Assembly (NCBI GenBank): GCA_963759105.1 | Contig: CAVWXW010000004.1 | Span: 47,963 to 111,962 of the forward strand | DNA from: an uncultured delta proteobacterium | Lineage (GTDB): Bacteria > Myxococcota_A > Polyangia > Haliangiales > Haliangiaceae | DNA length: 64,000 bases | Reading direction: 5' to 3' | In this document: positions 1-64,000 of the stretch, piece by piece | Layout of the letters: every line of letters starts with the position of its first letter | Numbering within the stretch: the first letter of the stretch is position 1 | Translations under genes and position numbers: made by a program | Notes under the pieces: generated by a model | The model's input: only the letters and a program-made list of their open reading frames with translations | Told to the model about the DNA's origin: nothing | Databases searched by the model: none

Positions 1-1220
1 CGCGCACCAGATCGCGGCCCAGGTTGTAGTTGATGACGTAGCTGCGGTTGGCCTCGATGAACTTCACCATCTTGCGCGCGTTCTCCGGCTCCGCCAGGCC
101 GTAGCGGGTCAGGTAGGCCGCGACGGCGTCGGCGTCGATCTCTCCGTCGAGGTAGCGGCGCGCGGCCTGGTTGGTCGCGTGGCGCAGCTCGAGGAGCAGC
201 TCGGTCACCTCGGCGTAGGTCGCCGCGCGCGCCGGATCCAGGCCGGCGAGCGGATAGAGCGAGCGCCGCTCGAACTGGACCCGCTCCTCGCGCGGGAACG
301 CGAGCTCGATGCCGTAGTTCGCGCTGCCCTCGCCGATGAGGCTCATCGGGCCGAACAGCGGCACCACCGAGAACTCGGTCCAGCCCCGCCCCCGCACCAG
401 CCGCTGCTCGAGCAGGACGTTCTGGAGGTGGTGGCCGGGATAGCCCTCGTGGCAGGCCAGATCGATCGCGCGATCGATGTGGATCGGCAGGTCGGTGTTC
501 ACCTGGATGATGCTGCGGTAGTTGCCCTTGTACCAGTTGTAGCCGCCCCACGGCTTGTCCTTCACGTACTCGACGGTGAAGCGCTCGCCGGCGGGCAGCT
601 CGATGTGGCGCACGGTGCGCGCCCGGCACTCGGCGATGGCGGCGGCGAAGACCGCGTCCAGCTTGTCGGAGGGGATGACCACCCCCGCGCGCAGCGCGTC
701 GATGCGGCTGTTGAGCGTGCCCTCGCCCGGGATCAGGCGATCGATGCGCGCCAGCACCTCGTCGAACCGCGCCTCGGGCACGACCGGCGCGACCGCGTCG
801 TACAGCACGCGCGACTCGTCGTCGAAGCGCAGGCGCTTGCCGGCCAGCAGGTCGAGGCGCGCCAGCATCGCCGTCAGTTGCTCGATCAGGAAGCGCCGGC
901 GCAGCGTCTCCAGCTCGTCGCCGGAGCCGGGCGCGGCGCGGATGTCCGCGATCAGCCGCTCGGCCCCGGCGCGGATCTGCGGGATCGATCGGCGCTCGCG
1001 CTCGACCGACGCGCGCCACTCGGCCGGGCCGTAGTAGGCGTTAACGTAGCTCGCGTCGTGGACGCCCACCGCCAGGACGAGCCGCACGTACGACTCGGAG
1101 ATGCGATCCATGCCCGGCTGGTCCTGCGCGCCGGATCGCGGCCCGCAGGAGGAAGACGCCGCGAGCACCGCGGCCGCGACCATGAGGAACGAGAGAGCTC
1201 GCCTGCGCCCATGAGACATG
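1..1220 (-). CDS. secreted protein or lipoprotein of unknown function (N-terminal 406 aa; C-terminus lies beyond the window start)
   Basis: Minus-strand ATG is the complement of 1218-1220. Translation starts MSHGRRRALSFLMVAAAVLAASSSCGPRSG, a signal peptide with a lipobox-like LAASSSC. The frame stays open to the window edge. Confidence 0.6.
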
Positions 1221-1249
1221 GTGCGCATGGTCTCACGGCCGGGACGGCC

Positions 1250-3740
1250 ATGGTCGCACGAGATTCCGGTCCCTCCAGGGCGCGACCGACGAGGCGGACG
1301 AGCTCGTTCTCGGAGAACGGCTTCTCCAGGAGCATGACGCCCGGCTGCAGCGAGCCATTCGACAGCGACGAGCGGGCGTAGCCGGACATGAAGATCACGC
1401 GGATGCTCGGGCGCAGGGCCGCGATGGCTGCGGCGACGTCCTTGCCGAGCATCTGCGGCATGATGACGTCGGTCAGGAGCAGGTCGATCGGGCCCTCGTG
1501 GCTCCTGGCCAGGGCGATCGCCTCGCGCCGCCGGCGGCGGTCGAGCACTGCGTAGCCGTTGCGCGCCAGGATGCGGCGAGTGGCTTCGCGCAGAGGGGCC
1601 TCGTCCTCGACGACCAGCACGACCTGGCCGGTGGCGCGCCGCTCCGCGTTGTCGGCCGGCGCCGCGCTCACCTCGGCGCCGCCGTCGGTCGCCGGCCAGA
1701 CGCCGGTGACGCGGTGCCGTCACCGGGTCCGGAATCGATCCGCACGCCGCCGCCCGCCTGCGCGACGATCCCGTGCACCGTGGCCAGCCCGAGGCCGGAG
1801 CCCTTCCCCTTCTCCTTGGTGGTGAAGAATGGCTCGAACGCGCGTTCGCGCGACCTCCGCGGTCATGCCCGGTGCCGGTGTCGCTGACGCGCAGCCGGAC
1901 GTAGCGGCCGGGCGGGACGCCGGCCACGACGGCCGCGCTGCCCGCATCGATGTGCACGTTGGCGGTCTCGATGGTGAGCTTTCCTCCGCCCGACATCGCG
2001 TCGCGCGCGTTGACGGCGAGGTTGACCAGGACCTGCTCGAGCTGTCCGGGGTCGGCCAGCATCGCCCACAGCGTCGGCTCGAGCGGAGTCTCGAGCTCGA
2101 TGTGCGCGCCGAGCAGCGGCGCAGGAGCTGCTCGACGTCCGCGGATGACGTCGTTGAGCAGCAGCACCACCGGGCGCACGACCTCGCGGCGGCCGAACGC
2201 GAGCAGCTGGCGGGTCAGCTCGGCTGCGCGCTTCGCCGCCCGGTTGATCTGCTGACGTCGGACAGGAGCCCGCCGGTGCGCGGGTCGGTCGAGCCTGGCG
2301 GCCATCGACGTCAGCTCCTCGGCGACGAACGACGCGTAGCTCAGGATGGCGGAGAGTAGATTGTTGAAGTCGTGCGCGACCCCGCCGGCGAGCTGGCCCA
2401 GGCTCTCGAGCCGCTGCGACTGGTGGAGCAGCGCTCCAGCCGCGCGCGCTCCTCCTCCGCGAGCCGCCGTTCGGTGATGTCCTGGGTGAAGCCGGCCACC
2501 CGGATCGCCACTCCCTCGCCTCCTCCACCACCTCGCCGTGCGCGTTCACCCAGCGCTGCTCCCCATCCGGGTGCACCATGCGGAACTCGTGGTCGAAGGG
2601 CTGGCCGTTCTCGATGGCGTCCGGACCGCGGCCTGGACCCCCTCCTGGTCCTCCGGGTGACGCGGGCGAAGAAGCCCTCGAAGTCGAATGGTGCCCCTCC
2701 GGGCTCGACGCCGACGATGCGGAACAGCTCGTCGGAGCAGATGACCGCGTTGGTCGGCCACGTTCCACGACCAGGAGCCGAGGCGGGCTTGCCGCTCGGC
2801 CTCGGCGAGCTGTTCTCGGCTGCGCCGCATCGACCTCACCTCCGCTTCTGGTCGGTGACGTCCTGGCAGTAGCCGACCAGCATCGGCTCCACCACGAAAT
2901 GGACTGTGGGCAGGACCATTCCTCGTGCGTGGGCCCAGCGCATGTCGTCGTGCAGCAGCATGAGCCGGTACTCGAGGTCGAACACCTCCCGCGTCGCGAT
3001 GCCTCGGCGGATCTCGCGCGGACGCCCTCCCCGTCGTCCGGATGCACACGGGAAAGGTACGCGTCCAGCCTCGACGGGGTCGGCCGGACGGCTCCGTAGA
3101 GCGCGAACAGCTCTGCCGACCAGTACAGGGCGTCGCTCGATGTGGTAGCGCCAGGTCCCCATCTGACAGAGGCGCTCGGCGTGGCCAGCCGGCCCTACCG
3201 TCCCCGATCTCTCGTGCGGCGCGCGCCGAGGACAGCGCCGACCAGATCCAGGCCGACGTGCAAGATCAATCGAGGAGGCAGCTCCTCGGGCCGCCGCCCC
3301 TGCGGGAAGAGCTCCATCACCCCCTCGATCCCCTGCCCGCCCACGATTGGCGCCGCGATCCCCGCCCCCATGCCGCTGGCGATTGCGGCCGCACCTCGAG
3401 GATCCTCGCCCATGCCGCGCTCCACAGCGTCTGCCCGGTCGCCAGGGCGCGGCCGGCCAGCCCCGCGTCCGGACGGCAGCGGCGTGCGCGAGGTCGCCTC
3501 CACGAACGGCGACGCGCGCTCCGCGTCGCTCGCATGCCAGATGTCGGTGGGCCGGAGCGTCGCTAATCTCGGGTTGACCAGATAGACGTGGCCGACCGGG
3601 CAGCCTAGGAAGTCGCAGACGAGCTCCAGCGCGCGCGCCAGGCACTCCTCCGCCCCGCTGGCCGAGGTCGCCAGTCTGGTGGTCTGATTGAACAGGCGCA
3701 CAACATCCCGCAGGTCGATTCCTGATTGGGGAGTGGCCAT
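1250..3740 (-). CDS. hybrid sensor histidine kinase (GAF-PAS-HisKA-HATPase_c-REC); frame disrupted several times in this sequence
   Basis: Start [13 protein letters not shown] at 3740. GAF-like motifs ([15 protein letters not shown]). PAS ([20 protein letters not shown]...). HATPase G2 box [32 protein letters not shown] in an alternate frame at 1741-1830. C-terminal receiver [20 protein letters not shown]...[14 protein letters not shown] (ORF 952..1671). Pieces lie in at least 5 different frames. The REC frame runs on without a stop into the downstream lipoprotein gene. Confidence 0.6.
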
Positions 3741-3889
3741 GGAGCACACGCATCCGGGCAGCCGAGTGCGTCCCTGGTATTTCCTCAAATTATGCAGTCT
3801 CGTCGCGGCAGCGTCCAATCCCCCCTCCTGGCAGTGCCACACTCGAGACACGCGGCGCCAAATGCCCGAGCAGGAGGGGTTCACCGATC

Positions 3890-4816
3890 ATGGACATCCT
3901 CGAGGCCATCGGCAACACGTCGATGGTCCGGCTCCGCAAGGTCGTTCCGCCCGGCTGCGCGGACATCTTCGTGAAGCTCGAGTGGGAGAACCCCACCGGC
4001 AGCGTCAAGGACCGGATGGCGCAGGCGGTGATCTCGCGGGCGGAGGAGGACGGCCGGCTGAAGCCCGGAGACACCGTCGTCGAGTACACGGGCGGCAGCA
4101 CGGGGACGTCGCTGGCGCTGGTCTGCGCCGCCAAGGGCTACCGCATCCGGATCGTCACCTCCGACGCGTTCAGCCAGGAGAAGCTGGGACCACATGGCGG
4201 CGCTGGGCGCCGAGCTGACGCTCGTCCCGAGCGAGGGAGGCCTCACCACCAGGAAGCTGATCCTGGACATGATCGAGGCCGCGCGCGGGCTGAGCCAGGA
4301 GCCGCACACCTACTGGACCGACCAGCTCAACAACCAGGACAGCATCGCGGGCTACTACCCGCTGGGCGAGGAGATCTGGAGCCAGACGAGCGGGGAGGTC
4401 GACGCCTTCGTCCACTGCGTGGGCACGGCGGCCTCGTCGCGCGGCGTGGCCACCGTGCTGAAGCGGCACAAGCCGAGCGTCAGGATCGTCGTCGTCGAGC
4501 CCGCGGAGTCCTCGGTGCTGCTCGGCGGCCAGCCGGGCCGCACAAGATCGAAGGCGTCGGGATCGGCTACACGCCTCCGCTCTGGGAGCCGAGCGCTCGT
4601 GGACGAGATCCTGCCGGTCGCGACGGACGACGCCGAAGGAGATGGCGCGGCGCCTCGCGCGGGAGGAGGCCCTCTTCGCGGGGACGTCGTCCGGGGCGAA
4701 CGTCGTCGCCGCGATTCGGGTGGCGCGAGCGGCTGGGGCCGGGCGCCAAGGTGGTCACGCTGATGGCCGACTCCGGCCTGAAGTACCTGAGCACCGACGT
4801 GTACCGGCAGAAGTAA
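3890..4816 (+). CDS. cysK: cysteine synthase (O-acetylserine sulfhydrylase), PLP-dependent; frameshifted about 4 times
   Basis: MDILEAIGNTSMVRLRKV...ENPTGSVKDRMAQAVI (PLP lysine motif) in frame 1. Continues in frame 3 (4194..4763: TLVPSEGGLTTRKLILD...HCVGTAASSRGVATVLKRHKPSVRIVVVEPAES). C-terminus KVVTLMADSGLKYLSTDVYRQK is back in frame 1. Confidence 0.75.
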   Translation: MDILEAIGNTSMVRLRKVVPPGCADIFVKLEWENPTGSVKDRMAQAVISRAEEDGRLKPGDTVVEYTGGSTGTSLALVCAAKGYRIRIVTSDAFSQEKLGPHGGAGRRADARPERGRPHHQEADPGHDRGRARAEPGAAHLLDRPAQQPGQHRGLLPAGRGDLEPDERGGRRLRPLRGHGGLVARRGHRAEAAQAERQDRRRRARGVLGAARRPAGPHKIEGVGIGYTPPLWEPSARGRDPAGRDGRRRRRWRGASRGRRPSSRGRRPGRTSSPRFGWRERLGPGAKVVTLMADSGLKYLSTDVYRQK

Positions 4817-4865
4817 GATACGGGGGGCTCAGCCGCAGCGGAGCGTGATGGGGAGCGGCGCGAGC

Positions 4866-5444
<579 letters not shown>

Positions 5445-5492
5445 CTCTGCCCGGGGATATGCTCCGGGTAGACAATCATATCGCGATGCGAT

Positions 5493-5965
5493 ATGTCTCG
5501 GGCCGCCTTGCCCGTCGACCGGCTGTCCAGCGCAGATTTTCGCTCGCTCGCGGAGTTCCGCTACCAGCTGCGCCTGTTCCTCGCGTTCTCGGAGGAGCAG
5601 GCGCGCGCGGTCGGGCTCAATCCGCAGCAGCACCAGCTCTTGCTCGCGATCCGCGTGTCCGCGCCCGGGGCGCCCACCGTCGGCCACCTGGCGGAGCGGC
5701 TCATCCTCCGCCACCACAGCGTGGTGGGGCTGATCGACCGGCTCGAACAGCGGCAGCTGGTCAGTCGCTCGCGATTGCCGGAGGACCGCCGTCAGGCGCG
5801 CGTGCGGATCACGCGCGCCAGGGGGAGCGGATCCTGCACCGGCTCGCGCTCGCGCACAGGGCCGAGCTCCGCCGCGCGAGGCCTCAGCTGGTGGCCGCTC
5901 TTGCGCGGCTGGCGAGCGGCCGCGCGAGAGCGCCGTCATCGCGAGCGAAACACGGAGGCGCATGA
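5493..5965 (+). CDS. MarR-family transcriptional regulator (one frameshift near 5820)
   Basis: MSRAALPVDRLSSADFRSLAEFRYQLRLFLAFSEEQARAVGLNPQQHQLLLAIRVS...RQARVRITRA, then frame 2 GERILHRLALAHRAELRRARPQLVAALARLA. The stop overlaps the next start (ATGA at 5962). Confidence 0.7.
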
Positions 5966-7640
5966 ACGCAGACAGCACCCAGATCCGTCAGTCCTGGTTC
6001 GAACGCCTCTTCCCGGACCGGCCGCACGCCAGGCTCGGCGACTTCACCGCAACGCCGCGGATGCTGCCCATCGCCGCCATCGCGATCGCGATCGGCATCC
6101 TCAGCGCCTATGTCGCGCTCGCGCTGCTCGGCTGATCGGGCTGTTCACGAACCTGTTCTTCTTCCAGCGGTTCGACACCGCGCTGGTCGCCCGGCGGACG
6201 CACACCTCGGCGCCGCTGGTCGATCGCTCGTGCCGGTGGTCGGCGCGCTGATCATCGGGCTGATGGCGCGCTACGGCTCGGAGCGCATCCGCGGCCACGG
6301 CATCCCCGAGGCGATCGAGGCGATCCTCATGCAGCGGCAGCCGGGTCGAGCCGAAGGTCGCGCGTGCTCAAGCCGCTGTCGTCGGCGATCTCGATCGGCT
6401 CCGGCGGGCCGTTCGGCGCCGAGGGGCCGATCATCATGACCGGCGGCGCGTTCGGCTCGCTGATCGCGCAGTTCTTCCACCTGACCAGCGCCGAGCGCAA
6501 GACGCTGCTCGTCGCCGGCGCCGCGGCCGGCATGTCGGCGACGTTCGCGCGCGCCGGTGGCCGCGGTGCTGCTGGCCGTCGAGCTGCTGCTGTTCGAGTG
6601 GAAGCCGCGCAGCTTCATGCCGGTCGCGCTCGCCAGCGCCACCGCGGCGGCGACGCGTCGCTACCTGCTCGGGCTCGGCCCGCTGTTCCCCGTGCCGCCG
6701 CATCCGGCCTTCATCGGCGTGCCGGGCCTCGCTGGCTGCGTCGCTCGCCGGCCTGCTCGCCGGCGCGCTGTCGGCGCTGCTGACCGCCGGCGTCTACGCG
6801 CCGAGGACGCTGTTCCAGCAGCTGCCGCATCCACTGGATGTGGTGGCCGGCGATCGGCGGCCTGGTCATCGGCGTCGGCGGCTGATCGTTCCCGCAGGCG
6901 CTCGGCGTCGGCTACGACGCCATCGGCGCGCTGCTGTCAGGGCGACGTCGCCGAGCGCCGCGCTCCTCGGCGTGCTGGTCGTGAAGTCGATCATCTGGTC
7001 GGTGTCGCTCGGCTCGGGCACCTCGGGCGGCGTGCTGGCGCCGCTGCTGATGATGGGCGGCGCGCTCGGCGGCTCGAGGCGACGCTTCTTGCCGGCGGAC
7101 GGGCCCGGCTTCTGGCCGCTGGTCAGCATGGGCGCGATCCTCGGCGGCACGATGCGCTCGCCGTTCACCGGCGATGGTCTTCGCGCTCGAGCTGACGCAC
7201 GACGTCAACATGCTGCTGCCGCTGCTGTCGCGGTCGCGTCGCGCACGCGCTTCACCGTGCTGGTGCTGCGGCGCTCGATCCTCACCGAGAAGATCGCGCG
7301 CCGCGGCTTTCACCTCAGCCGCGAGTACGCGATCGATCCGCTGGAGATCCTGTTCGTGCGCGAGGTGATGCGCTCGGAGCCGGGCGGGCCGCCTCCCCTC
7401 GCGCCCGCCATCTGCTACCCCGACGAGACGCTTCGCACGGTCGTGTACCGCATGGCGCACCTCGGCGAGGTCCGGCTGGCGGTCGTCGATCGCGCGGATC
7501 CGTCCATCTCGGTCGGCGAGGTCACTCTGCAAGACCTGCTCATCGCGCGACGCCGCCACCTGGAGGAGGAGACGCGGCGAGAGCGCCCGCTGCCCCTGCC
7601 GATGATGATGACCCCCTGGCTCAGAGCCGGGCCCAAGTAG
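5962..7640 (+). CDS. ClC-family voltage-gated chloride channel with C-terminal CBS domains (multiple frameshifts)
   Basis: MNADSTQIRQSWFERLF...IAIAIGILSAYVALALLG. ClC signature GSGGPFGAEGPIIMTGGAFGSL (6364..). GSGTSGGVLAPLLMMGGALGG. CBS-like C-terminus ICYPDETLRTVVYRMAHLGEVRLAVVDRADPSISVGEVTLQDLL. Confidence 0.75.
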
Positions 7641-7649
7641 CTCTCCGCC

Positions 7650-9232
7650 GTGGTTTCATTGCCGGACATGTCCGGCGGCAATCGCATGGAGTCGCTCGTC
7701 CAGCGGCGGGACGAGACCACGCTGAGCATCGCCAACGCCCACGGCGTTCCGGTCACGCTGTTCGCGAACCGGGACGTCCCGGTGGAGCTCGAGGCGGTGG
7801 AGCAGGCCCTCGACTTCGTCTCCCTGCAGGGGACGGTCAACGAGATCTGGAGCCGCGAGCGAGACGGGGGCGACGTCTTCTGGGGCGACGCGGCCGGGAA
7901 GCTGAACCGGGTGGTCCTCACGCCCGACTTTCATCGCGGCGCCGGCATCCCGGTCGGCACCGTCGCCGAGGTGGATGGATTCGTCGTCCCGCAGGCGGTG
8001 GGCAACGACGTCTGCTGCGGCATGCGCCTGCTTGTCACCGACGTGACACGCGACGAGCTGGCCGGTCACCTCGACGCGCTCGAGGCGCCGCTGCGCGGCG
8101 TCTTCTTCAGGGGACAGCGCGACATCCCGATGTCGTCGCGCCAGCGAGAGGCGCTGCTCAAGGAGGGTCTGTGGGGCCTGTACGAGACCCGCCAGGACAA
8201 CGAGAACACGGGCATCTGGCGCCACTACGACCCGCGCGCCCAGGAGGCCGAGCTGTCGTCGGTCCACTTCCAGGGTGTGCTGCCGGCGTCGGGCGTCTTC
8301 GCCTTCGGGGACTACATCGCCGGACTCGGGCGCCATCGACGGGCGCGACTCGCAGATAGGCTCGGTCGGCGGCGGCAACCACTTCGTCGAGCTGCAGGTG
8401 GTGGAGGAGATCCTCGACGGGCAGACCGCCCACTCGTGGGGCGTCCACCAGGGACGCGTCGCCATCATGGCGCACTCCGGCTCGGTCGGCCTCGGCCACG
8501 CGGTCGGCGGCCACTTCCTGGACCAGGCCAGGGCGCATCTTTCCGGCGCAGATGAAGCGCCCGGACCACGGCTTCTACGTCATCCCGACCAGGGGTCCGC
8601 ACCAGGCGCTGGCGGCGAGGTATCTCGACGCCATGCGCAACGCGGCGAACTTCGCGTTCGGCAACCGCCTCTTTCTCGGCCTGATGGCGGTGCGAGTCCT
8701 GTCGGAGGTGCTCGGTCGCCACATCGACGCGCGCCTGGTCCACGACGCGCCGCACAACCTGATCTGGGAGCAGGACGGCGGCGCGGACCGCCACGTCCAT
8801 CGCAAGGGCGCCTGCCCCGCGCTGGGACCGGACGTCGGCTCCGCGGGCCCGTTCCGCTTCACCGGCCACCCGGTCATCATCCCGGGCTCGATGGGCGCTT
8901 CCAGCTACCTCCTGGCCGGGGCAGGCAGCGACGCCTCTCTGCGCAGCGCATGCCACGGCGCCGGCCGGAGCCTGTCGCGAGGGAAGTCCCGCCAGATGGA
9001 CGAGCAGCGCTACGCCGACACGTTCTCTCGCCTGCGCGTGGTCACGCCGATCGATCCGCGAGCCGCCGACGTCCGCCTGCGCCGCGACGTGCTCGCCCAG
9101 TACCACGACCGCCTCAAGGAGGAGGCGCCGTACGCGTACAAGGACATCACGCCGGTGGTGCAGACCGTCGAGGACGCGGGCATCGCCCGCCGCGTGGCCC
9201 GGCTGTGGCCGGTCATGACCATCAAGGGATAG
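7650..9232 (+). CDS. rtcB: RtcB-family RNA ligase (two frameshifts, near 8330 and 8540)
   Basis: PDFHRGAGIPVGTVAEV...NDVCCGMRLL. GGGNHFVELQVVEEILD. HSGSVGLGHAVGGHF. C-terminus HDAPHNLIWEQDGG...PVIIPGSMGASSYLLAGAG...CHGAGRSLSRGKSRQ. All typical RtcB motifs. Confidence 0.8.
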
Positions 9233-9242
9233 AGTCCCGGCG

Positions 9243-10286
9243 ATGGACCTCGCGGGCGCCATCGCGGCGCATCTGGCCGAGTGGGAGGCGCCGGTCGTCG
9301 AGCTGGCCATCTTCGGGACCGGCAATCCGCCGGCGATCGCCGCGGCGCTGGAGCAGTTCATCGCCGGGTCGCTCGGCGCGCCGGTCGCCGAGTGTCTGTT
9401 CTATCGCACCAGCGTCGGCGCCGTGGCCGGCGTGCGCCTGGCCGACGGCCGGCGCGTCGTCGTCAAGGTCCATCAGCCGCACGTGTCGCGGGCGCGGCTG
9501 GCCGCCGTGCACGACGTCATGGCCGCGCTGGCGGCGCCGGCTTCCCGTGCCCGCGGCCGCTGGTGGCGCCGGTGCCGATCGCCAACGGCCTGGCCACCGC
9601 CGGGAATGATCGATGGCGGCGAGCTGCGCGACGGACACGAGCCGGCCGTCCGGCGCGAACTGGCGGGCCGCCTGGCCGAGCTGGTCGCTCTCGTCAAGGT
9701 CACGCCGGCACGCGAGCCGCTCGGCGCGGGCTGGTTCAGCGGGCTCCCGGCCGAGCGCCTGTGGCCGCGGCCGCACAGCCCGCTGTTCGACTTCGAGCGC
9801 ACGGCCGCGGGCGCGGAGTCAATCGACGCGATCGCCGCCCAGGCCCGCCAGGCGCCGCGCGCCGGCGCCCGCGTCATCGGGCATTTCGACTGGCGCGCCG
9901 AGCACGTGCGCTTCGAGGGCGATCGCGCGGTCGCGGTCTACGACTGGGACAGCCTGCACGTGGACCTCGAACCGACCGTCGTCGGCGCGGCGGCACACGC
10001 CTTCTGCGCCGACTGGGAGCGCGCGGACGTCCCGGCGGCCCCGTCGGTCGACGAGCTGCGAGCCTTCGTCGGCGAGTACGAGGATGCGCGCGGCCGCCGC
10101 TTCGCCGGCGACGAGCGCCGCACGCTGGCCGGCTCGCTGGTCTACTCGCTCGCCTACACCGCGCGATGCGTGCATGCCCTCGGCGCCGACGCCGACGATC
10201 GCGGGCGGGCGTTCGTCCAGCTACTCGAGGCTCAGGGCGCCGGCGCTGCTGCGCGGGCTCTGATCAAGGGAGAGCGGCGAATATAG
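9243..10286 (+). CDS. phosphotransferase-enzyme family protein (APH-like kinase fold); frameshifted near 9540-9610
   Basis: C-terminal part RVIGHFDWRAEHVRFEGDRAVAVYDWDSLHV matches the APH/choline-kinase catalytic region. The N-terminus is in a continuous 347-aa ORF. Confidence 0.55.
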   Translation: MDLAGAIAAHLAEWEAPVVELAIFGTGNPPAIAAALEQFIAGSLGAPVAECLFYRTSVGAVAGVRLADGRRVVVKVHQPHVSRARLAAVHDVMAALAAPASRARGRWWRRCRSPTAWPPPGMIDGGELRDGHEPAVRRELAGRLAELVALVKVTPAREPLGAGWFSGLPAERLWPRPHSPLFDFERTAAGAESIDAIAAQARQAPRAGARVIGHFDWRAEHVRFEGDRAVAVYDWDSLHVDLEPTVVGAAAHAFCADWERADVPAAPSVDELRAFVGEYEDARGRRFAGDERRTLAGSLVYSLAYTARCVHALGADADDRGRAFVQLLEAQGAGAAARALIKGERRI

Positions 10287-10300
10287 AAGGTCGGCCGACT

Positions 10301-10350
10301 CCCCCCCCCCGCGCGGGCCCGCCCCCCCCCCCCCCCCCTCCCTCCCCGGA
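10301..10350. repeat. poly-C tracts (C10 and C17; G-runs on the minus strand) in an intergenic region
   Basis: tcccccccccccgcgcgggcccgccccccccccccccccctccctcccc, between the APH-like gene and the ALDH gene. Confidence 0.9.
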
Positions 10351-10400
10351 TGTCCGCCATCCGGCTTGTGTCGCGCGGCCGGCGGCGGTACGCGTAGCGC

Positions 10401-11916
10401 ATGCACGACGTCGCCCGCGAGACCCAGCAGCTGCTCCTCCGCCTCGGTGTCGCCCCGGATGCGTTCGCCGGCGGCGATCTGGTCGCGCGCTCGCCGATCA
10501 CCGGCGAGGTGATCGGCCGGGTCGCGGAGGCGTCGGCCGCGGACGTCGACGCCGCGGTCGGCCAGGCCCACCGCGCGTTCGCCGTCCTGGCGCGAGGTGC
10601 CGGCGCCGCGGCGCGGCGAGCTGGTCCGCCTGCTCGGCGAGGAGCTGCGCGCCGCCAAGGACGACCTCGCCCGGCTGGTGACCATCGAGGCCGGCAAGAT
10701 CGTCTCGGAGGGCCTGGGCGAGGTGCAGGAGATGATCGACATCTGCGACTTCGCGGTCGGCCTGTCGCGCCAGCTCTACGGGCTGACCATCGCCACCGAG
10801 CGGCGCGACCACCGCATGATGGAGACCTGGCACCCGCTCGGCGTGGTCGGCATCATCACCGCGTTCAACTTCCCGGTCGCGGTGTGGTCGTGGAACGCGG
10901 CGCTGGCCCTGGTGTGCGGCGACCCGTGCGTGTGGAAGCCGTCGGAGAAGACGCCGCTGACCGCGCTGGCGACCCACGCGCTGCTCGACCGCGCGCTGGC
11001 CCGCTTCGGCGACGCGCCGGCCGGGCTGGCCCACGTGCTGCTCGGCGGCGCGCGGCCGGCGCCGCGCTGGTCGACGACCCCCGCGTCGCGCTGGTCTCGG
11101 CCACCGGCTCGACCGGCGATGGGCCGGACCGTCGGCCCGCGGGTCGCCGCCCGCTTCGGCCGCGCGCTGCTCGAGCTCGGCGGCAACAACGCCGCGATCG
11201 TGTGCCCGTCGGCCGATCTCGATCTGACCGTGCGCGCGGTCGCGTTCGCCGCCATGGGCACCGCCGGCCAGCGCTGCACCACGCTGCGCCGGCTGCTCGT
11301 GCACGACGACATCCACGCCCCGCTGCTCGCGCGCCTGCGCCGGGCCTACGCGTCGGTGCGGGTCGGCGATCCGCGCGAGAGCGGGACCCTGGTCGGCCCG
11401 CTGATCGACGGCCGCGCCGCCGAGGCGATGGCCGCGGCGCTCGACGAGGCGCGCGCGGCGGGCGGCACCGTGCACGGCGGCGAGCCGGTCGCGGTCGGCC
11501 CCGGCGGCCACTACGTGCGCCCGGCGCTGGTCGAGCTGCCGGCCCAGGCCGGGCCGATGCTGCGCGAGACCTTCGCGCCGATCCTGTACGTCGTGCGCTA
11601 CCGCGAGCTCGACGAGGCGATCGCGCAGCACAACGCCGTGTCGCAGGGCCTGTCGTCGTCGATCTTCACCCGCGATCTGCGCGAGGCGGAGCGGTTCCTG
11701 TCGGCCGCCGGCTCCGACTGCGGCATCGCCAACGTCAACCTCGGCCCGTCGGGCGCCGAGATCGGCGGCGCCTTCGGCGGCGAGAAGGAGACCGGCGGCG
11801 GCCGCGAGTCCGGCTCCGACGCGTGGCGCGCGTACATGCGGCGCGCCACCAACACGATCAACTACGGCCGCGCGCTGCCGCTGGCCCAGGGCGTGCGCTT
11901 CGACCTGGACGCGTAG
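10401..11916 (+). CDS. aldehyde dehydrogenase, ALDH7 / piperideine-6-carboxylate (alpha-aminoadipic semialdehyde) dehydrogenase family; 3 frameshifts
   Basis: ETWHPLGVVGIITAFNFPVAVWSWNAALALVCGDPCVWKPSEKTPLTALA is ALDH7-like. ELGGNNAAIVCPSADLDL and GTAGQRCTTLRRLLVHDDIH carry the catalytic Cys region. Ends ...NTINYGRALPLAQGVRFDLDA* at 11916. The N-terminus MHDVARETQQLL is in frame 3. Confidence 0.8.
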
Positions 11917-11926
11917 ACGCTGTCGA

Positions 11927-13021
11927 TCAGTCGCGCAGGAGGCGCGGCGAGCGCGACGACGATCCCTGCTCGACCGGCCGGTGCAGCACGATGGTGCGGC
12001 CCGCCTCGCGGCCGGCGGCGTGGGCGCCGGACACGCGCACGTTGCGCTGGCGCGTGACCATGCGCGGGTGGCGCGCGCGGAAGAACCGATCGAGGGCGGC
12101 GTCGCCGACCCAGACCAGGCCGGTGCCGCGCAGCTCGACGCGCTCGCCGGCGAGCTTGTCGCGAAAGCCGCGCACCACGCCCGACTGGTAGGCCAGCCGA
12201 TCGCGGCCGCTGCGCACCCGGGCGTCGCGCCGGTTCTCGTTCCACAGCCGCTCGGCGGTGGCGAGCAGGAACGCGTGGACGTGGACGGCCATCTCGACGT
12301 TCGGGCGCGTGCCGGCGACCTCGTAGACGTGCCCGCGCTTGCCCTCGAGCGGGAGATAGACCGGGATGCGGATCACCCGGACGAAGAAGAACTCGCGAGA
12401 CGAGCGCGACGATGTCGACCTCGACGCGCGTGGTGCGGCGCTGCGGATCGCCCAGGTGGCGGACCTCGAAGCTGCGCTCGCGCCGCCGGCCGCCTCGATG
12501 TTGTGGCGCAGCATCAGCTCGTGCGCCCTGCGCATCGCCGTCTCCGCCTCGTGCTGGTTGGGGCTGCCGGCGAGGGCGAGCAGCTTGCGGATCCGATCGA
12601 CCGCGCGGTCGACCTCGATCGGGTCGGCGTGCGCGCACCGGCGGGCCGGCCGCGCGCGCGTCGATGCCGCGCTCGGCGCAGATGCGGCGGAAGGTCTCGC
12701 CGTGCGCGCGTCTCGTCGCGGATGCCGAGCACCTCGTCGACGAACTGGTGCGCCATCTCGTGCTGCAGGACGCCGAGCACCTCCGGCCACGGCCGCTCGA
12801 CGACCAGCGCGCGCGACAGCTCGAGGGTGCGCGGCCGCGCGGATCCAGCGGCCGAGGCGGGTCGCCGATTCCGACAGCGCGATGACCGGCGCCTCGAGGC
12901 GGCCGCCGAAGCGCGCCCAGTTCTCCCAGTCGAACGACGACCGCAGCTCGCGCAGCAGCGCGGCCTCGAGCGCCGCCGACAGGGCTTCGAACGAAGGGGC
13001 GCCCTGCATCGCGCCCACCAT
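11927..13021 (-). CDS. SprT-like zinc-metalloprotease domain / DUF2786 family protein (frameshifted)
   Basis: HExxH in LGVLQHEMAHQFVDEVLGIRDE. DUF2786-like AIDRIRKLLALAGSPNQHEAETAMRRAHELMLRHNIEAAG. Intact C-terminal third ...FFVRVIRIPVYLPLEGKRGHVYEVAG...RLLRD*. Confidence 0.55.
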   Translation of the reverse strand: MVGAMQGAPSFEALSAALEAALLRELRSSFDWENWARFGGRLEAPVIALSESATRLGRWIRAAAHPRAVARAGRRAAVAGGARRPAARDGAPVRRRGARHPRRDARTARPSAASAPSAASTRARPARRCAHADPIEVDRAVDRIRKLLALAGSPNQHEAETAMRRAHELMLRHNIEAAGGASAASRSATWAIRSAAPRASRSTSSRSSREFFFVRVIRIPVYLPLEGKRGHVYEVAGTRPNVEMAVHVHAFLLATAERLWNENRRDARVRSGRDRLAYQSGVVRGFRDKLAGERVELRGTGLVWVGDAALDRFFRARHPRMVTRQRNVRVSGAHAAGREAGRTIVLHRPVEQGSSSRSPRLLRD

Positions 13022-13209
13022 ACTGTCGCGGGCTGACGACGGCGAGACTACCTACCGTCTGCCGGACCCCGCCATCCACGCGCGGCCGTCGTCCCGATCG
13101 GGTCACGGTTCGGTCACAATCTGACCCGGACGGCGGCCTCGGGCGGACACATTCCTGCCACGGCGCAGGAAGTTAGGTGCGCCGGAGCGGCCCTGTCTCA
13201 TCCTGGAGG

Positions 13210-14226
13210 CTCATGATCCGTACGAGCGACCTGCAAGTTCTCCGGACGTCGCTCACCGAGAGCGGCGTCTTCGAGCACAGGACGGCGCAGACCTGGGCGA
13301 AGCTCGTCGTGACTGCTCGCCGCCTCGGCCGTCGTGCTCGCGCTGGTGGCGGTCCTGCCCTGGTGGTGCGCGCTCGTGCTCGTCCCGCTCGCCGCGGTCC
13401 CGGCGGTCACCGCCGCGATGGTCGGCCACGAGGCCGCGCACGGCAGCTTCGCCTCGAGCAAGCGGCACAACGAGCTGGTCCTCCACCTGGTGTTTCCGCT
13501 GTTCGGCGGGCTCGGCGCCCAGTACTGGAAGCACAAGCACAACCACCTCCACCACGGCAATCCGAACGTCGTCGGGCGCGATCCGGACATCGACATGTGG
13601 CCGATGGCGCTGTCGAGCGACGAGCACGCCAGCTCCAGCCGCTTTCGCCGCTGGCTGCAGCGGACGATGCAGGGCCACCTGTTCTGGCCGCTCACGCTGT
13701 TCCTCGCCTTTTCGATGCGATACGACTCCTGGCGCTTCGTCGCGCGACGCGTGCGCGAGCGCGGGCTCGACGGCGCGCTCGCCGCCGACATCGCGTGCCT
13801 GGTCGGCCACTACGCCCTCTGGCTGGCCGTCCCGATGTGGCTGTTCGGCGTCGGGCCGGTCCTGCTGCTCTACGCCGGCCTGTGGGCGACCGCCGGCCTG
13901 CTCCTCGCGCTCATCTTCGCCCCGGCCCACATCGGCCTGCCGGTCCTGGACCGAGAGCAGCGGGGCGGATGGGAGCAACAGCTCGAAACCACGCGAAACC
14001 TGGTCATGCCCCGCTGGCTGTCCTGGTTCTTCGTCGGCCTCGACTTCCAGGTCGAGCACCACCTGTTTCCGAGAATCCCTCACCAGAATCTGGCCCGAGC
14101 CAGCCAGGTCGTCGCACCGTGGTGCGCGGACCTGGGAGCCCCGTACCACCAGCTCGATTACGGTTCGTCGATTCGCCAGGTCACGCGCCACATGAGACTG
14201 TCCTGGCAAGCAGTACCGGAGGTGGC
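13210..14226 (+). CDS. membrane fatty-acid desaturase (three His boxes); N-terminal frameshift near 13320; no stop before the next gene
   Basis: His boxes HEAAHGS, HNHLHHGNPN and QVEHHLFPRIPH, with hydrophobic segments. The frame reads through into CdnL. Confidence 0.7.
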
Positions 14227-14764
14227 GATGGTCAAGGGGAAAGCTTCCAAGCTCCAGAATCTCACTGTCGGTTCTCGCGTCTTCTATCCCGGCCACGGGG
14301 TCGCGAGCGTGACCGGCATGGAAGAGCGCGAGTTCGGCGGCGGCAAGCAGTCGTTCTACGTCCTGGAGCTGGAGCTCGATCGCGGCGTCAAGCTGATGCT
14401 GCCGGTGGGAAAGGTCGAACAGGCGGGCGTGCGCCCGCTGGTCTCGGCCCAGAAGGCCCGCGACCTCCTCAAGGTGGTCAAGGACGCGATCGCGCCGGTG
14501 GACCTCAAGTCGGATCCGGCGTCGCGCAAGCTGCGCGCCACCGGCTACGCCGAGGCGCTGCGCTCCGGCTCCGCCGATCGCTACACCGAGATCCTGGGGG
14601 AGCTCCTGTCGCGCTCGCGAGCGAGCAAGCTGTCCGCGGGCGAGCAGCAGTCCCTCACCCTGGCGCTCGCGATGTTCATCGGCGAGATGAGCGCGGCCCT
14701 GGACATGCAGCCCGACGAAGTGAAGGCGAACCTGGACATCAACACGGAGGCCCGGGTGCCATGA
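14227..14764 (+). CDS. cdnL: CdnL / CarD N-terminal-like RNAP-binding transcription factor
   Basis: MVKGKASKLQNLTVGSRVFYPGHGVASVTGMEEREFGGGKQSFYVLELELDRGVKLMLPVGKVEQAGVRPLVS matches the CarD_CdnL_TRCF RNAP-interaction domain. The 179-aa size is typical of CdnL. Confidence 0.75.
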
Positions 14765-15255
14765 AGGCGGAGGAGCTGCGCGCGCTGCAGGCGCCGCTCA
14801 AGGACAAGTACCGGAGCGAGCCCGGCGCGGCGCGCGTGACGTTGAGCGCGAGCAGCCAGCTCGGCGAGGGGATCGCGTGCCGCATCCAGACCGGCAAGGC
14901 GCTGGTCGAGGCCGGGCTGCATCCCGCCACCGGCGGCGACGGCTCGCAGGCCTGCTCGGGAGACATGCTGCTCGAGGCGCTGGCCGCGTGCTACGGCGTC
15001 ACCATGCGCGCCGTCGCCACGGCGCTCGGGATCGAGCTGCGGGGCGGGACCATCGTGGTCGAGGGCGACCTCGACTTCCGCGGCACGCTCGGCGTGGCCA
15101 AGGACGCGCCGGTCGGCTTCGAGGACATCCGCGTCAGGGCCGAGCTCGACGCCGACATGACCGACGAGCAGCGGGCCTCGCTCGCGAAGCTCACCGAGCG
15201 GTACTGCGTGGTGCTGCAGACCTTGCGCTCGCCGCCGCGCGTTCAGCTCGGCTGA
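14761..15255 (+). CDS. OsmC/Ohr-family protein
   Basis: MKAEELRALQAPLKDKYR...ACSGDMLLEALAACYGVTMRAVATALGIELRGGTIVVEGDLDFRGTLGV...; ATGA overlap with cdnL; 164 aa, intact. Confidence 0.7.
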   Translation: MKAEELRALQAPLKDKYRSEPGAARVTLSASSQLGEGIACRIQTGKALVEAGLHPATGGDGSQACSGDMLLEALAACYGVTMRAVATALGIELRGGTIVVEGDLDFRGTLGVAKDAPVGFEDIRVRAELDADMTDEQRASLAKLTERYCVVLQTLRSPPRVQLG

Positions 15256-16017
15256 CCCGGCCACTGCGAGAGCTCGAACAGCCCGCCATCGACCCAGATG
15301 GTCTGGCCGGTGACGAACGAGGCCTCGTCGCTGGCGAGCCACGCCACCAGCCGCGCCACGTCGTCCGGCGTGCCGATGCGCCCGAGCGGCGTGAGAGCGG
15401 CCCATCGCCCGGCGTAGTCGGGTAGCTCGAGCCGCGTCCGCTCGGTCTCGGTGGCGCCGGGCGCGACGCAGTTCACGCGGATGCGGTGCGCGGCCAGCTC
15501 GAGCGCCGCGACCTTGGTGAACGTCTGGATGCCGCCCTTGCTGGCGGTGTAGGACGCGAGCTTCGGGAAGCCGATCCGGTTGCAGCCGGACCCGATGTTG
15601 ACGATCGCGCCCCCGCCCTGCTCCACCATGTGGCGCGCCGCCGACTGCGTGCACAGAAAGCAGCCCTTGAGGTTGGTGCGGATCACGCGATCCCAGTCCT
15701 CCTCGGTCGGCCTCGAGGAGCGGCGCCCAGACCTGCACGGCGGCGTTGTTGACCAGGAGGTCGATGCGACCGAAGCGCGCGACGACGGCGTCGACCATGG
15801 CGCGCACGTCCGCCGAGACGCCGACGTCGGCCTGCACGGCGAAGGCCTCGCCGCCGAGGTCGGTCACCTCGCGCACCGTCTGTCCGCGCCGGCCGCGATC
15901 GTCGAGGTGGTTGACGGCGATGCGGGCGCCCTCGCGCGCCAGGCGCAGCGCGATGCCGCGTCCGATGCCGCTGCTCGCGCCGGTGACCAGAGCCGACGAT
16001 CCCTCGAGGCGAGTCAT
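15243..16017 (-). CDS. short-chain dehydrogenase/reductase (SDR); one frameshift near 15690
   Basis: N-terminus MTRLEGSSALVTGASSGIGRGIA...LVNNAAVQ (TGxxxGxG, NNAG). C-terminus ...SYTASKGGIQTFTKVAALELAAHRIRVNCVAPGATET (YxxxK). Confidence 0.8.
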
Positions 16018-16028
16018 GCCCGCCCTGT

Positions 16029-16397
16029 TTATCTCACGTCCGTCGACAGGAAGGTCCAGAGACCTGAGCGCCGCGGCCGGTCGTCGAGTGCGTGCCCGGC
16101 CGGCCGCGGCGCCGCGGCCAGGCTGATTACTGCTGCTGCTGCTGCTGCTGGAGCAGCGGTCCGCACAGCGCCTGCTGCCGGCGCTCGACGTTGTTGGGCG
16201 ACTCCATCATCGCCGCCCTGGCGGCCGACCAGGTCGAGGCAGCGCAGGTACGAGTTCGGCTCGTTGGTCTGCTGGCCGGCCCGGACCGTGGCCGACCCGC
16301 CCGGGGTGCTGATGGTCCCCTCGGCCTCGGTCGACCGCGTCTGGCCGCCCGTGACGCGATCGAGGTCGCTCAGGTCGATGCTTTCGAACGTGGTCAT
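16029..16397 (-). CDS. precursor peptide with an N-terminal double-glycine (GG) leader; core region sequence uncertain
   Basis: MTTFESIDLSDLDRVTGG|QTRSTEAEGTISTPGGSATV.... Leader positions -4 V, -7 L, -8 D, -12 I, -15 F and GG at -2/-1 fit the PCAT-cleaved leader consensus. Canonical SD AAGGAG 5 nt upstream of the ATG. An alternate frame ends ...QQALCGPLLQQQQQQQ* (TAA at 16117). Confidence 0.6.
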   Translation of the reverse strand: MTTFESIDLSDLDRVTGGQTRSTEAEGTISTPGGSATVRAGQQTNEPNSYLRCLDLVGRQGGDDGVAQQRRAPAAGAVRTAAPAAAAAAVISLAAAPRPAGHALDDRPRRSGLWTFLSTDVR

Positions 16398-16489
16398 GCT
16401 GGCTCCTTTGTACCGGCGAAGGGTTGATCGACTCGCGGCCGCCGGAACCGCGCATCTCGAGCCGGCAAGTCATCCTTGCCGGCAAGTCC

Positions 16490-17341
16490 TCACTTGCGCG
16501 GAGCCTGCTGCAGGCGGACCTTGCCGACCGAGCCGACGCCGATCGTCTCTCCCTTGATCAGGCGATCGTCGACGTCGGCGTCGGCGACGACGAACTGGAG
16601 CGGCGGCTCCAGGTCGGTCGACACCGTGCGCACGATGGCCTCGAAGGTCGCGCCGCTGGCCGGATCCGTGGCCGCCACCCTGGTCCCCTCCTTGATCAGG
16701 CTGCGGTACTCGCTGTCGACCGCGAACCTGACCCACAGATCACGCGGATCGAACACCCGCGCCACCGGCGTGCCCGGCACCGCGACCTCGCCCTCCTTGA
16801 CCCGGATCATCGAGACCACGCCGTCGATGGGAGCGACCAGCGTGGCGCGGGCCAGGTGCTGCTCGAGCTGCTCGCGCTCGGCCACCGACTGGCGGTACTG
16901 GGCGGCCGAGCTGCTGTAGCTGGCGGACGCGCGGCTGCTGTCGAACCTGGACTGCCGGATGCCCTCGCGGGCCACCGCGCCGCGGCGGTAGAGGCGGCGC
17001 TGCATGCGCATGTCGCGCTTGGACGCGCGGATCTCGACGCCGGCGCGCCCCATCTCGGCGCGGGCCGCGTCCACGGCGGCGACCGCGCCGCTCAGCTGCT
17101 TGCGCACCTGGCTGTCGTCCAGCTTGGCGATCGGCTCGCCGGCGCGCACGCGCTGGCCGGGGTGGACGTAGAGCGCCACCACGCGTCCCTCGAACTCGGA
17201 GGCCACCACCTTCGAGTCGCGAGTGGTGACCACGCCGACGAACTCGAGCGGCGGCGGCGCGGGCCGGCGCGCGGCCGCGGGCGGCAGCGCCGCCGGCGCG
17301 GTGTCGTCGGCGGACGATGTCGGGGAGCCGCACGCGGCCAT
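16490..17341 (-). CDS. HlyD-family membrane-fusion / periplasmic adaptor protein (short, lipoprotein-like N-terminus)
   Basis: MAACGSPTSS...VVTTRDSKVVASEFEGRVVALYVHPGQRVRAGEPIAKLDDSQV...LVAPIDGVVSMIRVKEGEVAVPGTPVARVFDPRDLWVRFAV; biotinyl/lipoyl-like and beta-barrel MFP motifs; 283 aa, intact. Confidence 0.7.
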   Translation of the reverse strand: MAACGSPTSSADDTAPAALPPAAARRPAPPPLEFVGVVTTRDSKVVASEFEGRVVALYVHPGQRVRAGEPIAKLDDSQVRKQLSGAVAAVDAARAEMGRAGVEIRASKRDMRMQRRLYRRGAVAREGIRQSRFDSSRASASYSSSAAQYRQSVAEREQLEQHLARATLVAPIDGVVSMIRVKEGEVAVPGTPVARVFDPRDLWVRFAVDSEYRSLIKEGTRVAATDPASGATFEAIVRTVSTDLEPPLQFVVADADVDDRLIKGETIGVGSVGKVRLQQAPRK

Positions 17342-17377
17342 GACCGGCAGCGCGGCGGCGAAAGCTCGTGCGATTCT

Positions 17378-19630
17378 TCATGCGGCGTCCTCCCACTGGC
17401 GCGACCGGCGGTCGGTGGCGACCACCAGCTCGCGGTACGGCCCGTTCCGGCGCATCAGCTCGTCGTGCGAGCCGATCTCGACCAGCTGGCCGCCCACCAT
17501 GACCAGGATGAAGTCCGAGTTCTGGATCGTGGTCAGGCGGTGGGCGATGGTGATGCGGGTGCAGCGCAGGCGCTCGATGTTGGCGATGACCCGCGCCTCG
17601 GTGGCGTTGTCGAGCGCCGAGGTCCCCTCGTCGATGAACATGACCGCCGGCTGGCGCAGGATGGCGCGGGCCAGGGCGATGCGCTGGCGCTGGCCGCCGG
17701 ACAAGGACGCGCCGCCGTCGGCGACCGGCGTGTCGTAGCCCATCGGCATCTCGAGGATGTCGTCGTGCAGGCAGGCGACGCGGGCCGCCGCCATGATGCG
17801 ATCGAGATCGGCATCCGGCCGGGTCAGCGCGATGTTGTCGCGCAGGCTGGCCCCGAACACGTACGGGTGCTGCGGGACGAAGCCGACCTGCCGGCGAACG
17901 CCGCGCACGTCGACATCGGCCAGGCGGCGGCCGTCGTAGAAGACCGACCCGGAGGTCGGCTGGTACAGGCCGGCGATGAGATTCAGCAGCGTGGTCTTGC
18001 CGGAGCCGGACGGGCCCACGATCGCCACCGACGAGCCGGCCGGAATGTCGAGCGACACGCCGTTGACCACGAGCGGCATGTTGTGGGCGTAGCGGAAGCT
18101 GAGATCGCGAGTGGAGATCTCGCCGCGGATCTCGTGGGCGGTGTGGATGGTGTCCGGGTCCTGCTCGGTCGCGGTCTCGAGCACGTCGTCGACGCGGTCG
18201 ATGTGCGGGCGGGCCAGCTGGAGATCGAGCGCGCTCTCGACCAGCTGCGAAAGCGGGCCGAACAGGCTGGTGGCCAGCGAGTTCATGGCCAGCATGGTGC
18301 CGAGCGACATCTCGCCCTTCATGACGGACATGGCGCCGACGGTGAGGAGCAGCGTGGGGGCCAGGGTGGCGATCGCCTGGCGGATGGAGTCGACCCGCGC
18401 GTCGACGACCCCGCGGCGCAGCCGGATGTTGAGCTCGTCGGCATACAGGTTCGACCAGTGCTCGACCGCCTGCTGCTCGACGCCGGAGCACTTGAGCGTC
18501 TCGATGCCCCCCAGGAACTGGACCAGGAAGCTCTGCGACTTGGCCTGGCGTTCGAGGTTCTCCGCCATCAGCCGCATGTACTTGCCGCGCGCCAGCACGT
18601 AGACGAGGATCTCGAGCGTCACCAGCACGACCACGATGATGCCGAGCTTGGCGCTGACGGCGAACACGATGGCGCCGTACAGCAGGACGAAGGTGCCGTC
18701 GAGCAGCGCGGCCAGGCTCTTGGACGTCACCATCTCGCGCACGGTGCCGTTGCTGCCCAGGCGCATCATGAGGTCGCCGTCGGAGCGCTGCTGGAAGAAG
18801 CGGAACGGCAGCTTGACCAGGTGATCGAGGAAGCCGAGCGTCGAGCGCACGTCGAGCACGGTGCGCAGGTGCATGAGCAGGTACGCGCGCATCACCTCGG
18901 AGATGGCGTTGAAGCCGACCATCATGACGACCGCGAGGCCGGCCACCATGAGCAGGTTGTAGTCGGAGCGCGGAACCACCTGATCGACGATGACGCTGGT
19001 GAGCAGCGGCAGCACCAGCGCGAGGGCGCGCAGGAGCAGCGAGATGATCACGATGCGGTCGAACACGCGGCGCTCGGACAGGAGCTCGCGCGCGTAGCGG
19101 CGCAGCCGGCTGAGGTTGCCGGCGCCCGTCTGGCTGCGGAAGTCCGGCGCCGGCGAAAGCTCCAGCGCGACGCCGGTGAAGCTATCGGCGAACTGCGGCA
19201 GCGGGATGTCGCGCACGCCGACGGCCGGGTCGAAGATCCTGACCGCGCCGTTCTTCACGCGATCGAAGACGACGAAGTGATTGAACTCCCAGTGCAGGAT
19301 GCTGCCGCGCGCGAGCAGCGGGAGCTTCTCGATGTCGACCTTGACGCCGCGGCCGATGAGGCCGAGGCGGGTGCCGGCCTCGAGGATGTTGCGCGCGGTG
19401 ACGCCGTCGCGGGCCAGGCCGAGCTCGTCGCGCACGCGCGCCAGCGCCACCGTGCGTCCGTAGTAGCCCAGCACCATGGCCAGGCAGGCCGCGCCGCAGT
19501 CGGTCCACTCCATCTGCTGGACGAAGGGGATCTTGGGCGCGCCGCCGAAGCCGATGCGGCGCAGCGCGGGGAAGCGGCCGGCGATGGCGCCCTGTCCGTT
19601 CGGATCCTGTGCGGGGCTGCTGGTGGTCAA
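17378..19630 (-). CDS. peptidase-C39-domain ABC transporter (PCAT; bacteriocin/peptide processing-and-export ATPase); intact 750 aa
   Basis: N-terminal C39 domain with catalytic Cys (FVQQMEWTDCGAACLAMVLGYYGRT). Six TM segments. Walker A GPSGSGKTTLLNLIAGL. ABC signature LSGGQRQRIALARAIL. Walker B VMFIDEGTSALD. Confidence 0.9.
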   Translation of the reverse strand: MTTSSPAQDPNGQGAIAGRFPALRRIGFGGAPKIPFVQQMEWTDCGAACLAMVLGYYGRTVALARVRDELGLARDGVTARNILEAGTRLGLIGRGVKVDIEKLPLLARGSILHWEFNHFVVFDRVKNGAVRIFDPAVGVRDIPLPQFADSFTGVALELSPAPDFRSQTGAGNLSRLRRYARELLSERRVFDRIVIISLLLRALALVLPLLTSVIVDQVVPRSDYNLLMVAGLAVVMMVGFNAISEVMRAYLLMHLRTVLDVRSTLGFLDHLVKLPFRFFQQRSDGDLMMRLGSNGTVREMVTSKSLAALLDGTFVLLYGAIVFAVSAKLGIIVVVLVTLEILVYVLARGKYMRLMAENLERQAKSQSFLVQFLGGIETLKCSGVEQQAVEHWSNLYADELNIRLRRGVVDARVDSIRQAIATLAPTLLLTVGAMSVMKGEMSLGTMLAMNSLATSLFGPLSQLVESALDLQLARPHIDRVDDVLETATEQDPDTIHTAHEIRGEISTRDLSFRYAHNMPLVVNGVSLDIPAGSSVAIVGPSGSGKTTLLNLIAGLYQPTSGSVFYDGRRLADVDVRGVRRQVGFVPQHPYVFGASLRDNIALTRPDADLDRIMAAARVACLHDDILEMPMGYDTPVADGGASLSGGQRQRIALARAILRQPAVMFIDEGTSALDNATEARVIANIERLRCTRITIAHRLTTIQNSDFILVMVGGQLVEIGSHDELMRRNGPYRELVVATDRRSRQWEDAA

Positions 19631-19642
19631 GGTCGGCTCCTG

Positions 19643-21163
19643 TCAGAAGATCTTCTCGAGGGCAGGGACGAGCGCGACCAGCACGCGCCGCTTGCGCACG
19701 CTGACCTCGGCCTTGGCGGTCATGCCGTCGTGATAGGTGTAGGTCTTGTCGCGGCTCTCGAAGGTCCGCGACGTCAGCCGGGCGCGCACGATGACGACCG
19801 GCCCCTTGAGGTCGAGCGCGTCGGCGATCTTGTCGCCCACGTAGCGGCGCGCCTCCTGCGGCCCGATCACCTCCTGGCCGACCTCGCCGATGCGGATCTT
19901 CTCGTTCGTCTTCTCGTAGCCGGGGATGTTGAACTGCAGGATCATCCCGGGCCGCAGCCGCGGGCGGTCCTGGCCGGGCAGGAGCGCGATCATCGTCGGC
20001 ATGGTGTTGGCGTCGGCCACGGTCAGGATGTAGCTGCCGGCCTCGAGCCGGCTGCCCTCGCGCACGCGCAGGTCGCTCACCACGCCGTCGCGCGGCGCGC
20101 GGATCGAGCGCGCGTCGAGCACCTGCTTGGCCTTCTGCCGGCGCGCGGCGATCGTCGACAGCGTCGACTTGGCCTCCTGGCTGCCCGGGTCGAACAGGAA
20201 CGTGCCGAGCTGGCGCTCGTACTCGATGAGCACCTCGCCCAGCTCGGCCGACTCGGAGTCGTCGTGCAGCTGGACGAGCAGCTCGCCGGCCTTCACCGTC
20301 TGGCCCGGCTGGACGTAGGTCGCCACCACGGTGCCGCCGGCGCGCGCGGTCACCTCGGTCCCCTCGATGCGGACCACCGCGGACCCGGTGCTGTACTGGT
20401 TGACCTTGCCGATGATCCCGTAGAGCAGGCCGGCGGCCAGGCCGATCAGCACCGCCGGGTAGACCCGGTTGATCCAGCGCGGCGACAGATCGAGCAGCGC
20501 GCCGTCGCGGCGCTGCTCGCGGTGCCGCTCGAGCGCCTGCTCGCGGAACAGGGAGTCCTGGGGGCCGACGCGCTCGCCGCGGGCCAGCGCGGCGTGGACC
20601 GCCGAGAGAAGCAGCGGCCCGACCTGGGCGCCGACGGCGGTCAGGACCATGCCCTCGCGCTGGGTGAACGGCGCGTCGCTGTCGGCGCGCACCGCGAGCA
20701 CGACCGCGATCACGATCTCGCCGGCCACGATCGGGTGGGCCAGGATCTTCTCGTGGCCGGTGCCGCCCGGGTTGTCGACCTCGGGCATGTAGACCGGGCA
20801 GCTGGCGGCCGGCTGGGCGCAGATCTGCTGGCGGTGATACACGGCGAGGCTGGCCAGGCTGTCTGCGTCGGCGCCCGCGCTCCACGGCGCGCCGGTCAGC
20901 GGATCTGCCGTCAGGCAATGCACGCGCACGCAGCCGACCAGCTCCGACAGGCCGTGGCCCAGGACGCGCAGCGACGAGGCCAGGTCGCTCTGCAGCGCGA
21001 TGCGGCGCACCAGCGACAGCACCGCGCCCGGATCGTCCAGCGGCGGCAGCGAGCGCAGCGGCGGGCGCTTCGCGGAGCCCGGCACCGGCGGCGGCCCGCT
21101 CTGCGGCGGTGCTGCCCGCGGGTTGACGGCTGTGTCGGAGTCGTTGACCACCCGGTTGTCCAT
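19643..21163 (-). CDS. HlyD-family secretion protein with an N-terminal GAF-like domain
   Basis: C-terminal MFP: TM YPAVLIGLAAGLLYGIIG, ...VVRIEGTEVTARAGGTVVATYVQPGQTVKAGELLVQL...RAPRDGVVSDLRVREGSRLEAGSYILTV. The N-terminal about 200 aa (LASLAVYHRQQICAQPAASCPVYMPEV...EIVIAVVLAVRADSDAPFTQREGMVLTAVGAQVG) resembles GAF. Confidence 0.7.
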   Translation of the reverse strand: MDNRVVNDSDTAVNPRAAPPQSGPPPVPGSAKRPPLRSLPPLDDPGAVLSLVRRIALQSDLASSLRVLGHGLSELVGCVRVHCLTADPLTGAPWSAGADADSLASLAVYHRQQICAQPAASCPVYMPEVDNPGGTGHEKILAHPIVAGEIVIAVVLAVRADSDAPFTQREGMVLTAVGAQVGPLLLSAVHAALARGERVGPQDSLFREQALERHREQRRDGALLDLSPRWINRVYPAVLIGLAAGLLYGIIGKVNQYSTGSAVVRIEGTEVTARAGGTVVATYVQPGQTVKAGELLVQLHDDSESAELGEVLIEYERQLGTFLFDPGSQEAKSTLSTIAARRQKAKQVLDARSIRAPRDGVVSDLRVREGSRLEAGSYILTVADANTMPTMIALLPGQDRPRLRPGMILQFNIPGYEKTNEKIRIGEVGQEVIGPQEARRYVGDKIADALDLKGPVVIVRARLTSRTFESRDKTYTYHDGMTAKAEVSVRKRRVLVALVPALEKIF

Positions 21164-21305
21164 GGAGGCCGGTTCTGCAACCGAAGGGCCATGCGCGCCG
21201 GCCGCGGAATCGGCGCTTGCGCCGCCCGACGGCGCCCGCCGGCCGTCCGCATGCGGAGCGGGACCCCACGTGCCGCCGAGCGCGGTCGGCGATCCGGCCC
21301 GACGA

Positions 21306-22916
21306 CTAATCGAGCACCTCGATGTCGTAGCGCTTCAGGATGTCGCCGGTCAGCGACTGCAGCACGGCCACCGACTGGTGGTAGTCGGCGATGGCGCGCA
21401 CGCGCGACAGCCGGGCCTCGTCGAGGTCGTCCTGGCGGTCGAACAGCTGCTGGCTGGTCGACTTCCCGACGCGGAACAGCGCGCGCTCGGAGGTGAGGCT
21501 GCCCTTGGCCAGCTCGATCGCCTTTGTCGCGACCTGGGCCCGCTTCTGCGCCGCGCGGATCTGGTGCACGGTCAGCACGATGGCGGACGCGATCTCGCGG
21601 CGGAGCTCCGCGCGCTCGATGCTGACGTCCTGGTGGCGCAGCAGGGCGGCGTCGCGGCGCCCGCGCGCCGTGTTGGCTCCGATGTCGATCGAGAAGACCA
21701 GCGCCGCGGTGGCGTTGACGTTGGCGCCGCGGTCCAGGGCGCGGAACGCCTCGTCGACGTTGCTGCCGGCCGCGGTGGCGGCGGCCGAGACGGTGAAGTC
21801 GAGCCGGGGCCGCACGCCGTCGCGCGCGACCCGCACCTCGATCTTCGAGTCCTCGTCGTCGAGCTCGATCGCGGCGAGGGCGTAGTTGCGGGCCAGGCCG
21901 CGCTCGACCAGCTTTCCCACCGCGTAGGTCTCGGCGCCGGCGCCCGGCAGATCGGCCGGCCACAGCGCGATCGCGCCGCCGCCGATCTCGAGGCCGGCCA
22001 GCTTGCGCAGCTCGAGTGCCTGCTCCTCCAGCACCAGCTCGGCGCGCAGCTGCGCCTCCTCGCGGACCGCCATCGTGTACTCGGCCAGCTTGAGGTCACC
22101 GGTCGGGCGGCCGCCCTCTTTCACGACCTGCTCGGTCTCCTTGTGCAGCTTGCGCACCGCCACCAGCGAGGAGCGCTTCACCTCGAGGGCCAGGGCGGCG
22201 TGGGCAAGCTCCCAGTAGCCGCGCACGACGTCGCGGGTCAGCTCGCCGGCGGCCACCTTGGCGCGCAGCGCGGCGGCCGAGGTCCGGACAGCCGCCTGCT
22301 CGCGATCGGCGCGCGCGATCGGGCGGCCGAAGCCGCGCAGGAGCGAGTGGTTGAGGACCAGCCGACCCGATGCCTGGCTGACCTGGGAGCTGGACTGCTT
22401 CGGCTCGGCGCCGCTCATGTCCAGGTTCTCGACCAGGCTGGTCTCCTGCGAGCGGGCGGCGTTCGCCTCGAGTCGCAGCTGGCCGCCGGTGGGCAGGTCG
22501 CGGATTAGCGCGGCCCTGCCGCCGACGCGCTCCTGCTCGACGACCTGCACCGGCTGGCCCGGGACGCGATCTCTCGTCACCCGCGCCCCGTCGATGGCCA
22601 GCTCGAGCTGCCAGTCGTCGCGGCCGCGCACCGCCCGCTCCTCGGCCCGCGCGATGGCGGCGCTGGTGCGCGCGCGGGCCAGGCCAGGCGAGCGCAGGAC
22701 GGTGACGTCGATCAGCTGGTCGACTCCGATCCGCTCGACCGGCTCCGCCTGCGGCGCGGCCTCCTGGGTCTGCGGCGCCTCCTGCGGGCCCTGCGCCCCC
22801 GGTTGTCGCCTGGCGCGCCGCCTGTCGGCGGCCAGCGGCGGCGCGGCGACGCAGACCGCGGTGACGACCAGCGCCGCCGAGCACCATCTCGCCTCGCGGA
22901 TGCTGCTCAGTGGCAC
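21306..22916 (-). CDS. TolC-family outer-membrane efflux protein
   Basis: 536 aa from a GTG start (overlaps the upstream gene by 10 nt). Signal peptide PLSSIREARWCSAALVVTAVCVAAPPLAA. Two repeated coiled-coil / beta-barrel halves typical of OEP family. Ends ...QSLTGDILKRYDIEVLD*. Confidence 0.65.
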   Translation of the reverse strand: MPLSSIREARWCSAALVVTAVCVAAPPLAADRRRARRQPGAQGPQEAPQTQEAAPQAEPVERIGVDQLIDVTVLRSPGLARARTSAAIARAEERAVRGRDDWQLELAIDGARVTRDRVPGQPVQVVEQERVGGRAALIRDLPTGGQLRLEANAARSQETSLVENLDMSGAEPKQSSSQVSQASGRLVLNHSLLRGFGRPIARADREQAAVRTSAAALRAKVAAGELTRDVVRGYWELAHAALALEVKRSSLVAVRKLHKETEQVVKEGGRPTGDLKLAEYTMAVREEAQLRAELVLEEQALELRKLAGLEIGGGAIALWPADLPGAGAETYAVGKLVERGLARNYALAAIELDDEDSKIEVRVARDGVRPRLDFTVSAAATAAGSNVDEAFRALDRGANVNATAALVFSIDIGANTARGRRDAALLRHQDVSIERAELRREIASAIVLTVHQIRAAQKRAQVATKAIELAKGSLTSERALFRVGKSTSQQLFDRQDDLDEARLSRVRAIADYHQSVAVLQSLTGDILKRYDIEVLD

Positions 22917-23935
22917 GGATCCCACGCCGTGCCGTTGTCGCCGATGTCGATGAGATTGCCGATCTCCTCGATGTAGAGGTCGAGGTCCTCCGCGCGACAC
23001 TGCGACAGCGACGTGTTGTTGATCGCGATGACCGAGCCGCCGACGGAATACAGATTCACGGCCAGCTCGTAGATGTCGGTGAGGGTCGTGTTGCCCTCGA
23101 CGGCCAGGTTGCCGCCGACGTGGTTGAACGTCGCGGTGAAGCCGTTGAGGTTCTGCAGCGCGCCGTTGCGCTCGATGCTCAGGTTGCCGCCGACGGTCTG
23201 GAGGTCGCTGAACGCCTTGAGCTCGGTCATGTCCGGGTTGTCGGCGATGCGGACCTCGCCCTGCACGCTGACCACGTTGAGCTGCAGCGCGCGCAGGCCG
23301 GTGTTGCCGGCGACGACGAGCTCGCCGGCCGACTCGATGCGCCGGACGGTCTGCAGATTTGTGAGGCCGCTGTTGTTCTCGACCCGGAACGAGCCCTCGA
23401 CCCGCTCGAGCGTCTCGAGGTCCTGGAGGCCCTCGAGGGCGCTGTTGTCGCGGATCGACAGGCCGCCGGTGCCGACGTCGCGCAGGGCGCGCAGGCCGGC
23501 GAGGCTGACCAGCTGCGGGTTCTTGCTGATCGTCACCCGCGCGACGGTGTCGGTGCGGTCGAGCCCGTAGACGTCGCCCAGCATCGGGTTGTTGTCGATC
23601 TCGACGTGCTGCAGCACCTTGACCCGGTCGAGCCCGGCGAAGCTGAGCAGCTGCGGGTTGTCCTTGACCCGCAGCACGTTGGCCTGGCGCAGGTAGAACA
23701 GCGGCTCGAGGTCGGCCAGGTCGGAGCCGACCACCTCGACGTCGCCCGAGACGGTGAAGCACTTCTGCGGCAGGGAGCGGGCGTCGCTCGCGCTGCGCAC
23801 GATGATGTTGGCGTTGAGGGTCTCGCAGTCCTCGTCGATGTCCGTGGGCTGCTGGTAGCCGACGTCGGTGGGCATGCAGCCGAACAACCCGACGGCGGCG
23901 ATCGCGATGGCGGAGAGGTGGATCGTGGGGCGCAT
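22907..23935 (-). CDS. lipoprotein with leucine-rich-repeat-like (receptor L-domain-like) repeats
   Basis: MRPTIHLSAIAIAAVGLFGC lipobox. Repeating units ...NPQLxSxxGLxxLxxV..LxIxxNxxL about every 24 aa. 343 aa. Confidence 0.6.
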   Translation of the reverse strand: MRPTIHLSAIAIAAVGLFGCMPTDVGYQQPTDIDEDCETLNANIIVRSASDARSLPQKCFTVSGDVEVVGSDLADLEPLFYLRQANVLRVKDNPQLLSFAGLDRVKVLQHVEIDNNPMLGDVYGLDRTDTVARVTISKNPQLVSLAGLRALRDVGTGGLSIRDNSALEGLQDLETLERVEGSFRVENNSGLTNLQTVRRIESAGELVVAGNTGLRALQLNVVSVQGEVRIADNPDMTELKAFSDLQTVGGNLSIERNGALQNLNGFTATFNHVGGNLAVEGNTTLTDIYELAVNLYSVGGSVIAINNTSLSQCRAEDLDLYIEEIGNLIDIGDNGTAWDPCH

Positions 23936-23949
23936 GAACGCCCCAAAGA

Positions 23950-23964
23950 GCACGGCCTGTGCCA
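23950..23964 (-). promoter_or_regulatory. putative sigma54 (-24/-12) promoter for the lipoprotein-TolC-HlyD-PCAT operon
   Basis: Minus strand reads TGGCAC-AGGCC-GTGC (GG-N10-GC spacing) about 15 nt upstream of the lipoprotein ATG. The -12 element is GTGC, not the consensus TTGC. Confidence 0.45.
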
Positions 23965-24126
23965 TGGCCCGCGATGCGCAAGTGGGCGGGCCGCGCGGCG
24001 TCCGGCGCCGGCCTCGCCTGCCGCGCGGCGGCGCTCGGGGGGCTCGCCCCCGATCGTTGCTGCACACGGTCGGCGCAAGCCCGCGCCGGCCGGCGGGCGT
24101 TGTGTTGTAGGCTGGTGATCGTGGAG

Positions 24127-25464
<1,338 letters not shown>

Positions 25465-25633
25465 CGCGGCGCGTTCGGTAGCGACATACCGCCGGCGAGC
25501 GCGACGCCCTGTTGTAGAGCCGGATCGACAGGGGGTGGGTACCCGATCCGCCAGAACGCCGCGGGCCGCGCCGGAACCGTCGAGGTTGCCGTGACCTGGC
25601 CCTCGGTATGTTGCTTGCACCACGCATTCTTCA

Positions 25634-26611
<978 letters not shown>

Positions 26612-26613
26612 GA

Positions 26614-26656
26614 GACGAGAAAACCATCGGCGACCGGGCCGCATGGGTCGGCCCGG
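26614..26656. terminator. bidirectional rho-independent terminator between the kinase gene (+) and precursor peptide 2 (-)
   Basis: Hairpin CCGGGCCG-catgggt-CGGCCCGG (26634-26656), flanked by an A-run on the plus strand (gagaaaacc) and a T-run on the minus strand. Confidence 0.6.
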
Positions 26657-26671
26657 CCGCCGATCGTGGTT

Positions 26672-26887
26672 CTAGCGGCGCCTTCGCCCGCCGCGCGGGT
26701 CCTGAAACATCTGCATCATCATCATCATCATGAGCATGTCGTTGCTGTTGTCCTGAGGAGGAGGGCATGGGCACTGCATGTTGAAGAAGTTCCTGTCTCC
26801 GCGGCGTCCACCACCGCATCCACCAGCAACGTCGTCGAGCTCCTCGAGCGCAAACTCTGGCATCTTGTTGTCGTCGTCCATGGGCAT
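26672..26887 (-). CDS. precursor peptide 2 with a double-glycine leader and a Met/Cys-rich core
   Basis: MPMDDDNKMPEFALEELDDVAGG|CGGGRRGDRNFFNMQCPCPPPQDNSNDMLMMMMMMQMFQDPRGGRRRR*. Leader positions -4 V, -7 L, -8 E, -12 F, -15 M. SD AAGGAAGG upstream. Terminator downstream. 36 nt downstream of the beta-barrel A gene. Confidence 0.65.
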   Translation of the reverse strand: MPMDDDNKMPEFALEELDDVAGGCGGGRRGDRNFFNMQCPCPPPQDNSNDMLMMMMMMQMFQDPRGGRRRR

Positions 26888-26923
26888 CCTTCCTTGTTTG
26901 TTCGGTCCTGGGTTCCAGACAGG

Positions 26924-28270
26924 TCAGAAACGAAAGACGGCCTGGCCGGTCGCGCCGATGAAGGCGTCCACGGCCCCGATGACGTCCTGATCGAGGTCCT
27001 CGTCGAGCGCGACGGCCAGGTCGCCCGAGCCCTCGAAGTCGAGGGCGAAGCGCGTGTAGGCGGCGGCGACGCGGACCAGGATGCGCTCGAGCAGCTCGAC
27101 CTCGAGCCCCACCTCTCCTCTCAGCCCGTAGCTGCCGGCGGCGCCGAAGGCCGCCTGGTCGGTGATACCGGACGTGGCGACCGTGTGGAGGTAGCTGCCG
27201 GCTCCGAAGACCGTCGCGCGGCCGAGCTCGTAGCGGACACCGCCGCCCGCGTCGATGAAGGCGTAGCGCGCGTCCGGCACCATCAGGCCGGGCGGCCGGA
27301 TGCCGACCTCGTAGCGCAGCTCGCTGTAGCCGAGCTGGAAGGTGGGCACCCAGCGCTTCTTGACGCGCAGGCGGCCGCGCAGGGCCGCGGCCCACTGCAT
27401 CTGGGTGACCGGCAGCTCGACCCCCTCGCTGCCGCCGAGTGACATGCCGGCGTTGATCGACCTGTCGATCGCCACCGCCAGCCCGATGGCCGGCTCACCC
27501 GGGGTGCTGGCCTCGGCCTCGACGTGCAGGCCCGGCGACGGGTTGGCCGACAGCGAGGCGTCGCCGACCAGGCCCGGCTCCTGCGAGAAGGCGAGCTTGC
27601 GCGCGGTGGCCGAGAGGCCGACCCCGGCCTCGAAGACCAGCGGGAAGCGGCGCTCGGGGGCCGCCTTGCCCCGCTTGCGAGCGGCCTCGGGGCGCGCCTT
27701 GCTGACGTCGCGGTCGGCGATGTCGACCCGGCCCTGCGCCTGCACGTCCGCGCGGTGCTGCGGCTGCGGCTGCGGTTCCGGAACCGCCTGGCCGGGCGGG
27801 CCGTCGTGGGTGCGGTCCGGATCGATCCACACAAGTAGATCTCCCAGCAGCCGCGCGATGCGCGCCCGCGCGGCCGGCGTCATCTCGGCGGTGGCCAGCG
27901 GCACCAGCACCGCCCCGACGCTCTCGCCGTCACCGGCGCGCAGCACCGACAGGCTCAGCGCGTAGGCCTCGCTGGAGGCCGCGACCTCGCCGACGACGAC
28001 AGCGTCGGCGCCGGCCATGCGGGCCATGGCCAGCGCCGCGGCCGGCTCGCTGCCGTCGGTCCCGGCCAGCTCGCGGGCCTGCTCGAGCCGCGCGGCCGGC
28101 ACCACCGCATAGCGGGCGCCGACCACGTCCACCACGACCGCGCGCGCCTCGCTGGCGACCACCTCGGGGCCGGCGAAGGGTGCGACGGCGATGAGCCTCG
28201 TCTCCGCCCGCGCGGGGGCGGCGGCGGTGAGGACAGCGAGTACGACGAAGCACGCGAGCAGCCTGGACAT
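26924..28270 (-). CDS. outer-membrane beta-barrel protein with an N-terminal periplasmic domain (paralog A)
   Basis: Signal peptide MSRLLACFVVLAVLTAAAPARA. N-terminal domain IAVAPFAGPEV...AGADAVVVGEV. Alternating beta-strand pattern. Ends ...GATGQAVFRF* (OMP-type terminal Phe). 448 aa. Confidence 0.6.
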   Translation of the reverse strand: MSRLLACFVVLAVLTAAAPARAETRLIAVAPFAGPEVVASEARAVVVDVVGARYAVVPAARLEQARELAGTDGSEPAAALAMARMAGADAVVVGEVAASSEAYALSLSVLRAGDGESVGAVLVPLATAEMTPAARARIARLLGDLLVWIDPDRTHDGPPGQAVPEPQPQPQHRADVQAQGRVDIADRDVSKARPEAARKRGKAAPERRFPLVFEAGVGLSATARKLAFSQEPGLVGDASLSANPSPGLHVEAEASTPGEPAIGLAVAIDRSINAGMSLGGSEGVELPVTQMQWAAALRGRLRVKKRWVPTFQLGYSELRYEVGIRPPGLMVPDARYAFIDAGGGVRYELGRATVFGAGSYLHTVATSGITDQAAFGAAGSYGLRGEVGLEVELLERILVRVAAAYTRFALDFEGSGDLAVALDEDLDQDVIGAVDAFIGATGQAVFRF

Positions 28271-28283
28271 TGGTCCCTCCACC

Positions 28284-29708
28284 TCAGAGTCGGAAGCCGA
28301 GCATGACGACGCCGCCGACGTAGGTGTCGGTGGCTCCACTGACGTCAACGTCCGAGCTCTCGTCGAGCCCGGTCGCCCACGCGCCGTCGCCGTTGAACGC
28401 GAGGATGATGCGCTGATAGGTCGCGGCGACGCGCACGAAGGTCGTGTCGCCGGCGTCGATCTCGAGGCCGACCTCGCCGCCGAAGCCGTGAAAGCGCGAG
28501 CTGCCGAACGCGGTGGCCGCCGTGATGCCGCCAGCGCTGAGCACGTGCAGGTACCACAGGTCGGCGCTGATCGAGAGGCGGTCGTCGCGCAGGCTGAGCC
28601 GCGCGCCGCCGCCGACATCGGCGTAGGCGTAGCGCGAGTCGGGGATGAGCAGCCCGTTGGGCCGGTTCGAGATGGCGAAGCCGAGCTGGTGATAGCCGGC
28701 GCCGCCGCGCACGTTCACGCGCTTGTGCACGGCGCGCCGGATCATCAGCCGGGCGCCGATGTGCTGGAGCGAGATGCCGAGCTGCTTTGTCTGCCCGCCG
28801 GCGGGAAAGGAGACCGAGGCGCCGATCGACCGCTGGTACACGAGGTCGGCGGACAGGCCGAGCGGGTTGACGTCGACGGTGCCGGACACGGCGACGCCGC
28901 CCGACGGGCTGCCCGACATGCTGAGCGGGCGCTCGTCCTCGGCCAGGTCGATCTGGTGCGCGAACTGGAGCTGGCGCGCGATGGCGGCCACGCCGACCGC
29001 GGCGCGCACCTGCATGGCCGGCGGCCGGCGCTTCGCCGCCCTGGCTCTGGCCCGGTCGCGCTGCTCGGCGACCGACCACTTCTCGACCGAGGCCTCCTGC
29101 TTCTGCTGGGCGGCGGTGAGCGACGCGCGCGCGGCGCCGGGGGCCTCGTTGCCGATCTGGCCGGGCTGGGTGATCACGGCCGCGGGGGCGGCCTGATCCA
29201 CGCCGGCCGCGACGGCGCCGTCGGTCTCGCCGTTGAGCGGCTCGGTCCAGTCGATGAGGTCGACCAGCTCGTCGATGATCGCCTCGCGGGTCGCTTCCGA
29301 AACGCGCTTGCCGCGGGCGTTGACGCTGAAGCGGTCCATCACGCGGCCGGTGCGCCCCTCGCGCACCGCGATGGTCAGCTTGCCGCCCTGCACCTCCCCC
29401 TCGATGATCGCGTCCGCGCCTACCTTCCTGGCCACCTGGGCCACGGACTTCATCGACTCCTTCGTGACGTTGAGGCGGCGGCGCGCGAGCCTGTACCTGC
29501 CGTACGGCAGGACCTCGTACAGGTCGGAGACGATCTCGAGGATCACGTCGTGCATGGCCTTCGACGTGGGGGCCGGCCCCACGAAGTCGGCGACCACGAC
29601 GCGCCGCTCCTGCTCCGCGCGCGCCCGGGGCGGCGCGGCGACCAGGACGGCAAACGCCGCCGCGAGCGCGGCGATGCGAGTGCAGGGCACGTGGATGTCT
29701 CGACTCAT
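28284..29708 (-). CDS. outer-membrane beta-barrel protein with an N-terminal periplasmic domain (paralog B)
   Basis: MSRDIHVPCTRIAALAAAFAVLVAAPPRARA. VVVADFVGPAP...VGADAIIEGEV. Ends ...GGVVMLGFRL*. Clearly paralogous to 26924..28270. Confidence 0.6.
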   Translation of the reverse strand: MSRDIHVPCTRIAALAAAFAVLVAAPPRARAEQERRVVVADFVGPAPTSKAMHDVILEIVSDLYEVLPYGRYRLARRRLNVTKESMKSVAQVARKVGADAIIEGEVQGGKLTIAVREGRTGRVMDRFSVNARGKRVSEATREAIIDELVDLIDWTEPLNGETDGAVAAGVDQAAPAAVITQPGQIGNEAPGAARASLTAAQQKQEASVEKWSVAEQRDRARARAAKRRPPAMQVRAAVGVAAIARQLQFAHQIDLAEDERPLSMSGSPSGGVAVSGTVDVNPLGLSADLVYQRSIGASVSFPAGGQTKQLGISLQHIGARLMIRRAVHKRVNVRGGAGYHQLGFAISNRPNGLLIPDSRYAYADVGGGARLSLRDDRLSISADLWYLHVLSAGGITAATAFGSSRFHGFGGEVGLEIDAGDTTFVRVAATYQRIILAFNGDGAWATGLDESSDVDVSGATDTYVGGVVMLGFRL

Positions 29709-29726
29709 GCGAATCACCGTCGATGA

Positions 29727-29744
29727 GTGCAACGGCGATGCCAC
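29727..29744 (-). promoter_or_regulatory. near-consensus sigma54 promoter upstream of the beta-barrel B / A / peptide 2 transcription unit
   Basis: Minus strand reads GTGGCAT-CGCCG-TTGCAC (TGGCAT-N5-TTGCA, with GG-N10-GC spacing), about 20 nt upstream of the ATG at 29708. Confidence 0.55.
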
Positions 29745-29947
29745 GCAGCATCACCGCGCGATCGCGAGCGCGGCCCGGTGCTGTCGCTGTACACGGGTAG
29801 CGCGGCGCGGGGGAAAATTCCCGTGGGCCCAGACCGCTGTCGCGCCAGGGCAAAACGAAAGCGCCGCCGCCCTGACGGACGACGGCGCGGAGTTGCGCTG
29901 GAGAGCGGATGGACGGTGGATGGAGAGCGGATGGAGAGCGGACGCGC

Positions 29948-30661
29948 TTACTGGCCGGCGACGTCGATGAGCAGGTGCACGCTGCCGGCGTCGATCTGGT
30001 TCAGGTCGGTCGGATTGTCGTCTCCGCAGACCGAGGCCTTGATGTAGCCCGGCGCAGTCTGGCCGAGGCTGTTGGCTCCGATGACGAAGCGGTGGCCGCC
30101 GTTCTCGCCGTCCGGGACGCGGACCTCGACCGCCAGCTTGGTCCCGGCCGGGACCATGGCGTCGATCGGGAACTCCACCACGCTGGCGAGCGTGTCGGCG
30201 ACGGTCTGGCTGGCTGTCGCCAGCGTCGTCAGGTCGCCGTTCTGGATGTCTCCGGTGACGGTGTGGAGCTCGATCTCGACCGGCTGTCCCTGGCCGTTGC
30301 CGGACTGGGCCCGCTCCACGCCCACATCGACCCGCGTGACGTGGAAGCCGGATGCGAGGCCAGCGGTCGCGAGATCGAAGACGCGGTACCAGCTGTTGTC
30401 GAAGTGGATGTCCTGCTCATCTGCGCACACGATCGACGCGTCCGGTTCGATGAGCTCGGACGTCGTCTGGGACAGGACCCGGTTGCCGCTCGGCTGTGCA
30501 TCGGGCCGCGGCCCGGCATCCGCCTCCGGCTCGTCTTCGGTGTCGTCCGGCGGCGGAGTGTAGACGGAGGCGTCGGGATCCGCGCCCGCCGGTCCCGCAG
30601 CCGGCGGCGCCGGAAGCCCGCACCCGAGAAGAGCGAGGGGAATCAGCGCGGAGAGGTTCAT
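29948..30661 (-). CDS. lipoprotein of unknown function
   Basis: MNLSALIPLALLGCG lipobox, then a Pro/Asp/Glu-rich linker and a Cys-containing domain (IVCADEQ...ASVCGDDNPTD). 237 aa. Confidence 0.55.
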   Translation of the reverse strand: MNLSALIPLALLGCGLPAPPAAGPAGADPDASVYTPPPDDTEDEPEADAGPRPDAQPSGNRVLSQTTSELIEPDASIVCADEQDIHFDNSWYRVFDLATAGLASGFHVTRVDVGVERAQSGNGQGQPVEIELHTVTGDIQNGDLTTLATASQTVADTLASVVEFPIDAMVPAGTKLAVEVRVPDGENGGHRFVIGANSLGQTAPGYIKASVCGDDNPTDLNQIDAGSVHLLIDVAGQ

Positions 30662-30912
30662 GCCGGACCCGAATTGCAAGGGTCGTTCCTCGCGCGGTGG
30701 CGGCCAAGATCGCGAGGCGCTGCGCGGATCGCGGCGATCGAGCCGCCGGCCCGGGTCGCGCCCTCCCCAGCGCCCGTCGACCGCGGTCGGCATGCGCGGC
30801 CGCCGGACCAAAAAAAGAAGCCCCGCGCTGCACCGCGACATGCTGGCCGCGCGCAGGGGGGCTCCCTGGATGGCGACCGCTGGGCGGCCGCACATCTCGA
30901 GTCGGGCCGGAG

Positions 30913-31167
30913 CTACTTGGTGGGCTCCGCCGGCTTCTCCTTGTCCTTCGACTTGTCGGCCGGCGCCTCGGTGCCGTCCTTGGCCTTCGACTTGTCCTTG
31001 TCCTTGGCCTTGGCGTCTTCCTTGGCCTTCGACTTGTCCTTGTCCTTGGCCTTCTCGTCCTGGGACGGAGCGGGCTTGTCGGCCGGCGGGGTCGACTGGG
31101 CGCTGGCCGCGAGCGGCGCAACCGAGAGGGCGGCAGCGAGGAGCGAAACAGACAGCAGCTTCTTCAT
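30913..31167 (-). CDS. small secreted Lys/Asp-rich repetitive protein
   Basis: MKKLLSVSLLAAALSVAPLAASA signal peptide. ...EKAKDKDKSKAKEDAKAKDKDKSKAKDG... encoded by a ~39-bp tandem DNA repeat. Confidence 0.5.
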   Translation of the reverse strand: MKKLLSVSLLAAALSVAPLAASAQSTPPADKPAPSQDEKAKDKDKSKAKEDAKAKDKDKSKAKDGTEAPADKSKDKEKPAEPTK

Positions 31168-31312
31168 CGACGGCTCTCCTTTGGGTTGTGGTGCGGCGGG
31201 CACGTTAGCCCGAGGTCGGAGACCAAGTGTTCTTCAGCGGCGCGGTGAGCCATGTACAGGGCCGGGTTTCTGGCCCGCTGTGCCTGCGGTCACGAACACG
31301 GCGTCGATCTCG

Positions 31313-31397
31313 CGGAAGGCAAGGGATTCGAACCCTCGAGGCGACGTGGTCGCCCACCCGGCTTCCAACCGGGCTCCTCACCATTCGGATACCTTCC
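31313..31397 (-). tRNA. tRNA-Ser (anticodon GGA), class II with a long variable arm
   Basis: GGAAGGTATCCGAATGGTGAGGAGCCCGGTTGGAAGCCGGGTGGGCGACCACGTCGCCTCGAGGGTTCGAATCCCTTGCCTTCCG. Acceptor GGAAGG/CCTTCC. Anticodon loop TTGGAAG. T-loop GGTTCGAATCC. Confidence 0.8.
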
Positions 31398-31448
31398 AGA
31401 AAAAGGAAACGGACCTCCCGCGGCGGGACGACGCCGCGGGAGATCTCC

Positions 31449-32552
31449 TCACTCTCCATTCCGACCCTGGCCCAGGAGCTGGGCCGGCAGCAGGTTCTGC
31501 AACCCGTCGGCGCCAACGACGAGACGGACCTCCTTGATGTGCTCGGCGATCTCCTTCAGCGCCTCGAGCTCCTTGAGCCGGAGCAGGACCGGCTGGTCCG
31601 CCATCACGCGCGCGGTGTTGGCCAGAGACCGCGTGGCCGCGGTCTCCTCGCGGCGGAGGATCACGTTGGCAGCGGCCTCCTTCTCCGCCTCGATCACGCG
31701 GTTGAGCAGCGTCTTCATCTCGCCCGGCAGCACCACGTCCTTCACGCCGACACGCTCGATCCGGACTCCGAAGCGAGCGGCCCGCGGCAGCGCCTGCTCC
31801 TCGAGGTAGCGGGTCATGCCGTCCCGACCCTCGAGCAGCTCGTCCAGGCTGACGCCGGCGACGTAGTCGCGCGCCGCGAGCTGCACGATGACGTAGACCG
31901 AGTCGCGCACGTCGGCGACCGTCTGCGACGCGACCGGGTCGTCGATCGCGTACTCGATGGTCAGGCTGAGCCGCAGCGTGACCTTGTCGCGCGTCATCAG
32001 CTCCTGCCCCGCGATGGCGACCTGCTGCCGGCGCATGTCGACCTTGGCGATCTCGACCTGCGCCTCCGGGTGCGACCAGCGCGCGTAGCGTCCCGGCTCG
32101 AGCACGCGCCGCAGCTTTCCCTGCACGTACTCGAGACCGCGCTCCTGCTCGCGGACCTGCACGAGCACGTACTCCTTGCCCGGCATGAGCGCGATAAGCT
32201 CGTCGGTCAGCTCCGGCATCGGCTCGTCCACCGAGAAGACCTTCAGCACGACCGACCGGTCGACCGTCCAGAACCGGTGCGTGCCCGGCCGCAAGAACGC
32301 CTGCGGCTTGCCGTCGCGGTAGAGGACTCCTCGCTGCCGGTTCGACAGCGTGACCTCCTCGAACCACTCGGCCGGCAGGATCGCCCGCACCTCCGGCAAG
32401 GCGGACAAGAGCAGCACGTCGGTACGCCACCGCTGCTCGGTGTATCGCGCGCCCCAGACCGTGTAGCGGCCCGGCGCGAGGGCGCGGGTCGGGATGGAGC
32501 GGCGAAACAGGACGACCCGCTCGTCGAGCTTCACCTGGATTCGCTTGAACAT
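31449..32552 (-). CDS. SPFH / band-7 (stomatin-prohibitin-flotillin-HflKC) family protein
   Basis: MFKRIQVKLDERVVLFR...; the PHB-domain and coiled-coil C-terminus (RVIEAEKEAAANVILRREETAATRSLANTARVMADQPVLLRLKELEALKEIAEH) are typical of HflC/slipin-like proteins. 367 aa. Confidence 0.65.
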   Translation of the reverse strand: MFKRIQVKLDERVVLFRRSIPTRALAPGRYTVWGARYTEQRWRTDVLLLSALPEVRAILPAEWFEEVTLSNRQRGVLYRDGKPQAFLRPGTHRFWTVDRSVVLKVFSVDEPMPELTDELIALMPGKEYVLVQVREQERGLEYVQGKLRRVLEPGRYARWSHPEAQVEIAKVDMRRQQVAIAGQELMTRDKVTLRLSLTIEYAIDDPVASQTVADVRDSVYVIVQLAARDYVAGVSLDELLEGRDGMTRYLEEQALPRAARFGVRIERVGVKDVVLPGEMKTLLNRVIEAEKEAAANVILRREETAATRSLANTARVMADQPVLLRLKELEALKEIAEHIKEVRLVVGADGLQNLLPAQLLGQGRNGE

Positions 32553-32954
32553 GGGAAGCCTCCTCCTGCGCCGATGCCGTCGGCTTTCGGGCGGGCGGCC
32601 TCGTCTATCTGGAGGACTGGGCCGCGCCGCGGTCTGGTGTGTTCCTGATCGTCGTGGGAAAAGTGGCGTCGAGGGATCGGAGCGCCGACGGGAGGGCGCC
32701 GGGTCTTCCAGGATCGCAGCGGCGATCCCGGTCGAGACCGGCACGCTCACGCGTCGCGGCCCCGCTCGCGATGCAGATGACTGCGGGCCGACACGCGGAC
32801 CGGGCGGCGGTCGCCGCGTCGATGGCCGCCCGTTGCGTGTGCCGGCGCGAGTCGCCGGATGGCGTGCGGGTCGCCTGACCGGGACTACCGATCAAGCGAG
32901 AGGCACCCCGATCCCTCTCGGCCGAGTGGCCTTTTTGGGGCGGCCAGGCCCATC

Positions 32955-33037
32955 CCAGGTTAATAGCCCGGTGCTCTACCGCTGAGCTACATGGAGCGGG
33001 CTCCATGGAGGGAATCGAACCCTCGGCTTCCAGGTTG
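32955..33037 (-). tRNA. tRNA remnant in permuted order: the 3' half (33037-33000) directly precedes the 5' half (32997-32955) of an Asn-like tRNA
   Basis: Minus strand: AACCTGGAAGCCGAGGGTTCGATTCCCTCCATGGAGC-C-CGCTCCATGTAGCTCAGCGGTAGAGCACCGGGCTATTAACCTGG. The two halves share AACCTGG. The anticodon loop CTATTAA is Asn-like (CTGTTAA) with one difference. Confidence 0.5.
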
Positions 33038-33197
33038 GCTGGTCGTCGTGCGCGTCTGGATCCGCGGCCACCGGTTTCAGGCGGCGGTCGCAGCACCAGC
33101 GTGGAGCCGATCACCGGACACGCCGCGGAGACCGCGTGCAGCAGTCCGCGCCGTGCGGCGTCGCGCTGGCGCCCAGACTTTCATCGCGCGCAACGGT

Positions 33198-33270
33198 CGG
33201 TACGGGGGGATTCGAACCCACCACTTGTCCGGGTTTGGGCCGGATGCCTCTTCCAGTTGGGCCACGTACC
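33198..33270 (-). tRNA. tRNA-like gene, anticodon uncertain (CAA or CCA region)
   Basis: GGTACGTGGCCCAACTGGAAGAGGCATCCGGCCCAAACCCGGACAAGTGGTGGGTTCGAATCCCCCCGTACC. Has a T-loop GGTTCGAATCC and a GGTACG/CGTACC acceptor. Confidence 0.4.
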
Positions 33271-33275
33271 GCATC

Positions 33276-33346
33276 GGCACCACCGAGCAGGATCGAACTG
33301 CTTCACCGAGGTTCGGAGCCCCGGGCCGCGATCCACGCGCGGTGGC
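33276..33346 (-). tRNA. tRNA-Arg (anticodon CCG)-like
   Basis: GCCACCGCGCGTGGATCGCGGCCCGGGGCTCCGAACCTCGGTGAAGCAGTTCGATCCTGCTCGGTGGTGCC. Anticodon stem-loop CGGGG-CTCCGAA-CCTCG. T-arm GCAGTTCGATCCTGC. The D-arm is short, possibly because of indels. Confidence 0.5.
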
Positions 33347-33424
33347 AGAGAGACCGCCCCGGGTAACGCTCCCGGTTCTTCGAGGGTTGCAGCCCCGAGC
33401 CAGCCCTTGCTGGTGACGGCCGAG

Positions 33425-33499
33425 TGGTGGAAGCGAAGGGAATCGAACCCTCATCGCTCGGATGCGAGCCGAGTGCTCTCCCGTTGAGCTACACCCCCA
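33425..33499 (-). tRNA. tRNA-Ala (anticodon CGC)-like, with an encoded CCA
   Basis: GGGGGTGTAGCTCAACGGGAGAGCACTCGGCTCGCATCCGAGCGATGAGGGTTCGATTCCCTTCGCTTCCACCA. The D-arm, the anticodon loop CTCGCAT and the T-arm are good. The acceptor strands do not pair, which may be a sequence error. Confidence 0.45.
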
Positions 33500-33508
33500 C
33501 GAGTCGGT

Positions 33509-33597
33509 TGGCGGAAGCGACAGGAGTTGAACCTGCAAGGCCGCAAAGCTCGTCCGAGTTCGAATCGGGTGCCATCACCACGTTGGCTTGCGCTTCC
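33509..33597 (-). tRNA. tRNA-Ser (anticodon CGA), class II
   Basis: GGAAGCGCAAGCCAACGTGGTGATGGCACCCGATTCGAACTCGGACGAGCTTTGCGGCCTTGCAGGTTCAACTCCTGTCGCTTCCGCCA. Acceptor GGAAGCG/CGCTTCC. Long variable arm. Encoded CCA. Confidence 0.75.
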
Positions 33598-33717
33598 ACG
33601 TCACTGCTATTCGAATGTCATAGATCTCTGTGGTTAACTGCCGCGCCGCTCACCCTCGCCCGTCGGGGCACGCGTGTCGCGAACGCAGCTGTCTCGAAGG
33701 ACACACGTGTGGCGTCG

Positions 33718-33788
33718 TGGGGGCAGAAGGACTTGAACCCTCGTGCAAGCGCTTTACAGGCGCGGCAACCAGCCCGTGGTGTGCCCCC
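33718..33788 (-). tRNA. tRNA-Tyr (anticodon GTA)-like, lacking the long variable arm
   Basis: GGGGGCACACCACGGGCTGGTTGCCGCGCCTGTAAAGCGCTTGCACGAGGGTTCAAGTCCTTCTGCCCCCA. Acceptor GGGGGCA/TGCCCCC. Anticodon loop CTGTAAA. T-loop GGTTCAAGTCC. Confidence 0.45.
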
Positions 33789-33826
33789 GAAAAGAAGAAA
33801 GCCGCCCGAGGTTGGCCTGGGGCGGC
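33789..33826 (-). terminator. rho-independent terminator after zwf (end of the pentose-phosphate operon)
   Basis: Minus strand: GCCGCCC-cagg-ccaacctc-GGGCGGC followed by TTTCTTCTTTT. Confidence 0.6.
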
Positions 33827-34102
33827 TCGATCTCGGTCTGTTCAACAGCCACTACATGGCCGCCCCATTCTGCGCTTCTCGGGCCCGCGATGCGTTTCGA
33901 TAGAGACAACTGGCAGATAGCGCGCACCTGGACCCGACGGCGGGCAAGCGGACTTGCGCCGGTGAGGTCGAGGCGAGCGATATGCGGTGCATTCGGGTCA
34001 TGGTTCGAGCGTCGAGTTCAACGATCATAACAGCAGTCGGTTCTCATCGACAGAACTTTTTGGCCGGCACCGTCGATGATCGTCAATCCGCCGTTGACGA
34101 AG

Positions 34103-35639
<1,537 letters not shown>

Positions 35640-35642
<3 letters not shown>

Positions 35643-36614
35643 CACTTCGGCTCCACGTGGCCGCCGAACTGCTTGCGCATGGCGGACAGCAGCTTCTCGC
35701 CGAAGTTCTGCTGCTGGCGCGAGCGGAAGCGGGTGTAGAGCGACGCGGTCAGCACGTCGGCCGGCACCTCCTCGTCGATGGCGGCCTGCACCGTCCAGCG
35801 GCCCTCGCCCGAGTCCTGCACCTGGCCGGTGAAGCCGGCGAGATCCGGATCCGCGGCCAGCGCGATGCTGGTCAGGTCGAGCAGCCAGCTGCTCGACCAC
35901 GCTGGCGCGCCGCCACAGCTCGGCGATGTCGGGCAGGTCGAGCTCGTAGCGCAGCTCGGCCGGAAGCGAGGGCGACCTCGCGTTGCGCAGGATGTCGAAC
36001 CCCTCGGCGTACGCCTGCATGAGGCCGTACTCGATGCCGTTGTGGATCATCTTGACGAAGTGGCCGGCGCCGACCGGCCCGCAGTGGAGGTAGCCCTGGT
36101 CGGCGGTGCCCTCGCCGTCGCGGCCCGGGGTGGCCGGGATCTCGCCGCGCCCCGGCGCCAGCGTGCGCAGCACCGGTTCGATACGGTCGACCGCCTCCTT
36201 CGGCCCGCCCACCATCAGGCAATAGCCGCGCTGCGCGCCCCAGACGCCGCCGCTGGTCCCGGCATCGACGTAATGGATGCCGCGCCGGCCGGCGTCGCGC
36301 GCGCGGCGCACGTCGTCCTTGAAGTACGAGTTTCCGCCGTCGATGATCGTGTCGCCCGGCTTGAGCGTCTCGGCCAGCGATGCCACCGTCTCCTCGGTGG
36401 CGGCGCCGGAGGGCACCATCACCCAGACCGCGCGCGGCGCGGCCAGTCGCTCGATGAGCTCGTCGAGGCTGCTGGCGGCGACGGCGCCCTCCGCGCGCAG
36501 CGCGGCCACCGCGTCCGGGTTGCGATCATGCACCACCACCTGGTGGCCGCCCTTCATCAGGCGCCGGGCCATGTTCGCACCCATCCGGCCGAGACCGATC
36601 ATTCCGATCTGCAT
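35640..36614 (-). CDS. gnd: 6-phosphogluconate dehydrogenase (decarboxylating), short NAD-binding form; C-terminal frameshift
   Basis: [19 protein letters not shown]...[12 protein letters not shown]...[19 protein letters not shown]...[25 protein letters not shown]. Confidence 0.8.
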
Positions 36615-36628
36615 CGTGGACTCCCTCC

Positions 36629-37750
36629 TCAGCGCGCGATCGCCGCGCGCCGCTTCTCGACGGTCTGCAGCAGCGACTCGAACGAGCGGGCGAACGAGGC
36701 CACGCCGTCCTCCTCGAGCTTCTGCGTCACCTTCGCCATGTCGACCCCGGCGCGCGCCAGGTCGGCCATCACCGCGCGCGCCTGGTCGAGGCCTTCGGTC
36801 AGGCGCGGCTCCGGCCGCCCGTGATCCTTGTACGCCACGACCGTCTGCGGCGGCATCGTGTCAACCGTGTCGCGGCCGATCAGCGCCTCGACGTAGTAGA
36901 CGTCCGGATAGGCCGGGTTCTTTGTCGACGTGCTGGCCCACAGCGGGCGCTGCACGCGGGCGCCGGCCCTGGCCAGCTCCGCCCACTGCGGCCCGGCGAA
37001 CCTCTCGAGGAAGAGCTGATAGGCGAGCTTCGCATTGGCGATGGCGGCCTTGCCGCGCAGCGCCTCGAGCGCGGCGCGGTCGCCGCCGGCGCGGATGCGC
37101 TCCTCGAGCAGCGCGTCGGCCGCCGTGTCCACGCGCGAGACGAAGAAGCTCGCCACGGACGAGATGCCGGACACATCCTGGCCGGCTGCGACGCGCCTCC
37201 TGATGCCGGCCTGGTAGGCGTCGATGACCTCGGCGTAGCGCTCGAGCGAGAAGATGAGCGTCACGTTGATCGACAGGCCGTCGGCGATGCTGCGCTCGAT
37301 CGCCTTCACCCCGGCCTTGGTGGCCGGAATCTTGACCAGGAGGTTGGGACGCTCGACCGCGCGCCACAGGCGCTGCGCCTCGGCGATGGTCTTGTCGGTG
37401 TCGCCGGCGAAGACCGGGTTGACCTCGATGCTGACGTGGCCGTCGGCGCCGCCGGTGCGGGTGAAGACCGGGCGGAACACGTCCGCGGCGGCGCGGATGT
37501 CCTCGATGGCGAGCGCGTCGAAGATCTCCTCGGCGCTCTTGCCGGCCTTCGCCAGCCGGCCCAGCGCGTCGTCATAGTCGCTGCTCTTGCCGATGGCTTG
37601 CTCGAAGATCGTGGGATTGGACGTCAGCCCGGTGATGTCGCCGTCCTCCACCATGCGTTGCAGCGCGCCGCTGGTGAGCAGGCCGCGCTGGATGTTGTCG
37701 AACCAGGGGGATTGACCGAACCGCTGCAGGGCCTGTAGTGGGCTTTCCAT
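36629..37750 (-). CDS. tal: transaldolase
   Basis: [28 protein letters not shown]...[13 protein letters not shown]...VSIEVNP...[11 protein letters not shown]; 373 aa, intact. Confidence 0.9.
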
Positions 37751-37753
37751 CTC

Positions 37754-40430
<2,677 letters not shown>

Positions 40431-40439
40431 CCGTCACGC

Positions 40440-42490
40440 GCGCGGGAGCCGCACCGGCTGGCGCGGCGGACTCCACGCGCACCGGGGCCGCGCCCGCGCG
40501 TGATGTCCCACCGGACTCCGCGCGCGGTGCCTCGCCCGCCCGTGCCGGCGGACGGCTGGCCGCACGGCCGGACAGCACGCGCGCAGGCGCCTCGCCCGGG
40601 CCGCCCGGGCGCCCTGGGCCGCCCAGCCGCGGCGGCACGCGCCCGATCACGTCGGTGACGTAGCGCTCGATGCCTGCCATGAAGGTGGCCAGGTCTCCCT
40701 CGCCGCGCTCGATCTGCTGCAGCCGCGCCTCCCACTGGCCGGTCATGGCCGGGCTCTTCACGTCCGGGTTGACCGCCTCGACGAGGCCGATGCCGAGGTC
40801 GGTCGCCTCGAGGGCCTTCTCGCGCCGCTCCATGTACTTGCGCGCCAGCAGAGTCTCGATGATCTGCGCCCGCGTGGCCGGCGTGCCCAGGCCGCACTCG
40901 CGCATCGCGTCGGACAGCTCCTTGTCGTCGAGGGCCTTGCCGGCCGTCTCCATCGCTGTCAGCAGGGTTGCGTCGGTGAAGCGGGGCGGCGGGCGGGTGC
41001 GCTTCTTGACCGCCTCGGCGTCGACCACCCGCTGGGGCTGCCCGCGCTCGAGCCCGGACGGCAGCGGCTGGCGCGACTGATCGTCGTCGGCGCCCGCCGC
41101 CCCCGACTTCGCGCCCTCGACGCGCGGCCGCGGCGGCCGTGGCTCCCCGCCCACGTCGAGCACCTTCCATCCCGGCTCGCGCACCGCCGACCCGGCGGAG
41201 TGATAGCGGTCGACGATCGCGGGATGGCCCGCGGTCCGGATCTCGGTGACCACTGTCGTCGCGTCCCACACGAAGTCGCCGTGCCAGGCGGCCAGCAGGC
41301 GGCGGCAGACGAGGTCGTGGATGCGCCGCTCGTCCGACGAAAGCGCCCGGCCGACCGGCGACTCCGCCGTCGGGATGAGCGCGTGGTGATCGGTGACCTT
41401 GCCGTCGTCGACGAAGCGGCGCGACAGCGGACGCTCTCCGGTGCCCGGCGCCAGCCGATCCTCGTAGTCGGCGCGAATCGCCGCCACGACCTGCGGCAAG
41501 GTCGCGGCGACCTCGGCCGAAAGGTGGCGGCTGCCGGTTCGCGGATAGCTCAGCAGCTTGTGCCGCTCGTACAGCGCCTGGGCCGCCTCGAGCGTGCGCT
41601 GGGCCGAGAGCCCGTACAGCCGGTTGGCGTGCCGCTGCAGCTCGGTCAGATCGTAGAGCAGGGCGGCGGCATGCGCTTGACCTGCGAGTCGAGCGACGCG
41701 ATGCGCGCCTCGCCGGCCAGCGCCCGCGCCACCACCGCGGCCGCCTCCTCGCCGCCCGGTGGAAGCCGGCGCGCCTCCAGCTTGCCCTCGGCGCACAGGC
41801 GCCCCTGGTAGGTCGCGCCATCGCGCGGCGAGAAGGTCGCCACCACCTCCAGGTAGTCCTCGGGCACGAAGTTGCGGATGGCCAGCTCGCGCTCCACGAC
41901 CATGGCCAGGGTCGGCGTCTGCACCCGACCCACCGAAAGCGGCAAGTCCAGCGCCAGACCGTAGGCGCGCGAGAGGTTCATCCCGACCAGCCAGTCGGCC
42001 TGGCTGCGCCCGCGCGCCGCGTCGGCCAGCGGGTCGTAGTCGGCGCCGTCGCGCAGCCTGCGGAAGCCCTCGCGGATGGCACCGTCGGTGAGCGAGGAGA
42101 TCCACAGCCGCCGCACCGGCTTGCTGCACCCGGCCGCCTCGTACAGGTAGCGGAAGATGAGCTCCCCCTCGCGGCCCGCGTCCGTCGCGCACACGATGCC
42201 CCGCACGCTCGGATCGGTGAGCAGCCGCCGCGCCACCTCGAACTGGCCGCGGTTCTGCTCCAGCACCACCAGCGGCCAGCTGCTCGGCAGCATGGGCAGG
42301 AGGTCGCGACGCCACCGCTTCCACTCCGGCCGGATCTGGTGCGGCTCGGCCAGCCCGACCAGATGCCCGACCGCCCAGGTCACCACGTAGCCATTGCCGG
42401 ACAGGGTGCCGGCGCCGCGCCCGGTCGCCCCGAGCACGCGCGCGATGTCGCGCGCCATCGACGGCTTCTCCGCCACCACCGCGACCGTCG
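40440..42490 (-). CDS. topB: DNA topoisomerase III (frameshifted)
   Basis: VAVVAEKPSMARDIARVLG (Toprim start). WAVGHLVGLAEP. GRVQTPTLAMVVERELAIRNF. Other frame: LYDLTELQRHANRLYGLSAQRTLEAAQALYERHKLLSYPRTGSRHLS (active-site Tyr region)...MRECGLGTPATRAQIIETLLARKYMERREKAL. Confidence 0.85.
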
Positions 42491-42520
42491 CGCCGCGGCC
42501 GCCGCCTCCGCCGCCCGACC

Positions 42521-43730
42521 TCACGGTTCCCCCGCGATGCGCACGCCCGCCAGCCGGTTGACCCGCTCCAGCACGGCCCGCGCGCTCATGACTCGCTTGT
42601 AGACGTAGAGCGCGCCCGGCAGGTCGTCGCCGAGCACCTGCTCGCTGACCCGCAGGCGCTCGCTCACCGCGAACAGGATCCGCTCGCCCAGGCCCGCCGC
42701 GACCAGCTCCACGCGGCGCCACACCGCCTGGCGGCTCCAGAAGCCCATGACCTCGAGATACACGCACTCGCCGGTGCCCTCGTGCTCGAACACGAGGTCC
42801 GGCACGCACAGCCCGACGCCAGGCAGGTCGAGGATCGCCCCGGCCGGCGCCGCCCGCCACGGCGTGTCGATCACGCGCAGCGCCTCGACCAGCGCGGCCA
42901 CCTCGTCGGGCAGGCGCGGCTCGCCGCCCGGACCGCCGTCCCCGCTCCCGCCCACGAGGCGAAACGCCAGCGGCGTGCGCGCCGCGCCCCAGCGCACCTC
43001 CGCGTTCAGCGAGAAGGCGTCGCACTCGCGCAGCGCGGGCAGCGCCAGGGCCAGCTGCAGGCCGTACTTGGTCACCGACTCGAACAGGCTGAACGGCCCG
43101 TCGATCTCGATCCGGTAGCCGCCGTCGGGGTGGCTCTCGATGCGGTGGAGCAGCCGCAGGAACTTGAGCTTGCGAAACAGCGCCCGGTACGCGCCCGGTG
43201 TCGCGCACTCGACATCGACGGTGACTCGCACCGCACGCAGGAGGACCGCCTGGGCCTGGGCCAGCTCGTACTCGGCGACCAGGCGCGCCGGCTCGATCGC
43301 CTCGATCCGCCGCAGCCGGTGCGCGCCCCGCAGATCCGCGTACAGCGCCGCCTCGAGATCGTCGGCCGCCATCGCCCGCCGCCGCGGCCACCGCCTCGAT
43401 GATCGCCTGGCGATCGAAGGTGCCGGCGCCGCGCGCCGCGCTCGCCGCCAGGAACACCTCGCGCCGCACCTCGGCCGGCTCGATCGAGGCCTCCGGGTCG
43501 AACTCGCACCGGTCCTCGACCAGCTTGCGGATGCCGTCGGCCAGCCGGCGCTCGGCCGGCTGCACGTCGATGCCGGCGCAGGCCTCGACGAACTCGTCGC
43601 GGCTGCGATCGACGTGGCCTTGCGCCACGTCCAGATAGCCAGCCGCCAGCTCGCCGGCCCGCGGACTGCCGCTTGCGCGTCCAGCGCCACGAGGCGCAGC
43701 TCCCCGCCCCGGCGCCGCGCGTTGACCAGA

Positions 43731-43744
<14 letters not shown>
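42521..43744 (-). CDS. DUF790-family protein (Bax1-like predicted nuclease partner of XPB helicase); N-terminal frameshift
   Basis: ...[68 protein letters not shown]...[21 protein letters not shown]. Overlaps the upstream helicase stop by 14 nt. Confidence 0.6.
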
Positions 43745-45029
<1,285 letters not shown>

Positions 45030-45365
45030 CAGAATCCGTCGTCTCCGGGAGCCCGCGGACTTCGAGCGTGCCGCTGGCGAACGCGAGCGACACCGCGTGC
45101 GCGGTCGCGGAGTGCATCCGGCGGAGTATCGACCCCGGCTCCGACACCCGGCTGGCCGGGCCCGGCCGTCCGACCAGCCGGACGCCGTCCGGCGGACGTC
45201 CGGGGTGTCGGACGAGCCGGCTCAGAGCTGTCGCAGTGTTGGCCAACGAAACGCTCATCGAGCACCTGCAAAGCAAGCGGCGCGCCGGGAACCGAACAGC
45301 AGATCCCGACGAAGCTGGCGTCCGGCGCCGCAGCCCGCACCATTCCCGGAGGAGGCACGACCGTG

Positions 45366-48080
<2,715 letters not shown>

Positions 48081-48101
<21 letters not shown>

Positions 48102-50028
48102 GTGGCTCGAGGCGGACGGCCTGGGCGGCTTTGCGTCCGGCACCGTCGGCGGCGTGCGTACGCGGCGCTACCACGCTCTGCTGCTGCACGCGACCCGGCC
48201 GCCGATCGGCCGCGTCGTGCTGGTCAACGGCTTCGATGCCTGGCTCGACACACCGGACGGCCACTTCGCGCTCAGCTCACAGCGCTACACGCCGGACGTG
48301 ACCGATCCGGACGGCGAGCGACGGCTGATCGACTTCGCGCGCGACCCGTGGCCGCGCTGGACCTACCGCACCGCCAGCGGCCTCGACGTGGTCCAGGAGC
48401 TGCTGGTTCTGCGCGGCGCGCCGGCCGCGATGCTGTCGTGGCGGCTGGTCGATCGCCGCGAGGGCGTCAGGCTCTCGCTGCGGCCCTTGCTGTCCGGGCG
48501 CGACGCGCACGCCACCCATCACGAGAACGGTGCCTTCCGCTTCGACGCCGACATCGGCGACGGACGCGTGGCGTGGCGCCCGTATCTCGACCTGCCCCGC
48601 ATCGTGAGCGCATCGAACGGGGCCTACACGCACGAGCCGCTCTGGTATCGCAACTTCCAGTACGACGAGGAGCGAGCGCGCGGGCTCGACTTCGTCGAGG
48701 ACCTTGCGTCGCCGGGGCTGCTGCGCTGGGACCTGGCCCGCGGCGAGGCGGTGTGGATCGTCGCCGCCGACGGGGCGTACGCCGAGAGACTGATGGCAGG
48801 CGCGGCCGCGACCGACTGCCTGGCCGAGGCGCGACGATCCGAGCGCCAGCGCCGCGGCCGCTTCGCCTCGCCGCTCGAGCGCGCCGCCGAGGACTACATC
48901 GTGCGGCGCGGCGACGGGACCACCATCGTCGCCGGCTACCCGTGGTTCTCCGACTGGGGGCGCGACACCTTCATCTCGCTGCGCGGCCTGTGCATCGCGA
49001 CCGGACGGCTCGACGACGCGCGGCGCATCCTGGTCGAGTGGGCTGGCGCCGTCTCCGGGGGCATGCTGCCCAACTACTTCCCGGAGGGCGGACAGGCGCC
49101 GGAGTACAACTCGGCGGACGCGTCGCTGTGGTTCATCGTCGCGGTCCACGATCTGCTGCTCGCCGCGCGCGACGGCGGGGTGCCGGTTGCCGATCGGCGC
49201 GCGCTGGAGGCCGCGGTCGAGGCGATCCTGACCGGCCACGCCGGCGGCACGCGCCACGGCATCGTCGCCGCCGACGACGGCCTGCTCGCCGCCGGCGAGC
49301 CGGGCTGGCAGCTGACCTGGATGGACGCGCGGGTCGACGGGCGCGTCATCACGCCCCGCATCGGCAAGCCGGTCGAGGTGCAGGCGCTGTGGATCAACGC
49401 GCTCCGCATCGGGGCGCAGCTCTCGGCCCGGTGGAGCCCCCTGTTCGAGCGGGCCCGCGAGTCCTTCCTGCGCCGCTTCTGGTGCGAGGAGCGCGGTCAT
49501 CTGTACGACGTCCTCGATGTCGACCACCGCGCCGGGGAGGTCGACGCCAGCCTGCGCCCCAACCAGATCTTCGCCGCCGGCGGGCTGCCCTACCCCGTGC
49601 TGGACGGCGAGCGCGCCCGGCGGGTCGTCGACCTCGTCGAGCAGCGGCTGTGGACGCCGATGGGCCTGCGCACCCTGGCGCCCGATCAGCCCGGCTACGC
49701 GCCTCGCTACCACGGCGGCGCCGCCGAGCGCGACGCGGCCTACCATCAGGGGACCGTGTGGCCGTGGCTGGCCGGGCCGTTCGTCGAGGCGTGGCTGCGC
49801 GCGCGCGGCGACACGCCTGCGTCACGCCGCGAGGCGCGCGCCCGCTTCCTCGCGCCGCTGCTCGCCCACCTGGAGGAATGCGGCCTCGGCCACGTCTCGG
49901 AGATCGCGGACGCCGAGCCGCCGCACACCCCGCGCGGCTGCCCGTTCCAGGCCTGGTCGGTCGGCGAGGCGCTGCGCCTGGATCTCGCGGTCCTGGCGGA
50001 CGATGATGACCGGCACCGCGCCGCCTAG
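48081..50028 (+). CDS. glycogen debranching enzyme (amylo-alpha-1,6-glucosidase, GDE_C family)
   Basis: [28 protein letters not shown]...[25 protein letters not shown]...[29 protein letters not shown]...[22 protein letters not shown]...[14 protein letters not shown]. Confidence 0.75.
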
Positions 50029-50047
50029 CTCCGAGGAGTCCTGATCC

Positions 50048-50632
50048 ATGACGATGACGACGACGACTGACTCGCGACCGCTCTCCATTCCGGTCATCCT
50101 CGGCACCTCGCGCAAGGGGCGCATGAGCGCCCACGCCGCCCGCTTCGTGACCGATGAGCTGCGCAAGCGCGACGGTGTGACGACCGAGCTGATCGACATC
50201 GCGGAGCTTTCCATGCCGGTGAACGACGCCGGCGAGGCGGTCAGGGACCCGCGCTTCGGCGAGGCGATGCTACACGCAGACGGCCTCGTCATCGTCGCGC
50301 CCGAGTACAACCATGGCTTCCCCGGGCTGCTCAAGCACGTCCTCGACAGCTGCCTGAAGGAGTACATCCACAAGCCGGCGGGCCTGGTCGGTGTGTCGTC
50401 CGGTTCCTTCGGGGGCACGCGCGTGATCCAGAGCTTCTTGCCGGTCCTGCGCGAGCTCGGCCTGGTGTCGATCTTCTGGGACGTGAACTTCGGCAACGTC
50501 GACTCGGTGTTCGCCGAGTCCGGCGAGCTGCTCGATCCAGCCTACGTGCGCCGGACCGACAAGTTTCTGGCGGAGCTGGTCTGGATGGCCAGGACGCTGC
50601 GCATGGGACGCGACTCGATCCCGCTCACCTGA
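50048..50632 (+). CDS. NAD(P)H-dependent FMN reductase family oxidoreductase
   Basis: IPVILGTSRKGRMSAHAARFV...LVIVAPEYNHGFPGLLKHVLD; 194 aa, intact. Confidence 0.75.
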   Translation: MTMTTTTDSRPLSIPVILGTSRKGRMSAHAARFVTDELRKRDGVTTELIDIAELSMPVNDAGEAVRDPRFGEAMLHADGLVIVAPEYNHGFPGLLKHVLDSCLKEYIHKPAGLVGVSSGSFGGTRVIQSFLPVLRELGLVSIFWDVNFGNVDSVFAESGELLDPAYVRRTDKFLAELVWMARTLRMGRDSIPLT

Positions 50633-50642
50633 GGAGGCTCCG

Positions 50643-50843
50643 ATGCCACGGCGCAAGAACGAGATGATCTGCCCGTACTGCGGCGCGACGATGAACCACC
50701 ACGCGGACAAGCTGGTTGACCCGATGTCGCCCGCCGAGGCGGCCGCCGTCGATCCGGCGCTGGGCGGCCTGATCGACGAGATGTTCTACTGCCCGTCATG
50801 CGGCAACTGCGAGTCGCGGCGCGCCGAGGCCGCCGGCGCCTGA
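50643..50843 (+). CDS. small zinc-ribbon protein (two CxxC pairs)
   Basis: MPRRKNEMICPYCGATMNHHADKLVDPMSPAEAAAVDPALGGLIDEMFYCPSCGNCESRRAEAAGA. Confidence 0.5.
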   Translation: MPRRKNEMICPYCGATMNHHADKLVDPMSPAEAAAVDPALGGLIDEMFYCPSCGNCESRRAEAAGA

Positions 50844-50898
50844 CGCCTGCCGCGGCGCCCGGCGTGATGCTCTTCGGAGACCCCTGGAGCCATGCCGG

Positions 50899-52080
50899 TC
50901 AGAAGCCCTTGCGCAGGGCCTCGATGCGAGGGGCGCGGCTCTTCGGGCTGTCGAGGCTGAAGCTGCGCACGTCGCCCAGATCGTCGCGTGCGAAAGCCTC
51001 GGTGCGCTCGATCGCGGCCGACAGCGCCTTGTCCTTCACGCCGAAGGTGGCCCAGGCGATCGTCTTTGTCTCCGGGTCGTACTCCCACAGGCCGATCAGG
51101 CGACCGCGGTCGAAGATGCCGTGGCTGGGCAGGTCGGTGAGCGTACCGGCGGCCACCCGGCCCTTTTCCTCGAGGACCGAACGATCTCGGTCCTTGTCGT
51201 CGAGCAGCCCGGCGACGTCGCGGCGGAGCAGGACCAGCGCGTCGATGCCGCTCACCAGCGCGTACTGCGGCTGCTTGGGCCGCGCGAAGTCGCGCAGCGC
51301 CTCGAGATCGTCGGCGTGCATCAGGCGATCGCTGCCCGCCTCGACCGGCACCAGCTTCAACGGCGCGACCGCCGCGGCCGCCGCCTTCACGCCCAGGCCG
51401 GAGAACCACTGGAGCTCGGCCAGGGTCGCCGGCCCGATCCAGCGGAAGTAGCGCCGCGCCAGCTCGACAAACGCTTCCTCGAGCGAGATGTCGAGCTTCG
51501 CCAGCGGGCTCGGGCTCCAGCCGATGTAGCGGTAGCGCTGCTGATCGAGGCGGCCGTTGACCGGCACGCGGCGGATGCGTCCCTCCGTCTGCAGGCGGCC
51601 CAGCGCGACCGGCAGCGTGGTGGTGAGGCCCTTCTTCGCGCCCTCGGGGCCCAGGTTGCGGGCCGCCTTGCCGACCTTCACGCGCAGCTCGTCGGGGGTG
51701 AGCGGCTCGGACGCCACCGCCTTCTCGACGGCCGCGCACAGCCTGTCGATCTCCTTCTCGGTCACGCCCAGCTTCAGGGCCGTGCGCATCTCGTTTCGGC
51801 CCTCGCCGACCCTGAGCGCGAGGCCGAAGTCGCGCGCCGGCACCACGTAGGTGCAGCCGCGCGCCGCGGGCAGCTCGTGGATGCGCAGCTTTGCGACCGC
51901 CTTGTCGGCCGCCTCGCGCGACGTGCCGGCCCGGGCGAACAGGGTGAGATAGGGGCCCGCGCCGCCCACCGAACGCGACCATCCGGACCGCTCGAGGACG
52001 GCGGCCGGGTCCGCCCCCGCCAGAGAACCGTCGAGACCTTGCCTGTGCGCCCACCAGGCGCGAAGCGTCGCCGCATCCAT
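50899..52080 (-). CDS. winged-helix DNA glycosylase of the AlkZ/YcaQ (HTH_42) family
   Basis: MDAATLRAWWAHRQGLDGSLAGADPAAVLERSGWSRSVGGAGPYLTLFARAGTSREAADKAVAKLRIHELPAARGCTYVVPARDFGLALRVG...; 393 aa, intact. Confidence 0.65.
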   Translation of the reverse strand: MDAATLRAWWAHRQGLDGSLAGADPAAVLERSGWSRSVGGAGPYLTLFARAGTSREAADKAVAKLRIHELPAARGCTYVVPARDFGLALRVGEGRNEMRTALKLGVTEKEIDRLCAAVEKAVASEPLTPDELRVKVGKAARNLGPEGAKKGLTTTLPVALGRLQTEGRIRRVPVNGRLDQQRYRYIGWSPSPLAKLDISLEEAFVELARRYFRWIGPATLAELQWFSGLGVKAAAAAVAPLKLVPVEAGSDRLMHADDLEALRDFARPKQPQYALVSGIDALVLLRRDVAGLLDDKDRDRSVLEEKGRVAAGTLTDLPSHGIFDRGRLIGLWEYDPETKTIAWATFGVKDKALSAAIERTEAFARDDLGDVRSFSLDSPKSRAPRIEALRKGF

Positions 52081-52178
52081 GGCGCCCACTTTAGTCGCGG
52101 GCGCCGCCGCCGGCTTCTTCGATGTTGCGAATGTGGCCGGTCCGGAAGCGCTGGAGAAACGCCGCGATCCGGGCGGCG

Positions 52179-53396
52179 CTATCCGGCGCGGGCGGCGCCG
52201 AGGGCGCGGGTGGCGGCGTCGCGCGCGTTTTCGAAGGCGGCCAGGGTGAGCTCGAGGGCCTCGTGCGAGTGCAGCGCCGAGACCATCAGGCGGATGCGCG
52301 CCTCTCCCTCCGGCACCACCGGGTAGCACAGGCCGTGCACGTAGATGCCGTCGGCGTAGAGCTGGTTGACCATCTCTTGAAGAACGTCGTACTCGCCGAC
52401 GTCAACGCAGAGCAGCGGGTGATGGCCGCCCAGCACGCGGAAGCCGCGGTCGAGCAGGCCGTGCCACAGGGTCTGGATGTTCTCGCGCAGCCCGGGCAGC
52501 GGGGCCTCGCCGTTCTCGAGGATCTGCAGCGCGGCCAGCGCGGCTCCGGCCACCGGCGGCGACAGCGTGGCCGAGAACATGTAGGGCGGCGACTTCTGGC
52601 GCAGCCAGTCGACGATCTCGCGCTGGCCGACGACGAACCCGCCGCCGGCACCGCCCAGCGCCTTGCTGAACGAGCCGGTGACGACGCCGACCCGATCGAT
52701 CACGCCGTACAGCTCGGCGGCGCCGCGGCCGCGGTCGCCCAGCACGCCCACGCCGAGCGCGTCGTCGACCACGACCAGGGCGTCGTACTTCTCGGCCAGG
52801 TCGCAGATGGCGTGCAGGTCGGAGATGCGACCGGTGAAGGGGTGGACGCCGTTGGTGACCACCGCGCGGAAGCGGGCCCAGCGCGAGCGCTTGAGGATGT
52901 CCTCGAGGTCGTCGGGGTCGTTGTTGCGGAAGGTGACGAGGCGCGAGCCGGCCAGGCGGGCGCCGTCGGCCAGGCTGGGGTGGACGCCGGCGTCGCAGAT
53001 GATGCAGTCGCGCGCGCCGAACAGCGGCGAGAACAGGCCGACGTTGGCCTGGTAGCCGGAGCCGAACAGGATCGCGTCCGGCGCGCGCAGAAAGCCGCGC
53101 AGCCACTCCTCCAGCTCCTTGTGGATGGGCAGCGTCCCGCACATCACGCGCTGCGACGACAGCCCGATGCCGTACTTCTCGGCCGCGTCGATGGCGGCGC
53201 GGCGCACCTGCGCGTCGATCGACAGGCCGAGGTAGTCGTGGATCGTGTAGTTGATGACGCGCTGGACCTCGCCGCGGTCCATCATGCCGCCGGCGGCCAT
53301 GCCGCCCGAGCGCGCGAACACGACCTCGCGCTTGTACAGGCCGGCGTCGCGGAGGCGATCGGTCTCGCTGCGCAGCAGGTCTTTCAGTGCGCGGGT
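52179..53396 (-). CDS. alpha-oxoamine synthase family PLP enzyme (8-amino-7-oxononanoate synthase / glycine C-acetyltransferase-like)
   Basis: NYTIHDYLGLS...GSGYQANVGLFSPLF...AICDLAEKYDALVVVDDALGVGVLG...TGSFSKALGGAGGGFVVG (PLP-Lys). ...ALHSHEALELTLAAFENA. Confidence 0.8.
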   Translation of the reverse strand, partial: TRALKDLLRSETDRLRDAGLYKREVVFARSGGMAAGGMMDRGEVQRVINYTIHDYLGLSIDAQVRRAAIDAAEKYGIGLSSQRVMCGTLPIHKELEEWLRGFLRAPDAILFGSGYQANVGLFSPLFGARDCIICDAGVHPSLADGARLAGSRLVTFRNNDPDDLEDILKRSRWARFRAVVTNGVHPFTGRISDLHAICDLAEKYDALVVVDDALGVGVLGDRGRGAAELYGVIDRVGVVTGSFSKALGGAGGGFVVGQREIVDWLRQKSPPYMFSATLSPPVAGAALAALQILENGEAPLPGLRENIQTLWHGLLDRGFRVLGGHHPLLCVDVGEYDVLQEMVNQLYADGIYVHGLCYPVVPEGEARIRLMVSALHSHEALELTLAAFENARDAATRALGAARAG

Positions 53397-53439
53397 CACG
53401 GCGCTCTCCTCGCCGGGCTGGCCTCGTCGTGAGCCCCGA

Positions 53440-54010
53440 TGTACCAGACCAGCGCCGCCGCGCACCGCTGCCAGGCCAGCTCGCGATCCGGGCGGGCGCA
53501 GAAGCGGTCGATGCGGGCCGGCAGGTCGCCAGCCGGGCCCCGGCTCGGCCAGGGCGAAGTCGGCCGCCAGCGCGGCGTAGCGCACCAGCAGCTCGGCGCG
53601 CATGGCGGCGCGGAAGTCGCCTCCCTGGTTGACGAACCGGACGCGCGTGGCCTCGTCGACCAGCTCGCTCTCGGCCAGGAGGTTGGTCACCACGACGTCG
53701 GCGGCCACGTGGCAGTCGGCGCGCGCCGCGGGCGGCTGCCCATCGCAGTGCGCCCGGGCCAGATCGATCAGACACGCGATGGCCGGCTCACCGCGGTCGG
53801 CGCGGCAGCGGCGACGCGCGCCGGCCTGGAGCGCGTCGGCCAGGGCGCCGCGCCGCTCGCCGCCGAGGCGGCGAACCGCGTCGACGGCGCGGGCCAGATA
53901 GGCGACCCGTTGCGGGCGGCCGTAGCCGTCCGCCGCGGACGTGGCCGGGAGCGAGAAGCGCGGCGAGGAGCGCGAGGCTCGCACAGGCGCGAACCAGGCA
54001 GCGCATCGTC
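53440..54010 (-). CDS. hypothetical secreted Cys-containing protein (frame-disrupted)
   Basis: Signal peptide MRCLVRACASLALLAALLAPGHV in one frame. The body ...CLIDLARAHCDGQPPAARADCHVAADVVVTNLLAE... is in another. No recognisable domain. Confidence 0.3.
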
Positions 54011-54059
54011 CCGGTCGTCGTCCCGGTCATCGCAGGCCTCGCTGCGCCCGGTAGCGGCG

Positions 54060-55600
54060 CCGGAATCCGTCCACGAAGCGGTGCGAGGTGACGGCGGAAG
54101 GGATAGACGCTCGATCAGGTCCGCGCGCTCGAGCGGCCAGCGGACCCCGAGAAACGGGTCGGCGTCGCGCAGGTGGTCGAGCCGGGCCAGGAGATAGTCG
54201 GGGTGCGCCAGGTCGGCGGCGGCCGGCGGCGCGGCGAGCCTGTCGATCGCGGTCCCGGATGTCCCGGCTCCGCCCGCGCCGGCCAGAAGCCGCGCCAGCT
54301 GCTCGTAGACGTCGAGCGGGCCGGCACCGGCGACGCGCACCGCCGGCACGCGCAGCTCGCGCATCGGGATCGCGCCGCCGTCGATGCGCAGCTCGCGCCC
54401 GTCGACCGCGGCGCTCCGGGCGGCGGCCGGGTCGACAACGAAGCAGCTCAGGCTCACCAGGGCGCGCACCTCTGCCGGCGCGTCGACGGTCGGGCGCCGG
54501 GCCAGCGCGCGGTCGAGCTCGCCCAGCTGGATCAGGCGACGGCGGCGATCCAGGACCTCGCGCACCGGATCGAGCGCGCCCGCCTCGTCCAGGAAGTCGA
54601 TCGGGTCGGCGGTCAGACGGCGGCACGCGTCGGCCGGCGCGTCCCAGTGGATGGTCAGGTCGCCGCACTGCGCCGGCGGCGGGCCGAAGTCGGGCGAGAA
54701 CAGGAGCTGCGCCGACGACGTCGTCGACGAGCGCGCTGGCCGGCTCCGGCTGGTCGGTCCAGCCCCGCCACAGCGGCACGTGCTCGGCGTGCTCGGCGCA
54801 GCGCGCCGGGTCGACGAGGGCGCGCAGCCACGACACGCGCAGCGGCGCCGGCAGGTTGATCCACAGGTGATGCGACGCGCGCGGATGCGCGGCCACCGCG
54901 TGACCCTGATGGGCCGGCGAGCGCGTCGAGGTGATCCAGCTTGATGGCCATCTCGGCGGCGCCGTCCGATGCCGCGGCGAACGGATCCATCTCGGGGAGC
55001 GAGCCGACCTGGTCGACCAGGCGCCGCCAGGTGAAGTGGAGCACCGGCTCGTCGTCCTGGCGCAGCGTGCACGGCGCGGCCGGTCGCGGCCGGCGCGGCC
55101 GCGACGGTCTTCGGCGCGCAGGAGCCCGAGGCTCTTGGTGTAGCCGAGCTGGAACGCGCGCCGCACCAGCGCGCAGCCGGGTATCTCGGGCGCGGGCGCG
55201 GCGGGTCGGGCTGGCGCGGCGCTCGACCTCGGGCGGACAGCCGGCTCGACGATGGCGCGGCCAGCGCCGCGGGCAGCGCTGTCAGCCGCTCGGTGGCCTG
55301 GTTGGTGAAGGCGCTCAGCGCGACGCAGGCCGACGGCGGTGGCGAAGAGTGCGTGCTGGACCGCGGCCGGCAGCTCGATCGCCCGGCGACCGGCGACCCG
55401 CACCGAGGCGCGCGCGCGCATCGACCGCCGACGCGGCTGCGCTCGCCGGGCCGCCAGCCGACCGCGATCAGCGCGGCGGTCAGGCGCGGCCAGCGCGCCG
55501 ACCGCGATGCAGGACGCCGCGCTCAGGCTGTCGAGGTAGCGCGGGTCGAGCAGCCCGCGGGCCCAGGCGGCGCGCCGACCGCCACGGCCGCCAGCGGCGA
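54060..55600 (-). CDS. hypothetical protein(s) of unknown function downstream of motB (several frame changes)
   Basis: Fragments such as HLWINLPAPLRVSWLRALVDPARCAEHAEHVPLWRGW and FLDEAGALDPVREVLDRRRRLIQLGELDRALARRPTVDAPAEVRALVSLSCFVVD. No recognisable domain. Confidence 0.3.
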
Positions 55601-56281
55601 CGACCGCGAGCGTCTTGACCCCGATCATCGCTCCTCCGCCGACCGCCTCGGCCTGCGCCGCCGGCGGCTGCAGCGCCGACGACGATGTCCTCGATCGTGA
55701 TGCGCCGGTTGGCCGCGCGCGCCTCGTCGATGGCGGCCCGCTGCGCCGGGTCCGGCGCCTTGCCCGGTCGTCACCGGCACATCGCGCGCGGGCGTGTTGT
55801 CGGCGTGCGTGCAGATGACCACGTGGTCGGGCAGCTCGGCGCCGTACTTGCGGATCTCCTGGTACACGTTCCACGCGCGCTCGTAGCCGAGCCGGAAGTT
55901 CTCGTCCTTGCGGCCCACGTCGTCGGTGTGGCCGTGGATGGCGAGCTTGCGCCGGGCCAGCCCGCCCTGGTCGAAGTCGAGCACGCCGCTGGCCGGATCG
56001 CCGAACAGCTTGGCGAACACTTCGCGGCCGTCGGCGCCCAGCTCGGTCTTGCCGGACGCGAACAGGATGTCCGACGGCAGGTTGACCATGCGCACGGTCT
56101 GGTCGCCGGTCCCCATGCCGATGCCCATGCTCGGCTGCTCGGCGGCGCTGTCTGCCTGGCGCCGCTCGACCGACCACAGGATCACGAAGAACACCATGAT
56201 CTGGGTCATCAGATCGATGTAGATGATCGCCCACAGCGCGCGCGGGCTGCGCCGCTGCAGCCGCACGATGCGGCGCCTCAC
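55600..56281 (-). CDS. MotB/OmpA-family protein (proton-channel stator subunit with a peptidoglycan-binding domain); C-terminal frameshift
   Basis: TM LWAIIYIDLMTQIMVFFVILW. OmpA-like SDILFASGKTELGADGREVFAKL...KLAIHGHTDDVGRKDENFRLGYERAWNVYQEI. ATGA overlap with motA. Confidence 0.7.
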
Positions 56282-57081
56282 GCCTGCACCTCCACCACCG
56301 CCTTGTTCTCGACCAGCACCTCGAGCGCGTGGCTGAAGATCTCGTAGTCGTACTCGAGCGCCTTGATGCGCTGGTCGAAGCGCGACGCGATGACCGTGTA
56401 GACCGAGGCCAGGATGGCGCCGTAGAGCGTCGTCTTGAGCGCCAGCGCGAGCTGGGGCGACAGGTTCTCGACCGAGGTGTTGGCGCCCAGCGTGTCGAAC
56501 ATGCCGATGAGGCCGACGACCGTGCCGATCAGGCCGAACAGCGGCATCACGCCGGCGACGAACTCGAGGTTCGAGTGGAAGTGATCGTAGAGCTCGCGGC
56601 AGTCGACGTAGTACTGGTGCGCGACGTAGTCGGTGTACTCGCTCCCCTTCTCGCGCCGGAGCACGACCTGGATGTCGCGCACCAGCGGGTTGTCCGGCAG
56701 CTTGACCTTGGCCCCGGGCTCGAGCGGCCCGACCTTGACCCAGCCGGTCTCGTCCTTGCGCATCGCCAGCACCCGGCGCAGCTCGACGACCGTCTCCTGC
56801 AGGTAGGTCGCGTTGCGGATGAGGTGCTTGCTGGAGAAGAAGATGGTCAGCCCGGACAGGAGCAGCTTGCCCATCTCGGCGCCGGCCACGTAGACAAGCA
56901 GCGCCAGCGAGGCGAGCAGCATGGACAGGAAGTAGCTCTCGGCCACGAAGAACACGAGGGCCAGCAGGAACAGCCCGGTGAAGCCGAGCAGGCCGAGCAC
57001 GCCGGCTCCGGCAGCGACGTCGCTGATGGCCAGCCCGCTCTTCGGGTCATCCGCCGCGGCGGTCCTGGTGCGCTTGCTCAT
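56278..57081 (-). CDS. MotA/TolQ/ExbB-family proton channel protein
   Basis: N-terminal TMs. C-terminal VAGVMPLFGLIGTVVGLIGMFDTLGA...LSPQLALALKTTLYGAILASVYTVIASRF. 267 aa, intact. Confidence 0.75.
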   Translation of the reverse strand: MSKRTRTAAADDPKSGLAISDVAAGAGVLGLLGFTGLFLLALVFFVAESYFLSMLLASLALLVYVAGAEMGKLLLSGLTIFFSSKHLIRNATYLQETVVELRRVLAMRKDETGWVKVGPLEPGAKVKLPDNPLVRDIQVVLRREKGSEYTDYVAHQYYVDCRELYDHFHSNLEFVAGVMPLFGLIGTVVGLIGMFDTLGANTSVENLSPQLALALKTTLYGAILASVYTVIASRFDQRIKALEYDYEIFSHALEVLVENKAVVEVQA

Positions 57082-57129
57082 TGTCGCTCGGCCTTTCTCT
57101 CGTTCGCTCGAGGTAGGTCGGGTGGTAGT

Positions 57130-59248
57130 CGATTGCGCGCGCCGCGGCGAACGCCAGGGCCGCCGCCGCGATCAGGGCCGCGGCGGCCAGCGCCGCGCGC
57201 CGCCGCCAGCGCGGCCGCGACGGCGAGATCCTCGCGCGCTGGAAGCACCAGCGCGGCCATCCAGGCCAGGCGGCGGCGCAGGGCCGGGGCGTGGCGATCG
57301 CGAGCGTCCGACGCGTCCGCCCGGGTCGGCGACGGCGCGCGCGATGTCGAGCGTGCGGCGCTCCAGCTGCGGCGCGAAGGCGCGCGCGGTCAGGAGATCG
57401 TCGCGCCGCCACAGCCGGTAGGCCAGGTACTGGATGAGGTGGTGGCGGCCGAGGTTGAGGGCCGCGTGGGCGTCGGCGACGGCGGCCGAGCGGCTGCGCC
57501 CGAGCCCGACGACCGCGCGGCGCAGGCGCGCGCCGGGCCAGCGGCGCCAGGCGGCGGCCAGGGTGGCCAGCCGGTCCTCGTGGCGGAGCGCGCGGCCCAG
57601 CTCGCGCACGAGGAGGCCGAACAGGAAGTCCTTGTCGCCGGCGTCGGTGCCGTCGTGCTCCTCGCCCGGGTCCCAGTCGAGCCAGGTCGGGTCCTCCCAC
57701 GGGCGATGCGCGACGCGGCGGTCGAGCTCGGCGGGCTCGACGATGCCGGCCAGGGTGCGCGGCTCGCCGAGCGGGACGTGCTCGATCTCGCCCTCGACGG
57801 TCGTCTGGGTCGGCTTGCGCTCCTCGCGGGTCGCGATCGGCAGATCGCGCCGGGTCGGGACCACGAGGCCGGCGTTCCACTCGGTCCAGTGCAGCTTCGA
57901 CACCCGCGGCAGCGCGTAGTCGTGCGGCCGCCCGCACGGCACCAGCGCGAGCTCGAGCAGCTCGCGTCCGATGACGATCCGCGTGTGGGTCGAGCCGCCG
58001 CCGTAGAGCGCGACCGCGTCGCCGTAACCGGGCAGGAAGCGGACGCCGGCCAGCGCGCCATCGTCGGCCGGGCGGCCGGCGCGCCGCACGTATCCGCTGT
58101 AGTAGGCGCGCACCGCCGCGTCCCACGCGTCCGCGGCCACGCCGCTCGGCGGCGACCAGCTCGCCGTCGAGCCGCAGCGCGAGCACCTCGACCAGCGAAC
58201 GCAGCCACTGCCTGGCCCACAGGCCCGCGATCGGGGCGACGACGCCGAACCCGACCGGGGCGGGGATGTCGAGCTCCACGCAGGCCCACCACAGCGCGGC
58301 GGCGAACGGCGCGTAGAACAGCGCGACGTGGGCGGCGCGCCAGCACGCGAGCGCCAGCCAGGCGCGCAGCACGCGCACCAGCTCGCCGTGCTCGACGCGG
58401 CCGAGACCGCGCAGCGGCGGGCACACGAGCGGCAGCGTCACGGCGACGAAGACGCCCCACGCGATCCCGCCGGCCAGGAAGGCGACCCAGCTGGCCCGCT
58501 GCGCCTCCGCGCCGAGGACGGCGATCGCGCCGAGGGCGGCCAGCGCGAGGACGGCGCCGCGCAGCGCGCGCGTGCGGGCCAGGGCACCGAGGCCGCGCCG
58601 GCCGAGCACGAGCACGCCCAGCCCGAGCGGCGTGAGCAGGAGCAGCGCGGCGGCCAGCGCCGCGAGCGCCAGTCCTCGGGTGGCAGGCTCGGCCAGCTCC
58701 GCCGGGTGCGCCATCTGCGCCTGCGCGCCGTGCATGTCGAACGCGCCGCCCGGGCGCAGCACCGGGTGCAGCGCGGCGCGCGCGGCGTCGGCCAGCTGTG
58801 CGCGATCGAGACCGCGCAGGTCGATCGCGCCGCGGCGCACCGGCGGCGATGCGTCCGGCCAGGTGAGCCACAGCTCGTAGTCCAGCCGGCGTTCGCCCAG
58901 CCGCCCGCGAATCGCGATGTCGATGCCGGCCTCGCTGTACGCGGCGAGCGCGCAGGCCTGGTCTCGCTCGCCGCATCCGGCTCGATCGACGCGCGAGATG
59001 GCGCGCGGCGCGGCGCGCAGCCGGTCGCTGGCCAGGTCGAGGGCCAGGGTGCGCGCGATCGCCTCGGTCTGCCACGCCGGCACGCCCGCGACGGCGTCGA
59101 GCTCGATGGCGAACGTGGCCGCCTTCGTCCCGGGCGCGGCGTTCTGCGCGTGGGCCGCAGACGCGGCCAGCGACGCGAGGCAGATGCCGGCGACCAGTGC
59201 GCGCGGCGAGCGTCTGCGCGGCTTCCTCGAGTCCCGGTGGAAGGTCAT
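57130..59248 (-). CDS. large predicted membrane protein of unknown function, upstream of motAB (frameshifted)
   Basis: Signal peptide MTFHRDSRKPRRRSPRALVAGICLASLAASAAHA. Multiple hydrophobic segments (LALAALAAALLLLTPLGLGVLVLG, AVLALAALGAIAVLG, WVAFLAGGIAWGVFVAVTLPLV). The C-terminal half continues in another frame (57172..58140). Confidence 0.4.
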
Positions 59249-59471
59249 GATCCGGCAACCGATGGCAGGCGAGCCCCATGGCGGCCGAACGCCTCGTTCC
59301 GTCGAGAGACTCGAGCGGCCGGTGGGAGGGGGGACACGGCATCATAGTCGGACCACCAGGTCCGCCGTCGCGGAAAGCGAATCCGCGCAATGCCGGTCAG
59401 ATAGCGCTTCTCGACTCGTTCGAACCGCAGAACCGCCTCGTGCGCGGCATCGGGGTTAGTGTCGTCGCCCC

Positions 59472-60023
59472 ATGTCCTGCCGATATCCGCGGATCCTGCT
59501 CGCGGCAGCCCTGCTCGGCTGCGGCGCACCTGCCACGCCGTCCCCTGCCGCCGCGACAGCCGCCGCACCGGATGGCGCGCAGATCGAGCGCGAGCTGCTG
59601 GCGGCGGAGCGCGATGTCTTCGCGGCGATCCGACGGCGCGATCGCGCGGCCCTCGAGTCTCTCACCACGGACGAGTTCATCCTGCGCGTGCCCGGCGCGC
59701 CGGACGTCGACCGGGCCGGTTTTCTGGCCGGCATCGCGGCCATCCCGGGCGAGATCGTGGCGGTCGAGGGGGACAAGGTCGCGGCGCGGGCGCTCGGCGG
59801 CGACTCCGGCGTCGTGACCGGCTACCAGGTCGCGCGCGTGCGGATGGACGGCCGCGAGGTCGTCGACCGCCAGCCGTTCGCCGACGTGTTCGTGCGCCGC
59901 GACGGCCGCTGGCGCATGGTCTTCGCATTCGGCGTCGTGCCGGCCGAGGAGCCGGCGGCGCCCGCGCCGGAGCCCGCGCCGAAGCCGACGCCGAAGCCGA
60001 TGCCCGCGCCGGCTCCGCGCTGA
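59472..60023 (+). CDS. lipoprotein with a SnoaL-like/DUF4440 (NTF2-fold) domain
   Basis: MSCRYPRILLAAALLGCG lipobox...VFAAIRRRDRAALESLTTDEFILRVPGAP...FVRRDGRWRMVFAFGV; Pro-rich tail. Confidence 0.6.
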   Translation: MSCRYPRILLAAALLGCGAPATPSPAAATAAAPDGAQIERELLAAERDVFAAIRRRDRAALESLTTDEFILRVPGAPDVDRAGFLAGIAAIPGEIVAVEGDKVAARALGGDSGVVTGYQVARVRMDGREVVDRQPFADVFVRRDGRWRMVFAFGVVPAEEPAAPAPEPAPKPTPKPMPAPAPR

Positions 60024-60037
60024 CCGCACTCGCCGGG

Positions 60038-60706
60038 TCAGCCGACGTGGCGCCGGAAGAAGTCCAGCGTGCGCTCGCGGGCCAGCTTTGCGCTCGGCGG
60101 GTCGTAGGAGCCGCGCGGATCGCAGTTGAAGCCGTGGTCGGCGGGGTACGAGTGCACCGGCAGCGTCGGGTGCGCGGCGGCGAACGCCGCGATCTTGTCG
60201 GGCGGCGAGATGCTGTCGCGCTCCCCGAAGTGCAGCATCGTCGGGCACCGCGGACGCTCGCCGGCGTTCTCCATCACGCCGCCGCCGTAGTAGGACACCG
60301 CGGCGGCCAGGCCGTCCACGCGCGCCGCCGCCATCCACACCACCAGGCCGCCCCAGCAGTAGCCGACGATGCCGACCTTGCCCGACGGCGCGGCGGCCGC
60401 GACCGCGGCGGCGACGTCCATGTTCGCGTCGTCGGTCGCCACCTTCGCGCGCAGCGCCCTTCCCGCGGTCACCGTCTCGGCGGTGTAGCCGAGATCGACG
60501 TCGCGCTCGACGCGGTCGAACATGGCCGGCGCGATGACCACGTAGCCGTCGGCGGCGAAGCCGTCGCTGACCGTCTTGATGTGGCTGTTGACGCCGAAGA
60601 TCTCCTGGATCACGACGATGCCGCCGCGCGCCTGCCCGGTCGGCTCGGCCCGGTAGGCGGCCAGCCGGTGACCATCGGACGCGGTGAGCTCGATCATCTT
60701 GCCCAT
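60038..60706 (-). CDS. dienelactone hydrolase family protein
   Basis: GGIVVIQEIFGVNSHIKTVSDGFAADGYVVIAPAMFDR...GIVGYCWGG (nucleophile elbow)...HFGERDSISP...YPADHGF; 222 aa, intact. Confidence 0.8.
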   Translation of the reverse strand: MGKMIELTASDGHRLAAYRAEPTGQARGGIVVIQEIFGVNSHIKTVSDGFAADGYVVIAPAMFDRVERDVDLGYTAETVTAGRALRAKVATDDANMDVAAAVAAAAPSGKVGIVGYCWGGLVVWMAAARVDGLAAAVSYYGGGVMENAGERPRCPTMLHFGERDSISPPDKIAAFAAAHPTLPVHSYPADHGFNCDPRGSYDPPSAKLARERTLDFFRRHVG

Positions 60707-60803
60707 GTTTCGCTCCTCCTCGAGAGGCGAGCAATGAGACCAGACCGCCGGCCATCAGGCCAGCCCCGCCGCGCGGGAGCAGCCTCGCTCCGGTGCAGCG
60801 CGC

Positions 60804-61688
60804 TCAGCGCAGGCGCTTCTCGAACCAGTGGTCCGCGTACGGGTCGTCGTTGAACGCGGCCACCTCGCGGTAGCCGGCGCTCTCGTACAGGCGGATGGCC
60901 TCGCGCAGCGATCGGTTCGTCTCCAGGCGCACGGTCTTCAGGCGCAGCATCCGGGCCTCTGCCTCCAGGGCCTCGAGCATGCGGCGGCCGGTGCCCATGC
61001 CCCGCGCCGACTCCGCGACCCACATGCGCTTGATCGATCCCATGCCGCGCCCGATCGACTTGATGGCGCCGCACGCCACCGGCTCGCCGTCGATGCGCGC
61101 GACCAGGAAGGCGCCGCGCGGAGGGACCAGATCGGCGTCGTCAGCCGGCAGGCTGGCGCCGGGATCGAAACCCTCCTCGAAGCGCGCCGCCAGCTCGGCG
61201 AAGTACTGCACCACGCACCGGCGGGCGGCCGCGCCGGCCGGGTCGACCCGCTCGATCGCCACGCCCGCCGCGCGCAGCAGGCGCTCGACCTCGGCCATCG
61301 CCCCGACGAGGCGCTCGCGCTGGCCCGGCGCCAGCGTCGTGAGCAGGGCCGCGGCCGCCTGGTCGGAGCGCCGGTTCATCAGCCGGTACTCCGCCGCGCC
61401 GGCGCGGGTGAGCCGCGCGCGCTGCACGCGCCCATCGTCGGCCGACGGGCCGAGCACCACCAGCCCGCGCGCGGCCAGCGAGCGGACCAGGCGGCTCACG
61501 TAGCCGGAGTCGAGCCCCAGCCGGCCGCGCAGGTCGCGCAGGTCGGCCCCGCCCGGCCCGACCTCGTAGAGGAGGCGAGACTCGCCGAGCGGGCGATCGC
61601 GGCCCAGGAAGTGATCGTCGAGCGCGCCGGCGCGATGGGTGACCAGCCGGTTGAAGCGCCTGACCTGGGCCACCTGCTCGGCCGACAT
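60804..61688 (-). CDS. bifunctional MarR-type HTH / GNAT N-acetyltransferase protein
   Basis: N-terminal winged helix LGESRLLYEVGPGGADLRDLRGRLGLDSGYVSRLVRSLAARGLV. C-terminal GNAT RMWVAESARGMGTGRRMLEALEAEARMLRLKTVRLETNRSLREAIRLYESAGY. 294 aa, intact. Confidence 0.75.
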   Translation of the reverse strand: MSAEQVAQVRRFNRLVTHRAGALDDHFLGRDRPLGESRLLYEVGPGGADLRDLRGRLGLDSGYVSRLVRSLAARGLVVLGPSADDGRVQRARLTRAGAAEYRLMNRRSDQAAAALLTTLAPGQRERLVGAMAEVERLLRAAGVAIERVDPAGAAARRCVVQYFAELAARFEEGFDPGASLPADDADLVPPRGAFLVARIDGEPVACGAIKSIGRGMGSIKRMWVAESARGMGTGRRMLEALEAEARMLRLKTVRLETNRSLREAIRLYESAGYREVAAFNDDPYADHWFEKRLR

Positions 61689-61710
61689 TCTCTGACTCTA
61701 GTCAGAGAAT
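61687..61710. promoter_or_regulatory. perfect 22-bp palindrome (putative autoregulatory operator) overlapping the MarR-GNAT start codon
   Basis: TTCTCTGACT-CT-AGTCAGAGAA (10-bp arms). Confidence 0.5.
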
Positions 61711-62656
61711 GGTACGGCGTCAAAGCGCGTCGCCGCCGGCGGGCCGCCCGACCGTGCCGGCGCGCCATTTCGGGGCGTGACGGCCTGGCTCGGCTCCGGA
61801 AACCGGACCCGGGCTCGCCGTCGCAACCGGTCACCAGCAGTGCCGCAGCCAGTACGCACCAGTGAGAACTGGAGGCTGCGGCCGGCGAGCTACGCCCGTG
61901 GACCGGTCGGGCCGTGCCCCGTCCTGCCACCGGCCGGCCTCGACGGGCCGATCAGGGAGGGACAGGTGGGAGTCAGGAACACCGGGTCAGATATCGACGT
62001 TCCGCGTGGTACGTCCGCGCGGCGTCAGCAAGAGGTCGAGCTTGAGCGCGGGCCTGCGCCTCAGCGGCCGGGGCGGCGGGAGGCGGTCGTCCTTTCCTCT
62101 CGATGCCTTGCCCTCGGACTCCGGCTCCGGCGGGACCCTGGTCACGAGGGCGACCATGCTGGCCCGCAGCGACGGATCGATGCGGCGGCGCCGGGCGGGC
62201 GGCGGCCCGTCCCCGCTCTCGCGCGCTCGCAGCCACCGGAGCTCGCGGCGCACTTGTGGTTCGCTGGAAGTCTGTCGAGGCCTCTGCTTCATCGCTCGTC
62301 TTGCCAAGAGTCACACTCCACATCGGGTCGCCCGCGGCAGGCAGATACCCAAGCACATGGCGAGCCAGCTCTGCCGGCACGCGATATCGCGACTGTGCGC
62401 TGCGCTGTGGCTGTGGCGCGTCCGGCACACGGGACACTCTGTCCACAGCTTCGGCCAAACTGTCCATCACATGGGACATGCGGCGGACGTGTCAGACGTG
62501 ACGCGCCGTCGACACGACCCGAGCGGCTGCGAACGCACGGAATGCGCCGCGCGCAACCTCGTCGCGCGCATGGGCTTGAACGACCTCCGAGTCCGCCCGC
62601 CTCGATTCAATCAATCGATTGACTGGCCCGGCCTCGCGCCGTATGACCTGGGCATG

Positions 62657-63334
62657 GTCGCCACCACAGCCAGCGCGGCCGGTGCCCGCGAGCGGCTGCT
62701 CGCCGCCGCCATCGACGTCTTCGGTCGGCGCGGCTTCGCCGGAGCGACGACGCGCATGATCGCCAGCGCGGCCGGCGTCAATCTACAATCCATCACGTAC
62801 CACTTCGGCGGCAAGCAGGGCCTCTACCTGGCGGCCGCCGACCACATCGCCGAGCTCATCGGCGCGCGCATCGGGCCGATGGGCCGGCGGGCGCAGGTCC
62901 GCTTCGCGCGCCGCGGCCAGGTATCGGCCGACGAGGCGCGCGCGCTGCTGGCCGACATGCTGGGCGCCGTCGCCGGCATCCTCTTCTCCGAGGAGTGGAC
63001 GCCTGTCGCCCGCTTCATCGTGCGCGAGCAGATGGACCCGACCGAGGCGTTCGATCGCATCTACGCGCGCGTCATGGAGCCGCAGCTCGAGATCGCGCGC
63101 CGCATCGTCGGCACCATCACCGGCGAGGACCCGCGCACGACGCGGGTCCGGCTGCGCACGCTGTCGCTTGTGGGGAGCATCGTCTTCTTCCGCATCGCCC
63201 AGGCGGCGGCGCTGCGCCAGCTGGGCTGGACCCGGACCGGGCCGCGCGAGCTGGCCGCCGTGCGCGAGCTGGTGCGCGAGACCGCCGCCTCGGTGGCCGG
63301 CCCTGCAAGCAAGAGGAAGGGGAGCAACCGATGA
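62657..63334 (+). CDS. TetR/AcrR-family transcriptional regulator
   Basis: ARERLLAAAIDVFGRRGFAGATTRMIASAAGVNLQSITYHFGGKQGLYLAAADHI (TetR HTH). Preceded by the palindrome TCAATCGATTGA at 62612-62623. Confidence 0.75.
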   Translation, partial: VATTASAAGARERLLAAAIDVFGRRGFAGATTRMIASAAGVNLQSITYHFGGKQGLYLAAADHIAELIGARIGPMGRRAQVRFARRGQVSADEARALLADMLGAVAGILFSEEWTPVARFIVREQMDPTEAFDRIYARVMEPQLEIARRIVGTITGEDPRTTRVRLRTLSLVGSIVFFRIAQAAALRQLGWTRTGPRELAAVRELVRETAASVAGPASKRKGSNR

Positions 63335-64000
63335 ACAAGCGCATCCTCCGCGTCGCGCGTGCCGGTGGCCGTCGTCGGTGGCATCGGCGCATGGCTGTTC
63401 GCGTCGGGTCGCCTGGGCGGCGACGAGCCGTCCGACCAGCTCGCGCTCTACGGCAACGTCGACATCCGGCAGGTCGAGCTCGGCTTCCGCGTCGCCGGAC
63501 GCATCGCGGCCATGAAGCTCGAGGAGGGCCAGGCGGTGACGGCGGGCGCGGCGCTGGCCGAGCTCGACGCGCGCTCGTACCAGGACGAGGTGCGCGCGGC
63601 CCGGGCCCAGGTGGCCCAGCAGGAGGCCGCGCTGGCCAAGCTCGAGCGCGGGCCGCGCCGGGCCGAGATCGCGCAGGCGCGCGCCGCCCTGTCCGAGCGC
63701 AAGGCCACGCTGGACAACGCGCGCACCGAGCTCGACCGCATCCCAGCGCCTGCTGGCGAGCGACGCCATCCCGCAAGGCGAGCTTCGACCAGGCCCGCAC
63801 GGCGCGCGAGACATCGCAGGCGCGCGTGGCGGAGGCGACCGCGGCCCTGCGCGTGCTCGAGGAAGGCTCGCGCTCCGAGGACATCGCCGCGGCGCAGGCC
63901 AGCCTGGACGGGGCCCGTGCGCGGCTCGCCGCCGCCGAGACCTCGCTGGCCGACAGCCGCCTTACCGCGCCGTCCGACGGCATCATCCTGTCGCGCGTGC
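63331..64000 (+). CDS. efflux-transporter periplasmic adaptor (HlyD/RND MFP family), partial and frameshifted
   Basis: MNKRILRV..., then LALYGNVDIRQVELGFRVAGRIAAMKLEEGQAVTAGAALAELDARSYQDEVRAARAQVAQQEAALAKLERGPRRAEIAQARAAL in frame 3. Runs off the window end. Confidence 0.6.
   Translation, partial: MNKRILRVARAGGRRRWHRRMAVRVGSPGRRRAVRPARALRQRRHPAGRARLPRRRTHRGHEARGGPGGDGGRGAGRARRALVPGRGARGPGPGGPAGGRAGQARARAAPGRDRAGARRPVRAQGHAGQRAHRARPHPSACWRATPSRKASFDQARTARETSQARVAEATAALRVLEEGSRSEDIAAAQASLDGARARLAAAETSLADSRLTAPSDGIILSRV

Follow-up and report, generated by a model that had tools for sequence, protein, structure and literature searches.

[quoted passage not shown] This reading is built on the open reading frames of the window, their alignments with relatives and database comparisons. 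All features of the peptide gene lie on the minus strand:

16397..16029, minus strand: listed ORF, 122 aa, N-terminus MTTFESIDLSDLDRVTGG
16403..16408, minus strand: Shine-Dalgarno AAGGAG, followed by the 5-nt CCAGC and then the ATG at 16397..16395
16344..16397, minus strand: double-glycine leader MTTFESIDLSDLDRVTGG, 18 codons, predicted cleavage after Gly18
16212..16397, minus strand: precursor CDS segment 1, codons 1-62, from the ATG to ...LVGRQGG, collinear with homologues
16211, minus strand: single extra base, C on the plus strand and G on the coding strand, CAG GGC GGC [G] ATG ATG
16127..16210, minus strand: precursor CDS segment 2 in the +1 frame, MMESPNNVERRQQALCGPLLQQQQQQQ followed by TAA at 16129..16127
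16130..16150, minus strand: (CAG)7 repeat encoding the C-terminal Gln7 tail
16029..16210, minus strand: spurious Ala/Arg-rich tail of the 122-aa ORF, in the ATG frame and not coding

A frameshift in the peptide gene

GC3 of the ATG frame is 1.00 to ~16260, after which the signal shifts to the +1 frame near 16250-16230; counted by codon, it is 0.9-1.0 across codons 1-62 and 0.3-0.55 in the ATG frame after codon ~60. In a DNA alignment, the extra base at 16211 is missing from all six relatives (L001, L004, L005, L007, L008 and L009), and among the seven sequences aligned the insertion is seen in the window only. Without this base the CDS is 270 nt long with a GC3 of 0.956, and the repaired precursor of 89 aa ends with LLQQQQQQQ*. 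The +1 frame reads ...ERRQQALCGPLLQQQQQQQ*, and the homologues have the uninterrupted reading ...LVGRQGGMMESPNNVERRQQALCGPLL(Q/G/N)n. An initial annotation had taken the 104 aa that follow the Gly-Gly in the listed ATG frame for spurious Ala/Arg-rich sequence and had suggested that the core switches frame. Both proposals are borne out, the former by the collapse of GC3 and by the lack of such a tail in every homologue except P0013, which is the database copy of the window's own frameshifted ORF, and the latter by the GC3 profile together with the one-base insertion. The poly-Gln ending that it gave for the +1 frame also holds, but the TAA that it placed at 16117 is found ~10 nt away, at 16129..16127.

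As read from these sequence data, the 122-aa ORF is a frameshift artefact, and the predicted true product is the 89-aa precursor. The chance that the 122-aa ORF is itself the true product, with a long Ala/Arg-rich C-terminus, is practically nil: the ORF is uninterrupted, is preceded by a good Shine-Dalgarno sequence and has been deposited as an identical protein (P0013), but P0013 fits the family profile over residues 1-62 only, the +1 frame takes over where GC3 drops, and the +1 reading is continued by every homologue. The GC3 profile and the homologue alignments thus refute this candidate. Programmed +1 frameshifting was also rejected: in each of the six relatives, one frame encodes the whole peptide.

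From the comparison with relatives, an indel error of assembly or sequencing is the most likely source of the extra base at 16211. Alternatively, the frameshift is a genuine mutation and the peptide gene has recently become a pseudogene in this genome, along with the SDR gene, the desaturase gene and the start of the second HlyD gene, which would also be decaying; functional copies would in that case persist in relatives. At least four frame-breaking indels, at 13314-13358, 15704-15712, 16211 and 17334-17383, were found within 13.3-17.4 kb by comparison with relatives, whereas none occurs in the ~8 kb that contain the PCAT, first HlyD, outer-membrane efflux protein, Receptor-L-like and enhancer-binding protein genes. 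This clustering of four indels in ~4 kb, the position of the extra G outside any long homopolymer and the presence of the same 122-aa product in public databases (P0013) are consistent with decay. We nevertheless consider it improbable, since P0013 is probably derived from the same assembly, the out-of-frame 3' segment is otherwise undamaged and agrees with the consensus of the homologues except in the variable C-terminal tail, the repaired CDS keeps its high GC3, and housekeeping-type neighbors also carry indels, a pattern better explained by assembly error than by selective decay.

Leader and start signals

A double-glycine leader was taken to be an N-terminal leader of ~15-30 aa that ends with Gly-Gly (or GA/GS) immediately in front of the core. 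The leader found here has 18 aa, ends with TGG and carries V-4, L-7, D-8, I-12 and F-15 in addition to G-2 and G-1. It thereby follows the consensus L(-12)xxxE(-8)L(-7)xxxxG(-2)G(-1) (PMC6959990), with I-12, D-8 and L-7 at the corresponding positions and a hydrophobic V-4. The initial annotation had described a PCAT-type leader with Gly-Gly and an AAGGAG 5 nt before the ATG; the leader positions are confirmed and conserved in a 32-member alignment, and the AAGGAG is indeed at 16408..16403 and is kept before the ATG in all aligned relatives. Repair of the frame leaves the ATG, leader and ORF intact, and related genomes also conserve the leader. Its identification as a double-glycine precursor is thus upheld, and the adjacent PCAT would serve it. 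Curated leader models of the TIGR01847 type, proposed at the outset as a check, did not recognize the repaired peptide: NCBIfam had 0 families at E<=1, and Pfam yielded nothing significant, its ComC model (PF03047) matching residues 2-21 weakly (E 0.24, 11.7 bits vs. a cutoff of 20.4). This result weighs little, because HMMs for short leaders are insensitive.

Peptide family and predicted structure

Leader and core are shared by 18 database proteins with E values from 1e-16 to 7e-45 and a query coverage of 88-100%, except P0013 (67%) and one protein with an upstream-extended start, a degree of conservation beyond what chance would give. The homologues are 85-97 aa long, with a range of 85-96 aa in this set of 18 apart from the two exceptions. 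The family comprises 22 representatives at 50% identity among 1.84 billion proteins, carries no annotation and comes from metagenomes, a Kofleriaceae MAG and a "delta proteobacterium" MAG. Pattern scans gave loci in 2 genomes and 7 metagenome contigs, but the patterns used were narrow, and these small counts therefore understate the family. In the alignment of 32 members, G-1, G-2, L-7 and V/I-4 are found in all 32, I/V/L-12 in 31 and D/E-8 in 21; invariant across the family are M1, L-7, G-2, G-1, C53 and C78. The Gln tail varies among relatives in length and composition (QQQQGQ, NQQQQ, NQPQQ, ADK and KKN), and the poly-Gln run is limited to the subclade of the window rather than being a family feature. 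The dN/dS of residues 46-80 is ~0.15-0.26, similar to that of the PCAT (0.21-0.26), and that of residues 19-45 is ~0.8-1.6, on few sites. From these values we infer that the C-terminal module is the constrained part of the peptide, and that the Ser/Thr/Gly-rich N-terminal half and the Gln-rich tail may vary freely. The peptide gene is an orthologue present once, at a conserved locus; more distant family members sit among housekeeping genes and have no PCAT next to them.

The repaired precursor consists of the leader MTTFESIDLSDLDRVTGG and the core QTRSTEAEGTISTPGGSATVRAGQQTNEPNSYLRCLDLVGRQGGMMESPNNVERRQQALCGPLLQQQQQQQ, which has 71 aa, a mass of about 7,730 Da or 7.7 kDa, a pI of 6.3 and a GRAVY of -1.0 and is thus strongly hydrophilic. 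Two AlphaFold runs, with 16 and 32 homologues, gave a mean pLDDT of ~60, which makes the models usable for secondary structure only; both contain a leader helix, a beta hairpin at residues 21-44 and helices at 49-60 and 67-86 (helix pLDDT 70-75). The core probably carries one disulfide, Cys53-Cys78. A Foldseek search of the PDB with the peptide model found no meaningful fold match (best E 1.2), and a profile search of PDB sequences returned only noise at E>1.

Export operon and neighboring genes

The peptide gene is the last gene of an operon in which outer-membrane efflux protein, HlyD, PCAT and HlyD are encoded in this order on the same strand. The genes of this operon and those divergent from it are as follows:

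22907..23965, minus strand: predicted lipoprotein, Receptor-L/LRR-like, first operon gene (Pfam Recep_L_domain 1.5e-07)
21306..22880, minus strand: outer-membrane efflux protein (OEP), TolC-like (Pfam OEP 6.6e-17)
19643..21163, minus strand: HlyD-family membrane-fusion protein 1 (Pfam HlyD_3 5.7e-12), with a weak N-terminal GAF-like region (GAF_2 0.004)
17378..19630, minus strand: PCAT (Pfam Peptidase_C39 4.5e-32, ABC_membrane 3.1e-29, ABC_tran 4.5e-32)
16490..17383, minus strand: HlyD-family membrane-fusion protein 2 (Pfam HlyD_3 1.4e-20, NCBIfam RND_mfp)
24127..25464, plus strand: divergent FHA-domain sigma-54 enhancer-binding protein (Pfam Sigma54_activat 3.7e-67, FHA 2.9e-14)
25634..26611: Ser/Thr kinase following the FHA enhancer-binding protein (Pfam Pkinase 1.3e-37)

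The N-terminal domain of the PCAT matches LahT (6mpz, 3.5e-29) and PCAT1 (4ry2, E 1.4e-16). In its C39 domain, at residues ~30-165, Cys (tdCGaa), His (nHFVV) and Asp (DP) have aligned counterparts in both LahT and PCAT1 and Gln has one in PCAT1, so that by residue alignment the predicted cognate transporter has a C39 domain with Gln, Cys, His and Asp. As an OEP and membrane-fusion proteins (MFPs) are encoded, a diderm host is implied. The second HlyD is a lipoprotein in relatives; in the window, the ATG that overlaps the stop codon of the PCAT gene does not share the reading frame of the lipobox, and 49 nt separate the ATG from the Cys codon vs. 45 in L007 and 54 in L009.

The order of OEP, HlyD1, PCAT and HlyD2 is the same in L001, where the OEP is 71% identical to that of the window and the Receptor-L-like lipoprotein and the divergent enhancer-binding protein are also syntenic. 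A HlyD gene precedes the peptide gene in every close relative with upstream sequence (L001, L005/L006, L007/L008, L009, L012, L013 and L014), and the PCAT is present wherever the contig reaches (L001, L005/L006, L007 in truncated form, L009 and L014). Downstream of the peptide gene, an SDR is encoded in the window, L004, L007 and L009, a DUF4328 protein in L001 and an ArsR-type HTH protein in L005. No adjacent conserved gene for a small inner-membrane immunity protein was found in the flanks of the window, L001, L004, L005, L007 and L009, although a tiny ORF lacking annotation might have escaped notice, and neither modification enzymes nor a glycosyltransferase were seen among the operon genes scanned. 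A second, Met-rich family of GG peptides is encoded nearby.

Spacer and other non-coding elements

The upstream HlyD stop (TGA 16492..16490) is separated from the peptide ATG by a spacer of 92 nt. Three repeat elements were found in the spacer and beyond the end of the repaired CDS:

16486..16475, minus strand: palindrome CTTGCCGGCAAG, 12 nt, exact, starting 3 nt after the HlyD stop
16470..16461, minus strand: partial repeat ACTTGCCGGC, 5 nt from palindrome CTTGCCGGCAAG
16068..16112, minus strand: perfect 13-bp GC-rich inverted repeat (GCGCCGCGGCCGG ... CCGGCCGCGGCGC), from 15 nt past the true stop

The spacer with a duplicated palindrome that the initial annotation had described is present, at 92 nt instead of 90 bp, but the suggested role of the palindrome as a regulator site finds no support. 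The palindrome is kept in L009 (93% identical) only and is absent from L007 (~90%), L005 and L001; because it is present in the closest relative only, the regulator-site reading is unsupported. An exact 12-nt palindrome with a partial copy inside the short spacer, retained in L009, could be the operator of a transcription factor controlling the peptide gene, yet L007, L005 and L001 keep the gene and its Shine-Dalgarno sequence without the motif, which lies immediately past the HlyD stop and ~90 nt before the ATG. The two copies also pair as a simple 9-bp hairpin, GCCGGCAAG-GATGA-CTTGCCGGC, that begins 6 nt past the HlyD stop, the spacer as a whole folds no better than shuffled sequences (z -1.77), and the layout resembles a local tandem duplication of ~17 nt. 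An operator is thus very improbable and was rejected for want of conservation beyond L009.

The inverted repeat at 16068..16112 is possibly a transcript-end hairpin, without a U tract; its MFE (z -1.37) is not exceptional for its GC content. Scans of 15900-16700 for sigma-70 promoters and intrinsic terminators found none, and a search with a sigma-54 promoter pattern gave 16 matches vs. 17 expected. One sigma-54 pattern match lies near the operon start, at 23964..23949, within or next to the start of the first gene.

Comparison with known systems

MccV has 88 aa with one C-terminal disulfide. Class II microcins, e.g., microcin V/ColV with CvaB/CvaA/TolC, resemble the peptide described here in that they are ribosomal and apparently unmodified, have a mature size of <10 kDa (71 aa and 7.7 kDa here), lose a double-glycine leader of 15-18 aa to a C39 PCAT, as is predicted here, and are exported in one step through an MFP and a TolC-like channel, as the genes of the operon suggest. 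The locus thus combines a Gram-negative producer, a core of <10 kDa that is apparently unmodified and genes for a PCAT, MFP and TolC-type protein; the adjacent small inner-membrane immunity protein of this class was not found. The Cys pair suggests a disulfide like those borne by class IIa microcins (PMC12219008). Unlike class II microcins, the peptide has no sequence similarity to curated microcin or bacteriocin models and a hydrophilic core, its operon encodes two MFPs and a dedicated OEP, and it is found in Myxococcota-type MAGs rather than Enterobacterales, with orthologous instead of patchy conservation.

The build of the precursor is nearly equal to that of CtA, the PCAT1 substrate of Clostridium thermocellum, which combines a leader of 24 aa with a cargo of 66 aa (PMC6959990) compared with 18 and 71 aa here, and which is also encoded beside its PCAT. 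Leader recognition of CtA uses the positions -12, -7 and -4 and the GG (PMC6959990). In contrast to the operon found here, CtA belongs to a Gram-positive host without an MFP or OEP, and the two cargos have no detectable sequence relationship. The best NCBIfam model of the PCAT is TIGR03796 NHLM_micro_ABC1 (3.7e-182), and the HlyD proteins weakly match TIGR03794, which are features shared with NHLP/Nif11 systems, but the PCAT scores 607.2 bits against a TIGR03796 cutoff of 853.3, and the leader of the peptide is short and classical, with no long NHLP/Nif11 domain. With the PCAT below this cutoff and no NCBIfam precursor match for the peptide, we do not place it among the NHLP/Nif11 RiPP precursors. 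The glycocin/sublancin type, with two nested disulfides and an S/O-glycosyltransferase, was set aside as well, the family having one invariant Cys pair only. Gram-positive double-glycine pheromones have a mature part of ~17-27 aa. The ComC/CSP and BlpC pheromones share with the peptide the leader type and the C39 ABC export that is predicted here, the weak Pfam ComC match being a further likeness, but differ in that the mature part here is 71 aa and that no histidine kinase/response regulator pair is encoded adjacently.

Proposed mechanism and role

Based on the features described above, we propose that the leader helix would dock on the C39 domain via I-12, L-7 and V-4, and that the PCAT would cleave the precursor after Gly18. 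Transport of the 71-aa core out of the cell may then proceed in one step through the PCAT, both membrane-fusion proteins and the TolC-like OEP. Outside, the Cys53-Cys78 disulfide would staple a helix-loop-helix of roughly residues 49-86 and the mature peptide would act as an extracellular effector. Counted against this explanation were the lack of a match to curated leader or bacteriocin HMMs, the lack of an adjacent immunity gene, the hydrophilicity of the core, which is unlike many membrane-active microcins, the location of distant members away from a PCAT and the low confidence of the models.

By analogy, the effector may be an antagonistic peptide similar to class II microcins but with no immunity gene dedicated to it, a role to which we give somewhat less than an even chance. 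That it serves instead as an intercellular signal or regulatory factor, loosely analogous to ComC/ComAB, is possible but rather doubtful. Such a signal might be sensed, e.g., by the Receptor-L-like lipoprotein and feed the adjacent pair of Ser/Thr kinase and FHA/sigma-54 activator. The occurrence of just one orthologous copy, at a conserved locus where no immunity gene was found, the constraint on the C-terminal module, the hydrophilic and soluble product, the distant members among housekeeping genes and the FHA enhancer-binding protein encoded next door in divergent orientation in the window as well as in L001, with the kinase adjacent in the window, are all in keeping with signaling. Yet 71 aa far exceed the size of known GG-leader pheromones, a histidine kinase/response regulator pair is absent, sigma-54 promoters are not above chance and the regulators are linked to the peptide by adjacency alone. 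The more specific proposal that the peptide is a signaling or developmental factor of Kofleriaceae-type myxobacteria, acting through the Receptor-L lipoprotein and the kinase/FHA/sigma-54 module, and not a bacteriocin, is unlikely. The probability that remains beyond the microcin-like and signaling roles falls to some other extracellular role.

Implications

These results correct the annotation of a deposited 122-aa "hypothetical protein" to an 89-aa secreted-peptide precursor, as predicted from its repaired frame, and define a small, previously unnamed family of double-glycine-leader peptides of uncultured soil Myxococcota, with a complete four-component export apparatus adjoining the peptide gene. 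With cleavage site, mature mass and disulfide all specified, the prediction lends itself to a direct test. Antibacterial activity of the peptide would extend the range of class-II-microcin-like toxins to predatory myxobacteria, and a signaling role would make it an unusual case of peptide communication in a Gram-negative lineage known for social behavior. Should the signaling or developmental role be true, the system would parallel, in a Gram-negative lineage, the double-glycine pheromone circuits of Gram-positive bacteria, its ligand being a disulfide-stapled peptide of 71 aa, and this exporter would also carry the neighboring Met-rich GG peptides.

The Peptide Gene and Its Frame

The putative precursor peptide is encoded by the last gene of a transporter operon, on the same strand and 3' of the second of two HlyD-family membrane-fusion proteins. 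The genes and sites are as follows.

24127-26611, plus strand: FHA-domain sigma-54 enhancer-binding protein, then Ser/Thr protein kinase; both diverge from the operon
22907-23965, minus strand: lipoprotein with a Receptor-L/LRR-like domain, operon gene 1
21306-22880, minus strand: TolC-like outer-membrane efflux protein (OEP), operon gene 2
19643-21163, minus strand: HlyD-family adaptor with a weak GAF-like N-terminus, operon gene 3
17378-19630, minus strand: peptidase-containing ABC transporter (PCAT), operon gene 4
16490-17383, minus strand: second HlyD-family adaptor, operon gene 5
16486..16475, minus strand: palindrome CTTGCCGGCAAG in the 92-nt spacer
16470..16461, minus strand: partner repeat ACTTGCCGGC in the same spacer
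16408..16403, minus strand: Shine-Dalgarno AAGGAG, separated from the ATG by CCAGC (5 nt)
ATG 16397..16395 to stop at 16029, minus strand: uncorrected peptide ORF, 122 aa, opening MTTFESIDLSDLDRVTGG
16211 (plus-strand C; gene on the minus strand): single extra base

The leader carries V-4, L-7, D-8, I-12 and F-15, counted back from Gly-Gly, so that both the leader positions and the AAGGAG 5 nt upstream of the ATG are as the initial annotation had described them. Its sole factual slip is the alternative TAA stop, placed at 16117, which lies at 16129..16127 and ends a frame reading ...LLQQQQQQQ.

Because the window is 72% G+C, GC3 is a sensitive indicator of frame. The ATG frame starts at a GC3 of 0.90-1.00, keeps it to ~16260 and then drops to 0.3-0.55, while the +1 frame climbs to 0.9-1.0. 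The nucleotide alignment reads CAG GGC GGC ATG ATG in all five related loci and CAG GGC GGC G ATG ATG in the window. Deletion of 16211 yields a CDS of 270 nt with a GC3 of 0.956 and a precursor of 89 aa, and L009, a MAG contig 93.4% identical to the window, has an intact peptide gene ending in ...GRQGGVMESPNNVERRQQALCGPLLQQQQGQ before its stop. The GC3 shift, the homologues in one frame and the restored precursor therefore mark the rest of the 122-aa ORF, rich in Ala and Arg, as spurious; the frame switch suspected in the core is real and consists of one extra base. Programmed frameshifting is excluded, since all relatives encode the peptide in one frame.

Relative to close relatives, three more frame breaks were located close to the peptide gene by protein-to-DNA comparison.

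17334-17383: first (signal-peptide) codons of the upstream HlyD lipoprotein
15704-15712: SDR gene directly downstream of the peptide
13314-13358: fatty-acid desaturase/CarD fusion gene

In the HlyD lipoprotein, 49 nt separate the ATG from the lipobox Cys codon, vs. 45 and 54 nt in relatives. Alignment to relatives stays in one frame for the PCAT, the OEP, the first HlyD, the Recep_L-like protein and the sigma-54 activator. The clustering of four breaks within 4 kb might point to genuine local gene decay by mutation, but the peptide gene is otherwise undamaged in its out-of-frame 3' part, which makes decay improbable and an assembly or sequencing indel at 16211 the favored and quite likely explanation. 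Gene calls around 13314-17383 are untrustworthy unless corrected.

The Spacer and the Operon in Relatives

Between the HlyD stop (TGA 16492..16490) and the peptide ATG are 92 nt, in which pairing of the two palindrome copies gives a 9-bp hairpin, GCCGGCAAG-GATGA-CTTGCCGGC, starting 6 nt past the stop. This element had been proposed as a possible regulator site, which our comparison does not support: it is found in L009 only and is missing from three related loci, L007 (~90% identical), L005 and L001, which keep the Shine-Dalgarno sequence and the peptide gene, and the spacer folding energy is ordinary (z -1.77). A sigma-54-like motif with one mismatch, TGGCACAGGCCGTGCT, occurs at 23964..23949; such matches are as frequent as expected by chance.

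The gene order from activator to peptide is the same in L001, a metagenome contig of ~81-87% nucleotide identity. A HlyD gene lies 5' of the peptide in all close relatives with upstream sequence (L001, L005/L006 of a Kofleriaceae MAG, L007/L008, L009, L012, L013 and L014), and a PCAT lies upstream of that HlyD wherever the contig extends far enough. In L007 (GCA_973417575.1), ~877 nt near position 3100, equivalent to window 18890-19767, are missing, either by real deletion or by misassembly; the gap spans the end of the first HlyD and the C39 domain of the PCAT, leaving a called 968-aa HlyD-ABC fusion without peptidase.

Among solved double-glycine proteases, LahT (6mpz, 3.5e-29), PCAT1 and ComA match the N-terminal domain of the window PCAT; the Cys (tdCGaa), His (nHFVV) and Asp (DP) of this domain align with theirs, and its Gln with that of PCAT1. 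From this match and these residues, the transporter is judged by sequence to be a genuine processing PCAT rather than one with an inactive C39-like domain.

An unrelated second double-glycine-leader peptide may share this transporter.

26675..26887, minus strand: MPMDDDNKMPEFALEELDDVAGG followed by CGGGRRGDRNFFNMQCPCPPPQDNSNDMLMMMMMMQMFQDPRGGRRRR and a stop
26924-28246 and 28284-29744, minus strand: two adjacent signal-peptide-bearing proteins, just upstream of the second peptide

The second peptide contains a poly-Met stretch, carries RRRR at its C-terminus and matched no NCBIfam model; it is probably another cargo of this PCAT. In L001 (1-578), at least three tandem homologues adjoin the same sigma-54 activator, which is syntenic there, and no kinase is called in the interval from the activator to the Met-rich peptide genes. 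The two signal-peptide proteins look paralogous, and one has a weak outer-membrane beta-barrel match (PF13505, E 0.0027).

The Peptide Family

Searching with the repaired peptide returned 18 proteins (E 1e-16 to 7e-45), all but two of which have lengths of 85-96 aa and span 88-100% of the query. These read ...YLRCLDLVGRQGGMMESPNNVERRQQALCGPLL, then a short Gln/Gly/Asn-rich tail. The exceptions are P0013, which has 122 aa, is 100% identical to the query over the first two thirds of the latter and is evidently the database copy of the same frameshifted ORF, and P0016, whose called start is further upstream. Among 1.84 billion representatives, no more than 22 proteins matched the family profile at E<=1e-3, and none of these is informatively named or contains a Pfam domain.

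In a 32-member alignment, M1, L-7, G-2, G-1, Cys53 and Cys78 are invariant, -4 is V or I throughout and -12 is I, V or L in 31 members. The leader is conserved among relatives, and its pattern is the same as the recognition code from structural work on PCAT1 and LahT, in which -7 and -12 form a hydrophobic knot, -4 gives specificity and Gly-Gly occupies the active site (PMC6959990). Within the core, the motifs EPxxYLRC(L), Q(G/A)Gxx(E/Q)S and RQxxLCGP(L) are conserved; two members have a second Cys pair. For residues 46-80, dN/dS is ~0.15-0.26, the same as for the PCAT gene (0.21-0.26), which shows purifying selection on this C-terminal module, while for residues 19-45, the N-terminal half of the core, it is ~0.8-1.6, near neutral over few sites. 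A (CAG)7 repeat restricted to the window's subclade encodes the poly-Gln tail; relatives end in QQQQGQ, NQQQQ, NQPQQ, ADK, KKN and others.

Distant members (~38-47% identity to the repaired peptide) have no adjoining PCAT, unrelated neighbors and sometimes two tandem copies. They are L011, with a single copy between dnaJ and a lytic-transglycosylase region, L016-L018, with a tandem pair next to a beta-lactamase-like gene, and the contig of the database protein P0025.

The predicted mature peptide has 71 aa, 7.73 kDa, a pI of 6.3, a GRAVY of -1.0 and no hydrophobic segment. Two AlphaFold runs (alignment depths of 16 and 32 sequences) agree on a secondary structure in which the leader is helical, residues 21-44 form a beta hairpin and two more helices span 49-60 and 67-86, with pLDDT of ~70-75 on the helices and ~60 overall. 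Each modeled helix carries one invariant Cys, a placement compatible with a disulfide-stapled helical hairpin. No solved structure matched the peptide in searches by sequence or by fold.

Proposed Mechanism and Role

By sequence and context the window peptide qualifies as a double-glycine PCAT substrate, as initially read: it has a canonical leader with the exact recognition residues conserved and adjoins a complete set of PCAT, membrane-fusion and OEP components whose protease is apparently active. We propose that the leader would dock on the C39 domain, that cleavage would follow Gly18, that the core would be exported across both membranes in one step and that the disulfide would form outside the cell, after export. 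The locus would work like the class II microcin system MccV/CvaAB/TolC, and the precursor is built similarly to that of CtA/PCAT1. An NHLP/Nif11 system was rejected because TIGR03796, the best model for the PCAT, scores below its cutoff and no long leader is present.

By default and by analogy (PMC12219008), the peptide may be a class-II-microcin-like antagonist, a tentative assignment with somewhat less than an even chance. An adjacent immunity gene is a defining feature of class II microcins, and none adjoins the peptide in the window or in any other locus examined. This absence, together with the unusual hydrophilicity, the orthologous conservation and the adjacent regulators, suggests a signaling or regulatory role instead, although the regulators bear on it through adjacency only, and we consider such a role rather doubtful. 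The window peptide matched no curated family, and our verdict is that it represents a new sequence family inside a well-known kind.

Follow-up and report, generated by a model that had tools for sequence, protein, structure and literature searches.

The window, that is, the whole 64,000-nucleotide stretch of DNA analysed here, contains a short leftwards-transcribed gene whose product belongs to a previously undescribed family of peptides. Comparison with its homologues indicates that the gene is real and under purifying selection, and, judged by the predicted promoter and terminator that bracket the operon, it stands at the 3' end of a sigma54-dependent barB-barA-peptide operon. The reading we favor, at a probability of roughly 0.55, is that it encodes the precursor of a secreted cationic peptide, unmodified or at most disulfide-bonded, which would be exported by a nearby PCAT and act as a membrane-active antagonist resembling the class II microcins. 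The features of the gene and its product are as follows.

26672..26881, minus strand: peptide gene, 69 aa plus stop (ORF translation, homologues, dN/dS)
26887, minus strand: alternative upstream ATG, from which the product would be 71 aa
26888..26895, minus strand: Shine-Dalgarno sequence AAGGAAGG, with purine-rich counterparts upstream of homologues
26819..26881, minus strand: double-glycine leader MDDDNKMPEFALEELDDVAGG, 21 aa, predicted cleavage after G21
26675..26818, minus strand: predicted mature core, 48 aa, 5.66 kDa, net charge +4, pI 10.3
26705..26737, minus strand: Met-rich hydrophobic block MLMMMMMMQMF (sequence, AF2 helix, family alignment)
26675..26686, minus strand: C-terminal RRRR tail (family alignment)
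26616..26664, minus strand: intrinsic terminator, 16-bp stem followed by GGTTTTCT (folding energy)

The open reading frame at 26672..26887 on the minus strand translates exactly as given in an earlier reading made from the letters alone (the sequence-only reading), and both the Shine-Dalgarno sequence upstream and the hairpin and T-run terminator downstream are present as it described. The start codon, however, is probably the second ATG at 26881 and not that at 26887, giving a product of 69 aa (MDDDNK...), because the Shine-Dalgarno sequence directly adjoins the first ATG and lies 6 nt upstream of the second, the second position is the start codon in all homologues, and the first ATG is missing in one of them (L007). 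Thirteen of the 16 base pairs in the terminator stem (26664..26626, minus strand) are GC pairs, and its folding energy is -42.6 kcal/mol (z = -4.9); an Rfam search of 26300-27300 gave no match.

At -4, -7, -12 and -15 the leader is hydrophobic, and at -8 it is acidic, as expected of GG leaders; the individual assignments made previously (M-15, F-12, E-8, L-7 and V-4) are all correct. No Pfam or NCBIfam model, GG-leader and bacteriocin HMMs included, scored over threshold with the peptide and 15 family members, and the sub-threshold matches, to L_biotic_typeA, CTB bacteriocin and ComC (E = 0.005-0.1), involve the leader only. The 48 residues after the GG include 9 Met and 3 Cys, in agreement with the sequence-only reading, and also 8 Arg and 4 Asp. 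Methionine runs are extremely rare in proteins, and the M6 run, encoded by (CAT)6 at 26714-26731 as read on the plus strand, is the sole Met run longer than three in the six frames of the window, where about 9e-8 would be expected. In the AF2 model the Met block falls within the only confident helix, spanning residues 48-62 of the 71-aa form with a pLDDT of about 80. Two other interpretations of the peptide were considered and rejected. A lipobox at AGG-C lacks the accompanying hydrophobic signal peptide, and a MYXO-CTERM-like sorting signal does not fit an acidic N-terminus without a signal peptide and a hydrophobic block of only about 11 aa; signals of the MYXO-CTERM type combine a Sec signal peptide with a C-terminal motif, a transmembrane helix of about 20 aa and a basic cluster, and no NCBIfam model for these or other sorting signals matched at E values up to 10.

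Upstream of the peptide gene are two paralogous barrel genes and a lipoprotein gene, and to its left, between the two operons, is a pair of rightwards-transcribed regulatory genes.

26924..28270, minus strand: barrel A (barA), composed of signal peptide, TolB-N/LpoB/PelC-like periplasmic domain, disordered linker and outer-membrane beta-barrel
28284..29708, minus strand: barrel B (barB), paralogue of barrel A, weak OMP_b-brl match
29728..29743, minus strand: sigma54 (-24/-12) promoter TGGCATCGCCGTTGCA upstream of barrel B, the only perfect consensus match in the window
29948..30661, minus strand: conserved lipoprotein gene, 237 aa, upstream of barrel B, with its own terminator at 29861-29888
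24127..25464, plus strand: FHA-domain sigma54 enhancer-binding protein (FHA-EBP), syntenic in L001, L002, L006, L007, L135 and L136
25634..26611, plus strand: Ser/Thr protein kinase, convergent with the peptide gene

The distance of 36 nt from the barrel A stop to the peptide reading frame is confirmed, and becomes 42 nt when counted to the second ATG. There is no terminator between barA and the peptide gene and one directly after the peptide gene, and a perfect sigma54 consensus lies at the same place upstream of barB in L006, L007, L008, L009, L135 and L136, which extends its conservation to five lineages beyond that of the window. The earlier proposal that the peptide is co-transcribed with the barrel genes from this promoter is thus well supported. 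The gene order is also shared without exception, the peptide gene being located 3' of barA in the window, L002, L003, L004, L006, L007, L008, L012, L135, L136 and two JGI contigs. The beta-barrel of barrel A has about 10 main strands and ends in ...FRF, and both barrels contain conserved motifs in predicted extracellular loops, including the acidic LDxDxxxDVxGAxDxY. Counterparts are present in the distant L008 locus, with 34% identity between the two barA products, 40% between barrel B and a 466-aa L008 protein, and 28% (E = 1e-16) between the lipoprotein and an L008 protein of 269 aa.

The homologue search suggested by the sequence-only reading recovered the peptide family from about nine independent loci, and several patterns emerge from the alignment of its 19 members. 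First, all share a four-part architecture, consisting of the GG leader, a basic stretch rich in Gly, Asn and Gln, a helix of about 11 residues in which Met predominates, and an RRRR end; the GG is invariant and the hydrophobic leader pattern is kept in 19/19, as is an Arg/Lys tail of at least three residues at or adjoining the C-terminus. Secondly, the cores are short (39-51 aa) and basic, with net charges of +3 to +9 and pI values above 9. Thirdly, the length of the Met block is kept across the family, including in independent assemblies and metagenomes, so the concern that the Met run might be an artefact, or the frame unconserved, is not borne out; the run is present as M6 in the window, but the family trait is a Met-dominated hydrophobic block that tolerates L, I, F, V and one polar residue, and not a pure M6. 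Cysteines number 0-3 per core with no conserved column, and in two L008 paralogues His replaces the Cys positions (VVHHGG, VIHHNHG). The dN/dS of the peptide gene is 0.13-0.41, with changes concentrated at codon position 3, and its start and stop are conserved among the homologues. Some loci contain 2-7 tandem peptide copies with variable N-terminal cores, as is typically seen with bacteriocins and other PCAT cargo. A protein-alignment scan of metagenome contigs found no family member, and neither did an HMM screen among the matches listed for the DNA pattern (ATG)5-N12-42-(MGN)3, which occurs at at least 120 loci. Literature searches for methionine-rich or Met-run peptides with a double-glycine leader or a bacteriocin role found nothing relevant, and those for double-glycine peptides in Myxococcus only general papers.

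The exporter genes lie further to the left in the window.

22907..23935, minus strand: LRR / receptor-L-domain lipoprotein, first gene of the exporter operon
21306..22925, minus strand: TolC-like outer-membrane efflux protein (OEP), PF02321, 48% identity to the L008 OEP
19643..21163, minus strand: HlyD-family membrane fusion protein, 57.5% identity to the L008 HlyD
17378..19630, minus strand: PCAT (ABC exporter carrying a C39 peptidase domain at its N-terminus), 77% identical to its L008 orthologue
23949..23964, minus strand: sigma54-like site, one mismatch, before the LRR lipoprotein gene, kept in L007 at 10292-10307
21176..21191, minus strand: sigma54-like site with one mismatch, upstream of HlyD, kept in L007 at 13082-13097

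By its motifs the PCAT is catalytically complete, the C39 domain (PF03412, E = 5e-32) having both the Cys motif DCGAAC and the His motif HFVV...DP, and HlyD and OEP complete the exporter as membrane fusion protein and outer-membrane factor. The PCAT gene is 7.0 kb from the peptide gene, which the sequence-only reading had described as having no transporter of its own while allowing that it might use this one. The second part of that statement is strongly backed by L008, a distant contig of 60% GC in which seven tandem peptides, both barrels, PCAT, HlyD and OEP are packed into 12 kb, and the first part is misleading. Because L008 groups the orthologous exporter with the barrels and seven peptides, the PCAT of the window is, on gene context, very probably the cognate exporter of the peptide. 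OEP, HlyD or PCAT genes are found within 10 kb in the window, L001, L006, L007, L008, L135, L136 and both JGI contigs, and the PCAT is complete or nearly so in the window, L008, L135 and both JGI contigs; the peptide family, the two barrels, the lipoprotein and the exporter are a module common to a 72% GC Kofleriaceae-like genome and an unrelated 60% GC contig. An analogous sigma54 site is present upstream of the L008 HlyD/PCAT operon, and L008 has five such sites compared with 1.1 expected. Within the 20 kb of L008 examined there are no GG-leader genes other than the Met-rich peptides, and the Met-block peptides look like the main cargo of PCAT across the family. The assignment is not an exclusive one, since the PCAT operon of the window ends in another GG-leader reading frame (16029-16397). 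The window's 'peptide 1' is without a counterpart in L008; a 122-aa reading frame beside the L008 HlyD gene was considered for this place and rejected, as BLASTP shows no similarity.

In the favored reading, PCAT would cleave after G21 and carry the 48 residues that follow through both membranes. The conserved functional unit would be made up of the hydrophobic, Met-dominated helix (about 11 residues), a short polar linker and the RRRR tail, with the tail binding anionic lipid or LPS head groups, the flexible Met helix buried in the membrane interface, and the peptide acting antagonistically in the manner of a class II microcin. The FHA-EBP and the Ser/Thr kinase encoded between the operons probably switch on the peptide, the barrels and the exporter together through the three sigma54 promoters, and the barrels may either protect the producer or serve for docking at the surface through their conserved acidic extracellular loops.

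The comparison with class II microcins is instructive on both sides. Known cores are roughly 60-90 aa in length, and those of this family are shorter. The window leader FALEELDDVAGG resembles that of ColV, LTLNELDSVSGG. Members of the class (MccV/ColV, MccL and MccN, with CvaB-CvaA-TolC exporters) are likewise small, gene-encoded, unmodified, Gly-rich and Gram-negative, and the predicted 5.66-kDa core, with its GG signal, its PCAT, membrane fusion protein and TolC-like genes and no modifying enzymes in any locus, falls below the 10 kDa by which the class is delimited. Microcins of this type have a GG signal of 15-25 aa and use a PCAT with an HlyD-type adaptor and a TolC-like duct, and the validated ones have an adjoining small inner-membrane immunity protein of 216 aa or fewer (PMC12219008). 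The family, in contrast, is without an adjoining transmembrane immunity gene: no small inner-membrane candidate (216 aa or fewer, with TM helices) is present between barA and the terminator, and no immunity-type reading frame follows the peptide arrays of L008, L135 and L136. The family also differs in its Met-dominated helix and RRRR tail, which are unlike any described microcin, in its link to two outer-membrane barrel genes under predicted sigma54 control, and in belonging to Myxococcota and not to Enterobacterales, with an antibacterial role that is only predicted. Counting against the antagonist reading, the Met and Arg parts are more conserved than is usual for a fast-evolving toxin, which points to a conserved partner, and in L004 no exporter lies in the 8.8 kb downstream of the barA-peptide pair.

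The cargo of GG-leader/PCAT systems beyond Enterobacterales and Gram-positive bacteria is barely characterised, and the present finding defines a compact, conserved module of seven components (the exporter trio, the lipoprotein, the two outer-membrane barrels and the peptides) whose cargo is unusually simple, being a poly-Met helix and a poly-Arg tail. A secreted peptide that selects Met offers a natural test of Met against Leu with respect to flexibility, reversible oxidation and soft-metal binding. If antibacterial, it would provide a new microcin-like scaffold, about 45 aa long, that derives from predatory bacteria and can be made by chemical synthesis.

The best-surviving alternative, which we regard as possible although a good deal less probable than the microcin-like reading, is that the peptide is not an antibiotic and remains on the producer's own surface, where the RRRR tail would dock on the acidic loops of barA and barB and the peptide would have a surface, matrix, adhesion or autocrine-signal role. 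The peptide is always coupled to barA and barB, even where there is no adjoining exporter (L004 and L012), and the persistence of the Met block and Arg tail in very distant members suggests a conserved partner. The conserved motifs of the barrels lie in predicted extracellular loops. The richness of the core in Asn, Gln and Gly, the missing immunity gene, and regulation by a developmental-type FHA-EBP and Ser/Thr kinase pair would also suit this interpretation. There is a precedent in Synechococcus elongatus, where EbfG1-4, small secreted GG-motif proteins associated with PteB, enable biofilm formation, showing that tandem GG-motif proteins secreted by a PCAT can have a non-antibiotic role (PMC4997328). 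Both sets of proteins are small and occur in tandem, with mature parts that contain no known domain; however, there is no sequence similarity between them, the EbfG mature parts are 6-7 kDa and neither Met- nor Arg-rich, and neither outer-membrane barrel partners nor sigma54 control are described for EbfG. Against docking, contact between peptide and barrels is a proposal, the loop topology is taken from a model of pLDDT 73, and a part in immunity or uptake would suit the barrels just as well. In its strongest form, which we put forward just as tentatively, the peptides would be dedicated ligands of barA and barB and not toxins, with poly-Arg on the acidic loops and an oxidation-sensitive poly-Met helix at the membrane interface, within a new sigma54- and kinase-controlled surface module of Myxococcota. 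Were the docking true, a new surface system would be revealed, which might serve in surface display, in recognising kin or prey, or in redox sensing.

A function in metal binding or redox buffering is unlikely, and the Cu(I) and redox ideas of the sequence-only reading are speculative. The Met thioethers and N-terminal Cys/His would bind Cu(I)/Ag(I), or serve as an extracellular oxidant sink, and the composition is suggestive, with a Met share of up to 19-21% in the core, although it is only about 7% in the two paralogues where His stands in for Cys. In addition, CDF and CzcCBA metal efflux genes follow the barA-peptide pair in L004, and a DsbA gene follows the peptide gene in L012. The peptides resemble the Met/His-rich Cu(I)/Ag(I) binders (SilE/PcoE, CusF and the Met-rich loops of CopA/PcoA) in their very high Met content, with some His or Cys, and in being disordered with a helix-forming Met segment. 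The known sites in CusF, SilE and PcoE, however, have MxxM, HxxM or MxM spacing, whereas the helical Met of the family is contiguous, and because L, I, F and V are freely tolerated in its place, selection seems to act on hydrophobicity and not on sulfur. The number of Cys and His residues varies from 0 to 4 across the cores, the conserved RRRR tail is left unexplained, and cop, cus and sil genes are absent from the surroundings of the module in the window, L006, L007, L008, L135 and L136, L004 being the only family locus with metal-efflux neighbours. The binders are also exported by Sec, in contrast to the GG-leader/PCAT route predicted here.

It is very improbable that the gene encodes a RiPP precursor, with an enzyme from outside the locus turning its cysteines into thioethers or different cross-links. 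The GG leader, the three Cys of the window core and the weak leader-only match to the type-A lantibiotic family (E = 0.06-0.1) are compatible with such a product, but no dehydratase, cyclase, radical-SAM, YcaO, MNIO or P450 gene was found in any locus, including the compact L008 module, when every neighbouring gene was scanned against Pfam and the precomputed Pfam lists for eight loci were inspected. Because modifying enzymes are absent and the cysteines are unconserved, with no constant Ser/Thr-Cys pattern, the thioether chemistry raised by the sequence-only reading is unlikely. There is some likeness to the NHLP/N11P bacteriocin systems, in which multiple tandem precursors with GG or GA cleavage sites also occur; the best match of the window PCAT is TIGR03796 (NHLM_micro_ABC1) at 607 bits, below the cutoff of 853, and HlyD matches TIGR03794 weakly. 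The family nonetheless has neither the long nitrile-hydratase-like or Nif11-like leader domain nor the modifying enzymes of those systems.

The least probable alternative, to which we give almost no weight, is that there is no peptide gene at all, and that a perfect (CAT)6 repeat, in a window with an obvious homopolymer artefact elsewhere (4869-5442), reflects a microsatellite artefact, part of a plus-strand ORF (26666-27442, 258 aa) that reads the repeat as His6, or a Met-codon attenuator leader; conservation of the start, Shine-Dalgarno sequence and stop argues against this alternative. A microsatellite artefact was rejected on the identical block length in independent assemblies. The antisense His6 frame was rejected as the changes at position 3 of the minus frame fall at antisense position 1, with dN/dS of the peptide frame well below 1. 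An attenuator can likewise be dismissed, since the gene lies at the 3' end of its operon, before a single strong terminator and facing the convergent kinase gene, so that it has no downstream genes to attenuate.

The peptide gene lies in a minus-strand series that runs from a lipoprotein gene through a sigma54 promoter, two paralogous outer-membrane barrel genes (barB and barA) and the peptide gene to a terminator. Beyond a kinase and an FHA-domain activator is the exporter operon, also on the minus strand.

29948–30661, minus: lipoprotein gene, with its own terminator at 29861–29888
29743–29728, minus: sigma54 promoter TGGCATCGCCGTTGCA, the sole perfect match in 64 kb
28284–29708, minus: barrel B, downstream of the sigma54 promoter
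26924–28270, minus: barrel A, between barrel B and the peptide gene
26672–26887, minus: peptide ORF, MPMDDDNKMPEFALEELDDVAGGCGGGRRGDRNFFNMQCPCPPPQDNSNDMLMMMMMMQMFQDPRGGRRRR
26664–26616, minus: 16-bp hairpin terminator (13 GC) then GGTTTTCT, directly past the peptide stop codon
25634–26611, convergent with the peptide gene: Ser/Thr kinase
24127–25464, same strand as the kinase and adjoining it: FHA-domain sigma54 activator
22907–23935, minus: LRR lipoprotein, exporter operon
21306–22925, minus: TolC-like outer-membrane efflux protein (OEP), exporter operon
19643–21163, minus: HlyD fusion protein, exporter operon
17378–19630, minus: PCAT (ABC exporter) with intact C39 peptidase domain, DCGAAC and HFVV motifs
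16490–17341, minus: second adaptor-like lipoprotein, exporter operon
16029–16397, minus: second GG-leader ORF ('peptide 1' of the sequence-only reading), 122 aa, last in the PCAT operon

The 48-residue core that follows the GG motif contains nine Met, three Cys, eight Arg and four Asp, with a computed net charge of +4, a pI of 10.3 and a mass of 5.66 kDa. Its run of six Met corresponds to an uninterrupted (CAT)6 on the plus strand (26714–26731) and is the sole Met run longer than three in any frame of the window, with ~1e-7 expected by chance. The Shine-Dalgarno sequence AAGGAAGG (26888–26895) adjoins the first ATG, there is no terminator in the 36-nt gap between the stop of barA and the peptide ORF, and the terminator hairpin has a computed energy of −42.6 kcal/mol (z = −4.9). 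The sequence-only reading had described this ORF and its translation, the core length with its Met and Cys counts, the Shine-Dalgarno sequence, the terminator, the gap and the sigma54 promoter, and all were recovered on re-analysis. The gene (26675–26881, minus) is 59% GC overall in a window of 72% GC, and its GC3 is 72% excluding Met codons compared to 95–97% in its neighbours; the peptide array of L008, a distant contig of 60% GC, is likewise the lowest-GC kilobase of that contig (53% vs ~60%). Candidate causes are mRNA structure, expression level or origin.

A database search recovered an identical protein and four relatives with 67–79% identity, as well as additional copies downstream of barrel A homologues in two MAGs, one deltaproteobacterial and one from the Kofleriaceae (L006 and L007), more distant members (P0006, P0007, P0008 and P0010), and others in L135 and L136. 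Changes in the codon alignments cluster at third positions (10, 4 and 19 differences at positions 1, 2 and 3 between the window and L006), and dN/dS is 0.13–0.41 (Nei-Gojobori) in leader and core alike; judged on sequence, the ORF is a real, conserved coding gene. The codon-position pattern rules out a 258-residue plus-strand ORF, the antisense frame containing a His run, as the gene, because what is a third position for the peptide is a first position in the antisense reading. The sequence-only reading had allowed that the Met run could be artefactual and the ORF not conserved; homologues were found, and the Met block does not vary in length among the close relatives or across independent assemblies, which rules out both a sequencing artefact and an unstable microsatellite. 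The product is most likely 69 residues long, starting at the second ATG (26881), because this codon is the start in every homologue, the first ATG is absent from L007, gene callers choose the second (P0001, 69 aa), and AAGGAAGG is positioned 6 nt ahead of it. The family is rare, with ~15 distinct peptides and 13 barA homologues among billions of database proteins, all of them from metagenomes or MAGs.

Alignment of 19 family members reveals four parts: a leader with hydrophobic residues at −4, −7, −12 and −15 and an invariant GG; a variable core start that is basic, Gly-rich and often C/G-G-x-R-R; an Asn/Gln/Gly-rich segment terminating in N-N-D/N; and a Met-dominated hydrophobic block of ~11 residues, followed by a short polar linker and a C-terminal RRRR. 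The hydrophobic blocks are variable (e.g. LMMMMMMQMF, LIMMMMMQMF, LMMFMMMQMMM, MMMMMMMMTML and MMMMLMMTLL), so the uninterrupted six-Met run in the window is one of several forms that the Met-rich helix takes. The cores span 39–51 residues with net charges of +3 to +9, pI above 9, 3–9 Met and 0–3 Cys, and two paralogues have His in place of the Cys of others. An AlphaFold model of the peptide is of low confidence overall (pLDDT 59), and its only helical part is the Met block (pLDDT ~80). No Pfam or NCBIfam model matches the peptides, with sub-threshold, leader-only likeness to GG-leader families, and no description of such peptides was found in the full-text literature.

The key evidence comes from comparative context. 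Peptide genes directly follow barA in every locus with upstream sequence (L002, L003, L004, L006, L007, L008, L012, L135, L136 and two JGI contigs). The window gene order is retained in L006 and L007, and without the kinase in L135, L136 and a 31-kb JGI contig, with tandem peptide genes in L135 (three) and the JGI contig (two). L004 is an exception: its barA-peptide pair, with a barA of 83% identity, has CDF and CzcCBA genes for heavy-metal efflux on its downstream side (1574–7708), so no part of the module is more tightly linked than this pair. The gene directly downstream of the peptide in L012 (1613–2161) encodes a thiol-disulfide oxidoreductase of the DsbA family, which is compatible with disulfide formation outside the cytoplasm.

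L008 is the most informative locus. Its module spans 12 kb, with PCAT and HlyD on one strand, and OEP, lipoprotein, barB and barA orthologs, a 90-residue Met-rich GG peptide and six family peptides on the other; the 10 kb flanking each side of it contain neither kinase nor activator. Identities to the window proteins are 77% for PCAT, 57.5% for HlyD, 48% for OEP, 40% for barB, 34% for barA and 28% for the lipoprotein. Because this compact module holds the orthologous exporter together with the peptides and has no counterpart of 'peptide 1', the best-supported inference is that the Met-rich GG peptides would be the cargo travelling with this PCAT, strengthening the earlier suggestion that the peptide may use it. 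The 90-residue peptide is encoded by the first array gene (9670–9942, plus), has a short MMMM block, a Gly/Met/Pro-rich tail (MMGGMPGAASSPAGGMPMPGAQ) and a leader weakly matching the ComC family (E = 0.005), and may belong to a separate class of cargo that this exporter handles. At another locus, L013 (897–1149), three intact tandem family peptides precede an apparent frame-shifted fourth copy, probably a decaying paralogue since its fragments (...GCSNNGGN... and ...KKMMMIMTLLKDRNSD...) fall in different frames.

Barrel A is modelled (pLDDT 73) as a signal peptide, an alpha/beta periplasmic domain, a disordered linker of ~55 residues and a C-terminal barrel of ~10 main strands. Residues common to barA, barB and distant orthologs cluster in loops predicted to be extracellular (RPxxLxVPDxxY, GIT(D) and the acidic F-xGxGxxAxxLDxDxxxDVxGAxDxY). 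Between the window and L008, barA pairs with barA and barB with barB as reciprocal best matches, so the duplication predates the divergence of the two loci. Relative to L007, the surface components are less conserved (barA/B ~60%, peptide 61%, lipoprotein 53%, LRR 45%) than the regulators and exporter (enhancer-binding protein, EBP, 88%; kinase 80%; OEP 73%), and by these identities evolve faster.

A perfect sigma54 consensus is also located upstream of barB in L006, L007, L008, L009, L135 and L136, and in L008 ahead of the lipoprotein gene too. One-mismatch −24/−12 motifs lie directly upstream of the window LRR lipoprotein (23949–23964, minus) and HlyD (21176–21191, minus), both positionally conserved in the 60%-diverged L007 (10292–10307 and 13082–13097, respectively). 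L008 contains five sites, one of them upstream of the HlyD-PCAT operon, vs 1.1 expected, and no shuffle reached five. Sites precede barB and the exporter operons (both exporter sites conserved in L007, with one before HlyD-PCAT in L008), so the peptide, barrels and exporter seem to share a single sigma54 regulon. In most Kofleriaceae-like loci its activator would presumably be the FHA-EBP encoded alongside, and from domain content the kinase next to it could control this protein via phospho-Thr binding.

The comparisons establish that the gene is coding and carries a consensus GG leader, that one conserved module also encodes the adaptor, the duct and a PCAT that is catalytically complete, and that the peptide and exporter units have promoters in common. 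PCAT would cleave after G21, and the core would then be exported across both membranes; the Arg tail of this cationic core could bind anionic head groups, and the flexible, uniformly hydrophobic Met helix, at ~11 residues too short to span a bilayer alone, could insert at the membrane interface. The peptide is most likely a putative secreted antagonistic peptide similar to class II microcins, which fits its tandem multiplication with variable N-terminal cores. This reading has three weaknesses: validated microcins carry an adjacent immunity gene (PMC12219008), whereas none adjoins the window peptide; the Met and Arg parts are conserved to a striking degree; and the gene is obligatorily coupled to two barrels. 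All are accommodated at least as well by the main rival, in which the peptide, once exported, would bind the barrels of its own producer and serve at the surface, in a matrix or as a signal. A precedent is EbfG1-4, GG-motif proteins of biofilm formation whose PCAT exporter is PteB (PMC4997328). A role in binding metals or scavenging oxidants is possible though less probable, since L, I, F and V are tolerated at Met positions and a metal-homeostasis context is seen in L004 only. The thioether chemistry suggested in the sequence-only reading is unlikely, as modifying enzymes are absent from the module.

A GG-leader cargo of a PCAT-MFP-OMF exporter is of an already known kind. What is new, and not described in the libraries and papers searched, is the cargo type with its poly-Met helix and poly-Arg tail, its fixed association with a lipoprotein and two outer-membrane barrels with TolB-N/PelC-like domains, and the sigma54 control.

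Several other features of the window are noted. The 'peptide 1' ORF begins MTTFESIDLSDLDRVTGG, followed by the cleavage site and QTRSTEAEG..., and its Ala/Pro/Arg-rich C-terminal half resembles high-GC read-through. Long homopolymers at 4869–5442 (T15, G~70, a 66-nt unique stretch, G~290, A119 and G20) are almost certainly an assembly or sequencing artefact of poly-G no-signal reads. An 11-nt tandem repeat (TGGAGAGCGGA x4, 29899–29942) is located between the lipoprotein stop codon and the lipoprotein terminator. Upstream of the lipoprotein gene, an 84-residue small secreted protein with a signal peptide (30913–31167, minus) consists of KDKDKSKAK repeats rich in Lys, Asp and Ala, which correspond to a 24-nt tandem repeat in the DNA (30976–31054), and a few kb upstream of the module are a tRNA-Ser(GGA) gene (31312–31397, minus) and a five-tRNA cluster (33195–33788, minus; Leu-CAA, Arg-CCG, Ala-CGC, Ser-CGA and Tyr-GTA).

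Follow-up and report, generated by a model that had tools for sequence, protein, structure and literature searches.

The closest described systems are the class II microcin and colicin V-type loci (CvaA-CvaB-TolC), in which a precursor peptide with a GG leader is exported by a C39-peptidase ABC transporter, an HlyD-type adaptor, and a TolC-type channel. The precursor gene of these loci lies in an operon apart from the exporter and is co-transcribed with a partner that is not part of the exporter, a small inner-membrane immunity protein. The bacteriocin immunity proteins that are known are small and reside in the inner membrane or the periplasm; they are not outer-membrane barrels. In the cyanobacterial EbfG/PteB system, small GG-motif proteins that are exported by a C39-ABC transporter build biofilm matrix.

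Here we describe a locus within a 64,000-nucleotide stretch of DNA from an uncultured myxobacterium, a delta proteobacterium (the whole stretch is called the window; G+C, ~72%). The locus shares with the class II microcin loci the GG-leader precursor, the C39-peptidase ABC transporter, the HlyD-type adaptor, the TolC-type channel, and the placement of the precursor in an operon apart from the exporter. In contrast to those loci, the partner of the precursor is a pair of outer-membrane barrels of 450 to 470 aa (genes A and B), regulation relies on sigma-54 together with an FHA-domain activator and a Ser/Thr kinase, two HlyD adaptors are encoded along with two extra lipoproteins, and the peptides, which have an RRRR tail and a poly-Met stretch, match no known family. 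The EbfG/PteB system resembles the locus in having several small GG-leader products, peptidase-ABC export, and a role other than classic killing, whereas the two are unrelated in sequence and that system has no known barrel partners. We know of no described microcin-type peptide-export locus with an obligatory co-transcribed outer-membrane barrel pair, and literature searches found no account of such a locus or of either the barrel or the peptide family. The locus is thus a bacteriocin-type GG-peptide export locus with sigma-54/FHA/kinase control and with a barrel pair that is, to our knowledge, unprecedented.

Gene organization and expression

A sequence-only reading of this DNA had proposed two tandem paralogous outer-membrane beta-barrel genes, apparently co-transcribed with a GG-leader peptide gene. 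The features of this unit are the following.

29786..29822, minus strand: conserved upstream elements GGGAATTTTCCCCC … CCGTGTACAGC, at which the FHA-domain activator may bind (candidate UAS, or enhancer, sites)
29729..29743, minus strand: sigma-54 type promoter TGGCAT-N5-TTGCA, placed 21 nt ahead of the A start codon (ATG)
28284..29708, minus strand: gene A, predicted outer-membrane protein of 474 aa (ORF and coding signal)
26924..28270, minus strand: gene B, paralogue of A, 448 aa (ORF and coding signal)
26672..26887, minus strand: precursor peptide 2, 71 aa (ORF 36 nt after B)
26626..26664, minus strand: intrinsic terminator directly after the peptide stop codon (16-bp stem, T-rich tail, -42.6 kcal/mol, z=-4.9)

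Both barrel ORFs have a strong coding signal (GC3, 0.95-0.96) and exactly fill the interval 26924-29708. Their products can be aligned over the full length at 32% identity (E=2e-50), and the genes are adjacent on the same strand, in agreement with the proposed tandem arrangement; A and B are full-length paralogues that were anciently duplicated. Each protein begins with a signal-peptidase-I type signal peptide, cleaved between PRARA and EQE in A and between APARA and ETR in B, and the +1 position of this ARA/E-type site holds no cysteine, so there is no lipobox. The signal peptide and the soluble N-terminal domain with the motifs (V/I)AVAPF.GP and GADAvv.GEV, on which the sequence-only reading had remarked, are present in both. 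Before the stop codon stand GFRL and VFRF, C-terminal signals that are typical of barrel proteins. Pfam and NCBIfam scans of A, B, precursor peptide 2, and the upstream gene X returned nothing above threshold, and a PDB sequence search with A gave no match.

The promoter before A does not vary among the related loci. Each of the loci L001-L006 contains a single exact match to TGGCAY-N5-TTGC, always just upstream of the A homologue, and a match was also found before A in L011. In the alignment of related loci, the block GCGTGGCAYnnCCGTTGCACT is invariant and its flanks vary; a second conserved block, 50-80 nt upstream, reads GGGAnTTTTCCCCC…CCCGyGkACAGC. The GG-N10-GC spacing, the right distance from A, the retention in orthologous loci, and an adjacent gene for an enhancer-binding protein are all consistent with sigma-54 dependence. 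The pattern CCGTGTRCAGC, common to the upstream regions of the A and exporter promoters, was considered as a shared enhancer; its position is suggestive, but it is not relied on, because in the GC-rich window this degenerate pattern is frequent (13 matches).

The minus-strand gaps are only 13 nt between A and B and 36 nt between B and the peptide gene. Because these gaps follow a conserved promoter and precede a strong terminator, and because terminators are found only outside the three genes, co-transcription of A, B, and the GG-leader peptide is well supported, and the trio can be read as a single transcription unit, as had been suggested. A third, weak terminator-like hairpin occurs after a Lys-rich gene further upstream, and no others were seen on the minus strand.

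The surrounding genes comprise an exporter operon, two regulatory genes on the opposite strand, and a lipoprotein gene.

16490..23964, minus strand: exporter operon, headed by a separate, conserved sigma-54 promoter
23950-23964, minus strand: exporter sigma-54 promoter CTGGCAC-N5-sTGCTTT, conserved in related loci
22907-23935, minus strand: Receptor-L/LRR lipoprotein of the exporter operon
21306-22916, minus strand: TolC-type channel (OEP match) of the exporter operon
19643-21163, minus strand: HlyD adaptor of the exporter operon
17378-19630, minus strand: C39-peptidase ABC transporter (Peptidase_C39, ABC_membrane, ABC_tran) of the exporter operon
16490-17341, minus strand: second HlyD adaptor of the exporter operon
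23974..25464, plus strand: sigma-54 enhancer-binding protein with an N-terminal FHA domain (Sigma54_activat/FHA), presumed activator of the three promoters
25634..26611, plus strand: Ser/Thr protein kinase, presumed to signal to the activator through the FHA domain of the latter
29861-29888, minus strand: terminator hairpin after gene X
29948..30661, minus strand: gene X, conserved lipoprotein (lipobox LLGC), a separate sigma-54 unit
30676-30690, minus strand: conserved promoter of gene X, GGAAC-N5-TTGCA

With three conserved sigma-54 units lying around an activator and a kinase, the region appears to be a small sigma-54 regulon built around these two proteins. A perfect 12-bp palindrome also precedes gene X, whose product matches no known family in Pfam or NCBIfam and gave only chance-level matches in a PDB sequence search. 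The best NCBIfam match of the C39-peptidase ABC transporter is NHLM_micro_ABC1, under the cut-off of that model. Between 26.6 and 31.3 kb there is no small membrane immunity-type ORF with a coding signal; the only other small ORF there encodes a secreted Lys-rich protein.

Precursor peptides

Precursor peptide 2 has a leader ending in ...LDDVAGG (…EFALEELDDVAGG), and its full reading is MPMDDDNKMPEFALEELDDVAGG (leader) followed by CGGGRRGDRNFFNMQCPCPPPQDNSNDMLMMMMMMQMFQDPRGGRRRR (core). The peptide family is characterized by the GG leader, a Cys/Asn/Gln-rich core, a poly-Met stretch with up to eight Met in a row, and a tetra-arginine end that is fixed in the family. The peptides are both cationic and hydrophobic. 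No known family was matched by these poly-Met/RRRR peptides in Pfam, NCBIfam, or a profile search. A reverse search of 5.8 billion proteins with a profile built from 20 peptides retrieved only 15 proteins, and every examined context in which upstream DNA was retained was of the same barrel-peptide locus type.

Related loci and the wider barrel family

In word-indexed searches of 5.8 billion proteins, A had just 16 relatives and B 13, all of them unnamed or "hypothetical" and one of them from a Kofleriaceae metagenome-assembled genome. No more than 2 and 6 further loci came from scans of genomes and metagenomes, respectively, which indicates that the close subfamily is rare. The resulting synteny set (the window and L001, L002, L003/L004, L005, L006, L007, L008/L014, L009, L011, L017, L018, L019, L022, and L023) spans a G+C content of 59-72%. 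Every locus with enough downstream DNA has the order X, A, B, and one to seven peptide genes, except for two single-barrel loci. In contigs that extend far enough, the activator is present as well, accompanied or not by the kinase, and so is the exporter. Seven GG-leader genes follow the barrels in L011, and the Met-rich/basic-tail pattern is seen in six of the seven. The exceptions are the more distant L009, in which a single barrel lies right after the exporter and is accompanied by one peptide, and the Logan contig L005, in which a single barrel is fused in frame to the peptide; since these two loci carry one barrel only, the pair is not strictly required.

Synteny had been proposed as the check on the pairing with the GG-leader peptide, with homologues that never co-occur with it as the refuting outcome. 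The close-subfamily homologues always co-occur with it. Because the trio recurs in every related locus found, A and B appear to be dedicated partners of the peptide.

The barrel family itself is far larger. A full profile search gave 1567 cluster representatives at E<=1e-3 and 213 at E<=1e-30, most of them of the same two-domain length. The distant members match no Pfam family and also remain under the OMP_b-brl threshold, and their cluster names are "hypothetical protein" plus one implausible name. Three that were inspected (E, 1e-43 to 1e-74) lie in unrelated contexts and have no peptides or exporters near them; A and B are thus specialised members of a large uncharacterised family.

The size of the family and the solitary distant members in unrelated contexts could also mean that A and B are recruited general envelope proteins, which would keep a housekeeping role of the family (e.g., structural or tethering) and be co-induced to reinforce the outer membrane without touching the peptide. 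Most of the conserved loop motifs are indeed common to the whole family. However, strict reciprocal synteny across wide divergence argues against such a role, as does the concentration of subfamily-specific residues in the surface loops described below, and we regard it as rather doubtful.

Predicted structure of A and B

AlphaFold2 models were computed for A and B from alignments of 25-26 homologues. Mean pLDDT values of 74.6 (A) and 72.7 (B) were obtained; confidence is low in the signal peptide and in ~55 residues of linker, and most blocks of the barrel score 80-95. In A, a periplasmic alpha/beta domain (residues ~33-155) is followed by a disordered linker (~156-231) and a 10-stranded barrel (232-474), and the architecture of B is the same. 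The sequence-only reading had expected a C-terminal barrel, to be refuted by a model without one, and each model contains ten long strands. In these models, A and B are predicted outer-membrane barrels with a linker-tethered periplasmic domain. The similarity of the barrel to OMP_b-brl (PF13505) is below the gathering cut-off in A (18.5 versus 28.7 bits), and B has no match to this model.

Fold comparison of the models places the N-terminal domain with the alpha-beta periplasmic domains of LpoB, TolB-N, and PelC, although no LpoB/TolB-N/PelC/CsgG-type model of Pfam or NCBIfam was matched. LpoB spans the periplasm on a long disordered linker, and PelC and CsgG make rings below secretion pores. 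LpoB, PelC, and CsgG share this fold with A and B but are lipoproteins, whereas the domain in A and B stands behind a signal-peptidase-I signal, has no lipobox, and is fused through a linker to an integral barrel. The net charge of the domain is +3 in A and -5 in B; given these opposite charges, which are compatible with pairing, A and B probably form a heteromer.

In structure, the barrels most closely resemble the 10-stranded OmpT, Pla, and OpcA, which have the same vase-shaped outer-membrane barrel. Identity to A and B is only 8-13%, and the omptins and OpcA lack the periplasmic domain and linker. OmpT and Pla are proteases and OpcA is an adhesin, and none is a protein-conducting pore. OmpT cleaves protamine between basic residues, and the top fold matches together with the Arg-rich peptide suggested that A and B could be omptin-like proteases that mature or detoxify the peptide. 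This we consider very improbable, and membership in the omptin family was rejected: neither protein matches the Omptin model (PF01278) in Pfam at E<=1, identity to the omptins is 8-12%, loop L2 is just two residues in length, and no His is invariant in the 26 A/B sequences compared or in the family at large, whose conserved residues differ from the catalytic Asp-Asp and Asp-His pairs of the omptins.

An outer-membrane exit route, in which A and B would be the pore or translocon for the processed peptide, might be suggested by the transcript that they share with it and by the fold that their N-terminal domains have in common with the ring-forming PelC and CsgG. It is nevertheless unlikely, because the co-regulated exporter operon already encodes a TolC-type channel, which is retained together with the HlyD adaptors (two in the window) in the loci that extend far enough, and because the barrels have only 10 strands and their structural relatives are proteases and adhesins rather than peptide pores.

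Subfamily-specific residues and surface loops

With the N-terminal domain in the periplasm and ten strands, the loops L1-L5 of the models face outward; L2 is only 2 residues long, and L5 is strongly acidic (net charge, -5 to -6; motif LD.S.D.DV.GA.D). A comparison of 27 peptide-linked sequences with 133 distant family members identified 23 positions that are conserved in both A and B and not in the distant members. Nine of the 23 fall in the predicted external loops L3-L5, against 2 expected (p=3e-5); they are R349, P350, G352, L353, G394, T396, L448, D453, and neighbours. This enrichment points to a function of the peptide-linked subfamily at the cell surface.

The acidic L5 was considered as a subfamily-specific binding site for the Arg tail of the peptide and rejected, since the motif is family-wide and occurs also in members with no peptide nearby. 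Because of this conservation across the whole barrel family, it more probably has a structural or Ca-binding role.

Surface-exposed specific residues would also suit a signal receptor. The peptide would then be an autocrine or quorum signal, and A and B would bind it and relay the signal through their LpoB-like domains, which in LpoB itself reach across the periplasm on a long disordered linker, to the kinase and FHA-activator circuit around which the locus is built. Ligand and receptor encoded in one operon are a common design. On the other hand, the kinase is a short protein in which neither a membrane part nor a periplasmic sensor part was seen, so that no path from periplasm to cytoplasm is visible, and arrays of up to seven divergent peptides fit effectors better. 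We therefore consider a receptor of this kind doubtful.

Proposed role of the barrel pair

The sequence-only reading had left three possibilities for the barrels: an outer-membrane exit route, a receptor or immunity pair, or no relation to the peptide. Reciprocal synteny and the shared promoter exclude the last, the first is unlikely for the reasons given above, and a receptor or immunity function remains, tentatively, the best reading. Our preferred form of it is that A and B are producer-side surface partners of the peptide that serve in docking or self-protection, to which we assign a probability of roughly 0.4; our confidence in the anatomy of the locus is far greater. The layout, in which the regulatory genes separate the precursor unit from the exporter unit, mirrors that of microcin and class II bacteriocin loci, where the partner of the precursor is an immunity protein, and A and B occupy the operon slot that the immunity gene holds there; moreover, the locus offers no other immunity candidate, and the peptides are cationic and hydrophobic. 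Against docking or self-protection stand the small size and non-barrel nature of known immunity proteins and the single barrels of L005 and L009.

For such a partner, the following sequence of events can be proposed. The kinase and activator would switch on both the A-B-peptide and the exporter operon, the ABC transporter would cut the leader after the GG motif, and the cationic, hydrophobic peptide would leave the cell through the TolC-type channel. At the surface of the producer, A and B, probably as a heteromer, would act on the peptide through their subfamily-specific external loops. By binding or holding it, they may either spare the outer membrane of the producer from damage or retain the peptide on that membrane.

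A more speculative variant, which we think improbable, is that barrels and peptides stay together at the surface in a stable complex, in which the peptide, once exported, is captured as a ligand or subunit of the outer-membrane heteromer. This would be a cell-surface display or kin-signalling device of Myxococcota, not described before, under kinase and sigma-54 control, and not a toxin-immunity system.

The poly-Met/RRRR peptides could be membrane-active, metal-binding, or redox-sensitive. Owing to the clean sigma-54/FHA/kinase wiring and its three conserved promoters, reporter fusions would offer a ready test of the system as soon as a host is available. If the barrels do bind or neutralise the peptide, they would be the first outer-membrane-level partner, whether immunity protein or dock, of a GG-leader peptide, and they would provide the first functional handle on a large barrel family that has no Pfam model.

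Peptide and barrel genes in related loci

At the related locus L011, which has a GC content of 59% and is more distant from that of the window, seven tandem GG-leader genes lie 3' of the barrel pair (11743-13532). Six of the seven encode Met runs of up to eight residues together with RRRR or RRKR ends, and sigma-54 promoters were found in this locus upstream of both X, a lipoprotein gene, and A, one of the two barrel genes. In L005 (1155-2753), represented by one Logan contig, the homologue of A (P0015) has no stop codon and continues in frame into the peptide gene, and the B gene is missing. This arrangement may reflect a genuine deletion and fusion or else an assembly error. In L013 (8207-10974), the gene for P0054, a stand-alone and distant barrel-family protein of 657 amino acids, lies directly 3' of one for peptide-methionine sulfoxide reductase (PMSR). 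This neighbor is curious in view of the poly-Met peptides, and its position may be a coincidence.

Second GG-leader ORF near the exporter operon

The window contains another candidate precursor:

16029-16397, minus strand: second GG-leader ORF (MTTFESIDLSDLDRVTGG/QTRSTEAEG…), directly 3' of the second HlyD gene

Neither the poly-Met nor the RRRR feature occurs in this ORF, and its coding signal is comparatively weak. None of the related loci extends as far as this part of the window. It is presumably what the sequence-only reading called "precursor peptide 1."

Contig quality and other features of the window

A run of approximately 420 G (90% pure), followed immediately by 119 A, occupies positions 4884 to 5422 and accounts for the extreme skew, both GC and AT, seen in the 4- to 6-kb bin. 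The run almost certainly arose as an artifact of sequencing or assembly in the MAG contig, and therefore sequence continuity across it is not trustworthy. On the plus strand, a single ORF (13334-14764) encodes CarD/TRCF-RID and CarD C-terminal domains along with a fatty acid desaturase domain, representing either an unusual fusion or two genes joined through sequencing error. The window also carries a tRNA locus:

33197-33597, minus strand: cluster of three tRNA genes

Conserved Lys-rich protein and lipoproteins of the regulon

A further small gene lies next to X:

30913-31167, minus strand: small secreted protein of 84 amino acids, upstream of X

The product consists almost entirely of Lys/Asp/Glu/Ala/Pro repeats (…KAKDKDKSKAKEDAKAKDKDKSKAKD…), and the gene is kept at the same place, upstream of X, in the related loci L002, L007, and L008. 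Two conserved lipoproteins belong to one regulon. The first, X (29948-30661, minus strand), carries an acidic linker plus a domain of approximately 170 amino acids that matches no known family. The second (22907-23935, minus strand) is Receptor-L/LRR-like, and its gene opens the exporter operon. Each of the two lipoproteins is an equally plausible candidate for the genuine immunity or receptor component.

Follow-up and report, generated by a model that had tools for sequence, protein, structure and literature searches.

A permuted tRNA-like RNA upstream of a myxobacterial slipin gene, probably the cognate RNA of its Band-7 neighbour

Permuted tRNA genes of the red alga Cyanidioschyzon merolae carry the 3' half upstream of the 5' half with a short linker in between, and re-joining of the two halves gives a full cloverleaf. 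These genes encode decoding tRNAs with fixed anticodons, which are made through a circular intermediate and the eukaryotic/archaeal splicing endonuclease. A permuted order of elements also characterizes YrlA, in which a variable region, a T-arm, a loop-closed acceptor-like stem, and a D-arm follow one another and distal sequences close the position of the anticodon stem (Chen et al. 2014, PMC4201824; Wang et al. 2018, bioRxiv 10.1101/312249). By definition, YrlA is encoded on the strand of Ro60 and no more than 4 kb away from it, and Ro60 uses this tRNA-like RNA as its partner (PMC4201824). For the YrlA of Mycobacterium smegmatis, a 7-bp acceptor stem, cleavage by RNase P, and receipt of CCA have been shown experimentally. 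As related by Wang et al. (2018), Burroughs and Aravind (2016) predicted a Band-7-associated tRNA-like RNA next to RtcB, and the same preprint, citing that prediction, states that YrlA occasionally adjoins a Band-7 protein; according to this account, the Band-7/tRNA-like RNA prediction was without experimental validation as of 2018 (bioRxiv 10.1101/312249). In a trcR mutant of Anabaena, derepression affects a long tRNA operon, rtcB, an HNH gene, and alr0740, a gene with the annotation slipin family protein (PMC10272220; PMC8421152).

Here we describe a tRNA-like locus on the minus strand of a 64,000-nucleotide stretch of DNA (the window). From comparative sequence analysis, we read the locus, with a probability of roughly 0.7, as a YrlA-type tRNA-mimic non-coding RNA that belongs to the slipin/Band-7 gene beside it as its cognate RNA, and not as a tRNA gene. 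What appears to be a broken or permuted tRNA in a myxobacterial genome is a selected structured RNA that is missed by tRNA finders and by Rfam thresholds.

Make-up of the permuted module

An earlier note on this DNA had described the 3' half of a tRNA placed ahead of its 5' half, and both the reading of the minus strand and an in-silico re-joining of the halves bore out this order of parts. From 5' to 3', the module is composed of one strand of a long-range helix, a variable region, a T-arm, a closed acceptor hairpin, a D-arm, and an anticodon-like hairpin, as listed below.

32955..33036, minus strand: whole permuted tRNA-like module, a putative YrlA-type tRNA mimic (sequence read; Rfam core match; covariance model R1; ARAGORN on the re-joined form)
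33036-33030, minus strand: first AACCTGG, containing CCTGG 33034-33030
33034-33030, minus strand: CCTGG, 5' strand of the long-range 5-bp helix, equivalent to tRNA positions 39-43; its partner is CCGGG 32971-32967
33029-33025, minus strand: variable region AAGCC, 5 nt
33024-33008, minus strand: canonical T-arm, GAGGG/TTCGATT/CCCTC
33010-33001, minus strand: palindrome CTCCATGGAG, the T-stem end plus the acceptor 3' strand
32990..33007, minus strand: closed acceptor-like hairpin, 7 bp, CATGGAG-CCCG-CTCCATG
33007-33001, minus strand: acceptor 3' strand CATGGAG
33000-32997, minus strand: acceptor loop CCCG, 4 nt
32996-32990, minus strand: acceptor 5' strand CTCCATG
32989-32988, minus strand: TA (U8-A9)
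32987-32973, minus strand: canonical D-arm GCTCAGCGGTAGAGC, that is GCTC AGCGGTA GAGC
32972, minus strand: A
32955..32971, minus strand: anticodon-like hairpin CCGGG CTATTAA CCTGG
32971-32967, minus strand: CCGGG (tRNA positions 27-31)
32966-32960, minus strand: 7-nt loop CTATTAA
32959-32955, minus strand: CCTGG within the second AACCTGG (32961-32955)

The heptamer AACCTGG is present in both halves, as the earlier note had stated (33036-33030 and 32961-32955). The palindrome CTCCATGGAG that the note had assigned to the acceptor also exists, but it consists of the end of the T-stem and the acceptor 3' strand. The helix of the acceptor is formed by CATGGAG and CTCCATG, with 7 bp, or 8 bp if G32997:C33000 is counted. 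The spacer between the two acceptor strands is four nucleotides long (CCCG, 33000-32997) and not the single C given before. The D-arm part GTAGCTCAGCGGTAGAGCAC is found elsewhere in the window in tRNA-Ala only.

ARAGORN, when run on the window, called no tRNA at 32955-33037, and the Rfam tRNA model (RF00005) gave 22.2 bits at 32930-32996, under a threshold of 29 that was reached by only three of the six window tRNAs. Minimum free energy folding of the single sequence was uninformative (z = -0.2). When the halves were joined in silico at the common CCTGG, ARAGORN returned a perfect 75-nt cloverleaf, tRNA-Asn(att). The same permuted order was found in three independent assemblies, namely the window, a JGI metagenome contig (L001), and a metagenome-assembled genome (L005), which differ by substitutions; the slipin proteins of the latter two are 96% and 98% identical, respectively, to P0001, the reference homologue and a close relative of the slipin protein of the window. 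This agreement indicates that the module is not an assembly artefact.

The topology is that of a true circularly permuted or split tRNA gene, and an enzyme such as RtcB could ligate a transcript of this kind, or close it into a circle, at the AACCUGG duplicate in a manner similar to that in C. merolae, after which RNase P and a 3' nuclease would yield a decoding 75-nt tRNA with the junction ...CUAUU-AACCUGGAAGCC.... Such a gene would account for the perfect cloverleaf obtained on joining, for the duplicated 7-mer exactly at the would-be anticodon loop/stem junction, and for an acceptor loop that starts with N-C-C, and RtcB is associated with the locus family. However, the triplet at the anticodon position varies among syntenic orthologues (ATT in the window and L005, TTT in L001, GCA in L003, GAA in L004, ACG in L007, GTC in L020, and others including GTA and TGT), leaving no conserved decoding identity. 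Moreover, 11 members (L008, L010, L017, L018, L021, L025, L026, L030, L034, L062, and L063) have no second 39-43 strand after positions 27-31, so that no tRNA can be reconstituted there. To our knowledge, AUU is not a bacterial anticodon, A34 is found in bacterial anticodons only in tRNA-Arg(ACG), and we know of no bulge-helix-bulge endonuclease in Bacteria. A decoding permuted tRNA gene is thus extremely improbable at this locus; the topology proposed in the earlier note was right, and the origin it proposed is unsupported.

Conservation beside the slipin gene and covariation

An Rfam scan identified YrlA (RF02553) as the best and only informative match (32970-33031, 36.3 bits, E = 1.4e-5), at a score below the gathering threshold of 69 and over model positions 24-84 only, which correspond to the tRNA-like core. 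Modules of relatives scored 32-45 bits against the same model. A weak match to YrlA (22.6 bits) was also obtained at the junction of ordinary neighbouring tRNAs (window 33453-33559). Given that tandem-tRNA junctions also match YrlA weakly, a YrlA match alone proves little and comparative evidence is needed.

Slipin loci were gathered through exact-protein look-ups and a genome scan (72 loci), and the module was detected with a four-element profile, a purpose-written scanner, and a covariance model, R1, made here from 29 sequences. All of these place the module ahead of the slipin gene and on its strand. R1 gave 78.4 bits in the window at 32963-33042 and, as a positive control, 47.3 bits at the YrlA position upstream of the Ro gene in mycobacteriophage Bxz1; tandem-tRNA junctions reach up to 47 bits with this model. 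At 53 loci, which are mostly from Polyangia and nearly all from Myxococcota, the 3' end of the module lies 289-496 nt (median 346) before the slipin start on the same strand, and one R1 match was found in a Leptospiraceae assembly (L074). When both strands of 24 loci outside the training set and without tRNA arrays (282 kb) were searched, each locus gave one match, always just upstream of slipin. Many module loci have zero tRNA genes nearby, indicating that the constant partner of the module is the slipin gene and not the tRNA array. Many hold the RNA module and slipin alone, with repair genes absent within 6 kb, and a second copy of the module in L013 sits upstream of an RtcB-like gene instead of slipin. 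The identity of the slipin proteins across loci spans 55-98%. Judged from these loci, the module-slipin pair is the rule in Polyangia rather than the exception.

We then asked how well the fold is kept by counting paired cells. In a curated alignment of 29 sequences, 94% of cells are paired (about 42% in slid controls), with both-sided changes at 19 of the 21 pairs, and in an independent, model-fitted set of 24 sequences the corresponding values are 88% (43-52% in slid controls) and 16 of 21; the pairing percentages are somewhat inflated in both, because the scanner had picked the sequences of the first set by their T, acceptor, and D helices and the alignment of the second had been fitted to the model. 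The T-arm is paired to 100% in both sets with compensatory changes at three to four of its five pairs. The acceptor hairpin is paired to 97-99%, with both-sided changes at all seven pairs (n = 29) and at six of seven (n = 24). The long-range helix, in which the five bases preceding the variable region pair with the five that follow the D-arm, played no part in selecting the 29-sequence set; it is 81% paired there with both-sided changes at four of five pairs, and 77.5% paired in the set of 24. Its variants include CCTGG/CCGGG, TCCCA/TGGGA, TCCAT/ATGGA, GCTGA/TCAGC, TCTCA/TGAGA, TCCTG/CAGGA, and CCTAA/TTAGG. Compensatory changes in all four helices indicate selection on the fold.

The long-range helix also explains the first AACCTGG, because its CCTGG pairs over a distance with CCGGG at positions 27-31. 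Both copies of the heptamer are complementary to this same CCGGG; the repeat is no recombination core. CCGGG can also pair locally in the window and in roughly half of the family members, with the second 39-43 strand across a 7-nt loop, giving a textbook anticodon arm with compensatory changes in close relatives (CTAGA/TCTAG, CTAGG/CCTAG, and ACGGA/TCCGT). The long-range helix and the local hairpin are mutually exclusive in the window, as both use CCGGG 32971-32967, and RNAalifold on six close relatives preferred the local hairpin. In the 11 members that cannot be re-joined, the hairpin with the CU-NNN-AA loop is a separate stem that follows the long-range helix. The window loop CUAUUAA differs from the tRNA-Asn loop CUGUUAA by a single base, and an arm with the exact tRNA-Asn loop, ACGGACUGUUAAUCCGU, occurs in the RtcB-slipin spacer of Geothrix. 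These likenesses suggest that the module may have descended from an Asn-type tRNA via tandem duplication and trimming. The alternative local anticodon-like hairpin provided by the second AACCTGG would then be either a relic of the tandem-tRNA origin or part of a conformational switch.

These data also bear on the proposal of the earlier note that the locus is an attL/attR junction, and more generally on whether it is a recombination scar in a tRNA gene or a functionless remnant of two tandem tRNAs. The module adjoins a tRNA array of probable horizontal mobility, the unit has a 7-bp direct repeat on its flanks, and tandem-tRNA junctions give the YrlA-like matches described above (22.6 bits at 33453-33559, and up to 47 bits with R1), all of which would be expected of such a scar or remnant. 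However, neither half recurs within the 64-kb window, where the note had pointed to an intact tRNA elsewhere as a check, and no integrase was found among the 38 window ORFs scanned. The module keeps its position relative to slipin in loci without any tRNA gene, and the compensatory changes speak for selection on the fold. Spread of one recent mobile element, which could have placed copies of a scar at many loci, is argued against by the 55-98% range of protein identity. Because the same arrangement and distance recur at 53 loci with compensatory changes, the module is not a recombination scar, and we regard the scar or remnant reading as scarcely credible and largely refuted. By the comparative evidence, the module is a real, selected, structured RNA; it is not a permuted tRNA gene, nor is it a junction left by recombination.

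The slipin leader and its RNA-repair neighbourhood

The module and the features around it are arranged as follows.

32553..33112, minus strand: conserved non-coding leader including the module, ~560 nt (six-sequence alignment)
31449..32552, minus strand: intact slipin/Band-7 (SPFH) gene, 367 aa, immediately downstream of the module (translation; Pfam Band_7, E 1e-25)
31412..31445, minus strand: hairpin resembling a terminator (14 bp, T-rich tail), immediately 3' of the slipin stop codon
33195..33788, minus strand: tRNA array Tyr-GTA, Ser-CGA, Ala-CGC, Arg-CCG, Leu-CAA, upstream of the module (ARAGORN)
31312-31397, minus strand: tRNA-Ser-GGA, which together with the upstream array flanks the module and slipin (ARAGORN)

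The alignment of six leader sequences shows conserved blocks, indels of 1-2 nt, and compensatory hairpins (for example, GCCGACGGCATCGGC versus GCCGGCGGTACCGGC), and because of these short indels the leader is not coding. Its 5' part contains a hairpin with the conserved loop GCCUGAAAC at about 33088-33065. On the 3' side of the module, further conserved blocks and hairpins extend toward the Shine-Dalgarno sequence GGAGG ahead of the slipin ATG. A search for a terminator-like site between the module and the slipin start found none, a sigma-70 promoter scan near the module returned nothing, and a sigma-54 pattern scan of the window placed zero sites near the module.

Matches to stomatin structures in the PDB span residues 134-355 of the slipin protein. 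The N-terminal 133 residues form a separate domain in place of the stomatin membrane hairpin, and this domain is duplicated in the 489-aa versions from Kofleriaceae; reading the slipin sequence by eye revealed no hydrophobic segment that would span a membrane. Its homologues carry the name slipin family protein and come from uncultured Myxococcota/Polyangiales. PADLOC defence models matched neither the slipin protein nor the downstream ORFs, and slipin homologues were absent from the phage collection searched. The window has about 72% G+C, encodes sigma-54 activators, Ser/Thr kinases, and similar proteins, and its gene content marks it as part of a myxobacterial chromosome. An exact look-up of its transaldolase returned no record. 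A phage origin of the DNA near the tRNA cluster was considered and rejected, with just one tRNA-Ser matching Streptomyces phages at 75%.

Several related loci connect slipin with RNA repair and tRNA arrays. RtcB is encoded directly upstream of slipin in L004, L065, L067, and L071, the latter three being acidobacterial, and L004 also carries an HNH gene and 11 tRNAs. RtcB lies within 6 kb in L018, L063, L072, and L013, and most loci show zero RtcB within that distance. Arrays of 20-31 tRNAs stand beside slipin in L008, L023, L030, L033, L062, L065, and L071. Full-length slipin homologues with 36-39% identity are found in Enterobacteria. The rtcR gene of Citrobacter freundii is divergent from a slipin-nucleotidyltransferase operon, and a perfect T-arm lies in the 449-nt gap between rtcR and slipin along with a sigma-54-like site; at the equivalent position, a T-arm and a closed hairpin are found in E. 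coli STEC639. A nucleotidyltransferase partner like that of E. coli and Citrobacter was found among our loci only in L030. In the window, RtcB is 24 kb from the module and looks frameshifted, so that a direct link of the module to RNA ligation is conjectural in this genome.

Given its place in the leader, the module may be a purely cis-acting 5' leader of the slipin mRNA without a role as an RNA-protein cofactor. Its fold might mark the point at which RNase P frees the mRNA from the tRNA array, protect the 5' end, or work as a riboregulator with the helix and the hairpin as its two states. The whole region of about 560 nt up to the Shine-Dalgarno sequence is conserved and non-coding, the stretch from the module to the slipin start is free of terminator-like sites, the distance to the start codon is constant, and the two mutually exclusive pairings both covary, all in line with a cis-acting element. 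On the other side, many loci have no tRNA array to be separated from, and the second copy in L013 precedes an RtcB-like gene and not slipin. Related Ro60-YrlA systems, moreover, use a tRNA-like RNA as the partner of the protein (PMC4201824). We consider an exclusively cis-acting leader unlikely and favour a cognate RNA of the slipin protein.

Proposed role and comparison with known systems

The RNA can, as judged from its helices, fold as a cloverleaf in which the acceptor stem is closed by a loop and the "anticodon stem" is formed long-range. Acceptor loops start with N-C-C (CCCG in the window; ACCA or TCCA in L013, L021, L026, L027, L056, and L057). Because the loop begins with N73-C-C like the 3' end of a tRNA, it is likely, by analogy, to be a site of RNase P cleavage or CCA maturation. 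In the mechanism that we propose, slipin and the module would share a transcript, which in the window probably takes in the tRNA array upstream as well. The RNA would adopt the tRNA L-shape and be handled by tRNA enzymes; RNase P would probably cut the acceptor loop, whose N-C-C start could be matured to CCA as in the YrlA of M. smegmatis. Together with the soluble SPFH protein, the module may take part in a response to damage of tRNA or other RNA or to translational stress, be it as a scaffold or cofactor made of RNA and protein or as a sensor that acts in cis. This role of slipin and its RNA would parallel the one proposed for Ro60 and Y RNA beside RtcB.

A more specific variant, which we regard as quite unlikely, is that the tRNA mimic is a damage- or state-sensing switch in the slipin mRNA with the long-range helix and the local hairpin as its alternative states. 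Cutting of the CU-NNN-AA loop by an anticodon nuclease, processing by RNase P and CCA addition, or binding by the SPFH cage would shift the balance between the two states and thereby set slipin expression. Such a switch, if true, would be a self-contained RNA-protein sensor of tRNA-targeting toxins that works without Ro60 or RtcB. The RNA and the slipin gene stay together even where RtcB, Ro60, and tRNA arrays are missing from the neighbourhood.

Compared with the permuted tRNA genes of C. merolae, the module has the same reversed halves with a short linker and likewise gives a cloverleaf on re-joining, whereas its anticodon varies, many of its members do not allow re-joining, and its host is bacterial. 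The Anabaena trn operon and TrcR regulon resemble the locus in having a tRNA array on the same strand as accessory genes, with RtcB and HNH genes present in relatives of the window locus (PMC8421152, PMC10272220). Unlike that system, the window has six tRNAs only and the module also occurs without an array; the two Anabaena papers describe no tRNA-like slipin leader.

The closest likeness in topology is to YrlA, with which the module shares the permuted order of elements (Chen et al. 2014, PMC4201824; Wang et al. 2018, bioRxiv 10.1101/312249). It also keeps the invariant tRNA nucleotides GGTTCGA and TAGCTCA..GGTAGAGC, has an acceptor stem of 7 bp as in M. smegmatis, and is encoded beside its presumed protein partner and, in relatives, near RtcB. 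One may therefore ask whether the module is a canonical Ro60-binding Y RNA whose Rsr protein is encoded elsewhere in the genome. The common order of T-arm, closed acceptor, and D-arm, the rank of YrlA as the best Rfam match, and the cross-detection of the Bxz1 YrlA position by R1 are consistent with this. However, the module stays far under the Rfam threshold (36.3 against 69 bits) and matches the core of the model only. The Ro-binding motif GNCGAAN0-1G is absent in the window and occurs in 6 of 53 upstream flanks, which is the background rate (12.7%). Pfam detected no TROVE domain among the 38 window ORFs, and a tblastn search of the 64-kb window and 76 loci for TROVE/Ro60, which has limited sensitivity with Bxz1 Ro as its single query, returned nothing below E = 0.68. 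YrlA is defined by Ro60 within 4 kb (PMC4201824), whereas the constant neighbour of the module is slipin/Band-7 and not Ro60/TROVE. The module further differs from YrlA in bearing an extra anticodon-like hairpin with a 7-nt CU-NNN-AA loop and in sitting within a conserved leader of about 560 nt that reaches the slipin start codon. A canonical Ro-bound YrlA is thus very improbable and was rejected on this evidence, as were, on the evidence given above, an att junction, a decoding permuted tRNA, and decayed tandem tRNAs.

The b7a-tRNA of Burroughs and Aravind (2016) is likewise a tRNA-like RNA beside a Band-7 gene; its neighbourhoods include RtcB, which most of our loci lack within 6 kb. The module also fits the second situation related by Wang et al. 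(2018), in which YrlA adjoins a Band-7 protein. As far as its description goes, which is the basis of our comparison, b7a-tRNA strongly resembles an authentic tRNA, whereas the module has the permuted topology of YrlA, and RtcB is not adjacent in the window as it is in the b7a-tRNA neighbourhood described. In the terms in which that prediction is reported, the module fits a "Band-7 plus tRNA-like RNA" RNA-repair module and would represent a Polyangia-wide family of the predicted kind. The 53 loci, the covariance model, and the covariation thus lend support to the 2016 prediction of a cognate tRNA-like RNA for SPFH/Band-7 proteins.

Possible larger structured leader of the slipin gene

The following elements (window coordinates) flank the permuted tRNA-like module.
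32553-32954 (-): non-coding part of the leader from the module to the slipin ATG, ~400 nt
about 33065-33088 (-): hairpin upstream of the module, with a conserved loop

Over the ~400 nt that separate the module from the slipin ATG, conservation takes the form of non-coding blocks with compensatory hairpins, exemplified by GCCGACGGCATCGGC versus GCCGGCGGTACCGGC immediately 5' of the GGAGG Shine-Dalgarno. This part of the leader may belong to a larger structured RNA outside Rfam. On the other side of the module, the hairpin loop GCCUGAAAC is nearly invariant across the window and four slipin loci of relatives (L001, L003, L004 and L005).

tRNA parts in related loci

The slipins of Kofleriaceae/Haliangiales (P0004; loci L035-L060) are about 489 aa long because a ~120-aa N-terminal domain is tandemly duplicated. 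Their loci retain the upstream tRNA-like module, and no tRNA arrays lie nearby. The slipin locus L013 carries a second permuted tRNA-like module (6295-6378, 65.8 bits), and the gene that follows this copy, at a distance of ~340 nt, is a divergent RtcB-like one (6720-7946) and not a slipin gene. In Citrobacter freundii, a slipin-nucleotidyltransferase operon is divergent from rtcR, with the following spacer.
L079 6363-6812: rtcR / slipin-nucleotidyltransferase spacer

In this spacer, a sigma-54-like site lies at 6499-6513, and the T-arm at 6625-6639 is perfect. E. coli STEC639 (L078 6800-6860) has a T-arm and a closed hairpin, and a D-arm is absent. In the RtcB-slipin spacer of Geothrix terrae (L065 5716-5760), a tRNA-Asn-type anticodon arm, ACGGACUGUUAAUCCGU, comes immediately after a T-arm, and the spacer also has a small D-like hairpin; tRNA parts are thus arranged differently next to the same protein family.

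Atypical tRNAs and seemingly interrupted genes of the window

33195-33788 and 31312-31397 (-): array tRNAs, atypical
6557-9232 (+), 3890-4816 (+) and 34103-35641 (-): several genes seemingly frameshifted or truncated

The Rfam tRNA threshold is reached by only three of the six array tRNAs, and the tRNA-Tyr(GTA), at 72 nt, lacks the long variable arm that is usual in bacterial tRNA-Tyr. These features agree with horizontal acquisition of the array as an accessory set of tRNAs. Among the seemingly interrupted genes, RtcB is divided over two frames (7650-8555 and 8360-9232, +) and the CLC channel over 6557-7195 and 6840-7640 (+), the match of the PALP enzyme is confined to the first ~95 residues, and G6PD has no ATG, GTG or TTG start 5' of its NAD-binding domain, which together suggests indel noise of a long-read assembly, or pseudogenes.

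Composition skew and helicase genes

The 2 kb at 4001-6000 differ from the remainder of the window in a strong composition skew (GC skew +0.31, AT skew +0.26). Two further features were recorded.
42521-45221 (-): neighbouring XPB/ERCC3-like helicase and DUF790 protein
38347-42324 (-): 1325-aa ORF with topoisomerase and helicase domains

The helicase and DUF790 neighbours look like a bacterial XPB-Bax1-like pair. In the 1325-aa ORF, a DEAD/Helicase_C helicase module lies C-terminal to a type IA topoisomerase domain, the opposite of the domain order in reverse gyrase.
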